A stretch of DNA of 64,000 nt, from assembly GCA_045110695.1 (NCBI GenBank), contig JBGCGH010000034.1:6233-70232 (forward strand), written 5' to 3'. This document shows, one piece after another, positions 1-64,000 of the stretch. How positions within the stretch are numbered: the first letter of the stretch is position 1; every line of letters begins with the position of its first letter. The notes beneath the pieces are model-generated. The model had not been told where the DNA came from and made no database searches. It worked only from the letters and a program-made list of their open reading frames with translations. This DNA is from Bdellovibrionales bacterium. GTDB lineage: Bacteria; Bdellovibrionota; Bdellovibrionia; Bdellovibrionales; UBA840. Both the position numbers and the translations under genes were made by a program.

Positions 1-840
1 CCACTTTCTAATAAAGTAACCTTGGGTTAAAACCATCACTACTCCAATATAAGCAAAACCAAAATAGGCAATTCTTAACGGCCATTGAAAGACCTCATCA
101 ATATACAAAAATACTGTGGCCTCCATTTGAGCCATTGCAAAAACCTGAAAAAGCGTGATTAGCAGTAGACCAGGCAAGACTGGTCTACCAAAAATATTTT
201 TAATAGCAGCCCATCTAGAGGTGCGGGGTTTAAGTTTCGCACGTACCTCTTTGGTTAAACTCTCTTTCAACACTTTTAAAGCTACGAAAAAATTTAAATA
301 ACAAATACCCGCAGCGATTAATGCCGCAAAGTTCATCCCAAAAGGTGGTTGATCCGATATTTTAACTCCCAAATCTCCGAACAATCCACCCAATACCGGC
401 CCCAATATAAAGCCCATACCAAAGGCAGCCCCTATTAATCCCATGCTCTTTGATCTTGCATCAGCCGGAGTAACATCAGCAATATATGCCATAGCCGTAG
501 ATATATTTGCTCCGAAAAAACCAGCAAGCCCCCTCGATAAAAAGAGGAGCCAGAGACTATCGGAATAGGCAAAAAGTAAGTAACTGGTACTACTACCAAA
601 TAAGCTAAGAAGTAATATTGGCCGTCTACCAAACTTATCACTTAGTTTTCCCCAGAAGGGAGAAAATACAAATTGCATCAAAGAATAGATCGACATCAAA
701 AGACCAATTTCCATGGCCGTTGCACCGAGATGCTTTCCTAGATACGTGGATAAGGGAATGATCATTCCAAAACCTACCAAATCCATAAATACGATTACAA
801 ATATTACGATCAAAGCAGACTTTGAATTTTTCTTTTCCAT
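1..840 (-). CDS. MFS transporter (Tet/TCR-like drug:H+ antiporter type), N-terminal 280 codons; C-terminus lies beyond window start
   Basis: Missing from the ORF track because it is open at the window edge. Reverse frame from ATG (840-838) reads MEKKNSKSALIVIFVIVFMDLVGFGMIIPL...FSPFWGKLSDKFGRRPILLLSL..., with MFS motif A (G-x-L-S-D-x-x-G-R-R) and repeated hydrophobic helices. No stop down to position 1. Confidence 0.85.
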   Translation of the reverse strand, partial: MEKKNSKSALIVIFVIVFMDLVGFGMIIPLSTYLGKHLGATAMEIGLLMSIYSLMQFVFSPFWGKLSDKFGRRPILLLSLFGSSTSYLLFAYSDSLWLLFLSRGLAGFFGANISTAMAYIADVTPADARSKSMGLIGAAFGMGFILGPVLGGLFGDLGVKISDQPPFGMNFAALIAAGICYLNFFVALKVLKESLTKEVRAKLKPRTSRWAAIKNIFGRPVLPGLLLITLFQVFAMAQMEATVFLYIDEVFQWPLRIAYFGFAYIGVVMVLTQGYFIRKW

Positions 841-1003
841 CTTAGAACCTTTTAAAAATTACACTTATCTCAATTAGTATCTGGAGGCAGGAGCACAAAA
901 CGGAATGCGAGAATAATAAGTAGAAATTTTACCAACTTTAGCCCAGTCCCGTTCTTGAAGTGTCCTTGTTTTTCCTGTGTGAAATTCATAACATAGACTC
1001 AGT

Positions 1004-2032
1004 ATGATGAAAACAACTCTATTATTTTGCATTCTATTTCTAGGCTCTTTTCAGCTACTAGCTGCTGAGCGCACTTGGCAGCTTAAAACAGGCTTTGACT
1101 ATTTCAATACCACTCAAAATTTTGATACTGAGGGTAATATCGACGACCTATTTACTGGTCAGTATTTTACTCACATGAGATTTAATGGTGATTTTATCTA
1201 CCGATATAATAGATATCTTAATTTCATAGGATCTCTGGAAGGGGCCTACGGAGAAAGTTTTAGAGGCACAGATACTAGAACAAATTTTAATATTACAAAT
1301 TTTGCAGGTGGAGCTGAGTACATTCTTAGCCTCGGTAAAAGCTCTGCGGTGGCTCTGGGATTTATTCAAAATATCACTCCCAACGCAGTGGATGTGAATA
1401 CAGATCAAGTCATCTTGTCTGATGGAGTAATGGATTCAAATCTATATTTTGATCTCTATACCAGTATCCAAAGATTTGGATTGAGAGTAAAAGGAGGATA
1501 TCACGCCAGAGACGATGGAACAGCCAACCTTGGCCGCTTTCTCGGTGAGATTCAATACAGATACCTACCTTTTATAGTTGGTTTAGGCTATGAGGGAATT
1601 ATCTCAGCCACTGATGATCAATTTGTGAACTCCCCTATTTCCAGAACAACTGTAACAGATAGAGTAAATGGTGGTTCCTTCAAGTTTTATAACGTGAACC
1701 CAAAACTAAGCGAAATCAACCTTTGGGGCCTATATAGTCAGTCCCCATCTCTTGCTTTCCAAGTTGGCTTAAAACATACGATCGAAGGTCGCAGTAGCGC
1801 AGCAGGTAGCACCATATATTTTAATCTTTTCTACTCTTCTAAAAATAACTCTTATCAGACAGAGTTCATTCGATTAGCATCCCATGGAAAGACCGAAGAG
1901 GGAGAGTTTAAAATTAACCCTACCCAATACGAAGAGGAACAGTATTTTGTTCCAGATCCCAACAAAAAGAAGAAACGTAAAAAGAAGCGCTTAAAGAAAC
2001 GTAAGAAAAAGCGAATATTAGACGAAGTCTAA
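1004..2032 (+). CDS. secreted, outer-membrane beta-barrel-like protein with polybasic C-terminal tail
   Basis: Signal peptide MMKTTLLFCILFLGSFQLLAA. Body is rich in aromatic/Gly alternating strands. C-terminus is KKKKRKKKRLKKRKKKRILDEV. No family recognised. Confidence 0.55.
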   Translation: MMKTTLLFCILFLGSFQLLAAERTWQLKTGFDYFNTTQNFDTEGNIDDLFTGQYFTHMRFNGDFIYRYNRYLNFIGSLEGAYGESFRGTDTRTNFNITNFAGGAEYILSLGKSSAVALGFIQNITPNAVDVNTDQVILSDGVMDSNLYFDLYTSIQRFGLRVKGGYHARDDGTANLGRFLGEIQYRYLPFIVGLGYEGIISATDDQFVNSPISRTTVTDRVNGGSFKFYNVNPKLSEINLWGLYSQSPSLAFQVGLKHTIEGRSSAAGSTIYFNLFYSSKNNSYQTEFIRLASHGKTEEGEFKINPTQYEEEQYFVPDPNKKKKRKKKRLKKRKKKRILDEV

Positions 2033-2039
2033 AAAACTA

Positions 2040-2732
2040 CTAATCATTTACTTTCTTTAGTTGAATCAGAGCTTCATTTCTTCGAAGAAACCAAAGAGTC
2101 CAAGGCGGGTCATATCCAGCAAACATTGGTGCTGAATCCATTTCATACTGATTATTAGAAGCTATCCACTTTGCCAAAGTCTCTGCTTTTTTCTTTCTCT
2201 TAGAGTCACTCCAAAAGCCTGAATACTCGTAGGAGGCCATAAAATGCCCCTCTACTTGTTTCAATTTTACTCGCGGATCTAAAGGCTCAGGAAGATCTTC
2301 CATTTTATATTTTGAAGGCATACTGAACGTCATGGTCCATTGCTTGTCTTCTTTTGGCTCTACAATCACTGGTGCAGTCATAGCTATTTTTTCGTTAGAC
2401 TCCATGATTACAGGAGCCGTCATTGCAATTTTCTCGTTTTTAGTTTCCTCAGATCGAGTCACGGGTGAGGTCATTGCAATTTTTGTTTTTGATTTGTTCT
2501 TTCCAAATATATAGCCCGCCAAAATACGGAAAGCATCCCCTTGAGCATCATCAAAACTACCATCAACTGTTGTTGTCGCAACTATATACGGAGAGTACTC
2601 GCGGATCTCTTTGTTTCCTTCTTTTAGGACCACCTTATACTTTGGCTGTTCTTCAGATCGAACACCAAAAACCGAACAAGCCGACTGAGACATGGCCGTG
2701 ACTAAAACAAGAATCGTTTTCAACTTTTTCAT
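2040..2732 (-). CDS. SOUL heme-binding family lipoprotein
   Basis: C-terminal FAGYDPPWTLWFLRRNEALI is typical of the SOUL/HBP family. KIAMT(A/S)PV motif occurs three times. Signal with Cys (LVTAMSQSAC). Start moved to ATG 2732, which follows AAGGAG; the track start at 2747 is TTG. Confidence 0.75.
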   Translation of the reverse strand: MKKLKTILVLVTAMSQSACSVFGVRSEEQPKYKVVLKEGNKEIREYSPYIVATTTVDGSFDDAQGDAFRILAGYIFGKNKSKTKIAMTSPVTRSEETKNEKIAMTAPVIMESNEKIAMTAPVIVEPKEDKQWTMTFSMPSKYKMEDLPEPLDPRVKLKQVEGHFMASYEYSGFWSDSKRKKKAETLAKWIASNNQYEMDSAPMFAGYDPPWTLWFLRRNEALIQLKKVND

Positions 2733-2743
2733 AAGTATCTCCT

Positions 2744-3052
2744 TCAATTACAAGATAACATTGCTGAATCAAGTAGTGGAATTTTATTTTTTAATTCATC
2801 CAGCTCAAAATCATAGATTCGTAAAGTTTTTCTTCTACTTTGCCCACCCTTTAGGATTTCCACCCTAGACTTGGAGCGGCTAAGATGACTAGCCACAAAC
2901 CGAACTAACTCTTCATTTGCCTTTCCGTCTATAGGTGTTGATTTTAGACGAATTTTCAACAGACCATCGTGTAGTCCTGCTACTTCAGACGTCTTTGCTC
3001 CCGGCTGAACATATATTTTAAAATCTAGACTCTTCAATGGGCTCCTAAGCAA
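2744..3052 (-). CDS. yggU: YggU / DUF167 (UPF0235) family protein
   Basis: YVQPGAKTSEVAGLHDGLLKIRLKSTPIDGKANEELVRFVASHL...RVEILKGGQSRRK matches the YggU pattern. Confidence 0.8.
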   Translation of the reverse strand: MLRSPLKSLDFKIYVQPGAKTSEVAGLHDGLLKIRLKSTPIDGKANEELVRFVASHLSRSKSRVEILKGGQSRRKTLRIYDFELDELKNKIPLLDSAMLSCN

Positions 3053-3141
3053 TTAAATTAGAACTAAAGCCGTATTCACTTTACTTGGTTAAATGAGCAG
3101 AATAGAATTTTATCATATCTCTAATAAACCATGGAGGAAAA

Positions 3142-3249
3142 ATGGCAAGAGGCGATAATAGAAAAACTTTGAAGATGAGACAAAAAAAGAACCAAGCTAA
3201 AAAGAAGGCTCGTTTAAAACGTCATCTTGAGCAAAATAAAAAGAAATAG
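3142..3249 (+). CDS. possible small (35 aa) Lys/Arg-rich protein
   Basis: ATG 4 nt after GGAGG (3133-3137). Reads MARGDNRKTLKMRQKKNQAKKKARLKRHLEQNKKK. Below the ORF-track size cut-off. No family assigned. Confidence 0.35.
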   Translation: MARGDNRKTLKMRQKKNQAKKKARLKRHLEQNKKK

Positions 3250-3270
3250 ATAAAAAACATAGGAGTAGGT

Positions 3271-3933
3271 ATGAATTTAAAGTGGATATCCGTTTTCTCA
3301 ATACTTTTACTAAGTCTTGGTCTGTCGGCTCAAAACATACGGCCAGCCGGTCTTAATGCTTACGCAGGATTTGGATTTGCTGAATATGATATAAGTTCTC
3401 CTGCTTCTAACTTTACCATGGATCGAGGAGTTTTTGCTTCTATCTCGGGGGAAAGAGGCTTTGAGTTTTTAAATTCTTATCTGACTTTTTCCATCAACCT
3501 ACTTCAAAGTAAAGGACAGGCGGACTACAACTACACACCTCTATCCGCACCGTCAGTAGTAGCACCTGGAGTTGATTTTGACTCTAATCTTTTCCAGTTT
3601 GGTTTAGGCTATAAAATAAAGATATTTGATGGCGGTTGGTTTAGGCCGTATGCGGAAATCGGATATCTTGGTGGGTACTATCAGATTGAATATTCTAACG
3701 TAAGCTCTAACATCACTTCTGGCAGTGCCTCAGACGCTAAGACTTCTGACAGCCTATTTGATTCTGGAGGCTATTTAGAAGCCGGTGTAGAAATTGATTT
3801 TAGCGCTGAGTTTGGGCTGAAAATAGCTGCAAGACAGGCTGACATGAAGACTGGCGAACTAGATACACTAGATCAATCAGCAATCGACTATAAAACTACC
3901 GTAGTTTTCTTAAGTGTATTGAAAGCCTTTTAA
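3271..3933 (+). CDS. outer-membrane beta-barrel protein (OmpA-like barrel / porin family type)
   Basis: Signal peptide MNLKWISVFSILLLSLGLSA. Gly/aromatic alternating strands. C-terminal residue is F. Confidence 0.6.
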   Translation: MNLKWISVFSILLLSLGLSAQNIRPAGLNAYAGFGFAEYDISSPASNFTMDRGVFASISGERGFEFLNSYLTFSINLLQSKGQADYNYTPLSAPSVVAPGVDFDSNLFQFGLGYKIKIFDGGWFRPYAEIGYLGGYYQIEYSNVSSNITSGSASDAKTSDSLFDSGGYLEAGVEIDFSAEFGLKIAARQADMKTGELDTLDQSAIDYKTTVVFLSVLKAF

Positions 3934-4223
3934 TCGAAGTTTTCCTGGGGGCGGCACAGCTCCCTTTGACATTCAAAACCAAATCCTACTATCTGATTAA
4001 TTCTCTGAGTAAAAGTTCTTAATTTTGGCAAAATAAAGTTTTTAATCAGCTCATCCCCTCCTGGTTTATAGCGCTAATTTCAGGCCATTAAATCAGCTTA
4101 TTGCCATTATTTACATCAAAACTAGTTTTCCAAGGGAACTAGACTTGCGATTCGGCTCGACCAAAGGTTATCCTAAAGGCTGTCTTGGGCATACTCAAGG
4201 CGAGATAAACTTGGGAGGCAGGG

Positions 4224-4766
4224 ATGAAAATAGCGCCGATAGATATAGCGCATAAATCGTTTAAAAAGAAAACTTTTGGATTTGATACTGAAGAGGTAAT
4301 GGATTTTTTAAGAGCCATTGCTGATGAGTATGAAGATGTAATTCGCGATAGAAATAATCTTAAAGAGCAAATGCGCGACAAAGAACTTTCTATTTTAGAG
4401 TACAAAGAAAGAGACAAAACTCTTCGTGACACAATCACTACGGCTCAGAGAATGTCTGTTAAGGTTCGTGAAGACGCGGAAAAAGAAGCTAAGCTAATAT
4501 TAAATGACGCGAATCAAAAAGCTGACTTAATAGTTAAGGACGCTAGAGATTCTTTAAAAGCTGTTTATCAAGAAATTACAGATATTAAAAGAGCAAAGAT
4601 CCAGTTTGAAAGCCATATGAAGGCTCTTATTCAAACTCATCTAAAAATTATGGAACAAGGCAACGACTTGACTCCCAACTTTGATTTGTCTTCGTCCAAG
4701 AAAACTACAAACACGAAAGATAACTCGGTGAAAGTTACTACACCGGTATCTCCTGTTTCTATGTAA
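4224..4766 (+). CDS. divIVA: DivIVA domain cell-division protein
   Basis: N-terminus MKIAPIDIAHKSFKKKTFGFDTEEVMDFLRAIADEYE is the canonical DivIVA motif, followed by coiled coil. Confidence 0.85.
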   Translation: MKIAPIDIAHKSFKKKTFGFDTEEVMDFLRAIADEYEDVIRDRNNLKEQMRDKELSILEYKERDKTLRDTITTAQRMSVKVREDAEKEAKLILNDANQKADLIVKDARDSLKAVYQEITDIKRAKIQFESHMKALIQTHLKIMEQGNDLTPNFDLSSSKKTTNTKDNSVKVTTPVSPVSM

Positions 4767-4790
4767 TTTAAATTTCATTATAACTTCATG

Positions 4791-4820
4791 GCCTAACTAT
4801 TTATAGTTAGGCTTTTTTTT
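4791..4820 (+). terminator. rho-independent terminator after divIVA
   Basis: GCCTAACTA / TAGTTAGGC 9-bp stem, 4-nt loop, then T8. Confidence 0.8.
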
Positions 4821-4822
4821 GT

Positions 4823-5569
4823 TTAGCGAAGCAACTCAACTTCTACTATCAAGCGCGGATCTTGATTTTCAGTGTGCAGCACTTGCTTGTATTTACCCAC
4901 TTTTATGAATCCATTTTGAGCAAGTACTTGAAAGAACGGGGTTCTTTGAATTGCATTCCTAATAAGAGAATCTCTTTTAAAAGAAGTAAGAGAGTTAAGA
5001 AGAACGGAAAAGTGATTCACATAAAGCTCTGTTAGCTTATCCTCTAATAGCAGACGACTCCTAGTATGGAGGCTCAAAACCTGTTCTAAACTTTCTCTAA
5101 GTTCTTTTGAAGATTCGATGGAGCGCATAAGGTTTGTTAAAAATAAAATCGTATTATCCATGGCAAGTTCTACAGATACTTTTTTTACATGACTAAATTG
5201 GGATAAAAAGCTGGTCGCCATTGCTGATGATAGACCTAAGCGTTGGTACTCAGGCATCATATGAGCCCATTCAATATGAATACTCTTTTGGGACCTGGTG
5301 GAATAGAATGCGTTTGCGAAACCCACTTGCCTTGGCTCTAATCTACCATTATTAGATATCTCATGAAGAAAAGCACGAGCCTCAAAAAACTTTTCCCCGC
5401 TTATCGGGTTTTCTACCTGTCTCAATTCAAAGTGGAAATTTTTATCGTTTTTCTCATACATGAGGCTGCATTGCTCAAGCGCAGCACTTAAATCTAAAGA
5501 AAAAATATAAAGTATGAGAAATAGAAAACGAGTCAAAAAAAGTAATTCTCCGAACAATTGTTTATCCAA
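4823..5569 (-). CDS. hypothetical protein, possible N-terminally anchored GNAT-like acetyltransferase
   Basis: Hydrophobic N-terminus. IHIEWAHMMPEYQRLGLSSAMATSFL resembles GNAT motif A (Q/R-x-x-G-x-G/A). Weak call. Confidence 0.4.
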   Translation of the reverse strand: MDKQLFGELLFLTRFLFLILYIFSLDLSAALEQCSLMYEKNDKNFHFELRQVENPISGEKFFEARAFLHEISNNGRLEPRQVGFANAFYSTRSQKSIHIEWAHMMPEYQRLGLSSAMATSFLSQFSHVKKVSVELAMDNTILFLTNLMRSIESSKELRESLEQVLSLHTRSRLLLEDKLTELYVNHFSVLLNSLTSFKRDSLIRNAIQRTPFFQVLAQNGFIKVGKYKQVLHTENQDPRLIVEVELLR

Positions 5570-5654
5570 AAGGGGATAACACGAATTATTAAGATGCCCT
5601 AGTGATTGGACTGTTCTAGCTCTTGAATTGGAAGACTTTCAAAGCTTAGGAAAT

Positions 5655-6515
5655 TTATTTCCCTCTGTATTGGTGATTAGATAGATTTTTATTTCTTTGT
5701 ACGGACTTCTCAAAGCTCATCGCTAAAGTTCCCTCTAGCTCGAGTTCTCTCATTTTTTCCAATCCAGCCTCAGTAACACCCTTTTTAGAAGTTACCTGAT
5801 TTCTAAGCTCATCCAAACTAATGTTTTCTTGTAATTCTGCCAAAAGAGCAGCCCCTCTGAAGGTCTTAATAGTCATTGCCCTGGCAGAGGCTGCATCAAA
5901 GCCCCTCTCCACTAACCACTCTTCCCAGTATGTCATGAGCTCAAAAACAAAGCCCGTTCCACTGGCGCAAGCCACCATTAATGCATCGAACTCGTCCCCC
6001 TCTTCAACTTTGACAACAAGTCCAAGAGGAGAAAGTAATTCTACAATGATATCTTCAATAAGCGAGTCAGATTCTAAACTACTAATACCTATAACGCCCT
6101 CACCTACTCGGGATGCGGTGTTTGGCATGACCCTAATAATACTTTTTGTAGTTGGAATTAGACTCTTTAGTTCGTCTAAAGAAATACCAGCAGCTAGGCT
6201 GATAACGATTTTATCTTCGTTAAATGCATGAACTATACTCTCTATTGCACTTGGTAGATCCTGAGGCTTCATCGCTAAAAATATGATGTCGCTCTCATCT
6301 ATAAGCTCTTCGTTGGTTGGATAAACTTGAAGACCTTCATAACTCGTTTTTAGTTTTGCCATTTTCCCTGGCGTGCGATTTGATAATCCAATTTGGTCAG
6401 GAGTTACCGTACCGTCTTCCATCAGGGCTTCAATAATAGCCTGAGCCAAGTTTCCAGCTCCAATGAAGCCTACTTTTTTTCTTTTCACTAGTCCACGTGC
6501 TATTGGGTTGGCCAT
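5655..6515 (-). CDS. proC: pyrroline-5-carboxylate reductase
   Basis: VGFIGAGNLAQAIIEAL Rossmann motif and ProC-like C-terminus (VTSKKGVTEAGL). Start set to ATG 6515 (MANPIARG). Confidence 0.9.
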   Translation of the reverse strand: MANPIARGLVKRKKVGFIGAGNLAQAIIEALMEDGTVTPDQIGLSNRTPGKMAKLKTSYEGLQVYPTNEELIDESDIIFLAMKPQDLPSAIESIVHAFNEDKIVISLAAGISLDELKSLIPTTKSIIRVMPNTASRVGEGVIGISSLESDSLIEDIIVELLSPLGLVVKVEEGDEFDALMVACASGTGFVFELMTYWEEWLVERGFDAASARAMTIKTFRGAALLAELQENISLDELRNQVTSKKGVTEAGLEKMRELELEGTLAMSFEKSVQRNKNLSNHQYRGK

Positions 6516-6571
6516 GGTACTCTCTTTCTTTTTACAGGAGTTACACAAGTAACAATTGCTAAGATTTAATT

Positions 6572-7813
6572 CTACTGTCTTTTTCCGAAAAGAGCACTAC
6601 CTATTCTTATAATAGTAGCACCTTCCTCCATCGCAACCTGAAAATCTCCACTCATTCCCATGGATAGCTCCAGCACTGGTGAAGACTTAAGCTCATTTTG
6701 TAGGCGAGTTTGTAGGCCCTTCAAAAGCTTAAAATAAGGCCTAGCTCCCTCGGGAGAATCTGTTTCCGGAGGGACAGTCATTAAACCGCAAAGATCTACA
6801 TTGCTCATCTCATCAGCAAGCCTTGCTAAACGAAAAAGTTCGGCCTGATCCGAGCCTGAGCGCCCTTCTTTCTGAGTAAAATCAACCTGTAGTAGAATTT
6901 TTTGAATCTTATCAATTTTTGAAGCCTCTTTCTGTATTTGTAGTAACAAAGACTCTCGATCTACACTCTGAATGAGTTCTACAAAGGCTATAATTTTTTT
7001 TACTTTGTTGGTTTGTAAGCCACCTATAAAATGCCATTTTAAATCCAGGTGCTTTAGAGCCTCGTACTTTTTCTCTAGCTCCTGTACATAGTTTTCACCA
7101 AAGATTTTTTGCCCCGACTTGAATGCAGCCTCTATCATTTCGACAGGCTTAGTCTTACTTACAGCTAGCATTTGTACTCTCTGCTCGGCAGTGGATATTT
7201 TCGACTCAAATTTTTGAATCCTTTGTGCCAAACCAAAGATACTTTTTCTTGTTAATAGCTCAGTAGTTTCCTCAATAGGTAAACCAATCACATTCTCTAG
7301 ACTTCCGTCGAGCTCTCTTACAAATTTACCCGCCTGAGACTGAATCCCGTAACTTCCCGCTTTATCCAACCAGTCCTCGGTATCCAGGTAATTTTCCAGC
7401 TCAAAATCACTAATTTCTCTGAAACGAACCACACTGGTAACTAGTCTAGTTTCAAAGTCACCAGTTTTAGAATTCATTAAGCATATCGATGACTTAACCT
7501 CGTGTGTATTCCCAGACAGCATTTTCATTACTTTCTTGGCTTCCGCGCGGTTGGCGGGCTTTCCTAATCTATGGTCTTGGTAAATGACCATTGTATCTGA
7601 GGCCAAAACAAAAACTTCTTTATTAAATAGCTCATATTGGTCCACTGAGGCACTAGCCTTTTGCCTAGCTAGATCCTCCAAAGCGGCATCCAAGCTAAGG
7701 TTTTTATCGAGTTTTTCCGATAACTTAGGTGGAAGTATCTCAAATTGATATCCTAAATTTTCGAGGATTTTTTTTCTTCGTGGGGATTGAGATGCCAAAA
7801 CAAACTGTGCCAT
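6572..7813 (-). CDS. fusion protein: Maf-like nucleotide pyrophosphatase (N) + YggS-family PLP-binding protein (C)
   Basis: N-terminal half: LASQSPRRKKIL...LASDTMV...DKAGSYGIQ (Maf). C-terminal half: LLAVSKTKP (PLP Lys)...FGENYVQE...WHFIGGLQTNKVK...ELSMGMSGDFQVAMEEGATIIRIGSALFG (YggS). Confidence 0.85.
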   Translation of the reverse strand: MAQFVLASQSPRRKKILENLGYQFEILPPKLSEKLDKNLSLDAALEDLARQKASASVDQYELFNKEVFVLASDTMVIYQDHRLGKPANRAEAKKVMKMLSGNTHEVKSSICLMNSKTGDFETRLVTSVVRFREISDFELENYLDTEDWLDKAGSYGIQSQAGKFVRELDGSLENVIGLPIEETTELLTRKSIFGLAQRIQKFESKISTAEQRVQMLAVSKTKPVEMIEAAFKSGQKIFGENYVQELEKKYEALKHLDLKWHFIGGLQTNKVKKIIAFVELIQSVDRESLLLQIQKEASKIDKIQKILLQVDFTQKEGRSGSDQAELFRLARLADEMSNVDLCGLMTVPPETDSPEGARPYFKLLKGLQTRLQNELKSSPVLELSMGMSGDFQVAMEEGATIIRIGSALFGKRQ

Positions 7814-7841
7814 AGCGCAGTTTTACAACCTTAGAGAAAAA

Positions 7842-8744
7842 ATGGGAAGTGCTGAATATTTATTAATTCTAGGATTGGTTCTTTTGGGAGCAGCTGTTTA
7901 CAATATCGTAACGGTAGTGCTTGGTAGTAGCCAAAGCGCAGATCTTGTTTGGGCCTCAGAAGAAGAGCCTGAGAAATCTAAAAACGGCTTCATTGAGTTC
8001 TCCCGCCCCCTTGCCCACTTCACCTCTATGGGATTAGCAAAAAAAGTGAAGTCTCTCACCTACCGTGAAAAAGTAAATAAGCAAATCAAAGTAGCAGGTT
8101 TATCTAGGGTCATTAACGTAGATGAGTTCATTGGGATTCAAGTATTCTGGGGTTTCTTCTTTCCACTGATCTCTTTGATAATCAATTTTACTTTCGAACT
8201 AGGTTTCTCGCCCCTTCTGATCTTGGGATTGAGTGCCTTTGGAATCTATGTCCCAAAAATGTATGCGGAACAAACAAAGGCAGCTCGTTATAAGAGTGTG
8301 ATTTTGGATCTTCCTTTCTTTATAGACCTTCTCGCTCTAGCGACTGAGGCTGGGCTAGAGTTTATAAATGCAATTCAACAAGTGGTTGATAAAGCAGGTA
8401 AAGATTCTGTATTAGCCAGTGAATTTGACTTAGTTTTACGTGATATAAAACTTGGACGCTCTAGACAGGAAGCAATGAGAGACATGGCGGCTCGCTTAGA
8501 CATCTCGGAAATAACAAGTTTTGTAGCAGTGATAATTGACTCAAGTGAAACCGGTGTGAGTATTGGTAAAGTACTTCAACAGCAAAGTGAGCAAATGAGA
8601 TTGGAGAGGTTCTCCAGAGCAGAAAAAGAAGGAGCCAAGGCTTCTCAGATGATGCTGATCCCTATGATGGTTTTTATAATGCCAGCCGTTTTTATAATGG
8701 TGTTTGGACCAGTGGTTCTACAGTTTTTAGGACAAGGTAATTGA
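7842..8744 (+). CDS. tadC: type II secretion system F-family / TadC-like Flp pilus platform protein
   Basis: 300 aa with N-terminal TM, central TM pair, T2SSF-like segment LPFFIDLLALATEAGLEFINAIQQV and C-terminal TM. Size and topology match TadB/TadC. Confidence 0.7.
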   Translation: MGSAEYLLILGLVLLGAAVYNIVTVVLGSSQSADLVWASEEEPEKSKNGFIEFSRPLAHFTSMGLAKKVKSLTYREKVNKQIKVAGLSRVINVDEFIGIQVFWGFFFPLISLIINFTFELGFSPLLILGLSAFGIYVPKMYAEQTKAARYKSVILDLPFFIDLLALATEAGLEFINAIQQVVDKAGKDSVLASEFDLVLRDIKLGRSRQEAMRDMAARLDISEITSFVAVIIDSSETGVSIGKVLQQQSEQMRLERFSRAEKEGAKASQMMLIPMMVFIMPAVFIMVFGPVVLQFLGQGN

Positions 8745-9094
8745 AAATGAGATTGATGAACAGAGACAAAAATTTAGCCCTTAGCGAGCATGTGCAATTG
8801 GCACAAAGCTTTTCTACGCGCTTGTTTGGTCTGATGGGTAAAAAAGATATGCGCTCGGTGGATGAGACTTACCTTTTTCAACCTTGTACAAGTATTCATA
8901 CTTGCTTCATGAATTTCCCCATTGATGTGATATTTTTAGACAAACAAAAAGTAGTTAAGAAAATATATTGGAATATGAAGCCGTGGCGATTTACAAAAAT
9001 TCATTGGAGCTGTGACGCAGCACTAGAGTTTAAATCCGGCTATTTAAACAAAACTATGATCGAGGAAGGAGATGCTTTGTATGTGGAGTCTTAA
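8741..9094 (+). CDS. DUF192 family protein
   Basis: RLFGLMGKK...FQPCTSIHTCFMNFPIDVIFLDKQKVV...ALEFKSGYL...GD matches the DUF192 pattern. 4-nt overlap with tadC-like gene. Confidence 0.7.
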   Translation: MKMRLMNRDKNLALSEHVQLAQSFSTRLFGLMGKKDMRSVDETYLFQPCTSIHTCFMNFPIDVIFLDKQKVVKKIYWNMKPWRFTKIHWSCDAALEFKSGYLNKTMIEEGDALYVES

Positions 9095-10697
9095 AGTATT
9101 ATCTGGTCCTCTTACTGGTCAGGAAATAAAGTTAAGAAGTGGTGAAAACAGTGTGGGTCGCCATCCGGAAAATAGTATACCTATTAAATCTGGAGGAGTG
9201 TCTAAGCATCATTGTAAATTTATGGTGAACGGAAATTCTGTTTCTGTGAGTGATCTTGGTTCTTCTAACGGAACCTTTGTAAATGGAATGCGGGTTCAAA
9301 ATTGTATATTACAACTTGGAGATAGAATTGGCATCCATGAGAACTTAGTAGAGTTGCAATATCAGATTGCACCTAATATGGGTATGGGTGGAAATGCAAA
9401 TATGGGATCCTCCGCTGAATGGAGTGGAAGCGCAGCACCTGATATGCATGCAAACCCAGGATTTGCAGCCGAAGAGATTCATGATCCCATTCAAATGAAC
9501 GCAGATGGACCACAGCTAGACTCCATTACCAAGCCACCAGAAAATATAAAAGAAACAATTGATCAATATGTTGAAAAAGTAATGCTTCCTGGTGTTTACA
9601 AACTGGCAGAGATTTTTGAATTTAGAATGGTAATTTTTGGAATGTTGATTACCTTAATATTAAGTATCACCCTACTTTCTGTGATACCTATGATCCAAAT
9701 TACTCAAGATACCATAATTAAAGAAAGTAGCCGACGAGCTGTCTCCATTGCCAGAAGTTTAGTTAAAGTAAACCAAAGCATTCTACAGAGAGGTATGAAA
9801 TCTCAGTTAACTACTAGTTTCGCTGAGAAGGAAGATGGAGTGCTTGCCGCCTTAATCATTAACGCCGAAGACGGTAGTGTAATAGCTCCGGCCAACCGAA
9901 TTGGAGCCTACAAAAACCTTCCATTCATACATAGTGCCAGAAAAAAAGGCGAAGAACATATTAAGAAGATAAGTGATGACCAGGTTGGCGCAAGTATCCC
10001 AATCAGAACCTATGATGCTAGTAGTGGGAGCTATGAAATTTCTAGTTATGCTGTTGTACTGTACTCTTTAGGAAACTTAGCCATGGACGATGGAAGAGCT
10101 ATAAGTCTCTTTATACAAACACTGGGAATGGCTCTTATAGTTGGTTTTATATTCTACTTTTTCATCTTTAAATTAGCAGAAAGACCATATCAGTATTTAA
10201 ATCGTCAAATTGATTTAGCAAACAAGGGTGAAATCATGAGTATTGAGCCTGAGTTTAATATGCCGGTAATGAAACCGCTCATTACAAACATAAACAATCT
10301 TGTAAATCAAGTCGCTAACTCCTCTGGAAATGATGATGGCCCCATGAGCTTCACTGACAGAAGTTTCGAAGTAGAGAATTTAGTAAAAGTGATCGGACAA
10401 GCCTGTATGGTAATAGACATAGACAAAAAAATCTTAGCCATGAACAGTGCTGCGGAGGAAATTACAAATGAATCTGCCTCCAGTCTAGTGGGTAGTAGTA
10501 CTGAAGCTATACTTGATGAAAGTCTGAAGCTGAACTTAGACGACCTCTTAGATAGAGTAGTGGCCGAATCCCATATGATTCAATCCAATACTTTAGAATT
10601 TAATGGACTAGAGATGGATGTCGATGCACAGGCCATTGGTGGCAGTGAAGGTATTGAGTATATTCTAGTCTGCATTAATGAAAAAGGAGGCTTCTGA
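9081..10697 (+). CDS. FHA-domain membrane protein (FHA, TM, extracytoplasmic region, TM, PAS-like C-terminus)
   Basis: FHA: VGRHPENSIPI...VSKHHCKF...VSDLGSSNGTFVNG. TM helices near aa 190 and aa 345. C-terminal MVIDIDKKILAMNSAAEEIT resembles a PAS N-cap. Start set to ATG 9081, 10 nt after GGAG. Confidence 0.8.
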   Translation: MWSLKVLSGPLTGQEIKLRSGENSVGRHPENSIPIKSGGVSKHHCKFMVNGNSVSVSDLGSSNGTFVNGMRVQNCILQLGDRIGIHENLVELQYQIAPNMGMGGNANMGSSAEWSGSAAPDMHANPGFAAEEIHDPIQMNADGPQLDSITKPPENIKETIDQYVEKVMLPGVYKLAEIFEFRMVIFGMLITLILSITLLSVIPMIQITQDTIIKESSRRAVSIARSLVKVNQSILQRGMKSQLTTSFAEKEDGVLAALIINAEDGSVIAPANRIGAYKNLPFIHSARKKGEEHIKKISDDQVGASIPIRTYDASSGSYEISSYAVVLYSLGNLAMDDGRAISLFIQTLGMALIVGFIFYFFIFKLAERPYQYLNRQIDLANKGEIMSIEPEFNMPVMKPLITNINNLVNQVANSSGNDDGPMSFTDRSFEVENLVKVIGQACMVIDIDKKILAMNSAAEEITNESASSLVGSSTEAILDESLKLNLDDLLDRVVAESHMIQSNTLEFNGLEMDVDAQAIGGSEGIEYILVCINEKGGF

Positions 10698-10708
10698 TTT
10701 CTAACGCG

Positions 10709-11638
10709 ATGAATGTTCAACCTACAGGTTACTTCAAGCTGAGTATAGCGACTGGCCCAGATCAGGGTGCAAGCTATGCTATTACACAGCCACGCGTAAA
10801 AATTGGCAGAAGCGCTCAGAACGATATAGTATTAACAGACCCAAAAGTATCAAGAGAACATGCTATCTTAAACCTGAAAAATAATGGGCTTTATATTCAG
10901 GGTTCCGGTGGAAAGAAAATAATCATAAATGGGCATGAACTAGACAATGGAATTTTAGCACCTGGATCTCAGGTTACTATCGGAGAAACCGTTTTTTCCG
11001 TGAGTCTTGAAGTACATCAGGCCCCTGTTGCATCGACCTACAAAAATTTAAATCAGCAGCAAGCTAGCCCTGATTTCTCAGCTGCTGAACCTGAAAAGTC
11101 TAAATTATTCTTTTATATTATACTTGGACTTGTAGTCGTTGTTGGTATCTTACTTTCACAGTCAGGATCTAAGGATGATGAGGAGTTTATCTTTAGAGAT
11201 GATGAAGCTATTCAAGAAGAAATTTTAAATTTAGAGCAAAGAAAAGATGAGCTGAAACGTGAATACTATAACAGTGGTAGAAATAGCCAGCAATACATTC
11301 AGGCACAAAGTAACTATAAGCAAGGTTTTAGAGAATATAGAGAGGCGAATTACAAAAGAAGTATTAATTATTTCACAGCAGCACTCTCACAGTTTCCAAA
11401 TCACAAGTTGGCAGAAAGATATTTAGTACAGGCACAAAGGAAGTTAGAAGAAGAAATCCAAACCAGCCTTGCTAGAGGCAATAGTTTAAAAGAACAAGGT
11501 AAATATCGCCAAGCGGTAGCTGAATATAGACATGTATTAATTCTTGTTTCTGACAAAACAAGTGTTGCCTTTAAAGAAGCCACTAGCCTGATGGAAGAAT
11601 GCATCTTAAAACTTAAAATCAAAGGAGGAAGCTTATGA
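10709..11638 (+). CDS. FHA-domain membrane protein with TPR-like C-terminus
   Basis: FHA: IGRSAQNDIVLTDPKVSREHA. One TM (FFYIILGLVVVVGILL). C-terminal TPR-like helices. Confidence 0.8.
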   Translation: MNVQPTGYFKLSIATGPDQGASYAITQPRVKIGRSAQNDIVLTDPKVSREHAILNLKNNGLYIQGSGGKKIIINGHELDNGILAPGSQVTIGETVFSVSLEVHQAPVASTYKNLNQQQASPDFSAAEPEKSKLFFYIILGLVVVVGILLSQSGSKDDEEFIFRDDEAIQEEILNLEQRKDELKREYYNSGRNSQQYIQAQSNYKQGFREYREANYKRSINYFTAALSQFPNHKLAERYLVQAQRKLEEEIQTSLARGNSLKEQGKYRQAVAEYRHVLILVSDKTSVAFKEATSLMEECILKLKIKGGSL

Positions 11639-13707
11639 TGAAACTCAAAATCTTCCTTCATGCTGATATGGTTCAAGACCTAACACTTCTAATCAACAAG
11701 CAATACGTTATAGGAAGAAACTCTGAATGTGATATTGTTTTAGATGATCCAAAGGTTTCTAGACAGCATGCAAAAATCTACTTCGATGGTAGTCAGTGGA
11801 ATATGGAGCTTATCTCTAGGTTCGGAAAACTTAAAAAAGAAGGCTTTGATGTTGAATCGACTAAAATAGCCGATGAAGATGAGTTCAGCATATCTACATT
11901 TAAACTGATTTTTATTAAATCTGAAGATAGCCAATATGGCTCTAGCAGCCAATCTCAAGTGAGTTATGGGGTATCTGATATTTCTGAATCACCTCAGTTT
12001 TCAATGAGCGTAGCAGATCACCAAATGCCTGAATCAGAAGATATTGATGATTCGAACAGTGATGTAGATGATTTTTCTGAATTTAGAGATGAAGCCTCAA
12101 GTGCGATTCAACTAGAAGATACGAATGCTGGCTTTGGCGATAGTACTGCCGTAAATGTATCTTTAGGAGAACCATTTTTAAGGATAATCTATAAAACTGG
12201 TAAAGAAGATATGTATCGTCTTGAAGGAAATCATTGGGTAATTGGAAGAAGTGAAAAAATCGATGTAAGAGTTAAAGATAGTAGATGTAGTAGAAAGCAC
12301 ATTGTAGTTACCAAAGAAGGAACCGAGTTTTTCTTGAAAGACTTAGGTAGTTCTAATGGAACCTCAGTAAACTCAAGTAAAATTGGAAGAGAACAAAAAA
12401 TAGGAATTCAATCTGGCGACGAAATATTAATCGGTGACAGTATTTTGCGATTTGAATTAAGAGATCCTAATTTTGAAGCAAAAATAAACCAGCTGCCAGT
12501 TGTCATCCATAACTCCCCTATCAAGTTTGGTAACCAAGACATCATACCTATAGGCTCACCAGGAGCAATGGTTCCCCAATCACCAGGTGGAGCCTTGGGA
12601 CAAATCATTCCACAAAGAGGAATGGGTAAAAACACTAAAAATAAAAAAGTAATATATATTGCCGTAGCCTTAATTGCCGTGGCCGGGGTGTTTGGTTTGT
12701 CTGATGGTAAACCAAAAAATGAAACTAAGAACAGCAAAGAGATGGCTAGTAAAAAATCGCCATGGGATGCCTTGAGTTTTGAGCAGCAGGAGTTTATTAA
12801 AGCTCGATACAATACTGCTTATAATTTTTATATTCAGGGAAGCTATGAATTAGCTCTTACGGAGGTAGAAAAAATACACTCTATTCTACCTTCTGGATAT
12901 GTAGACAAAGAACTCCCAGACAAAAACTCAAAGCAGTTAGAAAAATTTTCTAGAACAGGAATTGAGAGAGAAAGAGAATTAAATAGAATCGCTGTACAAA
13001 AAAAGCAGCAGAGACTTTTTCAAGAAAAACTAGATGAACAAATGCAGAGATGTATAAATTTAGGTGCTCAAGCATCTAGTGCTCAATTACAAGAGTGTTT
13101 CTCATTTATTTTAGAGAATCAACCCAATAACCCTACAGCACTACAGATGATTTCGGCTGCAAAAGAGAGAGAGCAAAATAGGCTTCTTATGGCACAACAA
13201 CGTGCTACGCAACAGAGGTTGGCAGGAAAAGGAAGCGCGCTATACAACCAAGCTGTAGCCATTGAACGATCTGGTGACTTTCTTGACGCGATTGAGGCTT
13301 ATCAGGTTCATATAAGATCTAATTTCCCTGACCCTAGGAATTTGAAATCGAAAAGTCGACAAGCCATTGCGCAGCTAAAAAGTGGAATTAAAACAAAAAC
13401 AAGTAGTCTATATAATGAGGCGATAACAGCCTATGAAAACGATAATCATAGAAAGGCCCTAGAGCTTCTACAAAAGCTTCTCGAGATTGATCCGAGCAAT
13501 ATTGAAGCCGAAGATAAATCTCGTGAAATTAGCTCAAAGCTATACATAAAATTAAAATCGATTTATGAAGATTCTATTCTATTTGAAAACCATGGTGAAA
13601 TCACAGAGGCAAAAAATGCTTGGCTAAAGATTAAGGACCAGGACATTAAAGGTGGACGATACTACAAGAAGGTTGTTATCAAGCTTAGAAAGTATGGAAT
13701 TGAATAG
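11635..13707 (+). CDS. double-FHA-domain membrane protein with long TPR-like C-terminal region
   Basis: FHA1: IGRNSECDIVLDDPKVSRQHAKI. Acidic linker. FHA2: IGRSEKIDVRVKDSRCSRKHI...DLGSSNGTSVN. TM VIYIAVALIAVAGVFGL, then TPR-like repeats. ATGATG overlap with the upstream gene, AGGAGG 6 nt upstream. Confidence 0.8.
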   Translation: MMKLKIFLHADMVQDLTLLINKQYVIGRNSECDIVLDDPKVSRQHAKIYFDGSQWNMELISRFGKLKKEGFDVESTKIADEDEFSISTFKLIFIKSEDSQYGSSSQSQVSYGVSDISESPQFSMSVADHQMPESEDIDDSNSDVDDFSEFRDEASSAIQLEDTNAGFGDSTAVNVSLGEPFLRIIYKTGKEDMYRLEGNHWVIGRSEKIDVRVKDSRCSRKHIVVTKEGTEFFLKDLGSSNGTSVNSSKIGREQKIGIQSGDEILIGDSILRFELRDPNFEAKINQLPVVIHNSPIKFGNQDIIPIGSPGAMVPQSPGGALGQIIPQRGMGKNTKNKKVIYIAVALIAVAGVFGLSDGKPKNETKNSKEMASKKSPWDALSFEQQEFIKARYNTAYNFYIQGSYELALTEVEKIHSILPSGYVDKELPDKNSKQLEKFSRTGIERERELNRIAVQKKQQRLFQEKLDEQMQRCINLGAQASSAQLQECFSFILENQPNNPTALQMISAAKEREQNRLLMAQQRATQQRLAGKGSALYNQAVAIERSGDFLDAIEAYQVHIRSNFPDPRNLKSKSRQAIAQLKSGIKTKTSSLYNEAITAYENDNHRKALELLQKLLEIDPSNIEAEDKSREISSKLYIKLKSIYEDSILFENHGEITEAKNAWLKIKDQDIKGGRYYKKVVIKLRKYGIE

Positions 13708-13708
13708 C

Positions 13709-14383
13709 ATGAAATTCACTCAGCATTCCTTTTATTCAAATGACTGCAACTTCCCTAAGGTAAACTCTAATTGGTCTGAAAAAGATGAGCTTTTGTTAAT
13801 AAATCTCGCCTGGGGTGATCGCTCTATTGTGGGCAATATCGAATCTCAGTTCTCGGACTACTATCTATCAACAAAAGATGATAATGAGGCCACCTCACCT
13901 TTTGAAAAAATTCTTCACTTACCTACGATGACAAACAACCTTATAATTGGGTTAAAATTGGTAAATGAAAGCGTATATAAAGAAACTAACAAAGAGCAGT
14001 TTGTGAACGGATTAGAGTCATTGGCCTTTCATCAGAACAAAGAGATGATGAGCTGGGTTTCTGTTGGTGAGTTTCAAGTATACGTGAAAAAAGCAAAAGC
14101 CAAATCACCTAGCCTATATTTCTCCAACTCTAACCTTGCATCGGAGTTTGATTCTGACCTACCACCGCTACCAAAAGATTTGGTAGGCACTCAAATGCAA
14201 GCGGATGTAAAGTATCAGCACCTATCTAAAACAAGTGGTGACACTGTAGTAATCGTTAAAAGTAATAAGAATCTATCTCATGCAATTGAGTCTGTAGATA
14301 AATTTGAAGATGCTTCTCAAATAGCAAAAAAAATAAATAAACTATATCCAGACACTAGCTTTTGGATAGGCCTTTTAGGCTAA
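13709..14383 (+). CDS. hypothetical protein, last gene of the Tad/FHA operon (possibly a degenerate PP2C/SpoIIE-like fold)
   Basis: Begins 2 nt after the preceding stop (alternative in-frame ATGs at 13694 and 13652). Spacing of conserved-looking blocks (LLLINLAWGD...GDTVVIVKSN...WIGLL) loosely recalls PP2C. Low-confidence fold guess. Confidence 0.5.
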   Translation: MKFTQHSFYSNDCNFPKVNSNWSEKDELLLINLAWGDRSIVGNIESQFSDYYLSTKDDNEATSPFEKILHLPTMTNNLIIGLKLVNESVYKETNKEQFVNGLESLAFHQNKEMMSWVSVGEFQVYVKKAKAKSPSLYFSNSNLASEFDSDLPPLPKDLVGTQMQADVKYQHLSKTSGDTVVIVKSNKNLSHAIESVDKFEDASQIAKKINKLYPDTSFWIGLLG

Positions 14384-14387
14384 ATAT

Positions 14388-16181
14388 CTATCTAAACCAG
14401 TTACTAGTAATAGATCGTTTTTTAACAATCTCTGCATATCTGGCATTACTTTCTGTTTGTAGAAAAAGATCCACCCAACTAGGTGATTGTAGATCGGTAC
14501 CTTGTCTCAGAGGCCATTTCAAATCTGCAACATAGTTCAATTTTTGTAACTCCAAACGATAGAGAAAACGATTGTACTCTTTAACAAATTTCTCTCTCCA
14601 ATACTCTTTTTGTTTTCCTTTTTTGGACTTCCAACGAACTAGATTTTCATAGAGAGCAAATCCACAACCAACATCAGGTTTAACACTTTCAGAAAAAAGT
14701 GCGACAAAACAAGGAGATAGATTTTTCGTAGAACCCAATGGAAGTCCCAAATTTTTATTTGCAACATAAACCCATTCCGGCCTATTTAACCGCAAACCTA
14801 GGCCTTTAAGTTTTTTCCAGCTCTGAGTTTGCAAAAAGTAACCAGCAAGTTGGCCACTTACTTCTTTTCCCGCACCATTTAGTGCTAAATACTGTAGCTC
14901 TCCTACAAAAATTGGATCGAAGCCATCAACTTGAATCTGTTTAATCACTTTTATTTTTTTGATTTCTTGATATTCGATATCAGCAAAGGCGGCAGTTCCA
15001 GTGGAATTAAAAATAGATGTTGCTAAATCTATCTCTACTGGAGATAGATTGCTTACCCCAGCCGGTATAGGTAACTGTTCTTTTTGATCAATCAGCGTGT
15101 TGTAGTAGATCACTGGATCGGAATTGAAAAATAGTTTTTTACCTATTAAGCTGGCATTTCTTATATTCGACAAGTTCTTCCACTTAGCCCACCCACTCTC
15201 CATTAAAATAGGTCGAGTATTATCCCAATTTACTTCCTCTTCTAGTAGAGTTGGTAATAGTGAAACTGCTTTCAATAATCCCTGGTCGTTCGGCTTTTGA
15301 CCTAGAATATCAAAAATCGTCATCCCCACATCGAGTAAGCTCACATTATGATCAATCTTCCAGGCTAAGCCTAAATCTCGTTTTTTTCTTGGAGGTTTAA
15401 TAAAAAGCCCCACCTGGGTGTTTTCTGAATGTAAATTTAAACTAGCAAACTCATTTCTTCTATCTACAGGGGTTCTACCGTTAACCCCAACAATAATTAC
15501 ATAGGAGTTATCCCAAGTTTTATTTCTTTTCATCTCTCGGAATAGCTTCGACCAGGAGCTTTTTAAATGGGACCACTGACTTTCTAAACTTCTTTCTCTT
15601 ACATTTCCAAGGTCGTCCGTTGTCGCTATAGTTGGAAAATCCATATCTACAAAATGTAAATGTGCAAAAAAAGAACGGCGCGATACTCGGCTCTTATGCC
15701 ATTTTACAAATCTATTTCTTAAAGTTCGAGCATCCGAGTATAGATTATTGTAGTTGGCAGGATGCTCAGAAAAAACCTCCATACCTTGATGAAGACCAGA
15801 ATGCCTCCAAACTGAGCCTCCCCCAGTGAAAAATGCGGTTCTATAACCTCTATCTAAAGCCAACTCGCCGATGGACCAAAATTCTTCTGCTAAAAAATGT
15901 TCAGCATTATTGGATATTCCCAGTTCAAAAGGGTTTTTTGCTGTATACATTGCGCTAAGTGCAACCTTAGATAAGGGCGAAGGCGTGTAAGCATGGGTAT
16001 ATCTGACAAACTCACTACATATTGTGTTTACGCTAAACTCATTATAGTCTTCTTCTAGACAAGTGATCAGAGAGGTTGGTAATTTTTCTGCACTAATAAT
16101 CATTATATTGGACTTAACCGGACCACCTGGATTACAAGCCAGCAATAGAATCAATAAAAGACCATACCTAAGTCGAAACAC
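14388..16181 (-). CDS. sulfatase-like / alkaline-phosphatase-superfamily lipoprotein
   Basis: Lipobox-like LLLACN. N-terminal IMIISAEKLP...HAYTPSPLSKVALSAMYT...FFTGGG...HFVDMDFP layout resembles sulfatase-like hydrolase/transferases, but no canonical C/S-x-P-x-R. Confidence 0.5.
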   Translation of the reverse strand: MFRLRYGLLLILLLACNPGGPVKSNIMIISAEKLPTSLITCLEEDYNEFSVNTICSEFVRYTHAYTPSPLSKVALSAMYTAKNPFELGISNNAEHFLAEEFWSIGELALDRGYRTAFFTGGGSVWRHSGLHQGMEVFSEHPANYNNLYSDARTLRNRFVKWHKSRVSRRSFFAHLHFVDMDFPTIATTDDLGNVRERSLESQWSHLKSSWSKLFREMKRNKTWDNSYVIIVGVNGRTPVDRRNEFASLNLHSENTQVGLFIKPPRKKRDLGLAWKIDHNVSLLDVGMTIFDILGQKPNDQGLLKAVSLLPTLLEEEVNWDNTRPILMESGWAKWKNLSNIRNASLIGKKLFFNSDPVIYYNTLIDQKEQLPIPAGVSNLSPVEIDLATSIFNSTGTAAFADIEYQEIKKIKVIKQIQVDGFDPIFVGELQYLALNGAGKEVSGQLAGYFLQTQSWKKLKGLGLRLNRPEWVYVANKNLGLPLGSTKNLSPCFVALFSESVKPDVGCGFALYENLVRWKSKKGKQKEYWREKFVKEYNRFLYRLELQKLNYVADLKWPLRQGTDLQSPSWVDLFLQTESNARYAEIVKKRSITSNWFR

Positions 16182-16377
16182 ACGTTCCCCTTTTTTATAA
16201 AATCAGAATAAAAAATATGTGTAGCTCTGGCAAGGAATGGCTTTAAGCAAAAGCACCTATTTAGTCTAGCTTTACAGCAGTTTAAAGTATTTTTCTAAAT
16301 CTGCAGTGCTTGCCCTTGGCCGCGAATAATAGGATAATAAAATGGTCTTAATTCTATTCCACAGCTAAGGAGAATTC

Positions 16378-17007
16378 ATGTTAACGGAAAAGATATTTAA
16401 TGCAGCTCAATCTGGTGCCGAGGGTGTACTTTGGTTTTTAATATTTTTAAGTATTATAAGTGTAGGAATCATGATTGAAAGATATCTAACACTAGGAAAG
16501 TACATTGGTAGAACTAAGAAAATCCAAAAACGACTTAATGATGTCCTTCAATCTAACTCATTTGATGAATTAGAAGATATCAGTAGAGACAGAGAGTCTT
16601 TAGAAGGCAGAGCACTTGCTTACGGCCTACGCCACGTTAAAGAATCTGGTAAAGATGGTTTAGACAATATTTTCAATTCTTTCGCCATTATGGAAAAACC
16701 TAAACTTGAAAAGTCATTGAACTTCTTAGCAACCGTTGGTTCAAATGCACCATTCTTGGGTTTGTTGGGAACAGTTCTTGGTATAATGAAGGCGTTCAAT
16801 GACCTTGCTACTTCCCAGGGAGATGCTTCCGCAGTTATGACCGGTATTGCTGAAGCACTTGTAGCAACGGCTGTGGGTTTATTTGTAGCGATGCCAGCTG
16901 TTGTTGCTTACAACTACTTTCAGAAAAAGGTGAAAGTTTCTCTTTCTGGAATAGAGGCAGTGAAAGAACTTTGCATCGCCTACGCATCTTCTAAAAAAGG
17001 ATCTTAG
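16378..17007 (+). CDS. exbB: MotA/TolQ/ExbB proton-channel family protein
   Basis: Three TM helices. LATVGSNAPFLGLLGTVLGIMKAF and TGIAEALVATAVGL motifs. Confidence 0.85.
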   Translation: MLTEKIFNAAQSGAEGVLWFLIFLSIISVGIMIERYLTLGKYIGRTKKIQKRLNDVLQSNSFDELEDISRDRESLEGRALAYGLRHVKESGKDGLDNIFNSFAIMEKPKLEKSLNFLATVGSNAPFLGLLGTVLGIMKAFNDLATSQGDASAVMTGIAEALVATAVGLFVAMPAVVAYNYFQKKVKVSLSGIEAVKELCIAYASSKKGS

Positions 17008-17010
17008 AAT

Positions 17011-17412
17011 ATGGGTGCATTTAACGATAAAGACGAAGATGCCATAGCTGATATAAATATCACTCCGTTTGTTGATATTATATTGGTGGTTCTAATTATT
17101 TTTATGGTTACTACTCCCATAATCATGAACCCAAGTATTAAAATTAAACTACCTAAAGCGGCAAGTGGGGAAGAAACCACTCAAACTAAACTAAATGTAA
17201 GCATCTCTCAGAAAGGAGAGGTACTTCTAAATGGTAAGCAAGTTAGTGACGAAGAGCTCACCACTCAGTCTAAAGCCTTAAAGGGGCAAAACCCCGAGGT
17301 CCAGGCGATCATTGCGGCCGATAAAGAAGTTGCCCACGGTGTGGTTATTCGAATCATTGATTTGATCAAACTTGCTGGAATACAAAAATTTGCAATAAGT
17401 ACGGAGAAATAA
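17011..17412 (+). CDS. exbD: ExbD/TolR biopolymer transport protein
   Basis: INITPFVDIILVVLIIFMV TM, then ADKEVAHGVVIRIIDLIKLAG periplasmic domain. Confidence 0.85.
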   Translation: MGAFNDKDEDAIADINITPFVDIILVVLIIFMVTTPIIMNPSIKIKLPKAASGEETTQTKLNVSISQKGEVLLNGKQVSDEELTTQSKALKGQNPEVQAIIAADKEVAHGVVIRIIDLIKLAGIQKFAISTEK

Positions 17413-17413
17413 A

Positions 17414-18802
17414 ATGCAAGTGATGTCTGTTGAGCATAAGGCTTTGACTATAAACCTTGATCCCCCTGTTTACGGAACCTTAGCTGAGATCGGAGCAGGG
17501 CAAGAAGTTGCTAGAAACTTATTTGTTGCCGGAGCAGCCTCTGGAACCATCGCCAAATCCATGTCTGCCTACGACATGCAAGTGAGTGATGCTATCTACG
17601 GTAAAGAAAACTCTAAAAGATATGTTTGTGAATCCCGGCTAATGAAAATGTTAGATCATGAATATCAGCTAATCATTGACCGCCTTACAGATAGGGCCAG
17701 TAGTTCTACATTTTTTGCTTTTGCTGATACGGTTGCCGCAAGTGCATATGGAAGTGGAAAACCAGGCCATGGTTGGATTGGTATTCGTTTTCAACGTCAA
17801 CCAGGTGGTACATTTAACGATATCGTGATCCACATTAAAATGCACGACCCAAACGCTCAACTCCAGGCTCAAGCCATTGGTAAGCTTGGGGTAAGTTTAA
17901 TTTACGGTGCCACTCAGCAGCTTAATGCAGAGGTTTTAGTCGATCAGTTACTAGATGAAGTTGGAAAGAAAAGGTTAGAAATTGATGTTATTAAATTCTC
18001 AGGACCTGATTACAAAGCCGTTGATAACAGATTAATCGCTCTTAAATTAGTAGAAGAGGGCTTTACTGATGCCTCCCTATTTATGCCTGATGGTGAGATT
18101 TTACAGATCGCTGATTTTATGTATAAGAAACCTGTAATGGTTCAGCGTGGGAGTTTTGAGCCTGTAACTAATATTCATTGGGACCTTCAAAGCTCTGGGC
18201 TTGAGCATTTTGAAAAGGAAATCCCTGAGAAAAAAGACGATATCTTGGTTCTTCTCGAGATGACAGTTCACAACCTTACTGGTGAAGAAAAGGTGGATCG
18301 AAAGAACTTTTTAGATCGCGTGGAAGCCATAGCACAGCTCAATCAACCCGTCTTAATCTCCAACTTTTTTCTATTTTACCAACTTAGAGAGTTCCTACAA
18401 AACTACACCAATCAACCAATTCGTATGGTTCTAGGAGCTAGTCTTTTAGGCAAGCTCTTTGAGAGGGAACACTACAATGATCTCACTGGTGGCATCCTCC
18501 AAGGCTTTGGCTGCCTAGTAAAGGGAGATACTAAATTGTATATCTACCCTCAGAAAAGAAATAATGAGCTAATGACATCTGAAAATTCATCCCCAGAGGG
18601 AGACCTAGCTCTACTATATGACTATATAAAAAAACGTGGGAAATTTGTAGATCTCACCGGTTGTAACTTAGACCAAGAAAGTCCAAAAAGTTCTGAGATC
18701 ATCGAGATGATTCAAAACAATAATCCTAGTTGGGAAAAATACGTTCCAGCAGAAGTCACTAAAGCCATCAAAGAGAAAAAACTTTTTGGCTTCAATGCAT
18801 AA
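17414..18802 (+). CDS. conserved-looking hypothetical cytoplasmic protein (462 aa)
   Basis: ATG 2 nt after the exbD stop. No TM or signal. N-terminal YGTLAEIGAGQEVARNLF. Family not recognised. Confidence 0.6.
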   Translation: MQVMSVEHKALTINLDPPVYGTLAEIGAGQEVARNLFVAGAASGTIAKSMSAYDMQVSDAIYGKENSKRYVCESRLMKMLDHEYQLIIDRLTDRASSSTFFAFADTVAASAYGSGKPGHGWIGIRFQRQPGGTFNDIVIHIKMHDPNAQLQAQAIGKLGVSLIYGATQQLNAEVLVDQLLDEVGKKRLEIDVIKFSGPDYKAVDNRLIALKLVEEGFTDASLFMPDGEILQIADFMYKKPVMVQRGSFEPVTNIHWDLQSSGLEHFEKEIPEKKDDILVLLEMTVHNLTGEEKVDRKNFLDRVEAIAQLNQPVLISNFFLFYQLREFLQNYTNQPIRMVLGASLLGKLFEREHYNDLTGGILQGFGCLVKGDTKLYIYPQKRNNELMTSENSSPEGDLALLYDYIKKRGKFVDLTGCNLDQESPKSSEIIEMIQNNNPSWEKYVPAEVTKAIKEKKLFGFNA

Positions 18803-19433
18803 CTCCTTTCGATGTCCTCTGTGTTCGGCAGAGGATCTAGAAAATATAACAGTGAAAATCGTTGAATGGACTTTTTTCAAATGTCTTCAGTGCGGTCTTC
18901 ACTTTAAATCTCTATCGGATCGCCCCAGTAGTTCTAAGGAAAAAATAAGGTATGAAGAACACAACAACGATCCTGAAGACCAACGTTATCTCAATTACTT
19001 AAGAAAGGCTGCTGATCCTTTAATTGAGATGTTAAACGAAGGAGACAAGGGATTAGACTTTGGCTGTGGCCCAGGGCCTGCTTCAAAAAAAATCTTCACT
19101 AATCAAAGTATGGATTACTATGACCCTTTTTTCTTCGAAGACCGGAGTTTACTTGAAAAAAAATATAACTTTTTATTTTGCACTGAGGCCGTGGAGCACT
19201 TCTACGAGCCTAAAAAAACTTGGGAGCAAATGTTTAACTTACTTCATGATGATGGGATTTTAATGGTAATGACTAACATCCTTTACGAGGATATCGATTT
19301 CTCAAGCTGGTGGTATATCAAAGACCCCACTCATGTGGTTTTGTATACGCCTGAGAGTTTAAATTTTATAGAAAGAACATACACTTGGAAAAAAGTTTTC
19401 GAGGGTAAAAACTTGATTGCTTTTAAAAAGTAG
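18795..19433 (+). CDS. class I SAM-dependent methyltransferase with N-terminal Zn-ribbon
   Basis: CPLC...CLQC zinc ribbon. Motif I LDFGCGPGP. ATG 18795 overlaps the upstream stop (TTCAATGCATAA). Confidence 0.7.
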   Translation: MHNSFRCPLCSAEDLENITVKIVEWTFFKCLQCGLHFKSLSDRPSSSKEKIRYEEHNNDPEDQRYLNYLRKAADPLIEMLNEGDKGLDFGCGPGPASKKIFTNQSMDYYDPFFFEDRSLLEKKYNFLFCTEAVEHFYEPKKTWEQMFNLLHDDGILMVMTNILYEDIDFSSWWYIKDPTHVVLYTPESLNFIERTYTWKKVFEGKNLIAFKK

Positions 19434-19724
19434 TTACTGCATGGCCTGAACAATTACAAAAGGCTGAATAATAAGAAACACGAACTTTCTTTCTTTTTTC
19501 CACTCAGAGGCCATTTCATCAGTAACTTTAATAATTTTCTGCGAGTTCATAAGACTCTTCACTTCATCCACTTTGTCCATAGCTAGATACAAGCCAATTT
19601 CTATAATATCTAAAGTTGGGTCGACCAAAATTATACCATCACGCTTTAGATGACTCTCGAGCGCTTCCCACTCCACTGTTTGAAGTTCGGATTTAAGTTT
19701 TTCTGAGATTTCTTCTTCGGTCAT
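19434..19724 (-). CDS. hypothetical protein (DUF2288-like)
   Basis: ATG 19724 sits 1 nt after the stop of the ybeD-like gene. Pattern W-E-x-L...ILVD..LD...E...W...FLIIQPFVIVQ recalls DUF2288, from memory. Confidence 0.5.
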   Translation of the reverse strand: MTEEEISEKLKSELQTVEWEALESHLKRDGIILVDPTLDIIEIGLYLAMDKVDEVKSLMNSQKIIKVTDEMASEWKKERKFVFLIIQPFVIVQAMQ

Positions 19725-19725
19725 C

Positions 19726-19992
19726 TTAAAGTCCAATGATATCAGGGATTTGAGATTTAACTCTCTCATATAAGTCTACAACAGAATCACTAGTGGGCAT
19801 AGTATCGGTGTAGCTAACGGAAGTGTACTTACCATTTCTAGACTTTTTGAAATCACACTTTTCCATTGGAACAATAGCCAGCAGCTCATCTAATTTTTCA
19901 GATTTTACAACAAACTTGAAAGTATAGGGACCTGGAAACTCGTGCTTGTCCTCTAATAATTGCTTAAAATTATCCATTCCTTTAATTAGCAT
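19726..19992 (-). CDS. ybeD: YbeD-like DUF493 (UPF0250) protein
   Basis: EFPGPYTFKFVV...GKYTSVSYT...LYERV resembles E. coli YbeD. It lies next to lipB, as in E. coli. Confidence 0.75.
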   Translation of the reverse strand: MLIKGMDNFKQLLEDKHEFPGPYTFKFVVKSEKLDELLAIVPMEKCDFKKSRNGKYTSVSYTDTMPTSDSVVDLYERVKSQIPDIIGL

Positions 19993-20105
19993 AGGACTAA
20001 ATTGCCGCCAAGAGCCTCCTCTGAAAGTTTATTTTTTAAGCAGAAACATCGAGTAGATCACTAGCTCCTCTGGTCTCCAGCACCATTGTCTGCTATGGAT
20101 ATAGA

Positions 20106-20720
20106 ATGATATTTGAAGACTGGGAGACGATCCCCTATCAAGAAGCATTGGATCGTCAATTGGCTTATGTAGCTGAAATCATTGATGGTAAACGTGAGGA
20201 AACAATTGTTTTTTGCACCCACCCGCCCGTTGTTACACTAGGTAGAGCAAGTGAAGAGTCAGATGTAAAAGGATGGAAAGGCGAAACTGTAAAAGTGAGT
20301 CGTGGAGGTAGAGCTACTTTCCATGGTCCAAAACAATTGGTGGCCTATCCGATATTAGACCTAAGCCATCGGGGCAAAGATCTTCATAAGTTTCTACGTT
20401 CACTTGAAAATATAATCATAGAAGCCTGCATACAACTAAATCCAAATCTCCAATTAGATGGAAATAGACCGGATGCCACCGGTGTCTGGAGTGGTGAAAG
20501 AAAACTTGCTGCCATTGGTATCGCAGTAAAGAGATGGGTAAGCTATCATGGACTTGCTATCAATCTAGAAAAAGACTTAGCAGCTTTTGAAGGTATAAGC
20601 CCCTGCGGATTTAAAATAGGCACGATGATAAGCTTAGAAGAACTGGGAGCAGTTAATTTTAATCGCCAAGATATCATCCAACAAATGAAAATTAGTTTTG
20701 GAAATCTACAGATAAAATAG
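20106..20720 (+). CDS. lipB: octanoyltransferase (lipoyl(octanoyl) transferase)
   Basis: CTHPPVVTLGR...RGGRATFHGPKQLVAYPILDL...AAIGIAVKRWVSYHGLAINL...PCG motifs. Confidence 0.9.
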   Translation: MIFEDWETIPYQEALDRQLAYVAEIIDGKREETIVFCTHPPVVTLGRASEESDVKGWKGETVKVSRGGRATFHGPKQLVAYPILDLSHRGKDLHKFLRSLENIIIEACIQLNPNLQLDGNRPDATGVWSGERKLAAIGIAVKRWVSYHGLAINLEKDLAAFEGISPCGFKIGTMISLEELGAVNFNRQDIIQQMKISFGNLQIK

Positions 20721-20744
20721 TTATTACCAATTCAGAGGAATCAA

Positions 20745-21482
20745 TTGAAAGCTAATCAACTTATAAAAGAAATCAAATCGCTAGAGAATAAAGAATATGC
20801 TAAACATAACCTTAGGTTTTTCAAAACTGCAATTGGAGAGTACGGTGAGGGGGATCAATTCCTGGGTCTTAGAATGCCTCAAATCAGGGAACTAGCCGAT
20901 CAATACGTATCCTTAGATCTTTTAGAGGTTCAAAGGCTTTTAGATTCTCCCATACATGAAATTAGAATGTGTGGCGGAATCATTCTCACCTATAAATATA
21001 AAAAAGCAAAAGATCTAAAATTAAAAACTGCAATTTTTAAGCTATACACCAAGAATTGGAATTCTTTTAACAACTGGGATCTTGTTGATGTAACTTGCCA
21101 TAAAGTAGTGGGGGCTTACTGCTTTGAGACGGATCCGAAGCTGATGCTAAAGTGGTCTAAGTCTAAACAACTATGGCAAAAACGGATCGCAATGGTTAGC
21201 TGCTATTACTTCATTAAAAAAGACGACTCAGAACTTACTATAGCTATTGCTAATAACCTTGTAAGTGATGAGCACGATCTCATACATAAAGCCGTGGGTT
21301 GGATGTTAAGAGAGCTTGCAAAGAAAAACCCTAAAGCTACTTATAGTTTTTTAGATCAACATTCTCATTATATGCCCAGAACTATGCTTCGCTACGCCCT
21401 TGAACGCTTACCTAAAACAAAAAAAACCTACTATATGAATGCGAAAAAGAAGTTCGAAAGCTCTAATCTGTTTACTCGATGA
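20745..21482 (+). CDS. DNA alkylation repair protein (AlkC/AlkD-like HEAT-repeat family)
   Basis: KEYAKHNLRFFKT...GDQFLGLRMPQIRELA...NNWDLVD...WQKRIAMVS...HKAVGWMLRE. TTG start 5 nt after GAGGA. Confidence 0.8.
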   Translation: MKANQLIKEIKSLENKEYAKHNLRFFKTAIGEYGEGDQFLGLRMPQIRELADQYVSLDLLEVQRLLDSPIHEIRMCGGIILTYKYKKAKDLKLKTAIFKLYTKNWNSFNNWDLVDVTCHKVVGAYCFETDPKLMLKWSKSKQLWQKRIAMVSCYYFIKKDDSELTIAIANNLVSDEHDLIHKAVGWMLRELAKKNPKATYSFLDQHSHYMPRTMLRYALERLPKTKKTYYMNAKKKFESSNLFTR

Positions 21483-21542
21483 GCCTTATTTCTGTAAAGA
21501 ACACTAAAAATAAACTCTTTATACCAAGTAGCTAAAACTAAT

Positions 21543-21574
21543 AAAAAAAGGAGCCAACGAAGGCTCCTTTTTTA
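21543..21574. terminator. bidirectional rho-independent terminator between convergent genes
   Basis: A7-GGAGCC-AACGAA-GGCTCC-T7. Confidence 0.8.
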
Positions 21575-21595
21575 TATTGTAACATTTGGCGATAG

Positions 21596-22999
21596 CTACA
21601 TTACATGAATACCATGTCCAAGAGCTACTTCAGCACTCTCCATCATAGTCTCCCCTAAAGTTGGGTGAGGATGGATAGTAAGAGCTAGATCTTCAAGTCT
21701 TGCTCCCATCTCTATAGCAAGGCAGGCCTCACTAATAAGGTTAGAGGCTTCAGGTCCGATAATATGAACACCTTTTACAATATGGGTTTCAGCATCGGCC
21801 ACGATCTTTACAAAGCCATCTGTCTCTTGCAGAGAAACCGCTTTACCATTGGCACCAAACGGAAACTTTCCTATTTTTGTTTTAATTCCCTGCTCTTTAC
21901 ACTCTTCCTCTGTTAAGCCAACAGCTGCTATTTCTGGGTCTACAAAAATAACGGCAGGAATTACCTTGGCGTCAAAAACACGGTTAATTCCAGAGATCAC
22001 CTCAGCAACTAAAACTCCCTCATGAGAAGCCTTATGAGCTAACATTGGCTGGCCAACGATATCGCCGATTGCATATATGTTTGGATGGGACGTACGCATT
22101 TGAGGATCTACTTTGATGAAACCCTTATCGTCAATATCCACACCTACGGATTTAAAATTCATCTGATCTGAGTTTGGCTTTCTACCCACAGTAACTAAAA
22201 CCTTATCCACTTTTAAAGTTTCTGATTTTCCTGAAGCTTCGTAAGTTAGACTCACTCCATCTTTTTCAATCTTTGCAGATTTCGCCATAGCTTTTGTTAC
22301 AGTTTTAACACCGTTCTTTTTTAGCTTACGAGTAAGAACCTTAACGCAGTCCTTATCCACAACGCCTTCAAGTAATCCACCCGCCGCTTCGACAACTGTA
22401 ACCTCTGTACCTACTTTAGCTAAGAAAGTACCAATTTCGAGGCCGATATAACCTCCACCGATTACAGCCAAGCTTTTAATGGACTTATCCATCTCTAGGG
22501 CACCGGTGGAACTCATAATATTTTTCTCATCAAACTTAAAGCCAGGAATTTCTATTGGTCTCGATCCTGTAGCTATAATTATATTTTTAGCCTTCAGGGT
22601 TTCACTACCGTCTTTTGATTTTACTGTTAAAGTCGTACCACCAGAGAACTCCGCCTCACCAAAAAATTGGCTTACCTTGTTTCCTTTTAGAAGTTGGTTT
22701 ACACCACCGGCCATTTTATCACAAACACCCTGCTTAAAGCTCTGCATCTGCTTCATGTCCACTTCTACTTTTCCGCTTACTTTAATTCCCATACTAGCTG
22801 ATTTATTTTGGATATTATCCAAAAAGCTTGCCGCTTTTATCATTGCCTTAGATGGTATGCAGCCCACGTTTAAACAAACTCCACCCCAAAACTCTCGCTC
22901 TACAATTGCAGTATTTAAACCCAACTGCGCAGAACGAATGGCAGCAACATATCCACCGGGACCGGCACCAACAACAACTACATCAAATTCTTTTGCCAT
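21596..22999 (-). CDS. lpdA: dihydrolipoyl dehydrogenase (E3)
   Basis: VVVGAGPGGYVAA FAD motif. Redox-active GGVCLNVGCIPSK. C-terminal HPHPTLGE. Confidence 0.95.
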   Translation of the reverse strand: MAKEFDVVVVGAGPGGYVAAIRSAQLGLNTAIVEREFWGGVCLNVGCIPSKAMIKAASFLDNIQNKSASMGIKVSGKVEVDMKQMQSFKQGVCDKMAGGVNQLLKGNKVSQFFGEAEFSGGTTLTVKSKDGSETLKAKNIIIATGSRPIEIPGFKFDEKNIMSSTGALEMDKSIKSLAVIGGGYIGLEIGTFLAKVGTEVTVVEAAGGLLEGVVDKDCVKVLTRKLKKNGVKTVTKAMAKSAKIEKDGVSLTYEASGKSETLKVDKVLVTVGRKPNSDQMNFKSVGVDIDDKGFIKVDPQMRTSHPNIYAIGDIVGQPMLAHKASHEGVLVAEVISGINRVFDAKVIPAVIFVDPEIAAVGLTEEECKEQGIKTKIGKFPFGANGKAVSLQETDGFVKIVADAETHIVKGVHIIGPEASNLISEACLAIEMGARLEDLALTIHPHPTLGETMMESAEVALGHGIHVM

Positions 23000-23011
23000 T
23001 TTTATCTCCGA

Positions 23012-24298
23012 TTAAACTAAGTCCAACATTAAACGAGCAGGATTCTCAAGACGCTTTAGCATAGAAGTCATAAACCTCGCAGCCACAGCTCCATCGATCA
23101 ATCTATGGTCCGCAGTGCAACTAAAGTTCATGGACTTAATAGCACGCCATTTTCCATCTCTTAATATTGGCTTGTCTGTCATCTTATACATTCCGATGAT
23201 CGCCACCTCAGGGTGGTTAATGATTGGAGTGGCGTATGTACCACCAACACTACCAATATTTGTTATTGTAATGCTCGCTCCAGACATATCATCCAAAGAT
23301 AATTTCCCAGCTCTCGCCTTTTCAGCGAGAGTCATGATTTCCTGACTGATTTCCCAAATAGATTTTTGATCTGCATTTTTAATTACAGGAACAACCAGCC
23401 CGTTTGGAGTGTCAGCGGCAAAACCAATATTAAAATATCGTTTATAAACGATTTCTTGTGCAGCATCGTCGATACTAGCATTCATCATCTCAAAACCATC
23501 TCTGCATGTAGCAATAATAGCTTTCATAACAAAAGGAAGGTAAGTAACATTGATGCCATATTCCTTCATCAATGGTTTTAAATCCGTTCTCATTTTATAC
23601 AAACGAGTAACATTCACCTCGTCCATCAAACTAAAGTGCGGGATAATTTGCTTATACAACTGCATATTTTCAGCAATTTTTCTACGGATTCCACGTAAAG
23701 CCACTCTATCTTCCACAGCACCTTGAGCACTCCTAAATGCAGGGCGAGGGATTTCTTTAGAAGGCTTAACCGCCTCTATCTTAGATGCTTGAGCTTGAGG
23801 AGCACTACCACCTCCATTAGACAAAACGTCGTCTCGTGTAACTCTCCCAGCTAAACCAGACCCAGAAACTTGATTGATATCAACACTCATCTCTCTTGCA
23901 AGCCTTCTTGTACTAGGGGTGGCAAGAACAGAACTCTCCGCCGGAGGTGGAGTGATACTAGATGCTGCCTTTGCTTGAGGAGCGGCCGTGCTACTCGTTG
24001 AAGTAGCAGCAGGCTTTGGCTCTTCTTTTTTTGCAGGTGCTGGAGCTGAGGAGCCAGCGGCCTCGTCCATTACTATGATGACCTGCTCAACAGGGATTAT
24101 ATCTCCCTCTTCCGCTTTCAACTCTTTGATGGTTCCCGATTTACTAGAAGGGATCTCTACCGTGGCCTTGTCTGTCATAACCTCAGCAAGTGGCTGATCT
24201 ATCTCAACAGAATCACCTACTGATACTAACCAACTAACTAACTCACCTTCTGTAACACCTTCACCAATTTCCGGTAATTTGATTTCCACAGTTGCCAT
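23012..24298 (-). CDS. dihydrolipoamide acyltransferase (E2) of a 2-oxoacid dehydrogenase complex
   Basis: Single lipoyl domain (EVMTDKATVEI). Ala/Pro linker. E3-binding segment (ATPSTRRLAREMSVD). Catalytic DHRLIDGA. Confidence 0.9.
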   Translation of the reverse strand: MATVEIKLPEIGEGVTEGELVSWLVSVGDSVEIDQPLAEVMTDKATVEIPSSKSGTIKELKAEEGDIIPVEQVIIVMDEAAGSSAPAPAKKEEPKPAATSTSSTAAPQAKAASSITPPPAESSVLATPSTRRLAREMSVDINQVSGSGLAGRVTRDDVLSNGGGSAPQAQASKIEAVKPSKEIPRPAFRSAQGAVEDRVALRGIRRKIAENMQLYKQIIPHFSLMDEVNVTRLYKMRTDLKPLMKEYGINVTYLPFVMKAIIATCRDGFEMMNASIDDAAQEIVYKRYFNIGFAADTPNGLVVPVIKNADQKSIWEISQEIMTLAEKARAGKLSLDDMSGASITITNIGSVGGTYATPIINHPEVAIIGMYKMTDKPILRDGKWRAIKSMNFSCTADHRLIDGAVAARFMTSMLKRLENPARLMLDLV

Positions 24299-24307
24299 TT
24301 ATTCTCC

Positions 24308-25297
24308 TTAAATATTTTGCGGAAGTGGAGAAGGACCTGTGCCCTCACCTCTTCTTTGTCGTTCAATCATGCCCTTCATAAAAAACTCACCCGCTCTATA
24401 GGAGCTTCTTACCATCGGACCACTAGCACAGTATAAAAAGCCTTTTGAATCGGCCATTTTTTTCCAATAATCAAATTTTTCTGGAGTTACATACTCCACT
24501 ACTTTTAGATGTCGCCTGGTAGGCTGTAGGTATTGCCCAAAAGTAATTACGTCACAACCTACATTCCTTAAATCATCCATACATTGGAGAACTTCTTCAT
24601 CCGTCTCACCGAGACCTAGCATTAGAGAGGTCTTAGTGTATCTTGTTGGATCTATCTCTTTTACTTTTCTCAGAACATCTAAAGTTTTTTGGTAACCCGC
24701 TCGCTTATCTCTTACGTGTCTCGTTAGTCTCTCAACAGTCTCTACATTTTGTGCAAACACATCTGGCTTTGCTTCTACCACTTTTCGAATCAATTCAGTT
24801 TTGTTATCAAAGTCAGGGGTTAAAACCTCAACCATTAGTTTTGAATTATTCTCTTTCATCACTCGAATAGTTTTAGCAAAATGCTCTGACCCGTGATCCT
24901 CTAAATCATCTCGATCAACGCTAGTAACAACGATATAATCAAGATCCATTTGAGCGGCAGCAAAGCCCACTTTATAAGGTTCGTCTTTATCTAAAGGTAA
25001 TTGAAACTTTGGGTTTGCTGTTTTCACATTACAGAACTTGCACCCACGGGTGCATGTATCACCCATAATCATGATAGTTGCAGTTCCACCCTGCCAACAC
25101 TCCCCTAAATTGGGGCATTTGGCCTCTTGGCAAACTGTAGCTAAATTTAACTTAGACATCATGGAACGAAGATTTGCTACCCGCTCTCCTTGAGGGAGTT
25201 TCATCTTCAGCCACTTAGGCTTAGAGTCTACAAACTCTCCCTCTACCATAGGAGGGTGCTCATAAATTTTACTAGGAGTAATTGGGTCTTTCGCCAC
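24308..25297 (-). CDS. lipA: lipoyl synthase
   Basis: CPNLGECW and radical-SAM CTRGCKFCNV clusters. KPKWLK N-terminal motif. Start uncertain: GTG 25297 after GGTAGG is preferred; ATG 25249 and the track start 25429 are alternatives. Confidence 0.9.
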   Translation of the reverse strand: MAKDPITPSKIYEHPPMVEGEFVDSKPKWLKMKLPQGERVANLRSMMSKLNLATVCQEAKCPNLGECWQGGTATIMIMGDTCTRGCKFCNVKTANPKFQLPLDKDEPYKVGFAAAQMDLDYIVVTSVDRDDLEDHGSEHFAKTIRVMKENNSKLMVEVLTPDFDNKTELIRKVVEAKPDVFAQNVETVERLTRHVRDKRAGYQKTLDVLRKVKEIDPTRYTKTSLMLGLGETDEEVLQCMDDLRNVGCDVITFGQYLQPTRRHLKVVEYVTPEKFDYWKKMADSKGFLYCASGPMVRSSYRAGEFFMKGMIERQRRGEGTGPSPLPQNI

Positions 25298-25618
25298 TTG
25301 TAACCTACCAAGATTATTTAAATAATTAGCTTTATATATGTAACAAGATTCCAAAGGTCTGCCAACCAAAACACCCTTTAGAAACAAATACTGAGCCTTG
25401 AAAGCTAGTAATTTTACTAGGGCTAGCAATTTCCATAAATAAGCTTAATTGGAGCACAGACAAGTGCTATCAAACTAGGCAGGTTCTTGAGGGTGGATAA
25501 TAAGATGTTTTATCTTTTTAATAAGTGAAAAGCTGAGAAGGATAAGTATTTACAAAAAGCACCAAGTAGACTCACTAAAAGAAGTGAGCCTAAAATTGCT
25601 AAATTTATTGAACCCCGC

Positions 25619-26104
25619 TTAACCGCAGGTCTCTACACCCGTATATACTTTAGTTTTATCGCCGGAGTCATCAACGATTACTTTTGTAGAACAACTAGGG
25701 GCATTACCCTTAAAACATTCTAAGTTTTTTATCTCGTGTAGCCTTGAATTCAAAGTTAACTTAGAATATTTATAACCCAGAGTTGAGCCAAATGGAATGA
25801 GCTGAGTAAGCCCAGATAATTCGAAATTAAAATGCGGCTGCTTAGTTCTTAGACCATAATCTGCCAAAGTTAGATATTCCTGGTATTCTGGAATATAGCT
25901 ATAACCAACCCCTTCATCTACATTATCCATATTATTTGGGATAAAAATTTCTATAGCATACTGATTTTCACGCTCGCCACGCTTTTCAAAAACCAAGGCT
26001 TCAGGCATAGCTTCACTACCGAACGCATAGCATTCATACAAGAGTTCCCTAGCGTTCACAGTAAAGGTCATTAACGGAATCAATAAATAGATAATTTTAA
26101 TCAT
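25619..26104 (-). CDS. hypothetical secreted protein
   Basis: Signal peptide MIKIIYLLIPLMTFTVNA. Several Cys. No family recognised. Confidence 0.5.
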   Translation of the reverse strand: MIKIIYLLIPLMTFTVNARELLYECYAFGSEAMPEALVFEKRGERENQYAIEIFIPNNMDNVDEGVGYSYIPEYQEYLTLADYGLRTKQPHFNFELSGLTQLIPFGSTLGYKYSKLTLNSRLHEIKNLECFKGNAPSCSTKVIVDDSGDKTKVYTGVETCG

Positions 26105-26368
26105 TGTTAGCTCCTTGATTCTAAATGGAATAGCAAAATCAAAGAGGATCCACAGCCTTTAATTTATCTATCACCTTTTTTCACCTAAGATCTCGCTAAA
26201 ACTTGTATAAATGTTCTGTTTTTTTGAGTTCTAGACCGGCAATCTTTTAAAATAGTTGGTCCAGACCAATGTCCAGAAGAAAACAACCTATGAGCCCCAG
26301 ATAAAATGACTATTCTGTATGTCTTGGAATTGTATTAGGATTTAGGCATTAGATTCCAAGGAGGAAGA

Positions 26369-27577
26369 ATGAATAAGCTTTTAATCGGACTACTTGCATT
26401 GGGTGTGACCAGCTCCATTCAAGCCGCTAAATCCCCTACCGCCTATGCGGTTAAGACAAAACACTTAAATAGTTTCAACCAAACTAATTCTAAAAATAAA
26501 ATTGAGACTATCACAGCAGATAAAGATTCAGGCTACAGTGTTGTCGTACTAAATGAGAAACAAGTTATGGATGTTACTACTCATGTCCATACGGTGGAAA
26601 AAAATTGTGGCGGTTTGGAAGATCTTAGCGTAGATGCTTCACATAATAACTTTAGCATCATGCAGAGCTTCAAACAGATGCTAAAAGAACCTACTTTTGA
26701 AAAGTTTGATTATAGTATAAAAAATGATCTCGCTGTTCGTGAAGTTCTAACTCACCTATCTAAAGCGAACTATGAGGGAGATCTAAGGATTTTCACAAGC
26801 TTTAAAAACAGATTCGCCAATAGCCAATTAGGAGTGGATGCCGCTCATTGGCTAAGAGACAAGGCCAGAACCTATGCAAGCTCATATGGAAGAAATGATG
26901 TTGAAGTAAGCTTGCTAGATACACCTAGATACAAGCAACCTTCAGTATTGGTTAAAATCCCAGGCTCAGTTTCTAGTCTTCCAGGAGTACTAATAGGCGG
27001 TCATATGGACTCCTATTCTGGGAATAAACCCGCAGTGGATGATGATGCATCTGGAACCATTGCCTCTTTAGAAGTTTTAAGAGGTTTACTTGCTTCTGAG
27101 CAAAGATTCAAAAGAGACATATATGTTGCTTTCTATGCTGCCGAAGAGTGGGGCCTACATGGATCAAAAAGAATGGCAAACCAGTTTAGACAAGATGGAA
27201 TAAAGTTAAAAGGAATCATGCAATTAGATATGATTGCCTACAGCCAAGAAACAGATAAGCATTTTACTTTTGTTAGAGACTTTACCAATGACAAACTGAC
27301 GGAATATACAATGGATCTAGCCAAGCATTACTTGGGAACAACAAGTGATAAAATCGGCAATACCAGATGTGGTTATGGTTGTAGTGATCATGCTTCATGG
27401 CACAGAAACTCATACCCTGCGGTTACACCATTTGAAGCACATATGGATGGAATGAACGGCGCACTTCATACACCAAGAGATACTATGGATCTCGCTGACA
27501 TTGAGCATGCGTTTAGGTTTGTTCAATTAGGAATGGCTTTTATCGCAGAAACTGCTGAGCCAACAACTATTCAATAA
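26369..27577 (+). CDS. M28-family secreted aminopeptidase (Vibrio leucyl aminopeptidase type)
   Basis: Signal peptide. GGHMDS, DDDASG, AAEEWGLHGS, LDMIA and CSDHASW zinc-ligand blocks. Confidence 0.85.
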   Translation: MNKLLIGLLALGVTSSIQAAKSPTAYAVKTKHLNSFNQTNSKNKIETITADKDSGYSVVVLNEKQVMDVTTHVHTVEKNCGGLEDLSVDASHNNFSIMQSFKQMLKEPTFEKFDYSIKNDLAVREVLTHLSKANYEGDLRIFTSFKNRFANSQLGVDAAHWLRDKARTYASSYGRNDVEVSLLDTPRYKQPSVLVKIPGSVSSLPGVLIGGHMDSYSGNKPAVDDDASGTIASLEVLRGLLASEQRFKRDIYVAFYAAEEWGLHGSKRMANQFRQDGIKLKGIMQLDMIAYSQETDKHFTFVRDFTNDKLTEYTMDLAKHYLGTTSDKIGNTRCGYGCSDHASWHRNSYPAVTPFEAHMDGMNGALHTPRDTMDLADIEHAFRFVQLGMAFIAETAEPTTIQ

Positions 27578-27623
27578 GTTAACTTAAAGATTGCTGGCTA
27601 GGACGCACCTGTCCTAGTTAGCC

Positions 27624-29048
27624 TTAAACTAATTGATACCTCATTTTTACATTCGTGTACTCCAAAATACCTAATTTCCCACCTTCACGACCAAAACCAG
27701 ATTCCTTAACGCCTCCGAAGGGTGCATAAGGATGAGATACTCTCCCAGAGTTAACACCAATCATTCCATAGTCCAATGCCTTGGTTACTCGCTCAATCCG
27801 TGAAGCATCTTTTGTATAAAAATAACTCGCCAGACCATACTCAGTCTCGTTTGCTAATTCTATTACATCCTCTTCGGAATCAAATTCATAGATAGCTGAA
27901 ATGGGTCCAAAGATTTCCTCTTTAAACAGCCTGTGATTCTTAGATTCACTAACAACTAACGTTGGTGGGTAAAAGAATCCTCTGTCTTCATTTATATCAG
28001 TCGTGTGTATTATAGTATTAGGCACTTTTCTTATTTCCTCAATCAACTGCTCCATTTTATCAGTAGCAAGTTTATTGATCATTGGACCTACTTTTACGTT
28101 TTCCACTAAACCATTACCTATTTTAAGTTGAAAAACTTTTTCCTTAAATCTCGATACAAACTCCTTGGCTATGCTTCTATGTACAAAGAATCTATTTGTA
28201 CAAACACAGGTTTGCCCAGAATTGCGATACTTACTTGCCATGGCACCCTCTACGGCTTTATCAAGGTCGGCATCATCAAATACAATAAATGCAGCGTTTC
28301 CACCCAGCTCTAGAGATAGCTTTTTAACTGTCGCGGCACTTTGTGAAATTAAAATTTTACCCACTCTAGTCGATCCGGTGAAACTTACTTTTTTTACAAC
28401 ACTTGAATCCATCATTTGCTTTGCAATCGGCTCTGGCTGGCCGGTGAGTATATTAACAACACCTTTTGGTAAACCAGCATCTTCACAAATTTTCCCTAGT
28501 AGTAGCGCAGAAAAAGGAGTTTGATGGTCTGGCTTAGCTACTACGGTACACCCTGCTGCAAGTGCTGCGGATAGCTTTCTGGCCAGCATAGCTTGGGGAA
28601 AGTTCCATGGAGTAATTAACCCCACTACTCCAATTGGCTCCCTCGTAAGCTCAATCTTGCTTGCCTTTGGGCTCGTCAGTATTTCACCATTTATTCGTTT
28701 GCATTCTTCAGAATATAACTCAAAATATCCGGCACCATAAATTATTTCTCCACGGGCCTCGCTTAAACTTTTACCATTTTCCAGAGTAAGAACCTTTGCA
28801 TAGTCATCCACTCTTTCTATAATTAGCTCATAAATTTTTCTTAAGAATTTTGAGCGATCAAAAGCATCTAAGCTCTTCCATAGACTTAATGCGTCCTTGG
28901 CAGCAGAGATTGCTATCTGAGCTTCTGAAGCACCTAAGTTTGGTACGCTACCTATAATCTCTTCCGTTGCTGGGTTTAAAACTTTGATGCTTTCCTCAGC
29001 CGTTTCAATCCATTCTCCGCCCACAAAAGCTTTTTCTATCAAATTCAT
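27624..29048 (-). CDS. NAD(P)+ aldehyde dehydrogenase (succinate-semialdehyde dehydrogenase-like)
   Basis: ELGGNAAFIVFDDAD, GQTCVCTNR (catalytic Cys), EEIFGPI. Start at ATG 29048, 6 nt after GGGAG. Confidence 0.85.
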   Translation of the reverse strand: MNLIEKAFVGGEWIETAEESIKVLNPATEEIIGSVPNLGASEAQIAISAAKDALSLWKSLDAFDRSKFLRKIYELIIERVDDYAKVLTLENGKSLSEARGEIIYGAGYFELYSEECKRINGEILTSPKASKIELTREPIGVVGLITPWNFPQAMLARKLSAALAAGCTVVAKPDHQTPFSALLLGKICEDAGLPKGVVNILTGQPEPIAKQMMDSSVVKKVSFTGSTRVGKILISQSAATVKKLSLELGGNAAFIVFDDADLDKAVEGAMASKYRNSGQTCVCTNRFFVHRSIAKEFVSRFKEKVFQLKIGNGLVENVKVGPMINKLATDKMEQLIEEIRKVPNTIIHTTDINEDRGFFYPPTLVVSESKNHRLFKEEIFGPISAIYEFDSEEDVIELANETEYGLASYFYTKDASRIERVTKALDYGMIGVNSGRVSHPYAPFGGVKESGFGREGGKLGILEYTNVKMRYQLV

Positions 29049-29130
29049 AGCATTCTCCCGTTGCATCCAATAAGTAGCTATGACTTAATGTAGCCCATAA
29101 GTATTTGAAGAATCTTAACGAGGATTTGGG

Positions 29131-29928
29131 ATGAAAGTAAATAGTAAAACCGTATTAATCACCGGCGCTAGTAGAGGAATCGGTTATTCTCTCGCTAAAG
29201 CCTTTGCAAAAAGAAATTGTTCGCTGCACTTAGTCCAACGCTCAGATATCGATACAGATAAAATTGCCGAACTAAAAAATTTAGGTGCGGCAGCTGTTAG
29301 CTCCATTCCCTGTGATCTTTCAAATGAAGAAGAGATTCGCAAACTCACTGCTTTTTTTGATCAATCAAAAATTGAAGTGGATATATTAATAAATAATGCT
29401 GGTATCCTAACGGGTGGACTTTTTGAACAGCAGGACTTCCAAAAAATCAAAAAAGCATTTCAGGTCAACATACTTTCCTACATTCAGTTGAGTCAGTATT
29501 TTGTAAGTAAAATGCTAGATAGAGACTCTGGCTACATTATTAACAACGCCAGTGTTTCTGGAAAAATGTTTTTACCCTGTGCTTCTACATACGCTGCCAC
29601 AAAAGCAGGAGTAGTGGCCTTCACAGAGAGCCTTGAGCAGGAGCTTCGCCCAACTGGTGTGAACGCAATGGTTATGATTACTCCTGGAGTAAAAACCGAA
29701 ATGTTTGATGAGATCCCAGACCTTTACGATAAGCATCTTGATGTTAAAACCTTGCCCTCTATAAGCTCTGATGAATGGGCTGAAGAGGTGATTTCTGCGG
29801 TGGAAAAAGACAGCATTAGCTTAAACCCTAAAGGTATGGAGAAGTGGAGTGTAAAAACCTACCGTTTTTTACCAGGCCTCTTCAAAAATCTGGCCCAAAA
29901 AAGCTTTAGTCGCCAACCTAAAGATTGA
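29131..29928 (+). CDS. short-chain dehydrogenase/reductase (SDR)
   Basis: TGASRGIG, NNAG, Y-x-x-x-K (YAATK). Confidence 0.85.
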   Translation: MKVNSKTVLITGASRGIGYSLAKAFAKRNCSLHLVQRSDIDTDKIAELKNLGAAAVSSIPCDLSNEEEIRKLTAFFDQSKIEVDILINNAGILTGGLFEQQDFQKIKKAFQVNILSYIQLSQYFVSKMLDRDSGYIINNASVSGKMFLPCASTYAATKAGVVAFTESLEQELRPTGVNAMVMITPGVKTEMFDEIPDLYDKHLDVKTLPSISSDEWAEEVISAVEKDSISLNPKGMEKWSVKTYRFLPGLFKNLAQKSFSRQPKD

Positions 29929-30049
29929 TTTTTTTTGAACCAATAATGATTTATTAGAAACAAATGAAACAAAAAATAGCAATACCCGATCTTCTTTGAC
30001 AGCTTGGGTAAATTAAACCAATCTTCAGTCTCTTAAAGGAGAACGAATA

Positions 30050-30604
30050 ATGAAAATTTTAATTAGCACTTTTTTACTTGTGTTTTCGTTGAGTGCATAC
30101 TCAGCAACAGTAGGTCAATACAACTACGGCCAAGGTGGATTCACTTTATATGATGCGGACGTAATTAACTATAGCGGACTCAATATTGAAGGCTCAGGTC
30201 TTCTAAAGGATAAAATCCTAGGTCAGATCGAATACTACAACCTAAGTGACAGTGGGTTTAGCATTAGCTTACTTAGAATTGGTGGAGCATATAGATTTGA
30301 AATTAATCCTAAGTTTGATTTCTTTGCTGGAGCTTTTCTATATAGTAATGGTGGCGACGGTGAATCTAATTCAGAAATCGCACTTGAGGCTATAGCTAAA
30401 TACAGATTCAACACGGAACTTGTTGGTGAAGGACGTATTATTTTAGTTGATGGCGATATAAGACTAGAGGCAATGGCAGACTACAGTATAAATAAAAATG
30501 TTTCTGTCGGTGGTGGCTTAGGTCTTTTTGATGAAGTTACTGCCATTGAGTTTTTTGCTCGTTATCATTACGATTCTTCGTTCTGGGATAACACTATTAA
30601 ATAA
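30050..30604 (+). CDS. small outer-membrane beta-barrel protein
   Basis: Signal peptide MKILISTFLLVFSLSAYSA. Gly/Tyr-rich alternating strands. Confidence 0.55.
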   Translation: MKILISTFLLVFSLSAYSATVGQYNYGQGGFTLYDADVINYSGLNIEGSGLLKDKILGQIEYYNLSDSGFSISLLRIGGAYRFEINPKFDFFAGAFLYSNGGDGESNSEIALEAIAKYRFNTELVGEGRIILVDGDIRLEAMADYSINKNVSVGGGLGLFDEVTAIEFFARYHYDSSFWDNTIK

Positions 30605-30614
30605 AAGACTAAAA

Positions 30615-30646
30615 AAGAGGGTTTAATATCTAACCCTCTTTATTTT
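30615..30646 (+). terminator. rho-independent terminator
   Basis: AAGAGGGTT / AACCCTCTT 9-bp stem, 8-nt loop, then T-rich tail. Confidence 0.7.
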
Positions 30647-30864
30647 CTTCTAGATTTTTTTCTCTGATTCAATTCTCTCGAAGTCCTTAGATAGGTCATT
30701 TTATTTCATCTGATATTAAGAAATAGTTTTTTTTAAAAGAAAATATTTTAAATTAGATAGCGGACACATCGACGAATAGAACATAGCTTTCAGAACACTG
30801 TAAATAAATTTAACTAATTTACTATAAACCTAGTAGACTATATTTTTTTCAATTTTATCTTGCG

Positions 30865-31629
30865 ATGAGGTACTTATGGTATGATCCCTCGATGCGCTGT
30901 CTATCCACCCTTTTCTTTATTTCGCTTATCTCCATCTATTCTATGGCGAGTTCTCCATCAGTTGCTTGTGGTCCTAAATATCCAGCCCCCTCTGTCCAGT
31001 CCAAAATAGATAACGAAGTGGTGGCAAGCTATCTCGCTGCTAATCTAAATTTCCCACAAATTTCTACAGGTACCAGCTTATCTATTTTTGCCAAGCTAAT
31101 TTTAAACCACAGAGACCCTGCAACGGCACAAATTAATTTAAACCCAACCTGGCAGAAGAGAATTTATCAATCTATGCTAGCTGCTCACAATAAAAATGGT
31201 GTTACAAAAAATGTGAGTTTTGAGGATGCCCTAAGAATTTTCCCTATTCACTTTACTGGGGCTCAGAGATTTCATATGGCACTTATAGATACTTTGGGTA
31301 ATGCAATACCCTCGAAAATTGCGCGTATGGAAGATAAACAAAATTTAAAGCTCGATGATATCTACGAAACCAAAGATATACACATTCTTCAAATCTTAGC
31401 TAATTCGATATGGACAGTCTTGCATTCTCCTGCCATAAAAACTGATTCGAAGGAATATATAAAAATGGTAATAGAAAACTCTGAGCTCAGGCGCCAGGGA
31501 AATTTCTCCAGCAATGCAGAACTTGTGTTTTCAAGACACCTTAAAAACGAAATCGTAAAGTCTTTAAAAAACAAGCTAGAACCTAGAGATATAGAAGTCA
31601 TAAATTCTGTTCTAGCCAGTAGTTTTTAA
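30865..31629 (+). CDS. hypothetical secreted protein
   Basis: Hydrophobic N-terminus (alternative start at MRCLSTLFFISL, 30892). No family recognised. Confidence 0.45.
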   Translation: MRYLWYDPSMRCLSTLFFISLISIYSMASSPSVACGPKYPAPSVQSKIDNEVVASYLAANLNFPQISTGTSLSIFAKLILNHRDPATAQINLNPTWQKRIYQSMLAAHNKNGVTKNVSFEDALRIFPIHFTGAQRFHMALIDTLGNAIPSKIARMEDKQNLKLDDIYETKDIHILQILANSIWTVLHSPAIKTDSKEYIKMVIENSELRRQGNFSSNAELVFSRHLKNEIVKSLKNKLEPRDIEVINSVLASSF

Positions 31630-32011
31630 ATCAAAAAATCAAACCTTCCCATACCCAACAACAAAAAGTAGCCCAAGAGTTGGAGAAACATGCTCCCCCT
31701 AAACTTCTAAAAAAACAACTACGATCGGTTCTACTTTAAATATTTTCCGAAATTATCATTTTTTGAGATCTATCTACCCCTTAGAATTAATCTTATGAAA
31801 ACACGAAATACTCACACAAGATTGGGACAAGTTTTTATTTTGATTAGCAATGTACCCTAAGTAATCCTTTTATTGAATCAATAGACAAGCTCAACTCCTA
31901 CTCCCTTTTGTTAAGTTTTCAAATTCTCAGTCCCCTACCATTCTTGATAGAACCGGCCAAGCATAAATCCCCTTCTGCCTTGCTGATTGATCTATTTTAG
32001 GATATCTCCTG

Positions 32012-32788
32012 ATGATGCGAATTCGATTGGATATATCCTATGACGGAACCGATTATATTGGCTGGCAAATTCAACCCCTGCCGCAGCCCACAGTACAAAT
32101 CGTACTGCAAGACGCTCTAAAAAAGCTTTTCCCCTACGATATTAAGACCTGCGGCTCTGGAAGAACGGATACCGGCGTACACGCAAAACACCAAGTGGTA
32201 CAATTTGATCTCCCTGATGACCTTGATTTAAAAAGGTATAAAGTGGCCACTGCACTAAACAGCATTTTACCTAGCTCCATCTGCGTACAAAAAGCAAGCA
32301 TTGCTCCAAAAGGCTGGCATGTGCTTCATGGCACTAAAGAGAAAACTTATATCTATCGCCTTTATACAAGCGCCCAACCCAATGCTTTACTAGATCGCTT
32401 TACTACCAGATACACTTACGATTTTAATATGGAATTGATTCAGCAGTACTCAAAGTATATTTTAGGGGAACATGATTTTAAAAGCTTCCAAAGTGCCGGT
32501 ACCGTTTTAGCAACAACAGTGCGAAAAGTTTTGGTCTCCGAGTGGAGAACAATAGAAGACGGAATCTATGAATATAAAATCACCGGCACAGGCTTTCTAA
32601 AACAAATGGTAAGAAATTTAGTGGGCACCATGTTAGAGCTACAACGCCAAAACACTCCGCCTGAGGAAATGAAAAATATTCTCCTCAAGCTAGATAGAAC
32701 TGCCGCAGGCCCAACAGCTCCTGCCCGTGGTCTACGAATGGAGAAAGTAAGCTACTCTGATGAGTTCGGCTTTACCCCCCTCAAATAA
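32012..32788 (+). CDS. truA: tRNA pseudouridine(38-40) synthase
   Basis: YDGTDYIGWQIQP and catalytic GRTDTGVHA. Confidence 0.9.
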   Translation: MMRIRLDISYDGTDYIGWQIQPLPQPTVQIVLQDALKKLFPYDIKTCGSGRTDTGVHAKHQVVQFDLPDDLDLKRYKVATALNSILPSSICVQKASIAPKGWHVLHGTKEKTYIYRLYTSAQPNALLDRFTTRYTYDFNMELIQQYSKYILGEHDFKSFQSAGTVLATTVRKVLVSEWRTIEDGIYEYKITGTGFLKQMVRNLVGTMLELQRQNTPPEEMKNILLKLDRTAAGPTAPARGLRMEKVSYSDEFGFTPLK

Positions 32789-33047
32789 GATTTAAAAGCT
32801 TACCGGACTCCCCACAATCTAAAACCTGGGAAAATAGGCAAAACCATGCAACTCTATAAGTACCTGAATATACTAACTTTTATCACCTCCAGCCTCCAAA
32901 TTAGTTATTTGCTTTTTGATCTTTTGGCCCTCTATAAGTTGTTGCTTTTGTGATCAAAGCATTGTAGTTTCACCGTTCTGAATTGGCAGAAAGACCCCGT
33001 TATAATCTTTTTAACCATTCAAGCTATTGAAATATTTGAGGTATTTA

Positions 33048-33476
33048 ATGAAAACTTATGTTGCAAAACCAGGTGAGATAGAAAGAAAGTGGTATGTAGT
33101 TGATGCTACGGACAAATCTATTGGTCGCCTAGCTACGCAAGTAGCAACTGTTCTTCGCGGGAAACACAAACCGCAATACACTTCTCACGTTGATACTGGT
33201 GACTTTGTTGTTGTTATCAATGCAGAAAAAGTGAAAATGTCTGGTAAAAAGTGGACTGACAAAATGTATTACAGTCACACGGGTTACTTTGGCGGACTTA
33301 AAGAAATCACGGCAGAAAAGCAAAGAGATAAGGACGCGTCTGAAATCGTTCGCTTAGCTGTTCAAGGTATGCTTCCAAAGTCTAAGTTAGGTAAACAACA
33401 ATTAAAGAAACTAAAAGCTTATAACGGAACGGAGCACCCTCATGATGCTCAACAAGTTCAAGCCTTGAGCGTTTAA
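33048..33476 (+). CDS. rplM: 50S ribosomal protein L13
   Basis: [20 protein letters not shown]...[17 protein letters not shown]. Start moved to ATG 33048. Confidence 0.95.
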
Positions 33477-33487
33477 GGAGTTAACGA

Positions 33488-33877
33488 ATGGCAAATACTT
33501 ACTATGCAACTGGACGAAGAAAAACAAGTGCTGCTCGCGTATTCCTAACCGAGGGTACTGGTAAAATCACAATCAATGGTAAAACTATTGAAGAATACCT
33601 AACTATCCCATCTAGCCAAACTGTTGCAAGACAGGCTTTGGAGCTAACTGAAATGGCAGGCAAAATTGATGCTAAGATTACAGTAGCTGGTGGTGGAGTT
33701 GGATCTCAAGCAGGAGCTATCCGACACGGACTATCTCGTGCATTAACTTTATTAAATGAGAATTTCCATGGCGATCTTAAGAAAGCCGGCTTCCTTACTC
33801 GTGACCCTAGAATGGTGGAGAGAAAGAAGTATGGTCGTGCAAAAGCAAGAAAGAGCTTCCAGTTCTCAAAACGTTAA
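33488..33877 (+). CDS. rpsI: 30S ribosomal protein S9
   Basis: YATGRRKTSAARVFL...GGGVGSQAGAIRHGLSRAL...RKKYGRAKARKSFQFSKR. Confidence 0.95.
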   Translation: MANTYYATGRRKTSAARVFLTEGTGKITINGKTIEEYLTIPSSQTVARQALELTEMAGKIDAKITVAGGGVGSQAGAIRHGLSRALTLLNENFHGDLKKAGFLTRDPRMVERKKYGRAKARKSFQFSKR

Positions 33878-33901
33878 TTTTTACGTTTTATTCAAAACTT
33901 C

Positions 33902-33931
33902 AAAAAGCCAGGTTCTTACCTGGCTTTTTTT
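33902..33931. terminator. rho-independent terminator after rpsI (A-tract upstream, possibly bidirectional)
   Basis: A5-GCCAGG-TTCTTA-CCTGGC-T7. Confidence 0.8.
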
Positions 33932-33954
33932 GTTTCTAGCAAAATTGGCTAATA

Positions 33955-34842
33955 TTAATGCTGGCTGTACTCTCTTTCGGCAGAAAAGACACCACTTACC
34001 GGGCGCTGCTCTAAAATGTAGTCCACTACTCTTTGTATCTCAAAAGAGTTTTTAAACTCCACATGTAGGTGGTTATCATGACCAGAGACCCTTCTAAAAA
34101 CCACAGGGTTATTTGCCTGGTCTCTCGCTTCTATCGCCGCCAGAATATCAGAATCACTGAGTAGCTCTGGGTCGTTAAAGAAAATGACATTTAGCTCTGG
34201 AACGTCAATCAGTGTCAAAATAAGGGTCTTATTCATCTCCCGGTCATAGTCTTTCGGGCGCCAAGTCACTGGCTTGAAGCCCGGAAACGGGCGAACATCA
34301 ATAATGGTTCCCGATCTGTGTCTACAATGAAGATCATGGTCGTCATCCAGATGTTTTGTGATTCCCGTTAAAGTTATAGGCCTGCCAATCTCTACGAGTA
34401 ATATTTGGTTTAGCCTTTCTAGGATTTCAAACAATGGATCTACTCCAAATACCTCATAGCGCTTTGGGTTACTTGGAGATACGTTGTCTGGAAAACGATA
34501 GTATAAATAATTTCCTCCGAAAGGAAACATCGCGAAACTGTCATTTATGTATTTCCAGGCAATTCTTGCGGCACCCATCTCGGCGTAACTAAAGTTGTTT
34601 CTACAGCTTTTACCGTTTGGAATCCCTTGCATGCCGTCAAACTCAGCCCAAAAATTATCGTCCTCTAAAAAAGGATAGCGACTAATAAGATCATCTGGAG
34701 TTTCTACAGGTACTGGCTCGGGTAATACAGGGGTTGGAGCCTCAAGCTCTACGTTGTCGGAGTCTTGTATGACCTCAAAGGGGTTTTCCACACAACTTGT
34801 GGATAAACCAAAAAATAAAAGCAAAACGGGCCAATTGCGCAT
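33955..34842 (-). CDS. LAS-family Zn peptidase lipoprotein, penicillin-insensitive murein endopeptidase (MepA/M74)-like
   Basis: Lipobox LSTSC. H-x6-D (HRSGTIID) and C-terminal GHDNHLHVEF (H-x-H), as in LAS metallopeptidases. Confidence 0.6.
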   Translation of the reverse strand: MRNWPVLLLFFGLSTSCVENPFEVIQDSDNVELEAPTPVLPEPVPVETPDDLISRYPFLEDDNFWAEFDGMQGIPNGKSCRNNFSYAEMGAARIAWKYINDSFAMFPFGGNYLYYRFPDNVSPSNPKRYEVFGVDPLFEILERLNQILLVEIGRPITLTGITKHLDDDHDLHCRHRSGTIIDVRPFPGFKPVTWRPKDYDREMNKTLILTLIDVPELNVIFFNDPELLSDSDILAAIEARDQANNPVVFRRVSGHDNHLHVEFKNSFEIQRVVDYILEQRPVSGVFSAEREYSQH

Positions 34843-34957
34843 GCCCTATGATACTAAATCGAGGATTATGCAAAAAGTCCAATTCAGTGGCATCACGAGA
34901 CCTGTGCCCAGAGATCTGCAAAATTGCGATCAAAGGCTAAGCCTAATAGAATAGATT

Positions 34958-35959
34958 TTACTGGTTTAAGATATAGTTGGATGGGTCAACAGGTACACTG
35001 TTGATCCTAACTTCGTAGTGAAGGTGAGGTCCAGTAGAGCGTCCAGTGTTTCCCACCGCACCAATCACATCGCCTCTTTTTACTTTTTGCCCGACAGTTG
35101 CATATATTTTAGAAACATGTCCGTAGCGAGTTAACATTCCGTAACCATGATCTATAGATATTAGTTTTCCATATCCAGCGTCGTATCCTGCGTAGGAAAC
35201 TACACCATCAGCGGGAGCAAAAATAGGTGTTCCCGGAGGGGCCGCTATATCAAGACCGTTATGCATTACTGGTCGACCTGTAAATGGCGACTTTCTATAA
35301 CCAAATTTAGATGTGTACCAACCGTTGGTTGGTTTCATCTGTGGAGTTGCTTTTAGAAGGCTTTGTCTTGAAGACAAAGATTCCCAAAGTCTTAATATAT
35401 TTTGTTCTTTTAATTTAGACTCTTTAGATAGTTTATCGATTCTAACACTAAGAGTAGCAAAGTTCTCTGCTTTGTCGGAAAAGAGCTCGCGCTTTTTAGT
35501 GTCTAGTGGAGGGTTCTGGAAAAATAGTTTGTCCTTACTTACCACAACAGAAGCTGGGCTTCTCTCATGAACATGCTCATGCATTTCTCGAACAGCCTGA
35601 CCAGGTCTAGGAAGTGGCCCCATCGCTAATCTGATTTCATTATCTTTGTTTTTAATGTTTGTAATCATACCTAGCTTGTTGGCGTAGGAATTGATTCTTT
35701 CCAACTGCTTTTCTAGGGTCACAACTTTATTCTCGACAACAGTGAATTCTTTTTTCAGAAGTGTGTTTTCAGCACTTAACCTTTTGTTCTCAATGGACTG
35801 AAACAAAAGCCCCGTATAGTCCACAACACCTGCCGCTCCAATAACCATCAGAACGATAGCTAAACTACCGAGCGCTTTTAACCAAGCAGCAGAAATAACT
35901 AGATTTCTAGTCTTTCCCTTGGCATCTGAAGTAAGGATAAAGGTGTATGTTTTTCTCAT
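34958..35959 (-). CDS. M23 (LytM-type) peptidoglycan endopeptidase with N-terminal TM and coiled coil
   Basis: HNGLDIAAPPGTPIFAPADG...GHVS...GNTGRSTGPHLHYEV. Confidence 0.85.
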   Translation of the reverse strand: MRKTYTFILTSDAKGKTRNLVISAAWLKALGSLAIVLMVIGAAGVVDYTGLLFQSIENKRLSAENTLLKKEFTVVENKVVTLEKQLERINSYANKLGMITNIKNKDNEIRLAMGPLPRPGQAVREMHEHVHERSPASVVVSKDKLFFQNPPLDTKKRELFSDKAENFATLSVRIDKLSKESKLKEQNILRLWESLSSRQSLLKATPQMKPTNGWYTSKFGYRKSPFTGRPVMHNGLDIAAPPGTPIFAPADGVVSYAGYDAGYGKLISIDHGYGMLTRYGHVSKIYATVGQKVKRGDVIGAVGNTGRSTGPHLHYEVRINSVPVDPSNYILNQ

Positions 35960-36146
35960 AATTTTAGCTCTTATATTTCAATCTATGGAATTCATCGGTT
36001 TGCGTCAAAACATTTTTAAGACCAGAAATGGAATGTTCTAAAATACAGGTCTAGAGTGGAGTACAGATGATTAGAATTTACAGGACTTTTGTAACACAAG
36101 GCGTTGCCTTTTTTGATTCTGCAAATTTTTCCAGTACTAAAGGCCA

Positions 36147-36881
36147 TCAGGACTCGGAAACAGTTAAGCCTACGATGGAGATATTATCATCCCCTCCAGC
36201 TTGGTTACTTTCATAGATCATGCGATCTGGCCATTCTTTAGTATCGAGAAGAAGACAAATTTCATTAATACGATCATTATCTACCATTCCATAAAGGCCG
36301 TCTGAGCAAAGTAAAAATTTAGCCCCTGGCTTTAACTTTCTTTCGAAGACGTCCACGGTAACTTCCGGTTCGTATCCAACACTTCGAGTGATAATATTTT
36401 TACCCTCTACCCTATCGATATCCTCAGGTTTAATTATTCCAGCGCGCATTTGCTCATAAACCAAAGAGTGGTCCTCTGTAATTTGCCAGAGATGAACTCC
36501 CTCCATAGTGTAGCACCGTGAATCACCTACATTACCTATGTAAATGTAGTCATCCACTCTGAGAGCGAGAACCATAGTAGTTCCCATTCCTTTTAGCTTC
36601 TTATTTTCATTACTCTTATCAAAGATCCTTTTGCAGCTCTCATGGAAAACTCGTTCGATCAGCTCCCTAGGAGTTTCTTTCTGCTTCGGTTTTTGACGCC
36701 ACTTTTCTACAAGTTCGCTAACGGTGTCCACGGCAATTTTTGAAGCTACTTCTCCGCCCTTGTGTCCACCCATTCCGTCGGCGACGACAAACAAACCCAA
36801 GGCCTCTGATAGATATATCGAGTCTTGGTTGGCAGCACGCTTGATGCCCTTATCCGTCTTTCCCCAGGCTTGAACTTTCAT
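36147..36881 (-). CDS. PP2C-family Ser/Thr protein phosphatase
   Basis: NQDS...VADGMGGHKGGEVAS...GTT...SDGL...GGDDNIS motifs. Confidence 0.85.
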   Translation of the reverse strand: MKVQAWGKTDKGIKRAANQDSIYLSEALGLFVVADGMGGHKGGEVASKIAVDTVSELVEKWRQKPKQKETPRELIERVFHESCKRIFDKSNENKKLKGMGTTMVLALRVDDYIYIGNVGDSRCYTMEGVHLWQITEDHSLVYEQMRAGIIKPEDIDRVEGKNIITRSVGYEPEVTVDVFERKLKPGAKFLLCSDGLYGMVDNDRINEICLLLDTKEWPDRMIYESNQAGGDDNISIVGLTVSES

Positions 36882-37027
36882 AACTTTAGAATAATGGAGC
36901 GCTGCTTAAATGTCTATTTCTCATATGAAATCTAGATACTTCTCTAAAGTCTAGGAACCTTAGTCTTAAACTAGGCAAGGATTTCCGCTTTTACTCAGTG
37001 TGAGCCGACTTCCGCCGATAAGAATCT

Positions 37028-37849
37028 ATGAATAAATTTTTAACAATCGTTAATATATCAGTTTTCTTATCCTTTATGTTTCATTTGGGTGTATTTAAAC
37101 TTGTTATGTGGACGGGACAGGAAGAGCCTAAGCTTGTTAAAGACAATATGATTGAGTTCACTACAATCCCCTCAAAAACAAAAGAAGAGCAACAAATCGT
37201 TGAACAGGATGAGAAAGCTAGAAACGATGAAGTACCAGAAGAGGAATACTTTTTAAGTAAAAATAATCAGACCATTAAAGACCAAACCAAAGCAAAATTA
37301 ACTGGGAAATTTAATAATAAACAGCAACTCGCTGGGATAGATAAAAACAAAAAGCAAAAGAATAAAACTAAGCTTCAAAAAATAAAGAACCTACTCCCAG
37401 GCTACAAAATGAGCCCAGAGAATGAAACCAATGGTTCCGCTCAAATGGCCGAGCTAGCGAAATCTTCTGATCATTTAAAAGATATCAATGAAGGTGCACA
37501 AACGATGTTAAATACTCGGGAGTTTGTTTACTATACCTATTACTCCCGAATAAAAAAACAGCTTCAGCAGTTTTGGGAACCGGCAATAAAAGATAGAATG
37601 CATAAAATCATGAGATCTGGTCGCCAACCCGCATCTATTAAAACTAGAGTAACAAAGTTGTTAATTATTCTTGATGACGGCGGGACTCTTGTGGGAGTTC
37701 AGGTCGTTGGCGCCAGTGGCGTTTTTGACCTAGATGAAACAGCTATTGAAGCTTTCAAACAAGCGGCCCCTTTTCCAAATCCTCCAAAAGGGATAGTGGA
37801 AAATGATGGTACTGTCAAAATACGATGGGATTTCGTCTTAGAAGCCTAA
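37028..37849 (+). CDS. TonB-family C-terminal-domain protein
   Basis: N-terminal TM, Lys/Gln-rich linker, C-terminal block LDDGGTLVGVQVVGASGVFDLDETAIEAFKQAAPFPNPP typical of TonB_C. Confidence 0.7.
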   Translation: MNKFLTIVNISVFLSFMFHLGVFKLVMWTGQEEPKLVKDNMIEFTTIPSKTKEEQQIVEQDEKARNDEVPEEEYFLSKNNQTIKDQTKAKLTGKFNNKQQLAGIDKNKKQKNKTKLQKIKNLLPGYKMSPENETNGSAQMAELAKSSDHLKDINEGAQTMLNTREFVYYTYYSRIKKQLQQFWEPAIKDRMHKIMRSGRQPASIKTRVTKLLIILDDGGTLVGVQVVGASGVFDLDETAIEAFKQAAPFPNPPKGIVENDGTVKIRWDFVLEA

Positions 37850-38088
37850 ACAGATCGATTAAAACTTGTAGATTTACTTTGGCTGGAGGCAAGTCTAAAT
37901 TGTGGTGGACGCACTCCAGTTACAACTAATCTAACCAAGTGCCCTTCTTTAAAATTAGAATTGGTCCGATCCACGACACGGATCAACATACCATCTACCG
38001 AGATGATGTACTCACCCGCTCTAAGCTGCTCTTTAACCCTGCCTTGCAATATTTGATGCATTTTTAAGTTAGAAAACAATCGAGACAT
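37846..38088 (-). CDS. hypothetical protein (80 aa)
   Basis: ORF starts 3 nt after the stop of the upstream 436-aa gene. No family recognised. Confidence 0.4.
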   Translation of the reverse strand: MSRLFSNLKMHQILQGRVKEQLRAGEYIISVDGMLIRVVDRTNSNFKEGHLVRLVVTGVRPPQFRLASSQSKSTSFNRSV

Positions 38089-38091
38089 AAA

Positions 38092-39402
38092 CTAACCTAA
38101 GTTGTCACTCATATCGATTTTAATTTCTGGAAAATCAAGCTGGGTAACAGAAGCATTTTCGGCTCTTTTAATTTTACTGTTTGCAGGACTGAGCTTAGCT
38201 CGCTGCTTGAGCTTACCCACTAAATCACGAGTGATTCGGTTTTGAGGCGGAGTTGATTTTTTTGGAGGAATAATTTCCTTCACAAAAACATCTTGTCCTT
38301 CTCTCATAGTTAAATCTGTAACCGGAATATATTTTTCTAAATGATTGGGTTCGTCCCCAGATAAAACTAATTTATCTATATCCATCTCACTGATGGTTGG
38401 ATCACTAGGAGAGCTAACTGATAATACCTTATCATTAGATAGATTCAATTCAGAATCCTCGGTGAAATCTAAATCTACTAAATCACTCTCAGCAAATTTT
38501 TGTTCCACCCGGTCCATCAGTCGATCTAAAGAGTCTATGGAAGAGTCTTCTTGTTTTAAATCCTTAGAGTTATCAAAATCGAAGCTTTCCCAAGAACTAT
38601 CATCCGTATTTTTCACTTGTTGAATCTCTTCCTTGATTGCATTTCGAACATCTTCGAGGGGCTGAATAAAGGAGCTTACTGCTTGGTTTAACTTTTCTTT
38701 CACTGGAGCAGGTACAATCTCCTTGTATTCATTTTCTTTATCAACGTCACTACATGCCTCTCTAAACTTATCACCCAACTCCTGAAGTCGATCCGTGCTA
38801 ACCTTAGTTTCAGAAAAAATTTCCGTTAGATCCATCTCTGGTAAACCTCTTGTAGAGCCCGGTGAACTCTCTGTCTCCGCTCTATTACTGGAAGCCCATT
38901 TCGGTAATTGGTCCTCTGCAAACATTAGGTTGTCTTTGTTCATTTTTACAATGAAATCTAACTCCGCTGGATCTAGATCAATTTTTTTTGCTATTTCTGA
39001 AGAACTTAACCCATTATTTGCGAGTCTGGCTGCATCAATATACTTCTTAGAGTTCTGTCGCTCCATAATTTCTTCGTGAGGAATTTTATCCTCAAAAATA
39101 CTGGCAACTTCAAGACTCTTTTCCATAGAGTTTTCTACTTTGTTCACATGATCTTGTGCCGTTAAGATGGTTTCCTGGATCTCTTTTTTCTTTCTATCCA
39201 TCAACTTACAGATCTGCTTTACCTGATCGTCTGTTTTGTCTGATAAATCTTCTAAGATAGCGATCTTGGCTTGAAGTAGCTGAAGGCCTTTGGAAAAGCG
39301 AGGGTCCTCTTTAGCCGGGCGTCTAAGACGCATCCATAGAGTTAAAAGTCCTACAAACATAAAAACATTAACAGTGATCTGAACCAACGTAGCAGTGGTC
39401 AT
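38092..39402 (-). CDS. hypothetical membrane-anchored acidic coiled-coil protein (DUF2802-like segment)
   Basis: N-terminal TM. Segment ARLANNGLSSSEIAKKIDLDPAELDFIVKMNK resembles the HTH-like motif of DUF2802 proteins found in flagellar/chemotaxis loci, from memory. Confidence 0.45.
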   Translation of the reverse strand: MTTATLVQITVNVFMFVGLLTLWMRLRRPAKEDPRFSKGLQLLQAKIAILEDLSDKTDDQVKQICKLMDRKKKEIQETILTAQDHVNKVENSMEKSLEVASIFEDKIPHEEIMERQNSKKYIDAARLANNGLSSSEIAKKIDLDPAELDFIVKMNKDNLMFAEDQLPKWASSNRAETESSPGSTRGLPEMDLTEIFSETKVSTDRLQELGDKFREACSDVDKENEYKEIVPAPVKEKLNQAVSSFIQPLEDVRNAIKEEIQQVKNTDDSSWESFDFDNSKDLKQEDSSIDSLDRLMDRVEQKFAESDLVDLDFTEDSELNLSNDKVLSVSSPSDPTISEMDIDKLVLSGDEPNHLEKYIPVTDLTMREGQDVFVKEIIPPKKSTPPQNRITRDLVGKLKQRAKLSPANSKIKRAENASVTQLDFPEIKIDMSDNLG

Positions 39403-39535
39403 TCGGCCTCCTTGCCCAACTATACTCCCTGATAGGATAAGCTAAATAACTGAAAATAGGTAAATATTGCCTAGCATTCAGGACTATACTAGGACTAAAG
39501 GATGGGGCTAAGAGACCTTAAAGCCCCCATCTAAA

Positions 39536-39964
39536 TCATAGTCTACAATTAATGGAATTCACTTTTTTCATATCAATCCGCCCCATGAAAAGACCCTCGG
39601 GATCAATTACCACAGATTTATTCCAAAGTGGCACAGGGTTAAATAAAGTATCGATTTCAGCTGCTACATGCTTATCGGCACCATATAATACACATATTCC
39701 ATCGAGATTAGATGTCGAACTAAAATTCTCCCAGGTGTGGCCACCATCGTAGGATATTTGAGGATCAACCAATCTAAACACTGAATCTGGTAACAAAGCT
39801 AAATCCGATTGACGTACGGATGTACTGAAAAGCGATTGTAATGCCGCAACAACTTCTGCTTTGGATATCTGATCTAATTCTATGCCTTCAGTTCGATCTG
39901 TAGAATAGGATATAGCATGAACCGAGATAGACAGAATTAATAAGGACAGAAATAAATTTATCAA
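39536..39964 (-). CDS. hypothetical secreted protein
   Basis: Signal peptide MINLFLSLLILSISVHA. No family recognised. Confidence 0.45.
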   Translation of the reverse strand: MINLFLSLLILSISVHAISYSTDRTEGIELDQISKAEVVAALQSLFSTSVRQSDLALLPDSVFRLVDPQISYDGGHTWENFSSTSNLDGICVLYGADKHVAAEIDTLFNPVPLWNKSVVIDPEGLFMGRIDMKKVNSINCRL

Positions 39965-39977
39965 TTGAACCTCCCGC

Positions 39978-40628
39978 TCAGTCTAATTCTAATTCTATGC
40001 TGTTAGGTTCCCATTCTACATCGCCGGCGCCTATAAATATGATTTTGCCGTTATCTTCTAAACTGATATAGTTCAAACGAAGACTATTTCGCTCCTGTTG
40101 GTTTATATAGATCAGTAAACTTGATCCTTCTGGTAAAACAAAAGATCCTGTAATTTCTCTAGCTACCTCATTACAAATATCATCTTTGCTGGTACCTTCT
40201 TTAAGATCTGTAAACTTAGATTCAATTTTACAGCCCTCGAATTGTGGCCTATTAGCTGCCGCTAGATCGAAGTTGGAACGATATTTGTTCCTAACACACA
40301 TGGAAACAAACTCTTCTTTTTGTTTGTCGTTAGCGGCAAAGTTTTCTTTCTCAGCCCAAGCATTACAGCTTTTAGTGAAATCAGAATTTGTACAAGCTAT
40401 CCAGCTATTCCATTGATCCAACTCGGAGTTACAAGCTTTGTTAGCGTCACTCGAATTCACTTCCAAGCAAATATTCCTCCATCCCTGGCCGCCTTTAGAA
40501 AAGACAAACTGGTTGATGACGGATTCTTGGTCAACAAATTTTGATAAGGGCTGTTTACACTGCTGGGCCAGATTTGCATTTAAACTAACAAGACCCAAAA
40601 AAACTAAATTAAAAACTAATAATTTCAT
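39978..40628 (-). CDS. hypothetical secreted Cys-rich protein
   Basis: Signal peptide MKLLVFNLVFLGLVSLNA. About 10 Cys in the mature part. Confidence 0.45.
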   Translation of the reverse strand: MKLLVFNLVFLGLVSLNANLAQQCKQPLSKFVDQESVINQFVFSKGGQGWRNICLEVNSSDANKACNSELDQWNSWIACTNSDFTKSCNAWAEKENFAANDKQKEEFVSMCVRNKYRSNFDLAAANRPQFEGCKIESKFTDLKEGTSKDDICNEVAREITGSFVLPEGSSLLIYINQQERNSLRLNYISLEDNGKIIFIGAGDVEWEPNSIELELD

Positions 40629-40689
40629 TTTCTATCCTTTTTTATCTTATAAAAAATAAAAATGATTAAATTAAACAAACGAACCTGAG

Positions 40690-41250
40690 CTAATTCCAAG
40701 GATCTTTTGTAATCTCTATTTTATTGTACTCTTCTTCAGCCAGCTTAAGGATCTCGTCTATTGCATCATCGGATTGAGCTAAAAATTGATCAAAAAGAGT
40801 GGCTATTTTAATATTGAAATCATCTAAAGCTTTATCTAATTCAGCTTGAGGCCTGGGATATGGGATCGATCTATTTTTCACTTCCCAATTCTTTTCAGCT
40901 TCGATCAGCTGGTCACATAAGTCTTCATAAAGAAAAGGGTAGCTCGTATCCTTAGGTAACTCTTCTCGGTGGAAGTAAGTTATTCTTGGGATACCATTTC
41001 CGCCGCAGGTTCGGATATAAGTAAAAGTTCGAGCTTTTTTTAAAGAGCCTCTGGTCTGTAGCTCACCTCTGAGATCAGAAATTTCTTTGGCAGCTTGAAG
41101 AAAATAGGTCGCTTGAAGAGTGGATCTCCTGACTTTGGCTAAGGCTTCTAAATTTTTCTCGATTCGGTTCTTGGTACTGGATGTGACAACATCGGCACTG
41201 TGAAGTTGGGGGAACACCAAAAAAGCTAGTAATACTAATGGACCTCTCAT
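40690..41250 (-). CDS. hypothetical secreted protein
   Basis: Signal peptide MRGPLVLLAFLVFPQLHSA. No family recognised. Confidence 0.45.
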   Translation of the reverse strand: MRGPLVLLAFLVFPQLHSADVVTSSTKNRIEKNLEALAKVRRSTLQATYFLQAAKEISDLRGELQTRGSLKKARTFTYIRTCGGNGIPRITYFHREELPKDTSYPFLYEDLCDQLIEAEKNWEVKNRSIPYPRPQAELDKALDDFNIKIATLFDQFLAQSDDAIDEILKLAEEEYNKIEITKDPWN

Positions 41251-41401
41251 AGAAGCCTCCGTTTTTTAGGATTGTAGTACTATTCAGTAGTTTGAGAGAT
41301 AATAACCATAGTTTTGAGTGATTGTGTGCAAAATCATGATAGTTTGTAAAAAGTCCCCTAGATATCGATTTAGAAAAATAGAATTATAAATAATAGCTAG
41401 A

Positions 41402-41812
41402 TTAAATTTCAAAAAACTCTATCTCGCCCTTGTAGGGCTTCTTTTTGATGGAATTAAGGCGAGAACGCCAATCACCATCATGCAATTCTAGTTGATTCCC
41501 GGAAGGATCAAGAAAATATATAGAAAGACCTTCGGAGGAACCTTTCGTCCATTCTTTGAGCTCACCTCTATCGACCATGGATCGAAATTTAAGAATTTCT
41601 TCTTCGCTTGCTGAAAATGCAATGTGGGATTTTACGTCCTGGGGAATAAATTCTATATCCAGGGCTAGGCAAAACCAGGTATCTCCAGCTAGAAAGTAAG
41701 CCCCTCTTTCTCATTTTAAAATAGGCGTGAACCCCAATACATCTCGGTAAAAGAAGAAGGAATCGTCTAGATCAATACAACTTAAAGTGATGTGATTCAG
41801 TCCCGTAACCAT
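41402..41812 (-). pseudogene. fosA: FosA-family (VOC superfamily) fosfomycin-resistance glutathione-transferase homologue, interrupted by in-frame TGA at codon 34
   Basis: Not in the ORF track. Reverse frame reads MVTGLNHITLSCIDLDDSFFFYRDVLGFTPILK*ERGAYFLAGDTWFCLALD...KSHIAFSASEEE...SEGLSIYFLDPSGNQLELHDGDWRSRLNSIKKKPYKGEIEF. It is colinear with FosA (MLTGLNHLTL...ARW..GAYL..G.LW.CLS...H.AF...SEG.SFYFLDPDGH.LE.H.G....RL......PYAGM.F), including metal ligands His7, His and Glu. The TGA (41713-41711) falls exactly where FosA has Trp. Confidence 0.8.
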
Positions 41813-41818
41813 TGAGGA

Positions 41819-43012
41819 CTACTTCAAACTTGCCACTAGCTCAGCCAACCTATTCATTCCTATTTCAAATCGGTCTTCAGCCAACGCGTAAGAGAAACGT
41901 AAGTAGCCATCCATTCCAAAAGCATTTCCCGGAACACTTGCTACCAAAAAATCCTCTAAAAATATCTCACTAAACCTTTGAGAGTTAACAATTTTCTCAG
42001 CTTTATAGCTTTTGTTAAAAAGAGATTTAATATCAATCCACAAATAGAATGCACCATCTGGATCGGCAAACTCAACTCCATCAATTTTAGAGATCAATGC
42101 TTTTGCCTTTTCCAATCGTGAGCTAAGAATATCAAGAGAGTTTGCGATTTCTTCCTCTGAGTTTTTTAAAGCATGTAGGCTTGCAATCTGTGCAAAACTG
42201 GGGGCGCAACTAACGGATTGGCTTTGAAGCTTGCTCATAGCCGCCATAATATCTTTTGGCCCAAGTGCCCATCCTACTCTCCAACCGGTCATTGAGTAGG
42301 CTTTTGAAGCACCGTTGATACAAATTGTGCGATCCACAAGTTCAGGGGCAACTTCTAATATATGTGGTGCTACCCTGTCTTTAAAATAAAGTAAGTTATA
42401 GATATCATCAGAAATAACTAATAGCTTCGGGTGGTTTTTTAACACTCCTGCTATAACTTGTAGTTCTTCTTTACTATAGGCAAGCCCTGTCGGGTTACTT
42501 GGTGAGTTTAAAAGAACGGCCTTGGTTCTTGAGTTGATAGAAGACTCAAGACCTTCAGCCGTGATTTTAAATCCATCAGATTCTTTGGTTTCTAAAACAA
42601 CGGGTATTCCCTCAGCCAACTTAATCATCTCTGGATAGGAGACCCAATAAGGGGCAGCGAAAACCACTTCGTCACCTGGATCAATTGTGGCCATTAATGC
42701 AGAGTAAATAATAAATTTTGCTCCAGCACTTACTGTTGTGTTGGCCATCTCATATGTCATCCCAAAATTGGCGTTGTAATCATCTGCAATCGCTTTTCTT
42801 AGATCTGGAAGGCCAGAGGCGGGAGCGTATTTCGTTTGGCCAGCCTGGATGGCCTCCACACCGGCTTTCACAGTTCCAGGAAAGGTATTCCAGTCCGGCT
42901 CTCCTACGGTAAGAGATACAACATCCTTACCCTCCGCCTTCATAGCCTTTGCCTTGGCCGCTAAACTTAAAGTAGGTGATGGTTGTATGGATTGGGCTCT
43001 TTTGCTTATCAT
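41819..43012 (-). CDS. class I pyridoxal-phosphate aminotransferase (aspartate aminotransferase-like)
   Basis: GEPDWNTF, NSPSNPTG, SDDIY, GASKAYSMTGWRVGW (PLP Lys), R near the C-terminus. Confidence 0.9.
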   Translation of the reverse strand: MISKRAQSIQPSPTLSLAAKAKAMKAEGKDVVSLTVGEPDWNTFPGTVKAGVEAIQAGQTKYAPASGLPDLRKAIADDYNANFGMTYEMANTTVSAGAKFIIYSALMATIDPGDEVVFAAPYWVSYPEMIKLAEGIPVVLETKESDGFKITAEGLESSINSRTKAVLLNSPSNPTGLAYSKEELQVIAGVLKNHPKLLVISDDIYNLLYFKDRVAPHILEVAPELVDRTICINGASKAYSMTGWRVGWALGPKDIMAAMSKLQSQSVSCAPSFAQIASLHALKNSEEEIANSLDILSSRLEKAKALISKIDGVEFADPDGAFYLWIDIKSLFNKSYKAEKIVNSQRFSEIFLEDFLVASVPGNAFGMDGYLRFSYALAEDRFEIGMNRLAELVASLK

Positions 43013-43026
43013 TGTCGCTCCTGGGA

Positions 43027-43509
43027 CTATACTTTAATTTTTTTAACTAATTCTCGTATTACGTTTTCTGTTACAAACTGAGAGACATCTCCCCCAAGAG
43101 CGAACACCTCTTTTATCAAGCTAGAACTCACAAGATTTAACTCTGGCTTGCTGTAGAGTAGGAGAGTCTCGATTTCTTTATTTAGTCGGTAGTTCATATT
43201 TGCCATATTTTGTTCGTACTCAAAATCCCCTGCTGACCTAACTCCTCGTAAGATAAAGTTTGCGTTCACACCTTTAGCAAACTCTACAGTAAGTCCTTCA
43301 AAGGCTACAACTTCAATATTTTGAAGATGGGTTACGGCCTCTCTGACCATGGTCTGACGTTCTTCAAGGTTAAAAAGATAGCTTTTCTTAGGACTAAAAC
43401 CGACACCTATATAGATCTTGGTAAAAACTCTTGAGAATCTTTCTAGAATATCAATGTGACCTTTTGTTATTGGGTCAAAACTTCCTGGGTAAATAGCGAT
43501 CTCAGACAT
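43027..43509 (-). CDS. coaD: phosphopantetheine adenylyltransferase
   Basis: IYPGSFDPITKGHIDI...RGVRSAGDFEYE...SSSLIKEV. Confidence 0.9.
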   Translation of the reverse strand: MSEIAIYPGSFDPITKGHIDILERFSRVFTKIYIGVGFSPKKSYLFNLEERQTMVREAVTHLQNIEVVAFEGLTVEFAKGVNANFILRGVRSAGDFEYEQNMANMNYRLNKEIETLLLYSKPELNLVSSSLIKEVFALGGDVSQFVTENVIRELVKKIKV

Positions 43510-44062
43510 CCTCGCCCTCCAATTCGAAATAGGAAACTATTTTATCCCCGTATTCCTTTTGCTTATATCTTATTACTGGAGGATATACTTCATCAATCCT
43601 CTCTTTACTACTGGACTCGATCATAACCAAAGTAGAGCTATCCATGACCTGGCTTTTTGAAATAGCCTGCATACTTGCATGAGCAAGTTTTTTTGTAAAT
43701 GGAGGGTCAATAAAGATGATGTCATAAGCATCGCCCGAATATTTTTCCAAATATTGGATTACATCGGATTTTATAACTCTATGTTCCTCTGAATTCAAAG
43801 AAACTAGCTCTGTGTTTTTTCTGATGATTTCTATGGATTTTGGGTTTAGCTCGACGGCCGTTACACTATTAGCACCTCTGGAGAGCGCTTCAATTCCCAA
43901 GTTGCCAGTTCCGGCGTAAAGATCTAGTACTCTTGCCCCATCAAAATAAGGGCTCAAAACGTTGAAAACGCTTTCCTTTACTCTATCCGTTGTTGGACGG
44001 ATATGATCAGCTTTAAAAGACACCAATTGGCGTCCACGAAATTTACCCGCTATGATTCTCAT
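43502..44062 (-). CDS. rsmD: 16S rRNA (guanine966-N2)-methyltransferase
   Basis: MRIIAGKFRGRQL...RPTTDRVKESVFN...DLYAGTGNLGIEALSRGA...DPPF. Confidence 0.85.
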   Translation of the reverse strand: MRIIAGKFRGRQLVSFKADHIRPTTDRVKESVFNVLSPYFDGARVLDLYAGTGNLGIEALSRGANSVTAVELNPKSIEIIRKNTELVSLNSEEHRVIKSDVIQYLEKYSGDAYDIIFIDPPFTKKLAHASMQAISKSQVMDSSTLVMIESSSKERIDEVYPPVIRYKQKEYGDKIVSYFELEGEDV

Positions 44063-44118
44063 TGCGGGCACATTACCTAGGCTGTTTCGGCTTGTAAAGC
44101 TAGACTTCTAAATTAGAA

Positions 44119-44565
44119 CTAAACTGAGCCGTTTATATAGCTAGTTTCTACTTTTCTAATGTAATTCCCCCAGGACTGGAGAGAAGCGCGAAACTCATCA
44201 TCAATAATATCAGCTAACCCGATAAAATCTTCATGGCCAAATGCTTTTAACATGGCATTCAAGGAAAGCTTAAAGCTCATTTCCGTTTCATCCCAAAGAC
44301 CCGATTGAGATCTAGAGGCATTTTTCAATCGTAAATCCTTCTCAGCAACCATTTGCAAAGTATATAAAGCCGCCATCAAACTTTGAGTTACCGACAATTG
44401 CTCGTCAAAAACTTCGCTCGCAGATTTTTTTTCGTTCATTTGATAGGCTTCGACCGTGGCATCTAAATCAGAAATAAGATTTTTACAGAGTTCTTTACCA
44501 GAAGCAAAAGTTTCGATTATTTCCTTTTTTACATCGCTCTGCTCATTTACTAAGTTCTGTTCCAT
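44119..44565 (-). CDS. hypothetical helical protein, last gene of the sigma-54 TPR/GT9 operon
   Basis: Overlaps the upstream GT9 gene by 23 nt. No family recognised. Confidence 0.45.
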   Translation of the reverse strand: MEQNLVNEQSDVKKEIIETFASGKELCKNLISDLDATVEAYQMNEKKSASEVFDEQLSVTQSLMAALYTLQMVAEKDLRLKNASRSQSGLWDETEMSFKLSLNAMLKAFGHEDFIGLADIIDDEFRASLQSWGNYIRKVETSYINGSV

Positions 44566-46042
44566 CTCTTACTTCCTTTTCCGTTTCAATATCTAAGTCT
44601 TCACCTAGATATATGGAGTTAATTTTTGCTAGGTTTTCATGTATCTGAGTATAGGCTTCTACAATCTGCTCTTTGTTACCGGGCCCCACTCTCAACTTTT
44701 CTGTTTGATACCAGGAAACCAAAGGTTGTAGTTCAGGAACCATATCCACTAAGTTATCAACTAAATCATCCACTCGATCTAAAATCATACGATTGGATTC
44801 ACTATCTTCCACCTTTAAGATTTGCAATAACTGCTGAACAGCAATCACGTTCAATTCTTGAAGCTGGTTTAAACCCTCTACGAACCTAATGTCGTTTGGA
44901 ACAGGAAAATCCGTACCTAGATATATGGCTCTCACCAAGTTCCAACCAAAATCATCTGAGCTCTCTTGGGCAGTAATATATAGCTCCGTGGGTTGATCCA
45001 ACACAGCCACTCGGTCCGTGGGTACATCATTACTTAAGTGCCCAAGGATTTCCTCAACAATAGTATCTGATCCAATATCATCAAAACTCTTCCCAAAAAG
45101 TATACGGGAATTTTCTGCCTTTGGTCCCGTTTCAAAAAAGTTAACGTAGGAGTTACTTAAGTTGAAGCTTCTCACGTTCTCCATACTAGCGATATGGAGA
45201 GGGCCAGAATCACAGCCAATATAGAGCTCAGCATTACGAATCAAAGGAAATAGATCTAGCAGATCCGTTTTACCCACTAGATTTATGATAGAATCAGACA
45301 TGGATTGAAGGTAAATATAGTCTGCAATCTCTTTTTCTTCCGGAGAACCAACTAAAGCCACTCTTCCTTTGTAAGAGTTTTTTAACCTATTAACTACAGA
45401 TACCCATTTCTCTTTTGATAAAGCTTTACCTGAATCACTCGCACCTACATGAATAACCAAGTAAGGGTCTGAGCTTAAATAGCTTTGAATCATTTCTGGA
45501 AGGTCATGTTCAAACTCCAAGCGATAGTCACTAGATTGCAGGGCAACACCTGCAACCTCAGAAAATAAATCCATTAGATGAAAACGATTCTGTCTAGAGA
45601 TGCCCACCTGTGCGTAAAAATAGGCTGAAGCATCGTCAGGAATCTTAAGAAACCCATCATCAAATCTTGTATAGCCAGAAACAATCGTTTGTTCGTTTGA
45701 AATACAGCTAACTAAGAAGGAACTTGCCGGTGAGAAGCTCAAATTTATGACCTTATCATAAGTGCCATTTAGTTGATCCAATACATCAGATAATGCACTT
45801 TCTGCCTGCTCTAAAGATTCATCTATACTGTTGTCTTCGTTCAAAAGTGGCTCGAAATACTTTTTAGAATCCCATTCCATTACATTTACCAAGTTTTCAA
45901 TAGGCTTACAGGCGGCTCTAAATCTCGGGCGAACCATGAGGTCGATTTCAGCCTCAGGATTTTCACGCCTTAAAGCTTGAATACTAGGGTAAGTTGTAAT
46001 TATATCCCCTAATCTAGCGAGTTGGACGATTAAAATTCTCAT
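44543..46042 (-). CDS. GT9-family (heptosyltransferase-type, GT-B) glycosyltransferase with ~170-aa C-terminal helical extension
   Basis: N-terminus MRILIVQLARLGDIITTYPSIQALRR. C-domain motif LYIGCDSGPLHIASM (GT9 D-S-G-x-x-H). Extension beyond about aa 330. Confidence 0.7.
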   Translation of the reverse strand: MRILIVQLARLGDIITTYPSIQALRRENPEAEIDLMVRPRFRAACKPIENLVNVMEWDSKKYFEPLLNEDNSIDESLEQAESALSDVLDQLNGTYDKVINLSFSPASSFLVSCISNEQTIVSGYTRFDDGFLKIPDDASAYFYAQVGISRQNRFHLMDLFSEVAGVALQSSDYRLEFEHDLPEMIQSYLSSDPYLVIHVGASDSGKALSKEKWVSVVNRLKNSYKGRVALVGSPEEKEIADYIYLQSMSDSIINLVGKTDLLDLFPLIRNAELYIGCDSGPLHIASMENVRSFNLSNSYVNFFETGPKAENSRILFGKSFDDIGSDTIVEEILGHLSNDVPTDRVAVLDQPTELYITAQESSDDFGWNLVRAIYLGTDFPVPNDIRFVEGLNQLQELNVIAVQQLLQILKVEDSESNRMILDRVDDLVDNLVDMVPELQPLVSWYQTEKLRVGPGNKEQIVEAYTQIHENLAKINSIYLGEDLDIETEKEVRDGTELSK

Positions 46043-46187
46043 TTGGCATCTGCTCCTTAATTAATTCTTTTAATAGTAAAAGTCTTTTGGCTCTTTGGTT
46101 CACACCACTGGCTATAATTTCTCTTTTGGTTGTGTCATTCACCTGATCAAACAATCTATTCAACCTGTGCTTTGCTTCAGAATTCAT
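46014..46187 (-). CDS. possible small ORF (57 aa) translationally coupled between the two GT9-like genes
   Basis: ATG shares an ATGA overlap with the stop of the 532-aa gene (46184-46187). Reads MNSEAKHRLNRLFDQVNDTTKREIIASGVNQRAKRLLLLKELIKEQ... and overlaps the next gene start by 29 nt. Below the ORF-track size cut-off. Confidence 0.3.
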   Translation of the reverse strand: MNSEAKHRLNRLFDQVNDTTKREIIASGVNQRAKRLLLLKELIKEQMPNENFNRPTR

Positions 46188-47782
46188 AGGCCCTCCATAT
46201 AATCCACTCTTACAGACTCTGATAATTTTCTTTTTACTCTAAATAAGTTATTCATTTGAAACAGGATCTCTTTAGCCATATGATTGGCCTCTTCCCCTTT
46301 ATTTTTATTTAAAAGGCTCTGAAAACGACCTGCATAGGACTCTACCTGAAGATCTTCTGGTAAACCGCTTACCCAGGAATCAATGCTACCCAAAATTTCA
46401 TTTGAATCTTGTTGAACGATTTTAGATCTACTTATCTTGTTACTAAATTCTTGGGCTTCAATTTCACCGCCCAAAAGGTAAGATTCTAGTTTTTCTAAGC
46501 AGGCCTTCACGTCGAGCCCAAGTATATCTATGTTTTTTCTGAATAACTCTCGAAGTCCAAGACATTCCTCATCGAAGGCTTGCCATTCATCGTCAAGATC
46601 AGAATTTAAAACGATATTCCAAGCGGACTGTTCGATTAAATCTGCCAAAGACTCTTGGATATAATTTCTCCCCAGTCGGATACTTGTCCAGATCCCATCC
46701 TCACGAACCTCTGTTTTTGCAAAATGTATTGATTCATACTCTTCTGCTAGATGTAGTACGGAATTAAAATCTCTAATTTCCATATGATGCATAGATGCTG
46801 CAACTACCTCTGAAGGTATTTCTTCCTGGCATATAAAACTTTTCTGAGTACAAGCCAAGCTATGAGAACATGGACCGCAGATCGTAAGCGGCTGAAGAAC
46901 AAGGTTTCGAGGACCATAGGCACCCGTCCATCTAAAATTACTACTACCCAAACTCACTTCCACTACGGGAGTGTTGGTCCCTATGGCTAAATATTTAATA
47001 CTAGTATCAACAGTTAAAAATAGTTTAGACCTAGAAATCAAATCTCGCGCTTCAAGAAGAGAGCAGGCCACCACAGAGATATTAACGCCACGTTTTCTTA
47101 AGGGCTCTACTATTAAATCAGTACTTACCAATTCATTGGGAGCACATAAAACCTTCACCTCCGTATTATTTGCCATCAATGAATACATTGAAAAGATAGA
47201 ACGCCACTGCTCATTAGAAAAAGTCTTTTTCTCCTCAGCGGTGTTGATCTGGGCACAGACAAAGTTTTCAGATTCTACAGTAGATATCTCTGTATTGTAG
47301 TCATCTAGTCCAATACTTTTAGCAAATATATCAATAAGATGGAAACTGGAGCTCGTTGGCATTTCGGCTCTATCATCCAGGTAAGTTAACCATGGGCTAT
47401 TAAAATTATTTGCGCCAAGACTTGAAGCACCCACCGTAACACACTCATTTGTATCAAAACATTCGAGGAGCAGGCTGGAAAGTTTGTTGTGTGTGAGATT
47501 ACAGATATTGGTATAATTACTTTCGTCAATATTCCTAACTAGTTCCTGAACCATATCAAAAGAACGAAGAATATGAGTATCTATACTCTGCATATTTTCC
47601 TGAATAGCAGATCTATCTAAATAGTGGAAATTGTCTACCTCAGTTAGGTAGCTCTCAACAAAAGCAAACTCTTTATTAATTAAAAGATCGACCTTTGCTC
47701 CTCTTTGTTTCAAGTTCTTAATAACCGGATGCAATAGAAGAATATCGCCCAATCTCATAAGGGAAACTAACAAATAATTCAC
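46184..47782 (-). CDS. GT9-like protein with degenerate donor-site motif, four-Cys cluster and ~190-aa C-terminal extension
   Basis: N-terminus LLVSLMRLGDILLLHPVIKNLKQ. The D-S-G-x-x-H position reads VDTSIKYLA. Cys cluster CGPCSHSLACTQKSFIC. Confidence 0.6.
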   Translation of the reverse strand: MNYLLVSLMRLGDILLLHPVIKNLKQRGAKVDLLINKEFAFVESYLTEVDNFHYLDRSAIQENMQSIDTHILRSFDMVQELVRNIDESNYTNICNLTHNKLSSLLLECFDTNECVTVGASSLGANNFNSPWLTYLDDRAEMPTSSSFHLIDIFAKSIGLDDYNTEISTVESENFVCAQINTAEEKKTFSNEQWRSIFSMYSLMANNTEVKVLCAPNELVSTDLIVEPLRKRGVNISVVACSLLEARDLISRSKLFLTVDTSIKYLAIGTNTPVVEVSLGSSNFRWTGAYGPRNLVLQPLTICGPCSHSLACTQKSFICQEEIPSEVVAASMHHMEIRDFNSVLHLAEEYESIHFAKTEVREDGIWTSIRLGRNYIQESLADLIEQSAWNIVLNSDLDDEWQAFDEECLGLRELFRKNIDILGLDVKACLEKLESYLLGGEIEAQEFSNKISRSKIVQQDSNEILGSIDSWVSGLPEDLQVESYAGRFQSLLNKNKGEEANHMAKEILFQMNNLFRVKRKLSESVRVDYMEGL

Positions 47783-48399
47783 TTCACAACCTCACTTATC
47801 AGGTGAAAAATAGTTTTCATTTTTTCATTTTTCTTAATGGCAATATTTTTTAAGCCCCGCTCAACGATATAACTCTCATTCGCTCCCACAGACATGAGAG
47901 CTGATCCTAAATCTACGTCGGAAAGATCTTCGTTAAATCGATTTTTCATTAAAGACTTAAAAGCCGCTGGAGTTCTAGCTGTTAGACTGGCAATCGCTTT
48001 ATTATAGAATTTGCTGTTTTCAGAAACACTAATGTTATGCTCAATGATTTGCACATTATTCAAATCATAAAATCTCTCCACAAGATCTGACCTAAGAATA
48101 TTTTCGATACTTGTGTAAACTCTAATCGGCTTATTTTTCAATTTTATTTTGGATGCTATTTGAAATTCTGCTTCAATAACTACAATCTCTGTTTTTGGAT
48201 ATCTAAGACAAAGCTCATCAATATGATATCCTCCCGCTAAACCTAGCACGACAATCAATTTTGTATCTGAATGAATAACTTGTCTGCCCACCCAAGTTTT
48301 AGCTTCTTTAATGGGATTTCTAACTGAGCAAAGTCTACGATTCCCCTTTTTAGGAACTAAACCAAATTCACTAGTTTCAAAGCTAATAGTACTATTCAT
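47779..48399 (-). CDS. hypothetical protein resembling the N-terminal domain of Maf (motility accessory factor) flagellin glycosyltransferases
   Basis: RLCSVRNPIKEAKTWV...KLIVVLGLAGGYHIDELCLRYPKTEIVVIE resembles the (S-x-Y-D-P-x-x-E-A ... G-x-G-x-G-Y-H) N-terminal pattern I recall from Maf/DUF115 proteins. No DUF115 catalytic part. ATGA overlap with the downstream gene. Confidence 0.4.
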   Translation of the reverse strand: MNSTISFETSEFGLVPKKGNRRLCSVRNPIKEAKTWVGRQVIHSDTKLIVVLGLAGGYHIDELCLRYPKTEIVVIEAEFQIASKIKLKNKPIRVYTSIENILRSDLVERFYDLNNVQIIEHNISVSENSKFYNKAIASLTARTPAAFKSLMKNRFNEDLSDVDLGSALMSVGANESYIVERGLKNIAIKKNEKMKTIFHLISEVVK

Positions 48400-49315
48400 A
48401 GTCTTCCATTACTCCAAGAAGTTTGATAGCGTCTGCGTTCTGAGGATTAAAAGCCAAGATCTTATTTGTTTCAAATTTACTTTCATCTCTAAAACCGGCT
48501 TGATAATAAAGACCAGCTAGTAGCACGTTTATATCTTCATTGTACTCCGACTGTTCATTAAAATTTTCAATAGCCTCAATTGCATATGAGTAACTAAAGT
48601 CTTTTAACGCCCAGTTGGCCAGCATCTTTATTGCGTTCTCTTGCATTGGATTTATGTCGAGAGCCTTCTTTATATTTGCTATAGCCATATCACCATCTCC
48701 ACTTTGTCGATTTACCATAGCTAGTCCGATATAGGCTTTTTCCGTTTCTGCATTGAGATCAATGGCTTGCTGAAAACTCTTCTTTGCCTCTGAAAACTTG
48801 GATTGCAAAAAGTAGAGAGATCCATAATTTGTAGCAAGCATTGCGGACTTAGAATAGATTCTATGAGCCTTATTATAGAAATCTTCAGCCTGCTCAAAGT
48901 CTCCTTCATGACAGGCAATATTTCCTAAATTTTTAAACAGATCGAAAAGTAAAACGTAATCTTCTTTTTGATCACAAATAGCCTTCGTATAAAACCGCTT
49001 TGCCTCTATATAGTTTCTAATTTCGTAGTAGAAGTTTCCAGATTCAACATAGTTTTCAAAGCCTGGGAATTTCTTACATAATTGAGAATATGCAACTGAG
49101 GCATTTGCACGCTCACCCACTTGGCTAAGACATCTGGCTAAGTTCTTAAGAGAACTTTCTGACTGAGCGTTTTCTCCGTGTAAACGAATGGCAAGACTGG
49201 TAGCTAGTCTCCACTCTTGATTTGCCATCAAAAGATTTAACGAGCTTTGATAAATATCCTCTTCCTGAGACTGGACTAGTTCTCCGTCCAGCGGAGTTAT
49301 TTCATGTAATTCCAT
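48392..49315 (-). CDS. TPR-repeat protein, first gene of the sigma-54 operon
   Basis: Seven or eight 34-residue A/Y/F-patterned repeats (e.g. AEDFYNKAHRIYSKSAMLATNYGSLYFLQSKFSEAKKSFQQAIDLN). GAGGAG 5 nt upstream of the ATG. Confidence 0.75.
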   Translation of the reverse strand: MELHEITPLDGELVQSQEEDIYQSSLNLLMANQEWRLATSLAIRLHGENAQSESSLKNLARCLSQVGERANASVAYSQLCKKFPGFENYVESGNFYYEIRNYIEAKRFYTKAICDQKEDYVLLFDLFKNLGNIACHEGDFEQAEDFYNKAHRIYSKSAMLATNYGSLYFLQSKFSEAKKSFQQAIDLNAETEKAYIGLAMVNRQSGDGDMAIANIKKALDINPMQENAIKMLANWALKDFSYSYAIEAIENFNEQSEYNEDINVLLAGLYYQAGFRDESKFETNKILAFNPQNADAIKLLGVMEDYE

Positions 49316-49339
49316 TTACACTCCTCTATCTACAGATGT

Positions 49340-49355
49340 AGCAAACTCGGTGCCA
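49340..49355 (-). promoter_or_regulatory. sigma-54 (RpoN) -24/-12 promoter
   Basis: Minus strand reads TGGCAC-CGAGT-TTGCT, a perfect match to TGGCAC-N5-TTGCW. The -12 element lies about 25 nt upstream of the TPR gene ATG. Confidence 0.7.
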
Positions 49356-49458
49356 TTTTCTAATCCAAGGAGTTTATCATCTCAGTATTTTTGGCAAAGC
49401 CTTGACCGTTTTTATATTGATAGCGCCAAAATTATGACGCCAATTAATTCAAGTCTTA

Positions 49459-49878
49459 TTAAGCTTCCTGCTGGAAAGAAACTTTTCTTTTACCAGACTT
49501 GTAAGCACCTACTGCTTTCTTATTCTTTTTCGAAGACATAAGTTCTTGCATGACACTATTTTTCTCTGTTTCGATGAGACTTAAAATCTCTAGATCCTGA
49601 TCAAGTATTTTTTCGATAACTTCGTCTTTATAAGTAAGTATCTCAGCAACCTGATTTTCAAGTGCCTGTATAGCGGCAACTTCAGTTTGTTTGATTTCTA
49701 TATCTATTCTTTCATCCAAAGCATGTATAACCTCTAGAATAGCAGACCTTGTTTCATAAAAAGCATCGATTGAATCGAAATTGTTTTCAGCAAACAACTC
49801 AATCTCTCTAGCATTTAACTTAAAGTAGCGGTCTAAATAGTTATTTCTTTCGTTCATAAATTCTACTAGTCGTTCCAT
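49459..49878 (-). CDS. hypothetical helical protein downstream of fliS (FlgN/FliT-like chaperone candidate)
   Basis: 139-aa all-helical acidic protein, 19 nt after the fliS stop. Assignment rests on position and composition only. Confidence 0.35.
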   Translation of the reverse strand: MERLVEFMNERNNYLDRYFKLNAREIELFAENNFDSIDAFYETRSAILEVIHALDERIDIEIKQTEVAAIQALENQVAEILTYKDEVIEKILDQDLEILSLIETEKNSVMQELMSSKKNKKAVGAYKSGKRKVSFQQEA

Positions 49879-49897
49879 ATTCTCTCCAATAGGGGTG

Positions 49898-50329
49898 TTA
49901 GCCTACGCTTTGTTTCTCGTCTGTTGCTTTGCCTTGTTTCTCTTTTTTCAATTGTTCTACGGCCTGAATCCAGCCATCGTTCAAAGTTTGAAGAATTTTT
50001 AAAGCATTATCTAAATTCGCTCTATCTCCAGAGATATTGGCCTGTGTAAATTGATCAGTAATGTACATATAGAGTTGCTCTAATTGTTCCGATAGCTCTC
50101 CACCCACATTGTGATCCAAAGTATTATTGAGTTCTAAGACAATATCGTACGCTCGACCAATATTGGTTCCCCGCTCGGCGATATCACCTTTTTCCACAGC
50201 AAGTATAGCCCGCTTAGTGAACTTGATAGCTCCTTCATAAAGTAGCAGTAGGATCTTTTCCCTACTCGCACTTTGTATGGACGTATCTTTATACTTTTTA
50301 GACCCATACTTGTTGTAACTCATAACCAC
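49898..50329 (-). CDS. fliS: flagellar export chaperone FliS
   Basis: IQSASREKILLLLYEGAIKFTKRA...IGRAYDIVLELNNTLD...L..LY.Y pattern. Confidence 0.9.
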   Translation of the reverse strand: MVMSYNKYGSKKYKDTSIQSASREKILLLLYEGAIKFTKRAILAVEKGDIAERGTNIGRAYDIVLELNNTLDHNVGGELSEQLEQLYMYITDQFTQANISGDRANLDNALKILQTLNDGWIQAVEQLKKEKQGKATDEKQSVG

Positions 50330-50374
50330 TCCTTCGTTTCTCTTATTTTCTTTTCAATATTTACTCGTCAGGAA

Positions 50375-51727
50375 TTATCCCCCACCACCTAAAGCACCCA
50401 TCATTGCTCCCTGTGATTGAATTCCAGACATTTTCTCTTCTAAATTTGCAAACTTACGTCGAAGTCCCTGCTCTTTTTGCGCAAGACGACGCTCTAGGCT
50501 TTCCACCCTTCTATCCATTTGATCGATTTGATTTTGTAAACCTCTTCTTCGGTTACCAATCGGACCAAAGGTATTGTCCATCATAGTGCGTATCGTGTTC
50601 TTTAATTTTGGTATAAACCCTGTGTTAAAGCCATCTCCGGCTAAAAATGTCTGGAGCTGTTCAGGGTTTTGCTTTAGCTTTGTGTTAAATTTGTCCTCGT
50701 TAAACTCCAAGGTACCTTGTCTAGTAAAAGTAATTCCAACTTCATTCAGTAGACTAATACTACTTCCAGTTCCATATACAGGAGCCTGTAATAGTTGACG
50801 AAACCTTTGCTCCACGGTTCTAAGAAGCACATCCCCTCCTAGATTTGCCGTGGTATCTGATTCTGAGTTCAAAGTATTTTGCTTTTGAATGAAGCCTAAA
50901 ACATCGTTTACACTTCCAACAAATTCTTTAATCTTACCGCTTACAGACTCAACATCTTCTTTAACGTTAATATTAATTTGTTTTCCAGGAGAGGCTTGCT
51001 TCAATTCTATTGTCACACCTGGAATGAGTTCTTCTAAAATATTTCCGGGAACATTCACCTCGAAGCCATCTATTTTAACAATACCGTTTTTAGCCTCTCG
51101 CTGTTGATCAAAATAAATGTCCTGGTCTCCATCTAGGAAATATAAGGTTGGATAATCCATCCCGTTTTTATCACCGACTTTTTTACTAGATAGCATCAAT
51201 CGAAATGGTGCATCAGGATCGGTCTGATCTGTAATTATAGTAGCCTGTAGACCGACGCCGGCCCTATTGATGGACTCAGCAGCTCCTTGAAGAGTGGAAT
51301 TAGCTCCACCAATATAAACTTCTTTTTGGCCATCTGGAGTATCAAACCGAAAATATCCAATACCAATCTCTGTTTCATCTTTGTCAGGAAAACCATTGGT
51401 AATCGCTGCCGCTTTCTCAGCTAATTGAACCACTTCTAAATTCCAGTTACCTCGCACCACTGAATTTGGATCCACCGTACCGGAAACAATTGCGGGATCT
51501 GCTGATTCTAGGCGAATATCTTTAAAACCCCTAGTGCTGGCTAGTTGGCCAATGTTATCCTTCACTTTATTAATTTTTGAATCTAGGTCATTAACGTACT
51601 TAAGCTTACTCTCAACTTTGGTTTTTTTCTGCTGAAGAGTTTGTATAGGTATGCGCTCAGCTTCGATCAGCTGCTCGACTATATTCGGTGGCAATCCGGA
51701 TGCCATTCCACCAAAGGTAATACCCAC
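50375..51727 (-). CDS. fliD: flagellar filament cap protein FliD (HAP2)
   Basis: N-terminus GITFGGMASGLPPNIVEQLIEAERIPIQTLQQKK. C-terminal coiled coil LEKRLAQKEQGLRRKFANLE. GTG start 6 nt after AGGAGG. Confidence 0.9.
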   Translation of the reverse strand: MGITFGGMASGLPPNIVEQLIEAERIPIQTLQQKKTKVESKLKYVNDLDSKINKVKDNIGQLASTRGFKDIRLESADPAIVSGTVDPNSVVRGNWNLEVVQLAEKAAAITNGFPDKDETEIGIGYFRFDTPDGQKEVYIGGANSTLQGAAESINRAGVGLQATIITDQTDPDAPFRLMLSSKKVGDKNGMDYPTLYFLDGDQDIYFDQQREAKNGIVKIDGFEVNVPGNILEELIPGVTIELKQASPGKQININVKEDVESVSGKIKEFVGSVNDVLGFIQKQNTLNSESDTTANLGGDVLLRTVEQRFRQLLQAPVYGTGSSISLLNEVGITFTRQGTLEFNEDKFNTKLKQNPEQLQTFLAGDGFNTGFIPKLKNTIRTMMDNTFGPIGNRRRGLQNQIDQMDRRVESLERRLAQKEQGLRRKFANLEEKMSGIQSQGAMMGALGGGG

Positions 51728-51970
51728 TTCGTCCTCCTGACGACAAATGCACTTCCTGTGCGCATATTTATTATCTCAAAAAAACCTAGAAACAGTGAGT
51801 CAATAATTCGTCAAAATCAATTAACCTGCTTTGGTACAATCTAGGAAGGATTTTCCGTTTTCAATAGGAGCACCTAGAGGGTCTAAAATTTGTTCCCTCA
51901 CGGGAGCCTATTTTATAGATTCTATTTAATAACTCGACCTTCCTCTGTTTCATGGATAAGATCAAAGTCT

Positions 51971-53689
51971 ATGAAAACTATATTTCAACGTCTTTGGCCC
52001 TTAATTAAGCCATACAAATCTACCTTAATATTATTATTGTTTTTAGGTGCGACAGTAAGTGCATTGCGAGGATCTGTACCCGAATTAACAAGAAGACTGT
52101 TCGACTTTTGGCAAGCCGGTGATGCGGACTACAATATTGCACTGCCCGTTGGTATAGCTGTGATCTGGTTGATCAGTAGTATTGTTAAGTTTTATCATAT
52201 GTACATCACTAAGTTTATGTCGGAGAAGATTGGAGTCGTTCTTCGTAAAAATCTGATGGATAAATACTTAGAGCTAGATGTCAATTTTGTATCTTCTGGT
52301 GAAAAGGGCTCTGGCGGCCTAATTGCAAGAGCGACCAACGAAGTGCTCTATATTCAATTTGGAGTTCAAAAACTTAGCGATATCTTAAGGGAACCATTTG
52401 CTAGTAGTTTTATGCTGATCTACCTATTTTTTATTGATTGGAAGCTCACTATTTTTATTTTCGTGACTATACCGATAGTGGGAATCGTATTAAAAAACCT
52501 TGGTGAATCTATTCGGAAGTACTCCACTCGAAGTCTCACGGATCTGGAAGATATTAGTAAGACCATTAAAGAGGGTTTAGATGGCTCAAAAATTGTTAAG
52601 TCCTTCAATCTCCAAGACTTCTTAACGGCTCGCTTTAGTAAAACGGCTGACGAGTTCCTAAGAAACCGAAAAATTGTAGTCCATAGAGAAGAAATTGCTG
52701 GTCCCGTAATCGAAAGCTTAAGTGCTGTAAGCTTATCTATAATTTTGATCTATATCGGATCTCAAATTATGGGTGGAAGCTTGTCGGTGTCTGACTTTAT
52801 GGGCTTTTTCTTTGCTATCGGAATTTTACAAGATTCGGTTAAAAGAATGCAGCAGTCTTACGTGGCCTTGCAACAGGCTTCAGCTGCTATAAAAAGGTAT
52901 GATGATCTATTAAATAGTGAAGTTAAAATACAAGATCCTACACAACCTGTGGATTTTCCAAGCAACTGGGATGAGGTTCATTTTAATAATATCAATTTTA
53001 GTTATAGCGATGAGCGAAAGATCCTAGAGAATTTTGATTTGAAAATTAAAAAAGGACAAACCATCGCTCTTGTTGGAAGCTCCGGAAGTGGTAAGTCCAC
53101 ACTTACAAACTTACTACAGCGTTTTTACGATCCAGACTCAGGCTCCATCGAAATTGGCGGACAAGATATACGCAATTTTAAAATTAAAGATCTAAGACAA
53201 AATATTGGTCTTGTTTCTCAAGATCCTTTTCTTTTTAACGACACAGTAGAGCTAAATATCCAGACCGGCAATTTTGACGCAAGCTCTGAAGACATCCAAC
53301 AAGCGGCAAAGCTTGCTAACGCCCATGATTTTATTATGAGTAAGCCCGATCACTACCAAGCAAGAATGGGAGACGTTGGAACCACTTTCTCTGGCGGAGA
53401 AAAACAAAGAGTCAGCATAGCCAGGGCCATTTTGAAAAACGCTCCCATTTTAATTCTAGATGAAGCCACTAGTGCCCTAGATTCCCAATCAGAAATCGAA
53501 GTGCAAACCGCCCTCGGGAAACTAATGGAAGGGAAAACCGCACTTGTCATCGCACACAGATTATCAACAATTACAGGTGCGGATAGAATACTAGTTATGA
53601 AAGAGGGTAAAATAATAGAAGAAGGTACTCATCAAGAATTACTAGATCTAAACTCCCACTACGCAGATCTCTACAAAAAACAAATATAA
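51971..53689 (+). CDS. ABC transporter, fused permease/ATPase (MsbA-like lipid exporter type)
   Basis: Six-TM exporter domain. Walker A GSSGSGKST, signature FSGGEKQR, Walker B ILILDEATSALD. Start moved to MKTIFQRLWPL. Confidence 0.85.
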   Translation: MKTIFQRLWPLIKPYKSTLILLLFLGATVSALRGSVPELTRRLFDFWQAGDADYNIALPVGIAVIWLISSIVKFYHMYITKFMSEKIGVVLRKNLMDKYLELDVNFVSSGEKGSGGLIARATNEVLYIQFGVQKLSDILREPFASSFMLIYLFFIDWKLTIFIFVTIPIVGIVLKNLGESIRKYSTRSLTDLEDISKTIKEGLDGSKIVKSFNLQDFLTARFSKTADEFLRNRKIVVHREEIAGPVIESLSAVSLSIILIYIGSQIMGGSLSVSDFMGFFFAIGILQDSVKRMQQSYVALQQASAAIKRYDDLLNSEVKIQDPTQPVDFPSNWDEVHFNNINFSYSDERKILENFDLKIKKGQTIALVGSSGSGKSTLTNLLQRFYDPDSGSIEIGGQDIRNFKIKDLRQNIGLVSQDPFLFNDTVELNIQTGNFDASSEDIQQAAKLANAHDFIMSKPDHYQARMGDVGTTFSGGEKQRVSIARAILKNAPILILDEATSALDSQSEIEVQTALGKLMEGKTALVIAHRLSTITGADRILVMKEGKIIEEGTHQELLDLNSHYADLYKKQI

Positions 53690-53698
53690 GGTAAACAT

Positions 53699-54268
53699 AT
53701 GAAAGATTGCTTAATCTACCTTCATGGCTTCAATAGCTCAAACCATTCACCTAAAGCTCAAATAGCAAAAAGTCTATGTGATGATCGAAAAATTAAGGCA
53801 GTAATTCCTCAACTAGCTTACTACCCGCAAAAGGCAATGGATCAAGTGGAAGCAATCATCGATTCTAACAAAGATTTGAACTATCACTTTATTGGATCAT
53901 CTCTTGGTGGTTATATGGCAACTTATCTTGCCAATAAATACCAGCGCCGAGCGGCTTTAATTAATCCTGCGATTGATCCAGCAGCCCATTTTTCAGAATA
54001 TCTTGGAGAACACACCCATGATTATACAAAAGAAAAATTCATTCTAGAGAAGAACCATCTCCAGGAGCTTGAGAACCTAAAAACACCCAGTTTACAAAGT
54101 CCTGAAAATTTTTGGGTTCTCCTAAAATCAGGCGACGAAGTATTGGACTATAGACTTGCGGTAGAAAAATTCAACAACAGCTTTATGACACTTGATATTG
54201 GTGGAGACCACAGCTTTTCCAACTTTGAAGAACATTGCCCTGATATGATAGATTGGCTTTTTCGCTAG
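53699..54268 (+). CDS. yqiA: YqiA-like alpha/beta hydrolase (UPF0227 esterase)
   Basis: LIYLHGFNSSNHSPKA and nucleophile elbow GSSLGG. About 190 aa. Confidence 0.75.
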   Translation: MKDCLIYLHGFNSSNHSPKAQIAKSLCDDRKIKAVIPQLAYYPQKAMDQVEAIIDSNKDLNYHFIGSSLGGYMATYLANKYQRRAALINPAIDPAAHFSEYLGEHTHDYTKEKFILEKNHLQELENLKTPSLQSPENFWVLLKSGDEVLDYRLAVEKFNNSFMTLDIGGDHSFSNFEEHCPDMIDWLFR

Positions 54269-54336
54269 AGAAATAGCTTATCCAAAAGTTTTTCACCAAT
54301 CCTTTTGCAAGTATAATTTGGCTTCACTTTTTAGAT

Positions 54337-54717
54337 TTAGGCAGATTTATTGATCAAAGACCCTCTGCGGTCCTCAGTGTCAGCAACATTGGCTCGCATA
54401 GACCTTACTGCCTCAGCTACGGGAATTTTTCTTACTACTTTTCTTTGCAGATCTCTTATTACGAAGAAATAAACAGTATTAAATTTCTCATAGGCCACTG
54501 TCAGATGATTGGTTTTTACACCGGGATGATTTTTTAGAAACTCTAGTATCTTGGGTACATCTTCCTCATGGAACTCTTGCTCGTTGGGGTTTTGTCCCTG
54601 ATATTGATTTTGTGATGAATCACGGTCCGCACTAGTTTCTAGTGTCTTTTTCTGATCGGTTTTTTGAACACTTACATCAGTTACTAAAATAGGATTACTG
54701 ATTGATTTAACATTCAT
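54337..54717 (-). CDS. flaG: FlaG-like flagellar protein
   Basis: 126 aa. C-terminal LTVAYEKFNTVYFFVIRDLQRKVVRKIPVAEAV fits the FlaG family pattern (...v.D..t.evIR.IP.ee..). Lies downstream of a flagellin gene. Confidence 0.6.
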   Translation of the reverse strand: MNVKSISNPILVTDVSVQKTDQKKTLETSADRDSSQNQYQGQNPNEQEFHEEDVPKILEFLKNHPGVKTNHLTVAYEKFNTVYFFVIRDLQRKVVRKIPVAEAVRSMRANVADTEDRRGSLINKSA

Positions 54718-54726
54718 AACAACTTC

Positions 54727-54754
54727 TTATCGACCTATAAGCCCGTCTACTTTA
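54727..54754 (-). promoter_or_regulatory. sigma-28 (FliA)-type promoter in front of the flaG-like gene
   Basis: Minus strand reads TAAAGTAG-N12-GTCGATAA (consensus TAAAGTTT-N11-GCCGATAA). The -10 element ends 9 nt before the ATG. Confidence 0.6.
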
Positions 54755-54790
54755 CAAGACTAAGGTTCTGATCTTGGTTCAAATTTAAAA

Positions 54791-54822
54791 CAAAAAGCCC
54801 CGAGAGCGACTAAGCTCTCGGG
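54791..54822 (-). terminator. rho-independent terminator of flagellin gene 1
   Basis: CCCGAGAGC / GCTCTCGGG 9-bp stem, 6-nt loop, T5 on the minus strand. Confidence 0.75.
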
Positions 54823-54880
54823 AGGGACGGCGTAGGAAAAGTGGACCTTCTCCAACGAAACCGTATATTCCTATAATTTA

Positions 54881-55714
54881 TTATCCTAATAATCTTAATG
54901 CACCTTGAGGAGCAGCGTTTGCCTGAGCCAATACGGACTGAGAAGCTGCTAACAAGATGTTATTTGAGGTCAATTGAGCCGTAGCTGCCGCAATATCTGT
55001 ATCTCTAATTCGAGAGTTTGCCGCTGAAACGTTTTCCATTGCAGTACCTAAGTTACTTTGAGTAGATATAAGTCGGTTTTGAATCGCACCTAATGTTGCT
55101 CTATGTCCGTTTACGGTATACTGAGCATCATCAATGATTTCTAGCGCTTCTCTAGCTCCATCTTTTGATGAATAATCTAATCCATCCATACTCAAGTCAG
55201 CTAGTCTCACGGATTGAGCGCCTGCATCGAAACTAATTCTATCCTGAAACTCATCATTGTTAATATCAATTTGGAAACTAAACTCACCAGCCTCGCCATC
55301 GAGAAGATTAGTTGTTCCAAATTTAGTTGTTTGTGAAATACGATCAACCTCTAATTTTAACTGTTGAACCTCTTTGTCTAGGAAGGTTCTTTCTCTATCA
55401 CCTACTGTGTCAGATGCCGCTTGAACACCTAGCTCTCTTAATCGTACTAATATATTTGATACTTCGTTTAAGCCACCCTCAGCAACCTGAACCATACTTT
55501 GTCCATCCATTGCGTTACGTTGTGCAACTCCATATCCTTTTACCTGAGCTTTTAAACTTTCACTCAATGCTAAACCGGCTGCATCATCAGCGGCTTTTGT
55601 GATTCTGTCACCTGAAGATAACTGAGCAAAACTCTTGTCGATCTTTCTTTGTGATTTACCTAGTGCATTCTGAGCGTTAATACTTGCTACATTTGTTGAA
55701 ATTCTCATTCCCAT
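54881..55714 (-). CDS. fliC: flagellin (277 aa)
   Basis: MGMRISTNVASINAQNAL...AADDAAGLALSE...C-terminal TAQLTSNNILLAASQSVLAQANAAPQGALRLLG. Confidence 0.95.
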   Translation of the reverse strand: MGMRISTNVASINAQNALGKSQRKIDKSFAQLSSGDRITKAADDAAGLALSESLKAQVKGYGVAQRNAMDGQSMVQVAEGGLNEVSNILVRLRELGVQAASDTVGDRERTFLDKEVQQLKLEVDRISQTTKFGTTNLLDGEAGEFSFQIDINNDEFQDRISFDAGAQSVRLADLSMDGLDYSSKDGAREALEIIDDAQYTVNGHRATLGAIQNRLISTQSNLGTAMENVSAANSRIRDTDIAAATAQLTSNNILLAASQSVLAQANAAPQGALRLLG

Positions 55715-56261
55715 TTTTAGTCCCCTTTTTCTTTGTTACCTGCTAGCAATCCTTAGCTTTCTAAGCCCGACGGTCCCACTCGACGCAACCTAGATAACCA
55801 GCGATGGTAATCAGTTGTTAAACTTTTTTCTAAACACGTTGGCGCTCTCAATTACATGCATCTCTTTTTTTAAAATCCCGGCAGTCACACCAGATTTTTT
55901 AATTTGCATTTCATTTTAAACACAACAAACCTTTCGGCTAGGGCTGGGGATACCTAAGTCGAGTCGAGCGTTTCTAGACCAAAGCCCCGCTCTTGCTAGA
56001 CTATGATCTAGCTTAAACTACTAAAGTCCTGAACAATTCAAGGCCAAGGTCTAGCTAGTATAAAAGTCCTGCCCGACCTTATTCTGGCGACCTTGATCTG
56101 TATTAATAGTAAGTCCAAGTGATTGTTTCTTTTTAACGAGCTTTTCCCAGTCACTCACCCATTAATTCTTTGGCTTAGTACTAAAGGGTATTATTTTAGT
56201 TGAATAATAAAATCCATTTCAAAGATTCTTGTTTTTAATTACTATATATATAGAGGTACTT

Positions 56262-56960
56262 TTGAAAAATAATCGCGGCGAAAATATATTTACCAGAATC
56301 AATACCAAAAAGCTGCGAACCCGAGCCTTTAATCTAGCCGTAGAAAGTAAAGTTTGGGCCATGCTAAAAATTGGTGGTGAGCTCAGAAAGTGCAAGTGCC
56401 TAGACCGCACTGGAGCTGAGATCTATGTCAGACCCACCCAAAATCTTACTGTGAAAAATGGAACCAAATGCGTTCTAATGTTTAATGTGGGCGTTGAGAA
56501 GTACTTTTTAAACTCAGAGATAAGATCCTGTGCGGATGGCGACTTTGCCCTATCCTTGGATGTTCCCCTTTTTAAACTACAAAGACGTTCTAATTTTAGA
56601 GTAGAGCCACCTGATAGCTGGAATTGTTCGGTCACTCTATTAAAGCGCAACAATGAGAGCCTAGATGAGACCTTCAGAGTAAATGACATAAGCGCTGGTG
56701 GATTAAGTTTTATGACAGATATGAATCATCCCCTTAAAGCGATTCAAAACGACCAAGTGGAAGGCTTCTTTAATTTTGAAGGCAAGCTAAAGGCACATTT
56801 TGAAGGAAAAATTAAGAACAGTCTAAGTATGGGCTCCAGGGGAAGTGGAGTATTTAGAATTGGTATTGAATTTGATAGTCTAGACGATAAAATAATTATC
56901 CAGCTCACAGAAATCCTAATGGAGATTCAAAGAATTCTCCTCGCTGAGTCCAGCAGCTAA
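56262..56960 (+). CDS. PilZ-domain (c-di-GMP-binding) protein, YcgR-like architecture
   Basis: PilZ motifs QRRSNFRVE (RxxxR) and NDISAGGLSF (D/NxSxxG), with about 100 aa N-terminal to them. Start uncertain (TTG 56262 after AGAGG; ATG 56361; track start 56229). Confidence 0.75.
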   Translation: MKNNRGENIFTRINTKKLRTRAFNLAVESKVWAMLKIGGELRKCKCLDRTGAEIYVRPTQNLTVKNGTKCVLMFNVGVEKYFLNSEIRSCADGDFALSLDVPLFKLQRRSNFRVEPPDSWNCSVTLLKRNNESLDETFRVNDISAGGLSFMTDMNHPLKAIQNDQVEGFFNFEGKLKAHFEGKIKNSLSMGSRGSGVFRIGIEFDSLDDKIIIQLTEILMEIQRILLAESSS

Positions 56961-57204
56961 CAACTAAAGCTTAATTCACCTTCAAAAAACTAAAATTATT
57001 TTACATTAGCCCACCTTATGCCTTCAAAAACCAATTTTTTTGGAAGTCCAATTTCTTGTATAATTTCAATAGGATATACCTTGAAAGCTTTTCAAGCCCT
57101 TCCAATAAAGTCGCTCATTCCATCTTTTTCTTATAGTATTTGGCTTCAGGTAGATATGGAATAATGTAGCAATAATAAATCCTAAAACAAATAATGAGGA
57201 AAAT

Positions 57205-57564
57205 ATGAATTTGTTAAAAACACTATTAATCGTCACTTTTGCCAGCCAAGGCTTATTTGCTTCCGCACAAAACAGAATTGTATATAAGAGTGTAGATGGT
57301 ATCGAATACCGCGCACTACTAGACCAAGATAGAGTTGAAACTGAGGATGGTGAGAACTGTGCTCCTTGCGTAGTAAGTGAAGCCCCGGTTTTTATAGCTT
57401 CTGAGTATTCGAATCATACAGAGTCCCCTTATACCATAAAAAATGCTATCGCCGTTGTAGCCTACATGGGTAACTTATTATTTTTAAACGACAGTACTGA
57501 TTCCGTCTTGGTGAATCTCGATTCTGGAGACAGATCCATGGTATATAAATCGGTAATGGATTAA
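57205..57564 (+). CDS. hypothetical small secreted protein
   Basis: Signal peptide MNLLKTLLIVTFASQGLFASA. Confidence 0.45.
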   Translation: MNLLKTLLIVTFASQGLFASAQNRIVYKSVDGIEYRALLDQDRVETEDGENCAPCVVSEAPVFIASEYSNHTESPYTIKNAIAVVAYMGNLLFLNDSTDSVLVNLDSGDRSMVYKSVMD

Positions 57565-57597
57565 AAACTAAAATCGCTTTTTTAATACCAGTAGACA

Positions 57598-57622
57598 ATG
57601 GAGCCAATGGGCTCCATTTTTT
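57598..57622 (+). terminator. rho-independent terminator
   Basis: ATGGAGCC-AATG-GGCTCCAT followed by T6. Confidence 0.8.
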
Positions 57623-57816
57623 GTATCTACATAATTTAATCCACTAATAATAATTTGAGAGATAAGGTATTGCTAAATGGCATCTAAAGTATGTAGCTGT
57701 AGCTATCGAGCCTAGAAATTACTGGATCTAAACTAAAACTAGAGAGTAATTATTCCCAATTTTATGAGTTATTTTAAGTACTTCCATAGCTTTTAAATGT
57801 TTTAGTAGTTCAAATC

Positions 57817-57843
57817 TAAAGTTTTAACGCATACCGTCGATAA
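57817..57843 (+). promoter_or_regulatory. sigma-28 (FliA) promoter of flagellin gene 2
   Basis: TAAAGTTT-TAACGCATACC-GTCGATAA: 8/8 at -35, exact 11-nt spacer, 7/8 at -10. Confidence 0.8.
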
Positions 57844-57987
57844 GATGGAAGACTGTGAGAGACTTAGCCCGGCTGACTACCGGGCTTAGCATCGAGGGTA
57901 CTATTTATTTAGTCCCTCAAGCATGAGCGGGACAACCTCCCTAATTTCTATCTGGTGGGACAGATGGAAGATTTTGGGGGGACCATT

Positions 57988-58821
57988 ATGAGTTTAAGAA
58001 TTTCATCCAATGTGGCATCCATTGCCGCAAGGAACAGCCTAGAGCGCTCTCAAGCGCAAAAAAACAAATCTTTAAAGGCATTAGCCTCTGGTAACAGAAT
58101 CGTCCAAGCCGGCGATGACGCAGCCGGAGCGGCCATTTCTGAAGTACTTCGTGGGCAAGTAAAAGGGCTTCAGCAGGTTAAGAGAAATACCAACAGCGCC
58201 ATCGCTCTCGTGCAGGTTGCTGAGGGGGGGCTTAACGAACAAAATAATATACTTATAAGAATGCGAGAGTTGGCAGTTCAGGCTGCCTCCGACACTGTTT
58301 CAGATACAGAGAGAGGCTTTCTCCAAAGAGAATTTTCAGAGTTAACGGCGGAAGTAGATAGAATCGCGCTTTCTACAAGGTATGGCTCAAAGCAACTCAT
58401 TTCAGGAACAGGAGAGGAATTTGAGTTTCAAGTAGGTCCCAACTCTGGAGAAGAAAACATCATTAGATACTCACTAGATGCTGACGCCACAGCTAGCGCT
58501 TTAGGAATTTCAGGAACCTCTGTTGACGATAAAGATGATGCACTAGACTCTTTGGAGGATATTGATGAAGGCCTTATAAAAATGGCAGAGATGAGATCGA
58601 GTTTTGGGGCGATGCAGTCTCGGCTAGGCTCAACCTCAAACCATTTAGACAATCAAATTGAAAACGTATCCGCTGCAAAAAGCATAATATCAGATACAGA
58701 TATTGCAGAAGAAACAGCAAAATTTGTGAAGGCAGATATACTGTCTAATATTGGGACATCTGTTTTGGCTCACGCCAATGAACTCCCAAGAAACGCTGAA
58801 AGACTCATAGCTATGATTTAA
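57988..58821 (+). CDS. fliC: flagellin (277 aa)
   Basis: MSLRISSNVASIAARNSL...GDDAAGAAISE...C-terminal FVKADILSNIGTSVLAHANELPRNAERLI. Start moved to the canonical MSLRI. Confidence 0.95.
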   Translation: MSLRISSNVASIAARNSLERSQAQKNKSLKALASGNRIVQAGDDAAGAAISEVLRGQVKGLQQVKRNTNSAIALVQVAEGGLNEQNNILIRMRELAVQAASDTVSDTERGFLQREFSELTAEVDRIALSTRYGSKQLISGTGEEFEFQVGPNSGEENIIRYSLDADATASALGISGTSVDDKDDALDSLEDIDEGLIKMAEMRSSFGAMQSRLGSTSNHLDNQIENVSAAKSIISDTDIAEETAKFVKADILSNIGTSVLAHANELPRNAERLIAMI

Positions 58822-58881
58822 TGGTTTCCGAGGAGATTCCCCAAAAGCGAATCGGAAAGCAAATAGTAAGTTGATTTACCT

Positions 58882-58920
58882 AAAGCCCTTCCCTCTTTCA
58901 AGAGATAGGGCTTTTTCTTT
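58882..58920 (+). terminator. rho-independent terminator of flagellin gene 2
   Basis: AAAGCCCT...AGGGCTTT stem with inner pairs, then T-rich tail. Confidence 0.65.
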
Positions 58921-59140
58921 TGCTCAACAAGTATGAGGGCTTTGGTCGCCTGTTCTCCACTAGATTTGATTTGACCAACCATCAGGCACTGAACAGTAAG
59001 TTGTCCGTGCAGAGGCTTTACAGCCCTAGTAGCCTGTAAATAGATTATACATATTTTAAGCTTATGAACAGCTAGCTCCAAGTAAGTCACCCTAGACTAG
59101 GCACGCACTGTGCAATTGTAAAGGGTGTACGGAGGGGATT

Positions 59141-59638
59141 ATGAAGAGGATTTTAAGTATTTTAGCCTTAACAGGATCAATGGTGTTTTTTCAGAACTGT
59201 GATCTAGTTGAGTTAGAGAAACTAGCAAATACATCATTTGAGCGAAATATCCAGTGTGAGAAGGACTTGCTCCAAACTGATCTGGCAGAAAACATCAATA
59301 GTAACCTTATTGTTTCACTATTATCAGATGTAAGTTATACGGAGTTTTTACTCATAACTGACACTCTGGGATTGGAGCACAGTATTACAGGCACTATGTT
59401 TGCCAATCAAATGAGTAAAAGTAACAATCATTTTGTATTGAACCCAAGGCAGAACGAGTCTATTCAAAGTCTATGTATACTAGAGGGACTGGACCAATAC
59501 GTTGCCTACGCAGAGATTGATGGGATTATTTACTCCTTACCAGCTCCAATTACACCTGACTGGCCCCAGCCTCTTGAGCCTATTGAGCCCGTAAGGCCAA
59601 TGCCTCACCCAGTTGAACCAATCGGAGCAAATAAATAA
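59141..59638 (+). CDS. hypothetical secreted protein or lipoprotein with Pro-rich C-terminal repeat
   Basis: Signal peptide with Cys (MVFFQNC). C-terminus PQPLEPIEPVRPMPHPVEPI. Confidence 0.5.
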   Translation: MKRILSILALTGSMVFFQNCDLVELEKLANTSFERNIQCEKDLLQTDLAENINSNLIVSLLSDVSYTEFLLITDTLGLEHSITGTMFANQMSKSNNHFVLNPRQNESIQSLCILEGLDQYVAYAEIDGIIYSLPAPITPDWPQPLEPIEPVRPMPHPVEPIGANK

Positions 59639-59643
59639 TTTCT

Positions 59644-59671
59644 AGGCCTCTAACAAGAGGCCTTTTTTTTT
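59644..59671 (+). terminator. rho-independent terminator
   Basis: AGGCCTCT-AACA-AGAGGCCT followed by T9. Confidence 0.85.
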
Positions 59672-59973
59672 GCTTAGTATATTCAAATTAGAGCAATCCT
59701 TCGATTCTGAAGTTTTTAACCCCTTTCTAAAAAAAAAGGTAAAATTGATCAGCTCCCATCTTAAACCAATTTATTTTTGTGAAAATCGCTTAAAACTTTG
59801 TAGTTAACCTACTCTCTTACTAAGAGTTATTTCGAGTTTTAAAACTCAACAAAGCCAAATGACTCGTCGCGCACACGCCTGAGCCAGACTAAAGTCGAAA
59901 AAAAATTTTTTAAAATTCCTTCATGATTTCACATACAAGATGCAGCGCGCAAAATAAACCTAGACGAAGGGCC

Positions 59974-60000
59974 TAAAGTTTCCTAGACCAATGTCGATGA
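59974..60000 (+). promoter_or_regulatory. sigma-28 (FliA) promoter of flagellin gene 3
   Basis: TAAAGTTT-CCTAGACCAAT-GTCGATGA: 8/8 at -35, 11-nt spacer, 6/8 at -10. Implies a leader of about 300 nt. Confidence 0.8.
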
Positions 60001-60311
60001 GCCTCTTGAACACGTTGGAGCTATCGATGCAAGTCTCTCACAGTCACAGGACTTCCATTGAGTTAACCAAGTTAGAAAGTGTCAGTCACCATTTTCTAGT
60101 GAGGAAAAGTTCCAAACTTTTTATTAACGGCGAATGCCGGTTCTAGTGGGAAACCACAAAGGGCAAAAAGAGTTCAGAGCATTGGAGAACGAGTCCCCGC
60201 TCTGCCAAAAATGTTTAGATAGAGTTTTCCCAAACTCTATCTTTACTGAACTCTTTTCATTTCCTTTGTTGTTTTAGAGAACCAAGCACTCGTAAACAAT
60301 GGAGGCTTTTA

Positions 60312-61139
60312 ATGGGCTTAAGAATTAACACGAACGTTGCATCAATCAGTGCGCAAAACAAACTAGCAAAGCAACAAAAACGAATGGAACATTCCCTAGC
60401 GGCTTTATCCAGTGGTAGTAGAATAGTTACTGCCTCTGACGATGCAGCTGGTTTGGCAATTTCTGAAAACCTACGTGGACAGATTGCTGGTGTGAATGTA
60501 GCAAAACGAAATGCGTCTAACGCCATTTCACTTATTCAAGTATCTGAAGGTGGTCTCAATGAGATCAACAATGTACTCATCCGATTAAGGGAGTTAGGAG
60601 TACAGGCAGCTTCAGATAACGTTTCCGAAGTAGAAAGACAGTTTCTAGATCAAGAAGCTCAACAGCTTATCTCGGAAGCCGATCGTATTGCCAAGACGAC
60701 AAAATTTGGTAACCAGGATTTATTAAATGGTGCCGGTGATGAACTTGAGTTTCATGTTGGTCCATTTTCTGGAGAAGAGAATATTATATCCTACAATGTA
60801 TCTGCTGATGCAACTGGTGATAATATTGGTTACGCAGGAATATCAGTCGGAGATAAAGGTTCTGCTAGGGACGCTCTAGAGCAAGTCGATGATTCTTTAA
60901 TTAAAATCGGTGAACTAAGAGCAGATTTTGGTGCGGTTCAATCAAGAATGAATATGACAGTTTCAAACTTGAACAACCAGTACGAAAACCTAAGTGCAGC
61001 CAACTCTAGATTAAGAGATACGGATGTAGCACATGAGACAGCTGAACTAGCCTCTGCGCAGATTTTGCAACAGGCAGCAGTTGGAGTTCTCGCACAAGCA
61101 AATGGTGTGAATAACTCAGCTCTAAGATTATTAGGTTAA
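60312..61139 (+). CDS. fliC: flagellin (275 aa)
   Basis: MGLRINTNVASISAQNKL...SDDAAGLAISE...C-terminal ELASAQILQQAAVGVLAQANGVNNSALRLLG. GGAGG 6 nt upstream. Confidence 0.95.
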   Translation: MGLRINTNVASISAQNKLAKQQKRMEHSLAALSSGSRIVTASDDAAGLAISENLRGQIAGVNVAKRNASNAISLIQVSEGGLNEINNVLIRLRELGVQAASDNVSEVERQFLDQEAQQLISEADRIAKTTKFGNQDLLNGAGDELEFHVGPFSGEENIISYNVSADATGDNIGYAGISVGDKGSARDALEQVDDSLIKIGELRADFGAVQSRMNMTVSNLNNQYENLSAANSRLRDTDVAHETAELASAQILQQAAVGVLAQANGVNNSALRLLG

Positions 61140-61271
61140 TAATTAGAAATTAATGGAGTGGTTTCGTAGCAACTAGCGGAACTCGGGCGAGCCCCTCATC
61201 TTTGAGAAGCCACTCTAAAAAATTGTGAAGGAGGTTGTCCCGCATATGACATCTCTCTTAAACTTAAGCCC

Positions 61272-61309
61272 CCCCTGAGGTTCCCACAGCTTCAGGGGTT
61301 TTTCTTTTT
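61272..61309 (+). terminator. rho-independent terminator of flagellin gene 3 (after a ~130-nt 3' UTR)
   Basis: CCCCTGAGG / CTTCAGGGG 9-bp stem (one G-U), 9-nt loop, then T5CT5. Confidence 0.75.
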
Positions 61310-61345
61310 AAGCACTTCATTACAAATTAAAAACTGTGGAATTAT

Positions 61346-61657
61346 CTAGGCTGTTCGGTAGAAGCGTCCTTTAAAAATAAAATCATCCTCAAACTTTTTT
61401 ATGGAAGAATAGGCACGTAGTACCCTTGCCCTTGATAGGCCTTTATTTTTTGCCTGAGTGAGCCTGTTTCTTCCCACCAGATCTATAATCTTACCCAATC
61501 TCTCATCCCGATCAGCGGATCGATTGTGATCTTCCGCCGCATCTGATTTGTCTAAAGTTTCCAAATGAAACCATGGCTTAAGAGGCTCGCTCTTTAGCTC
61601 GGGGGCATCATCTGCAACTTCGGCAATCGTTTGATTACCTATGGATTGAATCTTCAT
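61346..61657 (-). CDS. hypothetical protein (103 aa)
   Basis: ORF only. Charged, no TM. No family recognised. Confidence 0.4.
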   Translation of the reverse strand: MKIQSIGNQTIAEVADDAPELKSEPLKPWFHLETLDKSDAAEDHNRSADRDERLGKIIDLVGRNRLTQAKNKGLSRARVLRAYSSIKKFEDDFIFKGRFYRTA

Positions 61658-61946
61658 CCTTTTATTTTACTACAGCCACTGTCGCTATGCGTTAAATTTA
61701 GGTTTAACGCCCTAGTTTGAGACAGGAACACCTAAAAACCATAGCAATATTAAACACTTGAGAGCGACTATTTTTGTTAAGGGTCCTTAGTTTGCTAACA
61801 CCAGCTAAGTAATTGAAATAACTTAATATTTTCAGAATTTGAATGTTGAACAAAGATTACTTCACCTCCCCTCTTTATGCCCTAAAGCCACTTCTAATTG
61901 AGTATATAAAAAGCCAATAGTTTTAGATACTTAGCCAACTACCCCC

Positions 61947-61962
61947 TGGCACTTAGTTTGCT
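61947..61962 (+). promoter_or_regulatory. sigma-54 (RpoN) -24/-12 promoter
   Basis: TGGCAC-TTAGT-TTGCT, a perfect consensus match. The -12 element is about 47 nt upstream of the ATG at 62009. Confidence 0.65.
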
Positions 61963-62008
61963 CCTATAAGGTGTGTAGACCGGAGGTCTATTATTTTAGG
62001 AGAACGAG

Positions 62009-63097
62009 ATGAAAAAAATGGCCATTCTAACTATTTCAGCGATTTTAGGTATATTTTTACTGGTTGGAAATAATGAGGGAAACAGCCCGGGATTAAATAA
62101 AGGCAACAAATCAAAAGTCTCAGCCTTTGACCCGAGCTACAAAGCCTATCCTACCGGTGGGATTTTTTCAGCGTCCGACCTTTACGTCCCAAGAGACAAA
62201 AGCCAAGACCCTCGTTCCAACAAAGTTTCGGAAGTAGCTTCCGAAACTTCTACAGTTTCTAAAAAGAAAAAAACAAAACTTAAGAAAAATAAAGCACTAG
62301 CCAAAAAGAAAAAGAACCCTAAAAAGAAGAAGAAAAAGAAAAAAGTAGAAGACGATAAAACAGAAGACGAAGAAACTACAGCAGTGGCCGATAAAAAGGA
62401 AAAATCTGAGCAAAAAGACAATTTTACTTCAGCCCCTCCTGTTCTCTCTAAAGTAGCCAATCAAAATGATATTACCAACAGCAAAAGAGATTGGTATAGC
62501 TACCTTTCACAAAACTTAAGCGAAGACTCCATCAATGAGTTTTTAGCCGCTTTATCAAGTGGAGAAATAGAAGAGTCCGAATTCTATTTAGTGATTGATA
62601 AACTAATTGCGACAAATGAAGATCGAAAAATATTTACAGCTATCTTCTTATTGGAGAAACGCCCTGGAGCCTCCAGTATTTCACGTTTGCTAAATATTAC
62701 TAACGATACAGAGTTAAACTCCGAGCTACAAGTAGAAGCCCGATTCGCAATGGAAGACTACAAATCTTTTAGTCTACTTAAGTTTTTGGTAAGCGCTCTA
62801 GGACAAGGATCATCTGAAACACAAACCTATGCATCTGAGCTTATTAAAGATTTCACGATCAGCAATTTAAATATTCAGAGATCTAGAGGTGGCAATAGCA
62901 GTTCTAATTTAAATGAAAGTCAGCAGCAGTTTTTTAGTGATATTGGAATTAGCTTAGCAAAATACAGCTATAGAGGTAGAGGTGGAAATGGTGCAACTGA
63001 ATTACAATCCAATGTGATGGCAACGATCGGCGCAATCAATTCAGTAATCCCTGCATTAATTGATTCTAGAAACAATATCGCTAGAAATGGAAACTAA
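62009..63097 (+). CDS. hypothetical exported protein with poly-Lys low-complexity region
   Basis: N-terminal hydrophobic segment. SKKKKTKLKKNKALAKKKKNPKKKKKKKKVEDDK. Helical C-terminal domain. No family recognised. Confidence 0.55.
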   Translation: MKKMAILTISAILGIFLLVGNNEGNSPGLNKGNKSKVSAFDPSYKAYPTGGIFSASDLYVPRDKSQDPRSNKVSEVASETSTVSKKKKTKLKKNKALAKKKKNPKKKKKKKKVEDDKTEDEETTAVADKKEKSEQKDNFTSAPPVLSKVANQNDITNSKRDWYSYLSQNLSEDSINEFLAALSSGEIEESEFYLVIDKLIATNEDRKIFTAIFLLEKRPGASSISRLLNITNDTELNSELQVEARFAMEDYKSFSLLKFLVSALGQGSSETQTYASELIKDFTISNLNIQRSRGGNSSSNLNESQQQFFSDIGISLAKYSYRGRGGNGATELQSNVMATIGAINSVIPALIDSRNNIARNGN

Positions 63098-63837
63098 AAA
63101 CGAAGACCTATGGAGCCAGTATAAGTGCTAACAGACGTCTTTTTAAGTTCTAAGCCGGTGTAATAAGAACCAAACTCCCATACTCCGCCAAAACTAGTTT
63201 CAAACTCGGCAAGCTCTTCTCGCTCCTCGAAATCTGAAGCAGTTACTCCTGAAGAGCTACTCGACACAGCCCCAATCCCGCCAACAAACTTTGCTTTGGA
63301 ACTCAGACTACCAGCACTAAAATAAACCGAACTAGATTCGAAGCTTAAACCAATACTAGCTCTAATTCCTGAGCTTTCACCGATGACCGTGCTATCATAA
63401 TTTACGTTGACGGAGTGAGCTGTAATGCTTGCTGAAATAGGTAGATCCTCAGATTCAAAAAAAGCCCAACGGATACTTCCTCCATAGAGACTTGTTCCTT
63501 TACTACTACTGAATGGGCTCATAGCTAAAAATATATCTACATTGTTATACAAACCTTTTCCAACCGTAATGACATTTAAATTAATATCATTATTGTCTCC
63601 AGTAGCGTCGCCTAAATCTCCTAAGCCTTTGGTATTCAGATTTTCAATTTGCATCCCTAACTGGAGTCCCGTGTAGCCGCCTAGTGGGTAGGGATTGGAT
63701 ACTGACTTCATAGAGGCACCAGAGACTAAACTTTTTATTATTTCTTTGAAATCGTCACCGCTCAAATTGCCAGAGAACTGAAACGCAAAAGTATTGGTAT
63801 AAAATAGGAATATAAAAGAGCTAAGTACTAGTTTCAT
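63094..63837 (-). CDS. outer-membrane beta-barrel protein
   Basis: Signal peptide MKLVLSSFIFLFYTNTFA (start moved to ATG 63837). Gly/Ser-rich alternating strands. C-terminal ...GSIGLRF. Confidence 0.55.
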   Translation of the reverse strand: MKLVLSSFIFLFYTNTFAFQFSGNLSGDDFKEIIKSLVSGASMKSVSNPYPLGGYTGLQLGMQIENLNTKGLGDLGDATGDNNDINLNVITVGKGLYNNVDIFLAMSPFSSSKGTSLYGGSIRWAFFESEDLPISASITAHSVNVNYDSTVIGESSGIRASIGLSFESSSVYFSAGSLSSKAKFVGGIGAVSSSSSGVTASDFEEREELAEFETSFGGVWEFGSYYTGLELKKTSVSTYTGSIGLRF

Positions 63838-64000
63838 TTTCAGCAATCTTCTCGACAATATTAGTCGTTGATCTTCCGTTTACAAACTGAAGAGACCTTA
63901 CATCTCCGCCACGAGCCAAAACAAAATCTGAACCCACTATTTGATCTTTAGACCAATCACCACCCTTGACCAAAACATCTGGCAGTATAGTCTTTATCAG
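63821..64000 (-). CDS. C-terminal 59 codons of D-beta-D-heptose 1-phosphate adenylyltransferase (HldE/RfaE domain II); N-terminus beyond window end
   Basis: Not in the ORF track (open at the edge). Reverse frame reads LIKTILPDVLVKGGDWSKDQIVGSDFVLARGGDVRSLQFVNGRSTTNIVEKI, matching the cytidylyltransferase-fold C-terminus of RfaE/HldE. Confidence 0.75.
   Translation of the reverse strand: MIKTILPDVLVKGGDWSKDQIVGSDFVLARGGDVRSLQFVNGRSTTNIVEKIAENETST

Follow-up and report, generated by a model that had tools for sequence, protein, structure and literature searches.

A gene joining Maf and YggS/PLPBP domains beside proC, divIVA and yggU in a Bdellovibrionales bacterium

The 64-kb stretch of Bdellovibrionales DNA analysed here (the window) contains a genuine, uninterrupted maf-yggS fusion gene, in which a Maf domain and a YggS/PLPBP domain are encoded by a single open reading frame. 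Both halves of this two-domain gene are predicted from their sequences to have probably retained their ancestral biochemistry, and at the level of aligned residues both putative active sites are shown to be intact and conserved throughout the fused family. Maf and YggS/PLPBP are near-universal proteins whose cellular roles are poorly understood; defects in PLPBP lead to B6-dependent epilepsy in humans, and papers from 2024 still call its molecular function unknown. The merging of a conserved gene pair into one polypeptide is a classic Rosetta-stone indication of joint work, and the recurrence of the Maf-YggS fusion in related predatory bacteria hints that the two proteins work together.

The fusion protein and its two halves

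The initial annotation had placed both domains in one reading frame with a junction at about position 7240, and on both points it holds. The reading frame starts with ATG, encodes 413 residues and contains no internal stop codon. It is divided as follows:

6572..7813, reverse strand: maf-yggS fusion gene, 413 codons plus stop (stop codon 6572-6574)
7247..7807, reverse strand: Maf domain of the YhdE subtype, residues 3-189 (codon of the putative catalytic D73 at 7595-7597)
7232..7246, reverse strand: junction loop S-I-F-G-L, residues 190-194, connecting the last Maf helix to the first YggS helix
6578..7231, reverse strand: YggS/PLPBP domain, residues 195-412 (codon of the predicted Schiff-base lysine K220 at 7154-7156)

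The Pfam Maf profile covers residues 3-189 almost completely (profile positions 1-186 of 187; E = 1.1e-52; 178.9 bits, cut-off 27), and TIGR00172 (maf) matches with a score of 146.3 bits (cut-off 117.15). In the second half, Pfam Ala_racemase_N is matched at residues 201-412 and TIGR00044 (YggS) at residues 196-412 (profile positions 12-229 of 229; 181.6 bits, cut-off 106.25). The motifs quoted earlier for the two domains are located at residues 8 (SQSPRR), 156 (GIQ), 217 (AVSKTKP) and 386 (GMS). The GC content is even, with similar values for the two halves, and no second copy of maf or yggS is present within the window. A 100% identical protein from a Bdellovibrionales MAG is deposited at NCBI under the label 'YggS family PLP-dependent enzyme'. 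More generally, public pipelines name the fused proteins by one half only, either 'YggS family...' or 'septum formation inhibitor Maf', so that the two-domain architecture is hidden.

An AF2 model of the fusion protein has a pLDDT of 91.6 and a pTM of 0.73, the latter being only suggestive for the domain arrangement. DSSP assigns helices to residues 180-189 and 195-206 of the model, separated by a loop of residues 190-194, with a mean pLDDT of 83-87 in this region. Reading of the sequence revealed no Met codon at the junction from which YggS could be translated separately; a TTG codon at L195 lacks a clear Shine-Dalgarno sequence.

The Maf signature S-R-E-K-D-K is present in the fusion protein as S10, R13, E33, K52, D73 and K85, the equivalents of Ser10, Arg13, Glu33, Lys52, Asp70 and Lys82 in YhdE (PMC3899018). 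The motif that defines the YhdE subfamily, R-T-Q, is found as R12, T74 and Q158 (Arg12, Thr71 and Gln153 in YhdE, the YceF counterpart being W-Q-E; PMC3899018). The Maf half of the model shows the ITPase-like α/β fold and can be superimposed on the structures of YhdE (4P0E, 4P0U) and Maf (1EX2) and on 4HEB with TM-scores of 0.91-0.94 and rmsd values of 1.5-2.1 Å. By homology, the Maf half is predicted to hydrolyse dTTP, UTP and modified pyrimidine NTPs, for example m5UTP, pseudo-UTP and m5CTP, as a nucleoside-triphosphate pyrophosphatase that depends on Mg/Mn and in which D73 would be the general base.

Alignment to E. coli YggS (1W8G) places the site residues of the YggS half at K220, N241, Y242, Q267, K270, M387, S388, R403, S406 and R412, with residue roles as described for YggS/PLPBP (PMC9601805, PMC11602438). 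Lys36 of the E. coli protein and its PLP-pocket residues Asn57, Ser205, Arg220 and Thr223 correspond to K220, N241, S388, R403 and S406, and the serine at the Thr223 position also occurs in the human protein. The loop lysine K137, described as invariant and as having a role in RNA binding (Graziani 2024), is replaced in the window protein by R318, a conservative change that keeps the charge; a lysine occupies this position in 154 of the 160 fused homologues. The YggS half of the model superimposes on PipY 5NM8, 5NLC and 6KZW with TM-scores of 0.93-0.94; it forms a TIM barrel of fold type III in which an additional N-terminal helix (residues 195-206) comes before the first strand. Position 12 of the YggS profile is the first to be matched, and compared with a plain end-to-end fusion about 10 residues are missing from the N-terminal helix region; the GLP motif and the Schiff-base lysine are 41 residues apart in the window protein, against a median of 51 in the fused homologues. 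The YggS half is a TIM barrel of the YggS/PLPBP type, with PLP predicted to form a Schiff base on K220.

Distribution and origin of the fusion

Fused homologues of at least 385 residues comprise 160 distinct proteins, 31-44% identical where measured, and an exhaustive search gave about 47 fused clusters at a threshold of 50% identity. Their hosts, whose taxonomic range was one of the points raised at the outset, belong to the Bdellovibrionota and to the Myxococcota/Bradymonadia. In all homologues that align at these positions S10, R12, R13, E33, K52, D73, T74, K85 and Q158 of the Maf half and K220, Q267 and R403 of the YggS half are invariant. The length of the junction, in contrast, ranges from 23 to 103 residues. 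That Maf and YggS are usually encoded by separate genes is confirmed by more than 22,000 single-domain representatives (E ≤ 1e-10) versus the roughly 47 fused clusters. The view that the architecture is neither common nor characterised agrees with the literature searched, in which no Maf-YggS fusion is named; the paper on the related operon of Bdellovibrio bacteriovorus HD100 does not mention Maf, and a literature search, which did not reach the COG0325 comparative genomics of Prunetti et al. (2016), found no paper uniting Maf, YggS and fusion.

That adjacent maf and yggS genes were joined merely by a sequencing or assembly error, by removal of a stop codon or by a frameshift, is highly improbable. 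The source is seemingly a MAG, and in the closest unfused relative, a Bdellovibrionaceae genome (locus L005), maf and yggS overlap by 32 nt, so that one indel would fuse them. The 160 distinct proteins, however, are each encoded by a single reading frame in NCBI, JGI, ENA and Logan assemblies and align with the window protein end to end in a single frame; in the window protein, the two helices flanking the junction are connected by a short loop that is modelled with confidence, and the GC content is even in both halves. Since the same reading frame with both domains recurs in at least 160 homologues from independent assemblies, a lost stop codon or frameshift is excluded even without reads, and for the fused family as a whole an artefact is effectively refuted.

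Comparison of gene order suggests that the fusion derives from a maf→yggS pair that is spread across the former Deltaproteobacteria. This pair is conserved in Desulfobacterota, Myxococcota, Binatota and the Bdellovibrionaceae genome L005. Among the matches listed, which include no cultured Bdellovibrio, maf and yggS are co-directional and no more than 300 nt apart in 14 of 14 delta-lineage loci, and none of 65 loci of other phyla has the partner gene in its flank. Citrifermentans bemidjiense Bem, whose genome is complete, has 10 nt between the two genes, and at two loci (L001 and L002) they are parted by one in-frame stop codon. Adjacency is not universal, as yggS also occurs without maf in the phyla that have the pair (L007, L011, L023, L040, L052 and L089). 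The fusion may have arisen from such tightly packed or overlapping pairs through a lost stop codon or a small indel, and probably did so more than once. In a neighbour-joining tree with bootstrap, where support (83%) is found only for the Bdellovibrionota-type clade, the unfused L005 nests within the fused clade and fused and unfused forms interleave. The position of L005 and the variable junction length are both what would be expected if the fusion is readily gained and lost, possibly under near-neutrality.

The gene neighbourhood

The surroundings of the fusion gene in the window are as follows:

2744..3052, reverse strand: yggU (Pfam DUF167, 8.4e-23), final gene of the HD100-type cluster
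3271..5569, no strand: rearranged segment between yggU and proC, holding the next three genes
3271-3933, forward strand: OMP beta-barrel gene
4224..4766, forward strand: divIVA (Pfam DivIVA, 1.3e-36), inverted relative to the operon order of relatives
4823-5569, reverse strand: orphan gene of 248 codons with no Pfam match
5655..6548, reverse strand: proC, pyrroline-5-carboxylate reductase (Pfam F420_oxidored and P5CR_dimer)
7814..7841, no strand: divergent intergenic spacer of 28 nt separating the fusion gene from T2SSF, read from the sequence
7842..13707, forward strand: T2SSF (TadC-like), DUF192 and three FHA-domain proteins (Pfam), conserved divergent neighbours

The neighbours proC, divIVA and yggU, named in the initial annotation, are confirmed by Pfam, with divIVA on the strand opposite to the other three genes. 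Downstream of the fusion gene, the distance to proC is 23 nt with the listed TTG start and would be about 56 nt with the ATG at 6515 as the true start codon. No terminator-like site was found between them, and the two genes are probably co-transcribed. The inverted divIVA cannot be part of the same transcript in the window, and a strong terminator follows it at 4790-4813. A search for inverted repeats at the borders of the inverted divIVA segment gave nothing convincing. Promoter-like matches in the window were no commoner than in shuffled sequence, and neither tRNA genes nor Rfam matches nor lexA were found in it.

In close relatives the fused gene likewise stands at the head of a proC-divIVA-yggU cluster. 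The order fusion gene→proC is the same at two loci with fused relatives (L081 and L082), and the order pair→proC is found in L005. At all three loci divIVA is co-directional with proC, the OMP and orphan genes are absent from the equivalent position, and the T2SSF/DUF192/FHA order is kept beside the fused gene or the unfused pair. The divergent spacer is also tight, measuring 29 nt in L081 and 33 nt in L005. The fusions of the Myxococcota type are instead divergent from lexA, with CTGAAC motifs in the spacer between the two genes.

The arrangement had been recognised as the known yggS-proC-divIVA-yggU order, and its counterpart is the operon bd0466 (yggS)-bd0465 (proC)-bd0464 (divIVA)-bd0463 (yggU) of B. 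bacteriovorus HD100 (Milner et al. 2020, PMC7186360), whose co-directional genes also find their match in the closer fused relatives. For the window this holds in part: all four genes are present, but divIVA is inverted and two additional genes are inserted. In HD100, bd0466 and bd0465 are co-transcribed, and two-hybrid assays revealed interactions of ProC with YggS and with DivIVA (PMC7186360); a YggS-ProC-DivIVA-ParA3 interaction network has been proposed to time the septation of the Bdellovibrio filament.

Possible function and relation to known systems

The fusion gene may be understood as the head of a maf-yggS→proC unit within the division-associated proC/divIVA/yggU cluster of a Bdellovibrio-like lineage, in which joining the two domains would fix a 1:1 ratio and the proximity of two proteins already engaged in one process. 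Such a process could consist in matching the pool of pyrimidine and modified nucleotides to how the cell stands for PLP, amino acids and RNA, with consequences for when it divides. The proposal draws on the interaction of Maf with DivIVA in B. subtilis, where Maf also interacts with FtsW and ComGA (in the part of PMC3899018 that cites Briley 2011), on the ProC-YggS and ProC-DivIVA interactions of B. bacteriovorus, and on published work in which YggS binds RNA in a PLP-modulated manner. These observations point to a possible functional coupling of Maf and YggS.

Alternatively, translationally coupled neighbours could have been joined by accident and, with no cross-talk between the domains, persist because the product is harmless. 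This is rather unlikely, even though the wide variation in junction length, the interleaving of fused and unfused forms with L005 inside the fused clade, and the mechanical ease of fusion at overlapping or stop-only junctions are all in its favour, and no substrate shared by Maf and YggS is known. The order and orientation of the pair are, however, kept in Desulfobacterota, Myxococcota, Binatota and Bdellovibrionota and not elsewhere (among the matches listed), which argues for selection on co-expression. Moreover, the fusion has been retained over the deep divergence represented by its clusters, and an independent operon linkage exists in Gammaproteobacteria between yggS and rdgB, which encodes a structurally related pyrophosphatase.

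A more specific and still less probable reading assigns to YggS the role of a PLP-, PNP- or RNA-sensing module that gates Maf, such that pyrimidine NTP hydrolysis, and with it replication or division, would follow B6, amino-acid or RNA status. In published work YggS has no known enzymatic activity and its conformation shifts with PLP, and cells that overproduce YhdE-type Maf contain less dTTP and divide later (as presented in Figure 7 of PMC3899018). The very short inter-domain loop, the pTM of the model and the division-related character of both contexts, with divIVA and proC in the window and lexA in the Myxococcota-type fusions, are also compatible with gating. The case is nevertheless purely inferential; species with separate Maf and YggS manage without a fusion, and the variable linker argues against a single fixed allosteric geometry. 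Equally speculative and unlikely is the wider proposal that YggS acts in nucleotide or RNA quality control and that the fused protein would be a PLP- or RNA-gated pyrimidine-NTP pyrophosphatase conveying metabolic state to division timing. It is prompted by the repeated linkage of YggS to house-cleaning NTP pyrophosphatases, YggS being fused to Maf in Bdellovibrionota and Myxococcota, found beside maf in Desulfobacterota and Binatota, and clustered with RdgB in Gammaproteobacteria; a role in division timing would fit the divIVA/proC context in Bdellovibrionota and the apparently LexA-controlled context in Myxococcota.

The fusion offers PLPBP research a concrete candidate partner, a pyrimidine/modified-NTP pyrophosphatase, and adds a nucleotide-pool enzyme to the Bdellovibrio septation network.

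The Maf half closely resembles the YhdE-subfamily proteins E. coli YhdE and B. subtilis Maf (BSU28050), with identical signature and R-T-Q motifs and a full-length profile match, and shares with the known members a link to cell-division or cell-shape genes. These are stand-alone proteins of about 190 residues, whereas the C-terminus of Maf in the fusion leads straight into the YggS barrel; unlike the genes of the subfamily, the fusion gene does not adjoin mreBCD. Human ASMTL and the other eukaryotic Maf-methyltransferase fusions represent another lineage, in which the partner of Maf is an O-methyltransferase-like domain and not a PLP-binding barrel.

The YggS half retains the Schiff-base lysine and PLP pocket of the YggS/PLPBP/PipY/YlmE family (COG0325; 1W8G, 5NM8, 6KZW), and the locus matches known PLPBP contexts in proC, divIVA, yggU and a divergent pilus/secretion gene. 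Members of this family are single-domain proteins in the literature, a review of PLPBP describing all of them as such; the window protein differs in its fusion to Maf, its shortened N-terminal helix region and the arginine at the K137 position. Another close known system is the HD100 operon, which has the same gene set, its order being kept by the fused relatives L081 and L082. Its Bd0466 is described as YggS only (PMC7186360) and, judging from self-hit E-values that eggNOG gives in the supplement of a proteomics study, probably comprises about 230 residues and is unfused, while its counterpart in the window is fused to Maf; a search with the YggS of L005 did not bring up HD100. A looser parallel is provided by the E. 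coli cluster yggS-yggT-yggU-rdgB-hemW, in which YggS and YggU are likewise grouped with a house-cleaning NTP pyrophosphatase of ITPase/Maf-like fold. There the genes are separate, yggT is present and the place of Maf is taken by the dITP/XTP-specific RdgB; the yggS-rdgB linkage was found at eight gammaproteobacterial loci.

Maf and YggS domains in a single reading frame

The fusion gene (window 6572..7813, minus strand) is one ORF of 413 codons, with an ATG start and zero internal stops. Its product matches two Pfam domains.

Pfam domains of the fusion protein
aa 3-189, Maf domain, E 1.1e-52, profile 1-186 of 187 (full-length)
aa 201-412, Ala_racemase_N domain

The protein scores above the NCBIfam cut-offs of both families, with 181.6 bits for the YggS family TIGR00044 (cut-off 106.25) and 146.3 bits for maf TIGR00172 (cut-off 117.15), which bears out the initial annotation of both domains in a single ORF. 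The two halves are alike in GC content (0.407 and 0.404; window 0.389).

The signature of the Maf family, S-R-E-K-D-K, is present as S10, R13, E33, K52, D73, K85, and the R-T-Q motif of the YhdE subfamily as R12, T74, Q158 (motifs from PMC3899018). E. coli YggS has a Schiff-base lysine (K36), a PLP pocket including N57, S205, R220 and T223, and a lysine that is key for RNA binding, K137 (PMC9601805, PMC11602438). The YggS half contains K220, N241, S388, R403 and S406 at the PLP-site positions and R318 at the K137 position. Across 160 fusions, all Maf signature residues as well as K220, Q267 and R403 are invariant, and the K137-equivalent position is Lys in 154. Judged by these residues, intact Maf and YggS sites are carried on one polypeptide. 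At the position equivalent to N241, GENY is replaced by GESY in 45 of the 160 fusions; in the A1 alignment this variant occurs in P0046, P0047, P0068 and P0078, all non-Bdellovibrionota fusions. It has Ser instead of Asn, and N57 of E. coli YggS hydrogen-bonds PLP O3.

AlphaFold2 modelling with 60 sequences gave a confident structure (mean pLDDT 91.6, pTM 0.73), in which a 5-residue loop links the last Maf helix (aa 180-189) to the first YggS helix (aa 195-206). Foldseek gives TM-scores of 0.93-0.94 for the YggS half against PipY/YggS structures and 0.91-0.94 for the Maf half against YhdE/Maf structures; no solved structure spanning both halves is among its matches. From sequence and model, both halves look functional.

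Extent and origin of the fused family

An identical protein is present in NCBI, from a Bdellovibrionales MAG, and the next-closest relatives (34-44% identical) align end to end with the same two-domain architecture. An exhaustive HMMER search of 1.84 billion representatives at 50% identity yielded ∼47 fused clusters within the best 150 matches, against more than 22,000 single-domain relatives at E≤1e-10. Maf and YggS are thus usually separate genes, as had been stated, and as far as the searches reached, the fused architecture is neither common nor characterised. An added profile search using more distant fusions raised the total to 160 distinct fused proteins, each 385 aa or longer. A stop codon lost or a frameshift in this assembly is excluded as the cause, since the identical architecture occurs in many distinct, diverged proteins; the original finding is correct.

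A one-genome-per-species scan for both halves revealed, among the matches listed, at least 14 loci matching both, none as a single ORF; in 14 of 14, maf is directly followed by yggS on the same strand. These listed pairs belong to Desulfobacterota (Olavius symbiont Delta4, Desulfomonilaceae, Desulfobacterales, Desulfobacteraceae, Smithella), Myxococcota (Enhygromyxa, Nannocystaceae, Polyangiales), Binataceae and one Bdellovibrionaceae (UBA6776, locus L005). Also among the matches listed, 65 loci (Bacteroidota, Gammaproteobacteria, Firmicutes and other groups) lack the partner gene in the flank, with one exception, where it lies 2 kb off on the opposite strand, and the pairing is not universal even inside delta lineages. 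At two loci, L001 and L002, maf and yggS are in frame with each other with one stop codon between them, and in the complete genome of Citrifermentans bemidjiense Bem 10 nt separate them. In L005 the two genes share 32 nt, read in different frames, and one indel would be enough to fuse them; stand-alone YggS proteins independently support the unfused state of this lineage. The fused polypeptide descends from this conserved maf-yggS gene pair.

Neighbour-joining of the concatenated halves groups the window protein with 46 other fusions and with L005, which is unfused, at 83% bootstrap; the other 18 fusions intermix with unfused pairs at low support. On this tree there was at least one fusion event, and probably several. 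Where a source is named, it is Bdellovibrionota, Bdellovibrionales or Pseudobdellovibrio in the window's clade and Myxococcota, Myxococcales or Bradymonadia for the remaining fusions. The junction measures 23-103 residues in the 160 fusions (41 in the window), and its median of 51 approximates a simple end-to-end join.

Genomic neighbourhood

All three neighbours initially named, proC, divIVA and yggU, are present.

Genes around the fusion gene (window coordinates)
2040-2747, minus strand, SOUL haem-binding-family gene, E 1.1e-50
2744..3052, minus strand, DUF167/yggU (Pfam)
3271-3933, plus strand, OMP beta-barrel gene
4224..4766, plus strand, divIVA (Pfam)
4823-5569, minus strand, 248-aa orphan, no Pfam match
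5655..6548, minus strand, proC (Pfam)
Divergent from the fusion gene: T2SSF (TadC-like), DUF192 and three FHA-domain proteins (Pfam)

In the fusions P0007 (GCA_002381805.1) and P0045, T2SSF-DUF192-FHAx3 are divergent from maf-yggS, which is followed by proC, divIVA and, in some cases, yggU; this is the arrangement of the four-gene operon known from B. bacteriovorus HD100, where bd0466 (yggS) and bd0465 (proC) share a transcript with divIVA, and YggS, DivIVA and ParA3 all interact with ProC in two-hybrid assays; the operon paper makes no mention of Maf (PMC7186360). Bd0466 is probably unfused (∼230 aa), judging by eggNOG E-values in the PMC12546842 supplements, which also list a separate YceF-type Maf, Bd2448.

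Relative to the close fused relatives L081 and L082 and to L005, window segment 3271-5569 has been rearranged: divIVA is inverted, with a strong terminator of its own, and two genes, the OMP gene and the orphan, have been inserted between yggU and proC. A search for inverted repeats bounding the segment gave no convincing ones. The orphan stretch RLGLSSAM recalls GNAT motif A. The fusion gene and proC are co-directional, and no terminator was found between them in the window.

The divergent spacer to the T2SSF gene is 28 nt (window 7814-7841), and 28-33 nt across three distant genomes (with L081 5972-6000 and L005 7965-7997, where it borders maf rather than a fusion). With so short a spacer, at least one promoter must sit within an adjacent coding region. 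E. coli yggS is also divergent from a pilus/secretion gene (yggR), 17 nt apart. The SOUL gene directly follows yggU, and the E. coli yggU-rdgB cluster terminates in the haem chaperone gene hemW; this parallel may be a coincidence.

In 3 of 3 Myxococcota/Bradymonadia-type contexts examined, the fusion is divergent from lexA.

Contexts with lexA divergent from the fusion
L084 3723-6033
L086 4254-6251
L087 4011-6362

The lexA/fusion spacers (126-360 nt) contain recurring CTGAAC motifs, among them the palindrome ACTGA-N8-TCAGT, which we take to resemble the Myxococcus LexA box. Together with the lexA divergence, these motifs suggest that Myxococcota-type fusions may be under SOS control, by analogy with B. 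subtilis lexA|yneA, where yneA encodes a division inhibitor. No lexA was found near the 14 unfused pairs among the matches listed, or within the window.

Proposed functional coupling and relation to known systems

YhdE-type Maf cleaves dTTP, UTP, m5UTP, pseudo-UTP and m5CTP into NMP and PPi, Asp70 acting as general base (PMC3899018), m5UTP being among its best substrates. The same paper proposes that its overproduction reduces dTTP and delays division, and places B. subtilis Maf near the poles with DivIVA, FtsW and ComGA as partners (citing Briley 2011). YggS binds PLP and is not known to catalyse any reaction; its RNA binding (tmRNA, RNase P RNA) is PLP-modulated, and purine limitation affects yggS mutant phenotypes. 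We infer a functional coupling of the halves, in which fusion would keep two already cooperating proteins close together and at a fixed ratio. The favoured process would be tuning of the pyrimidine/modified-nucleotide pool to the status of B6, amino acids and RNA, with the timing of replication and division as its output. That the halves were fused without functional gain is a serious rival.

The proposed cooperation is supported by a parallel in E. coli K-12, with the order yggS-yggT-yggU-rdgB-hemW (L085, 3095098-3098403). RdgB is a dITP/XTP pyrophosphatase and a structural relative of Maf. Among the matches listed, rdgB lies within 8 kb of yggS in 8 gammaproteobacterial loci (L014, L026, L043, L044, L047, L048, L056, L063), which like E. 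coli also cluster yggT, proC and hemW with yggS-rdgB, and in the flank of 0 of 14 maf-yggS loci. YggS thus looks to associate with one house-cleaning pyrophosphatase, either Maf or RdgB.

In C. bemidjiense Bem (CP001124.1, L088 1834-4693) the order is topA, a 435-aa GIDA-family protein, a small ORF, maf and yggS. From its size, we take the GIDA-family protein to be a putative TrmFO, the folate-dependent tRNA m5U54 methyltransferase. As m5UTP is a Maf substrate, this neighbour may make the modification whose free nucleotide Maf removes.

In databases the fusion can be recognised from precomputed Pfam pairs and the JGI label 'MAF protein'. NCBI product names, 'YggS family pyridoxal phosphate-dependent enzyme' (the only name of the identical protein) or 'septum formation inhibitor Maf', conceal the two-domain nature; one-half naming in NCBI and JGI affects P0001, P0017, P0020, P0399, P0427 and P0430. 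Among searchable papers, none treats Maf, YggS and fusion together, or COG0325 together with Maf, Prunetti et al. 2016 lying outside this scope. As a Rosetta-stone link the fusion is clean and conserved; it joins two enigmatic housekeeping families and yields predictions that can be tested. The system as such is not of a new kind: both halves are ordinary members of their families, and the architecture is the unusual part. Maf fusions on record have methyltransferase partners only (PMC3899018), and the fusion protein differs from the PLPBP members of a 2022 review, all of which are single-domain.

Follow-up and report, generated by a model that had tools for sequence, protein, structure and literature searches.

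Six open reading frames occupy positions 7842-14383 on the forward strand of the window, i.e., the whole stretch of 64,000 nucleotides that was analysed. An ORF check found all of them at the coordinates of the first-pass annotation. The successive junctions, recomputed as -4, -14, +11, -4, and +1 nt, were the same as described there, as was the 28 bp gap between tadC and a divergent 413-aa gene, which Pfam resolves as a fusion of Maf and YggS-type (Ala_racemase_N) domains. ORFs and Pfam also agree with the earlier picture of co-directional, tightly packed genes for TadC, a DUF192 protein, and three FHA membrane proteins with four FHA domains. Pfam calls in the six genes are above gathering scores unless stated, and transmembrane (TM) segments were predicted by hydropathy. 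The features are the following:

7842..8744, + strand: TadC, inner-membrane platform subunit of a Tad/Kil-type pilus machine, 300 aa (Pfam, HMM, orthology)
8741..9094, + strand: DUF192 protein, 117 aa (Pfam DUF192, 65.6 bits)
9081..10697 (alternative start 9072), + strand: gene 3, 538 aa, orthologue of Bd0472 (Pfam, AlphaFold2, Foldseek)
9081..9362, + strand: FHA domain of gene 3, canonical in its phosphothreonine-binding residues (model strands, residues 2-94)
10362..10682, + strand: cytoplasmic PAS domain of gene 3 (model residues 428-534 with PAS-like helix/strand pattern; PAS_4)
10709..11638, + strand: gene 4, 309 aa, orthologue of Bd0473 (Pfam, hydropathy)
11635..13707, + strand: gene 5, 690 aa, orthologue of Bd0474 (Pfam, hydropathy)
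13709..14383, + strand: gene 6, 224 aa, orthologue of Bd0475, cytoplasmic, apparently PP2C-derived (orthologue profile)

The junction between genes 2 and 3 is -14 nt with the ATG at 9081 and -23 nt with that at 9072. The former is the better start, since the alignment with the B. bacteriovorus orthologue begins at the corresponding residue and the identical NCBI protein (P0279) is 538 aa long. The -4 junction of gene 2 requires a TTG start at 8741, the gene then overlapping the end of tadC by 4 nt; an ATG two codons downstream would give +2.

TadC contains a single T2SSF domain (3.6e-18; 66.1 bits against a cut-off of 25.2) and four predicted TM segments, and is 56% identical to Bd0470 over its full length. 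Its membership of the T2SS-F family, on which the first-pass annotation had made its reading depend, thus holds by profile as well as by orthology. A TadC-family HMM gives 445 bits on this protein versus 21-43 bits on TadB paralogues of two related loci (L088 and L089), and finds no match in the window beyond 7842-8744. Bd0470 is the reciprocal-best match of Myxococcus KilH and Caulobacter CC_2940. The DUF192 protein has neither signal peptide nor TM segment and is therefore probably cytoplasmic; its profile matches in the PDB are the uncharacterised entries 3m7a and 3pjy only.

A tblastn search of the whole window (E ≤ 0.01) returned no secretin, TadZA, TadB, TadA-like ATPase, RcpC, prepilin peptidase, or Hanks kinase domain, in line with the earlier remarks that other Tad genes are missing nearby and that the window holds no kinase. 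Nor does a kinase occur within 10 kb on either side of the Bdellovibrionales loci. The PP2C phosphatase reported at 36147-36881 was recovered as PP2C_2 (66.4 bits).

FHA membrane proteins and the last gene of the run

Gene 3 encodes, in order, an N-terminal FHA domain (62.4 bits), a disordered linker, a TM segment, a periplasmic alpha/beta domain, a second TM segment, a long helix, and a C-terminal PAS domain (weak PAS_4 match, 23.2 bits, 8.2e-5), all present in an AlphaFold2 model with a mean pLDDT of 86.5. The best Foldseek match of the model is the WalK model 9a5d_A (E 7.8e-14, 395 columns), and as modelled the protein resembles a sensor-kinase input module without the DHp/CA domains, i.e., without the kinase core. 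Its FHA domain matches GarA, OdhI, and DgcB in Foldseek. The GR, S..H, and S.NG motifs of this domain are invariant, with G26, R27, S41, H44, S61, N63, and G64 unchanged in 54 homologues.

Gene 4 is predicted to comprise a cytoplasmic FHA domain (48.0 bits), one TM segment (residues 133-151), and a periplasmic TPR domain; Yop-YscD_cpl scores 66.9 bits, and TPR_2 reaches 27.7 bits against a cut-off of 27, with no stretch passing singly. In its FHA domain, GR and SR are conserved at no less than 90% and E and H at no less than 70%, and the window copy lacks the NG loop. Gene 5 carries two cytoplasmic FHA domains at about residues 21-95 and 193-274 (106.1 bits in two stretches), one TM segment (339-357), and, C-terminal to it, a long domain predicted to be periplasmic and to contain TPR repeats (TPR_2, 37.2 bits). 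FHA2 keeps GR, SR, and S.NGT, while FHA1 keeps GR and SR.H and has lost NG. The Arg and Ser that contact phosphothreonine are conserved at 90% or more in all four FHA domains, and the gene 3 FHA and gene 5 FHA2 also conserve Asn-Gly. Judging from these residues, the gene 4 FHA and gene 5 FHA1, both without the Asn-Gly loop, could be phospho-independent.

Gene 6 has no TM segment and on its own matched nothing in Pfam. A profile of 31 synteny-defined orthologues, however, matches the PP2C phosphatases tPphA (E 7e-6) and Stp1 (4e-4), with PppA (6jkv) among the weak matches (E 1.3). Taken singly, 8 of the 31 members match SpoIIE, one PP2C, and one PP2C_2 (E ≤ 1), the best at 3.2e-4; with 21.1 bits, the member from L086 stays under the cut-off of 25 bits. 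Position-6 relatives in four distant loci have the first two PP2C metal-binding Asp motifs intact, and one of them, a PP2C at position 6 of L075 found by the same profile (2.8e-14), passes Pfam thresholds. An hhalign comparison of gene 6 with the window's own PP2C gave a probability of 4%, and the structure model was unusable (pLDDT 38.9). From profile matches of modest strength, gene 6 looks like a descendant of PP2C. Asp is found at motif 1, 2, or 8 in none of the 57 Bdellovibrionales-type members, window included. This loss of three key metal-binding residues suggests a pseudophosphatase, probably catalytically dead, and the label "unknown protein" given to gene 6 earlier should be corrected to that effect.

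Conservation of the module and the Bdellovibrio operon

Genes 1-6 are collinear orthologues of Bd0470-Bd0475 of Bdellovibrio bacteriovorus, in the same order and with identities of 56, 33, 35, 31-35, 29, and 24%. That operon has already been described, and the window holds its counterpart in an uncultured Bdellovibrio-like predator. Among 87 related loci, DUF192 lies directly 3' of tadC in 86; counting for each gene the loci with enough downstream sequence, gene 3 is present in 77/78, gene 4 in 75/75, gene 5 in 68/69, and gene 6 in 58/66, although a single order contributes the majority of the loci, so that the counts are phylogenetically non-independent. Because the gene order recurs in nearly every locus examined, the arrangement is not due to chance. 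TadC identity among module loci falls as low as 36%, and the genes flanking the module vary from locus to locus. The linkage of TadC, DUF192, and the three FHA genes is thus near-invariant across Bdellovibrionota-like lineages, and the co-occurrence of FHA and Tad genes, which the first-pass annotation had proposed to check, is borne out by FHA genes 3' of TadC in 68-77 of 69-78 loci.

Two distant lineages have the module directly joined to core Tad genes, which supports its assignment to a Tad machine. The order in L089 is secretin, TadZA (CbiA + T2SSE), TadB, DPBB protein, TadC, DUF192, FHA, FHA/TPR, 2xFHA/TPR, TPR protein, TadA-like ATPase, and Pkinase/TPR (139.9 bits), the only locus with a Hanks kinase adjoining the module. 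In L090, TadC, DUF192, three FHA genes, and a PP2C-like gene are followed by Flp-like prepilins with G....EY motifs, Peptidase_A24, RcpC, and secretin. In L088, an FHA gene lies directly beside KilH/TadC.

In B. bacteriovorus, tadC is set apart from the main tad locus, beside FHA/TPR/PAS genes; it is essential, and TadC, like the secretin, is found at the invasive pole (bioRxiv 10.64898/2026.07.08.737194). According to the literature on Bdellovibrio orthologues, the Tad machine at this pole is needed for lasting attachment and invasion. Tn-seq ties both tadC and Bd0474 to predation: a tadC transposon mutant does not attach to prey, while a mutant in Bd0474 (double-FHA) attaches, but prey are neither killed nor rounded (PMC6561027). 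Bd0474 interacts with Bd0075 in a two-hybrid assay, and AlphaFold-Multimer gives an ipTM of 0.60 for Bd0473-Bd0475 (PMC12034629). Two earlier proposals, a Tad-like machine with its other parts encoded elsewhere and a link of that machine to predation, are in keeping with these data.

Proposed role and competing explanations

We consider it probable that the span is one operon. It would combine the gene for TadC, part of a Tad (Kil-type) pilus machine of the predator, with accessory genes dedicated to that machine, the rest of which would lie elsewhere. By analogy with relatives, TadB, the TadZA ATPase, secretin, and pilins are assumed to be encoded at other sites in the genome. The DUF192 protein would be a constant cytoplasmic partner of TadC, probably translationally coupled to it. 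The three FHA proteins would place phosphothreonine-binding domains beneath the inner membrane, beside the TadB/TadC platform, and reach into the periplasm with a sensor-like domain (gene 3) and TPR domains (genes 4 and 5), the latter possibly binding partners such as a Bd0075-type TPR protein. An envelope or prey-contact cue could thereby be coupled to Tad assembly or to the post-attachment activity of the machine. We infer that the FHA proteins are phospho-regulated and act as physical adaptors of the Tad platform; phosphopeptide binding by the FHA domains and contact with TadB, TadC, or TadZA are predicted. The circuit may derive from a Hanks-kinase/PP2C/FHA threonine-phosphorylation pathway; gene 6 of the Bdellovibrionales, its metal-binding aspartates lost, has probably been kept for binding to the gene 4 protein rather than for catalysis.

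Alternatively, the FHA proteins might be structural ring or scaffold subunits like T3SS SctD/YscD/PrgH, forming a phosphorylation-independent cage around TadB/TadC with no signalling, which appears unlikely. All three pass Yop-YscD_cpl (54.5, 66.9, and 91.4 bits against 33.2), yet they score 29 or less on TIGR02500 (SctD; cut-off 86), and in the periplasm they have TPR repeats or a PDC/PAS-like sensor domain rather than ring-building motifs. The missing Asn-Gly loops of the gene 4 FHA and gene 5 FHA1 would suit a scaffold, as would MXAN_4649, which adjoins KilH and is annotated as PrgH-like (PMC8460266). However, the gene 3 FHA is structurally closest to the phosphothreonine-binding GarA, OdhI, FhaA, and DgcB, with YscD ranking lower, and Arg, Ser, His, and Asn are invariant across its family. 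Similarly, the apparently dead phosphatase of the Bdellovibrionales lineage and the lack of a kinase close by have to be set against module relatives whose PP2C retains its first two metal-binding motifs, and against one with a Hanks kinase.

It is also conceivable, though quite improbable, that the FHA/PP2C-like signalling module, though in one operon with tadC, serves to control a target other than the Tad machine, with type IVa pili, gliding motility, c-di-GMP signalling via DgcB, and post-attachment remodelling of the prey envelope as candidates. Since the Bd0474 mutant attaches normally and the tadC mutant does not, the FHA proteins may act at a later step or on another target, and Bd0075, the partner of Bd0474, is not a Tad component. 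DgcB of B. bacteriovorus reportedly also uses an FHA domain, together with a kinase. On the other hand, the module almost never parts from TadC, even between widely diverged loci with different flanks, it sits among core Tad genes in L089 and L090, and in Myxococcus, FHA genes are embedded in the kil clusters and the Kil ATPase itself bears an FHA domain (PMC8460266). Mere inherited synteny, with TadC having landed beside functionally unrelated genes in a Bdellovibrionota ancestor, is disfavoured and very improbable. The sampling bias towards one order would fit it, but the junctions are overlapping or very short, the module is retained where the flanks differ entirely, TadC and Bd0474 both yield predation phenotypes, and the KilH-FHA adjacency of Myxococcus is a separate case, arranged differently.

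Comparison with known systems

As in the canonical Tad/Cpa systems (Aggregatibacter tad, Caulobacter cpa), TadC of the window is a single-domain T2SSF platform that would pair with TadB. In those loci, however, tadB and tadC are adjacent and no FHA, DUF192, or PP2C-like genes are known. The TPR proteins recall TadD in repeat type only, TadD being an outer-membrane pilotin lipoprotein and the window proteins inner-membrane FHA-TM-TPR proteins. With SctD (YscD/PrgH) the FHA proteins share an N-terminal cytoplasmic FHA-like domain, a single TM segment, a periplasmic domain, and the Yop-YscD_cpl matches; they differ in the TIGR02500 equivalog score, well under cut-off, and in their periplasmic TPR repeats or sensor-like domains. 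In SctD the phosphothreonine-binding residues are not known to be conserved, in contrast to the window FHA proteins.

The Kil system of Myxococcus xanthus (cluster 2, KilD, KilF) is likewise a Tad-derived machine serving predation, with FHA domains over-represented (PMC8460266). The FHA-containing Kil apparatus mentioned in the first-pass annotation is indeed found there: MXAN_4648 (FHA+TPR) and MXAN_4649 (FHA) lie directly beside KilH, the reciprocal-best match of Bd0470, in cluster 2 (MXAN_4648-4652) (PMC8460266), although they are likened to genes 3-5 by the FHA domain only. In contrast to the window, KilH remains beside KilG (TadB) and KilB, neither DUF192 nor a PP2C-like gene is among the genes listed, the ATPase carries an FHA fusion in place of the TadZ fusion, and the machine assembles at lateral contact sites, whereas the Bdellovibrio Tad is polar.

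The threonine-phosphorylation pathway of the P. aeruginosa T6SS, with the PpkA kinase, the PP2C PppA, the Fha1 scaffold, and TagQRST sensors (PMC8460266 discussion and established knowledge), follows a shared logic, as a Hanks kinase, a PP2C, and an FHA protein are encoded with a contact-fired envelope machine; all three protein classes occur among relatives of the window module. Here the machine is a Tad pilus instead of a T6SS, the FHA proteins are anchored in the membrane and carry TPR or sensor domains in the periplasm, there are four FHA domains instead of one, and the lineage combines a seemingly degenerate phosphatase with no linked kinase in the window.

The closest counterpart is the B. 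bacteriovorus HD100 operon, which shares the six genes, their order, domain content, and protein sizes, the neighbours (maf, yggS, proC, and divIVA upstream; sulfatase and exbBD downstream), and the separation of tadC from the main tad locus, the window likewise being without other Tad genes. The proteins are only 24-56% identical, a single ORF in the window covers both maf and yggS, and gene 4 is about 80 aa shorter. The window organism is an uncultured Bdellovibrionales MAG of low GC (about 39%). What the window adds to the published operon is an apparent identity for the last gene, so far "unknown": it resembles a PP2C phosphatase that has been disabled.

The tadC operon and its counterpart in Bdellovibrio bacteriovorus

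How Bdellovibrio-like predators recognize prey and pass from attachment to invasion is still an open question. The Tad machine was recently shown to be essential for the attachment-to-invasion step, and the genes beside tadC, which recent papers expressly describe as uncharacterised, are obvious candidates for its control layer. In B. bacteriovorus, Duncan et al. (2019) named Bd0470 tadC and found its transposon mutant to be defective in attachment, killing and rounding (PMC6561027). Bd0470-Bd0475 form a single operon; an interaction of Bd0473 with Bd0475 has been predicted (ipTM 0.60), and that of Bd0474 with the TPR protein Bd0075 was confirmed by two-hybrid assay (PMC12034629). A July 2026 preprint has TadC encoded at a 'tadC locus' of its own, close to FHA, TPR and PAS genes, and reports a TadA-type ATPase, TadB, secretin, RcpC and Flp pilins in the same species; the core tad genes could not be deleted, the Tad machine was required for lasting attachment, prey remodelling and invasion, and, at the invasive pole, TadC-mCherry shared its location with RomR and the secretin (10.64898/2026.07.08.737194). 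A 2025 review describes the FHA proteins as 'promising candidates' and assigns them no defined role. Neither FHA nor Tad proteins come up in the main text of the paper on the RomR proximity network. For Kil, the Tad-derived predation machine of Myxococcus xanthus, Seef et al. (2021) gave Bd0470 as the orthologue of the TadC counterpart KilH; the FHA components that the first-pass annotation named for this apparatus are documented there as FHA (MXAN_4649) and FHA+TPR (MXAN_4648) genes adjoining KilH (PMC8460266). Both the locus and the earlier reading of it have already been described for B. bacteriovorus or proposed for Kil, and no new kind of system is at hand.

The six plus-strand open reading frames described between 7842 and 14383 are all present, with recomputed junctions of -4, -14, +11, -4 and +1 nt and the reported 28-bp gap between tadC and the divergent gene. 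The second of these distances applies to a start of gene 3 at 9081 and becomes -23 nt for a start at 9072; the former is favoured because the alignment of the B. bacteriovorus orthologue begins at that residue and an identical database protein (P0279) has 538 aa. With P0001 and P0121, it is one of three 100%-identical proteins by which the window is traced to an uncultured Bdellovibrionales MAG. By hydropathy, TadC has four transmembrane (TM) segments, gene 3 two, genes 4 and 5 one each, and genes 2 and 6 none. Promoter-like (16 against 19.5 expected) and terminator-like sites (7 against 5.2) between 7400 and 14700 are at chance level. The B. bacteriovorus contig carries the six genes in identical order and between identical neighbours (Maf, YggS, ProC and DivIVA upstream; a sulfatase-family gene and ExbB/ExbD downstream). 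Pairwise identities for genes 1-6 are 56 (TadC against Bd0470, across 300 aa), 33, 35, 31-35, 29 and 24%, and the contig's proteins of 386, 674 and 228 aa have the published lengths of Bd0473, Bd0474 and Bd0475. Given this order, these identities and the matching lengths, the module is the orthologue of the operon Bd0470-Bd0475.

Some features of the surroundings deserve mention in their own right. At 6572-7813 (-), one 413-aa frame unites Maf with a YggS-type PLP-binding protein (Ala_racemase_N); B. bacteriovorus (L001) and a marine relative (L002) encode the two in neighbouring but distinct genes. A 597-aa sulfatase-family gene at 14388-16181 (-), kept in both of these genomes, converges with gene 6; the two stop codons are 4 nt apart and no terminator-like hairpin fits between them. 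It is followed at 16378-18802 (+) by the ExbB/ExbD pair and, after it, a conserved 462-aa frame without Pfam match, whose equivalent place in the marine relative is occupied by a frame of 460 aa. The distal part of the window holds a neighbouring pair of large glycosyltransferase family 9 genes and a gene for the flagellar cap FliD, at 44543-47782 (-) and 50375-51727 (-), which are unrelated to the module.

The TadC-like protein belongs to the T2SSF family by profile search (PF00482, 66.1 bits against a gathering score of 25.2). It is a polytopic protein of about 300 aa with a single T2SSF stretch at residues 160-288, and Bd0470 is the reciprocal-best hit of both KilH and CC_2940. The TadC-family HMM matches only tadC within the window and separates TadC (445 bits) from the TadB paralogues of two relatives' loci, L088 and L089 (21-43 bits). 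A tblastn search across the 64 kb found neither another Tad component nor a Hanks kinase; a frame at 51890-53689 with a Walker-A pattern match, considered as T2SSE-like, is an ABC transporter by Pfam. An extra N-terminal region of 130-235 aa occurs in several TadC orthologues (database proteins P0138, P0139, P0144, P0147, the latter from a Bacteriovoracaceae MAG, P0152 and others; loci L084, 10001-11602, and L086, 38-1483). It contains no Pfam domain, so an FHA-TadC fusion of the Rosetta-stone kind was rejected.

Conservation of the module and its linkage to Tad genes

The order of the module was followed in 80 loci from a species-representative genome scan with a TadC alignment and in 7 from contig look-ups. 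Gene presence was scored with family HMMs, and only loci with enough downstream sequence were counted.

Genes found after TadC, among loci with room for them
DUF192 gene: 86 of 87
Gene 3 (FHA): 77 of 78
Gene 4 (FHA): 75 of 75
Gene 5 (FHA): 68 of 69
Gene 6: 58 of 66

This order persists down to 36% TadC identity and is kept in one MAG each from Bacteriovoracaceae and Oligoflexia and in unclassified 'Deltaproteobacteria' MAGs, also where the genes on either side bear no relation to the window's. Variants exist: in the Bdellovibrionales locus L052 the gene 6 homologue (231-899), instead of closing the module, precedes tadC by about 10 kb in the same orientation, and in L085 an HD/HDOD-domain protein (15978-16727) follows the double-FHA gene in place of the PP2C-like gene.

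Three loci are exceptions or extensions. L088 (62% GC) shows RcpC, TadB, TadC and one FHA gene, which is the published Myxococcus order. In L089 a single strand encodes a secretin, a TadZA fusion, TadB, a DPBB protein, TadC, DUF192 and FHA, FHA/TPR and 2xFHA/TPR proteins, and further on a TPR protein, a TadA-like ATPase of 376 aa and a Hanks kinase (14059-15897; Pkinase 139.9 bits) that also bears TPR repeats and a TM segment. L090 combines TadC, DUF192, three FHA genes, a PP2C-like gene and small frames with the Flp/TadE motif G....EY with a Peptidase_A24 prepilin peptidase, RcpC and a secretin. The co-occurrence test proposed in the first-pass annotation thus came out positive, with FHA genes following TadC in 68-77 of 69-78 loci and contiguous with the Tad core in L089 and L090. 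This contiguity argues, from gene order, that the split arrangement of Bdellovibrionales is a piece of a formerly contiguous Tad locus.

The L089 kinase has a kinase-TM-TPR layout that matches the FHA-TM-TPR proteins, and an unusual catalytic loop, HRDVSPQN, in which Ser replaces the usual Lys; BLAST with its kinase domain retrieved no Hanks kinase from the window or the other loci. Short TadA/CpaF-like T2SSE ATPases of about 376 aa lie just downstream of the FHA module in two distant lineages, L074 (16338-17471) and L089 (12743-13873); they are possible counterparts of the solitary additional tadA paralogue reported for B. bacteriovorus.

Architecture of the accessory proteins

The count of three FHA proteins with four FHA domains was borne out by PF00498 scores of 62.4 (gene 3), 48.0 (gene 4) and 106.1 bits (gene 5, two stretches) against a cut-off of 20.7; Pfam adds TPR repeats in genes 4 and 5 and a weak PAS match in gene 3. 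The structural model of gene 3 (pLDDT 86.5) runs from an FHA domain (1-94) through a disordered linker and a long TM helix to a periplasmic alpha/beta domain (about 246-329), then through a second TM helix, which extends as a helix into the cytoplasm, to a PAS domain (428-534). Its FHA domain is closest, by Foldseek, to phosphothreonine-binding GarA, OdhI, FhaA and Bdellovibrio DgcB, and the membrane-to-PAS part to a model of the sensor kinase WalK (E 7.8e-14, 395 columns), of which only the input part resembles gene 3. A sensor histidine kinase was rejected, since the protein has no Pfam match to DHp (HisKA) or HATPase_c and ends after the PAS domain. On the model, the lack of a DHp or ATPase domain makes gene 3 an input module with FHA standing where the transmitter would be. 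Genes 4 and 5 are bitopic with a lysine-rich segment before the TM helix, and their FHA domains are therefore predicted to be cytoplasmic and the TPR repeats periplasmic. An assignment to the gliding-motility protein GltG failed (NF033760, 32-38 bits against a cut-off of 650, with alignments confined to the FHA region).

Across the orthologue alignments, all four FHA domains conserve the arginine of GR and the serine of S..H at 90% or more; the Asn-Gly loop is conserved only in the gene 3 FHA and the second FHA of gene 5. These two domains have all predicted phosphothreonine contacts (Arg, Ser, His, Asn) present and conserved; in the window, NG is missing from the gene 4 FHA and the first FHA of gene 5, both of which have GR and SR(.H).

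Gene 6 (224 aa, 13709-14383) had been listed as an unknown protein, and its sequence alone indeed has no Pfam match; the label no longer holds once orthologues gathered by synteny are combined. A profile built from 31 of them matches the PP2C phosphatases tPphA (E 7.1e-6) and Stp1 (3.9e-4) in the PDB, with a collinear alignment over positions 77-205 (129/224) that includes the motifs L..a..AN, VG and LG...GD.LLL. Scans with single members at E <= 1 gave SpoIIE for 8/31 (best 3.2e-4) and PP2C and PP2C_2 for 1/31 each. The same profile matches the gene at this position in L075 (2.8e-14), L090 (1e-14), L078 and L074, and the L075 protein clears the gathering thresholds of the Pfam models PP2C, SpoIIE and PP2C_2. 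The metal site was judged in a joint alignment by the Asp residues of PP2C motifs 1, 2 and 8 (also motif 11). Window gene 6 has V, L and S at the first three, and none of the 57 Bdellovibrionales-type members, the window and Bd0475 included, has Asp at any of them; the proteins of L075, L074, L078 and the Bacteriovoracaceae locus L086 retain Asp at motifs 1 and 2, and a pair of them has it at motif 8 as well. An hhalign comparison of the profile with the window's own PP2C was not significant (probability 4%), though the same GD..ll.s motif was aligned, and an AlphaFold2 model from a two-sequence alignment (pLDDT 38.9) was unusable for fold assignment. Judged by the profile and alignment, gene 6 is a PP2C descendant in which catalysis has very probably been lost, and no paper describing Bd0475 as PP2C-derived was found. 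The stand-alone PP2C annotated at 36147-36881 (-) is genuine, with all metal-binding motifs intact (NQD, DGMGG, GDS, SDG, DDN), and could supply the activity lost by gene 6.

DUF192 (PF02643, 65.6 bits against a gathering score of 27) is the most constant companion of TadC, and its gene overlaps or abuts the tadC stop codon. None of the aligned members has a signal peptide, and the profile matches only the uncharacterised PDB structures 3m7a and 3pjy. Literature searches on DUF192 with pili, Bd0471 and Bd0475 found no functional information; the simplest guess is a TadC-associated cytoplasmic factor.

A candidate control layer of the Tad machine

What is added here to the published picture is the quantified conservation of the module, its contiguity with the Tad core in two lineages and with a Hanks kinase in one, the sensor-like architecture modelled for gene 3, and the probable pseudophosphatase of PP2C type in gene 6. 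The control-layer hypothesis is sharpened by an accessory module that is conserved as strongly as TadC and, in distant lineages, accompanies the Tad core genes, and by a PP2C-derived protein in the module together with the Hanks kinase of one relative. In the best-supported reading, TadC is joined by a membrane-spanning accessory layer that would link envelope or prey-contact cues to the Tad platform by way of interactions mediated by FHA domains, and would descend from a kinase/PP2C/FHA circuit. Beyond the identities, topology, orthology and linkage to Tad genes, we infer dependence on phosphothreonine, physical contact with TadB, TadC or TadZA, and the direction of signalling. The cautious earlier proposal, FHA proteins as adaptors of a Tad-like and possibly predation-related machine, gains support from the Tad linkage and the B. 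bacteriovorus and Kil literature.

The main rival, a phospho-independent structural scaffold resembling SctD, is weakened by sub-threshold scores of genes 3-5 with the T3SS SctD/YscD equivalog (TIGR02500; 29.0, 27.4 and 20.2 bits, with the cut-off at 86). It is weakened further by their periplasmic portions, which consist of TPR repeats or a PDC/PAS-like domain and lack the ring-building domains of SctD/YscD, and by the conserved residues predicted to bind phosphothreonine. A second explanation, that the FHA module controls a different, post-attachment process, is kept alive by the differing phenotypes of tadC and Bd0474 mutants (PMC6561027).

Coupling to the Tad platform can be given a more specific form, which, taken jointly, we hold only tentatively and with slightly more doubt than confidence. 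The module would be the remnant of a dedicated Hanks kinase/PP2C/FHA threonine-phosphorylation circuit gating the predatory Tad/Kil pilus machine, with gene 3 as a transmitter-less envelope sensor, the Bdellovibrionales PP2C as a pseudophosphatase turned binding subunit, and DUF192 as a previously unrecognised obligatory partner of TadC. If this is true, the module would be the Tad counterpart of the PpkA-PppA-Fha1 pathway of the T6SS.

Follow-up and report, generated by a model that had tools for sequence, protein, structure and literature searches.

When a bacterial gene is cut by a single TGA and is otherwise well preserved, the stop can mark a dead gene, a wrong base in the assembly or a codon that is read as an amino acid. 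This question is raised by a FosA-like gene of the vicinal oxygen chelate (VOC) type, with the glyoxalase/fosfomycin-resistance fold, in an uncultured Bdellovibrionales bacterium known from a singleton metagenome-assembled genome (MAG) at NCBI. The locus was studied within a continuous stretch of 64 kb, here called the window. A preliminary description had placed three options side by side, namely very recent inactivation, a sequencing error or suppression of the stop, and in the following we weigh them against the structure of the gene, its relatives, the use of TGA in the window and the kind of mutation involved.

A FosA-like frame with one internal stop

The frame comprises 136 codons and a terminal TAA. 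Its translation from 41812 to 41402 begins with MVTGLNHITLSCIDLDDSFFFYRDVLGFTPILK, meets a stop, resumes with ERGAYFLAGDTWFCLALD and runs on to KKKPYKGEIEFFEI before the final stop (Table 1). The TGA at codon 34 (41713-41711) is the only internal stop, and the ATG start, the reading frame and the position of the C-terminal stop are the same as in homologues. Under standard ORF rules the frame yields a 33-aa and a 58-aa ORF. The homology, profile and fold tests were made on the protein with Trp reinstated at codon 34, i.e., the read-through product, referred to here as the W-restored protein. It aligned end to end with FosA of Pseudomonas aeruginosa (1lqk, E = 1.8e-30, residues 1-129) and of Klebsiella pneumoniae (5v3d, E = 1.5e-29, residues 1-135), so that the full-length colinearity with FosA proposed earlier holds. 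The same is true of the position of the TGA, which lies opposite FosA W34, a codon that is TGG in close relatives.

Table 1. Coordinates of the FosA-like frame, its parts and adjoining features in the window.
Feature	Positions	Strand	Remark
FosA-like VOC (glyoxalase/fosfomycin-resistance fold) gene frame	41402-41812	-	136 codons + TAA, broken at codon 34
In-frame TGA	41711-41713	-	opposite FosA Trp34; single G>A transition from TGG
N-terminal stub, 33 codons	41711-41812	-	sole product expected under normal termination; in ORF list
Distal part, 102 codons	41402-41710	-	untranslated unless TGA is read through
58-aa ORF from Met79	41402-41578	-	first canonical in-frame start past TGA; in ORF list
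Codon 91, Gly for Asn	41540-41542	-	P. aeruginosa (PA) Asn92, beside K+ loop; unique against 40 others (FosA of P. aeruginosa and of K. pneumoniae among them)
PLP-dependent (aspartate) aminotransferase	41819-43012	-	upstream neighbour; = MFK8138275.1
Promoter-like TTGAAA-18-TATAAT	41383-41412	-	11/12 matches; overlaps 3' end of frame; consensus match only (sigma-70-like)

The premature stop removes 75% of the protein. Mapped on the AlphaFold2 (AF2) model, the stub spans beta1-alpha1-beta2; it has His7 and is without His63, Glu109 and the K+/substrate loop, so it would be predicted to have no active site. Rescue by re-initiation was considered and rejected, since the ATG that overlaps the stop (AAAATGA) is out of frame and the ORF from Met79 is without His7 and His63.

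The start codon of the frame lies 6 nt past the TAG stop of the aminotransferase gene, and the two genes are probably co-transcribed. The next gene encodes a 186-aa hypothetical protein (40690-41250) and has the promoter-like site upstream of it. Because this site lies inside the 3' end of the frame, the stop need not be polar on the next gene, and judging from the promoter-like match polarity is probably unimportant there. The NCBI entry for the 33-aa stub, MFK8138274.1, is named ‘VOC family protein’, is flanked by the aminotransferase and the hypothetical protein AB8E15_07940, and carries no pseudogene flag. As a separate observation, the 186-aa gene is one of three successive minus-strand genes (142, 216 and 186 aa, 39536-41250) without a Pfam match; their N-termini are hydrophobic and signal-peptide-like by eye, and they may encode lineage-specific secreted proteins.

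Likeness to FosA and relatives in Bdellovibrionota

FosA, a Mn2+/K+-dependent fosfomycin:glutathione transferase, was used as the comparison system. The frame shares about 40% identity over the full length with FosA of P. aeruginosa (PA1129), K. pneumoniae (FosAKP) and Tn2921, with E-values around 1e-30. The AF2 model of the read-through product (pLDDT 93.9) superimposes on these three at TM 0.89-0.91 and rmsd 1.6-2.0 Å (1lqk TM 0.91). FosA leads its PDB matches, followed by FosB and then by FosX. It is built as beta-alpha-beta-beta-beta followed by beta-alpha-beta-beta and a C-terminal helix, the second module being one strand short by DSSP.

All three Mn2+ ligands that characterise FosA and the Fos_GSH family occur in the frame, i.e., His7 (NHITL), His63 (SHIAF, = PA His64) and Glu109 (LELH, = PA Glu110), and one polypeptide holds all of them only upon read-through of the TGA. 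Ser93, Glu94, Ser97, Tyr99 and Arg118 of the K+ loop and fosfomycin contacts are likewise present, with the adjoining Asn (PA Asn92) being Gly. The metal ligands and the SEGxSxYFLDP loop reported in the preliminary description were hence all found. Within the substrate/GSH channel (W34, Y39, W46, C48, Y65, D103, H107, Y128) five residues are kept, whereas the stop takes the place of W34, Ile that of Y65 and Asn that of H107; the latter two replacements are common to the closest relatives (P0001-P0005). According to PMC11933065, which cites Beharry and Palzkill 2005, 16 residues are essential to FosA, and the frame keeps 13 of them: His7, His64, Glu110, Ser94, Glu95, Ser98, Tyr100, Arg119, Tyr39, Trp46, Cys48, Asp103 and Tyr128 in FosA numbering.

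Further differences from FosA concern PA Lys90, which is Thr throughout the clade, PA Arg93, replaced by Ser in the window and by Thr in the relatives, and Gln36, which is Arg. Lys90, Arg93 and Gln36 of FosA reportedly bind glutathione, a finding ascribed to Rigsby and coworkers in 2007; a glutathione-binding role of Lys90, Arg93, Ser50 or Gln36 was not found in the literature that we searched. If these residues do bind glutathione, their alteration leaves the thiol substrate, and even fosfomycin as a substrate, unproven for the clade.

Profile searches place the W-restored protein in the VOC superfamily (Pfam PF00903, Glyoxalase/bleomycin resistance/dioxygenase, 42 bits against a threshold of 20.6). 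The best NCBIfam model is Fos_GSH (NF000496), the equivalog for FosA-type glutathione transferases, where it scored 143.1 bits against a curated cutoff of 180, and it stays far under the cutoffs of all FosA subfamily models (240-310). Since intact relatives score 131-167 on Fos_GSH, the sub-cutoff score is a property of the clade and not a sign of decay. The earlier assignment to the FosA family falls short of the curated NCBIfam Fos cutoffs and has to be narrowed; the name ‘FosA-like’ is justified and the name ‘FosA’ is not.

The closest sequences (P0001-P0007; L001-L003, L161-L163) are 51-60% identical, come mostly from Bdellovibrionota MAGs and are named ‘VOC family protein’ by NCBI. They share with the window gene the motifs KWERGAYFLAG and NTSEGxSxYxLDPSGNQLE, an equal length and a sub-cutoff Fos_GSH score. 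They differ from it in being intact, with TGG at codon 34 and with Asn, not Gly, at position 91. Codon 34 is TGG in 7 of 7 related loci with at least 49% identity, Trp occupies the position in 18 of 20 aligned homologues, and no in-frame stop was seen in the related loci spanning codon 34 (about 160 of the 163 fetched).

No synteny was found between the window and the loci of the relatives, which lie in unrelated gene neighbourhoods, and for this reason the FosA-like family counts as accessory in Bdellovibrionota. One relative (P0005, 57% identical; L002 5959-6384, JACKAN010000016 of MAG HK-STAS-BDEL-6) is without the N-terminal NHIT motif and with it the ligand His7 and Thr9. It may be a second, independent case of decay within this gene family, and it suggests that the family is readily lost. 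According to the preliminary description, further disabling changes in related genomes would point to ordinary decay; the loss of the NHIT motif from L002 follows this pattern. Two side observations come from these loci. The FosA-like homologue of L002 adjoins a 473-aa transposase-like ORF at 3693-5114, and in L001 (3437-3931) and L003 (3693-4154) a homologous ORF of about 155-165 aa lies directly beside the FosA-like gene, a pairing that is absent from the window.

Decoding of TGA at codon 34

Of the 55 long ORFs in the window 11 end at TGA, and so do 13 of the 66 mapped genes, which makes TGA a normal stop here. The gene for RsmD, for example, ends at a TGA that comes 7 residues after its Pfam profile has run out, and the three TGA stops to which attention had been drawn earlier (10697, 11638 and 29928) indeed each terminate a long ORF. 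With 11-13 window genes ending at TGA at the expected length, an alternative genetic code was rejected. Selenocysteine or another structured recoding signal was rejected for lack of a downstream hairpin and of a SECIS or Rfam match. For the 70 nt of RNA downstream of the TGA the MFE is -15.3, while shuffled controls average -19.0 (z = +1.22), so that the native RNA is the less structured of the two, and no SECIS element or other recoding-relevant Rfam family was matched at E<=1. The in-frame UGA by itself might call to mind selenocysteine, or a lineage-wide reassignment of UGA (code 4 or 25), however homologues have Trp there, not Cys or Sec, and we regard both as effectively refuted.

Another possibility is that the TGA is functionally read through, being tolerated or selected, with near-cognate Trp-tRNA(Trp) restoring the enzyme at a low or condition-dependent level. 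Attenuated or heterogeneous FosA-like activity would then be predicted. In bacteria, UGA is read through when Trp-tRNA(Trp) outcompetes RF2, to an extent that shifts with physiology (PMC10570021), and certain tRNA(Trp) variants of bacteria increase it (PMC13092985). In this gene the inserted residue would be the ancestral Trp, the distal 102 codons show no decay and the product models as a confident FosA fold. However, all of this support is generic to any TGG>TGA mutant; Trp insertion would regenerate the ancestral protein, and the same is equally true of any other allele of this kind. Features expected of a read-through site, such as a stop conserved among homologues or a stimulatory context or downstream RNA structure, were not found: no relative shares the TGA at this codon, the downstream RNA shows no stimulatory structure, and the context AAA-TGA-G is like that of genuine terminators, 4 of 13 of which are followed by G, one of them in an identical AAA-TGA-G. 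No tRNA gene, suppressor or unusual, was found in the window, which also does not contain the tRNA(Trp) and RF2 genes of this genome. We consider functional read-through very unlikely, and of the three options named at the outset it is suppression that is left without specific support. A more particular version, in which the lineage has an unusually leaky UGA, for instance owing to a tRNA(Trp) whose anticodon stem is weakened (PMC13092985), and keeps TGA-34 as a source of low-level or stochastic FosA-like enzyme, seems to us more doubtful still.

Background misreading is a different matter. Leaky UGA alleles in general are expected to show background Trp insertion (PMC10570021), and the window TGA is expected to do likewise; a trace of full-length protein of ancestral sequence is plausible. 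Nothing at codon 34 points beyond such background read-through, and the site looks like an ordinary kind of feature without a special decoding mechanism.

Origin and age of the nonsense change

The ancestral gene offers 55 single-base routes to a stop codon, of which 12 are transitions, all 12 being GC>AT; the GC content of the genome is 39%. Eight of the 12 nonsense transitions lie in the four Trp codons, so that a Trp codon is where a stop would be expected to arise, and no coincidence is needed. The emphasis that the preliminary description laid on a stop falling ‘exactly’ at the conserved Trp codon does not survive this count, which makes it a matter of chance expectation.

For the state of the rest of the gene, a family profile was built leave-one-out, and columns with conservation of 90% or more among 41 family members were compared. 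The W-restored protein scores 180 bits on the profile, within the clade range of 161-195, and the window gene deviates at 2 conserved columns (the stop and Asn>Gly at 91), intact members deviating at 0-5. The earlier statement that there are no other defects is right in that neither a frameshift nor a second stop exists, and too strong in that 40 other members have Asn where the window has Gly91. This replacement takes two nucleotide substitutions (AAY>GGT) and is the sole, weak hint of relaxed constraint; no further decay was found in the frame. A profile score in the range of intact relatives means that the inactivation is recent or that the base call is wrong, and the two remaining options of the preliminary description accordingly both stand, the data suiting a very recent mutation and a wrong base call alike.

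An artefact of sequencing, assembly or consensus, or a minority variant that entered the MAG consensus, would imply TGG in the true gene and an intact FosA-like product. The metagenomic source favours this explanation, and so does a frame that is otherwise perfect, with a profile score and conserved-site deviations as in intact relatives. Nor was a second assembly found that would confirm the base. Exact-protein look-ups with five window proteins returned no independent assembly; the aminotransferase neighbour is 100% identical to MFK8138275.1 (‘MAG: Bdellovibrionales bacterium’), encoded on a contig of 122,780 bp, with the next match in the protein database at 60%; a protein-database search with the FosA-like gene and its neighbour gave nothing above 60% identity save the source record; and among GTDB species representatives and JGI metagenomes the relatives found for the FosA-like gene did not exceed 59% identity. 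On the other hand, substitution errors are rare in a consensus at normal coverage, and the TGG>TGA change is the commonest natural route to nonsense. Coding sequence makes up 86% of the window, 55 long ORFs are intact, and inspection of all larger intergenic gaps revealed no further gene broken by one stop, so the assembly is not error-ridden in appearance. Taken together, we regard an artefact or minority variant as fairly unlikely. Among the intergenic regions, those at 55715-56228 (514 bp) and 59639-60311 (673 bp) are unusually long and have no ORF of at least 90 aa, Rfam match or tandem repeat.

The locus is likely a recently inactivated accessory gene, i.e., a nonsense allele or young pseudogene of a FosA-like gene. 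In the assembled sequence it carries a disabling lesion relative to intact homologues, and the family is scattered over non-syntenic contexts, as would be expected of a young pseudogene with one lesion in a dispensable gene. We infer both that the stop is present in the organism's DNA, and not just in the consensus, and that the gene has become dispensable. Under this explanation, the ancestral TGG (Trp34) would have become TGA by one G>A transition in the uncultured Bdellovibrionales bacterium, and RF2 would terminate at codon 34 and release the 33-residue stub. The enzyme would be lost, as the stub retains only one metal ligand of three and no part of the substrate/K+ loop, and the sole source of remaining full-length protein would be the usual background level at which Trp-tRNA(Trp) misreads UGA. 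Ordinary nonsense pseudogenes and leaky UGA alleles have one early stop in a gene that is not essential, arising by a GC>AT transition at a Trp codon, and nothing distinguishes the window gene from this class. Two points count against a young pseudogene: the absence of an excess of other damaging changes suits a base-call error equally, and the genome is a singleton MAG whose nearest homologues are 57-60% identical.

For annotation, pseudogene fragment is a better description of MFK8138274.1 than its present name, and this MAG should not be counted as a carrier of an intact FosA-like resistance determinant. If read-through were substantial after all, the site would be a natural example of expression tuning via a leaky UGA. 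For the family as a whole, Bdellovibrionota hold a distinct FosA-like clade that has kept the metal and K+ sites, is without several of the glutathione-channel residues of FosA, and has fosfomycin as a putative substrate.
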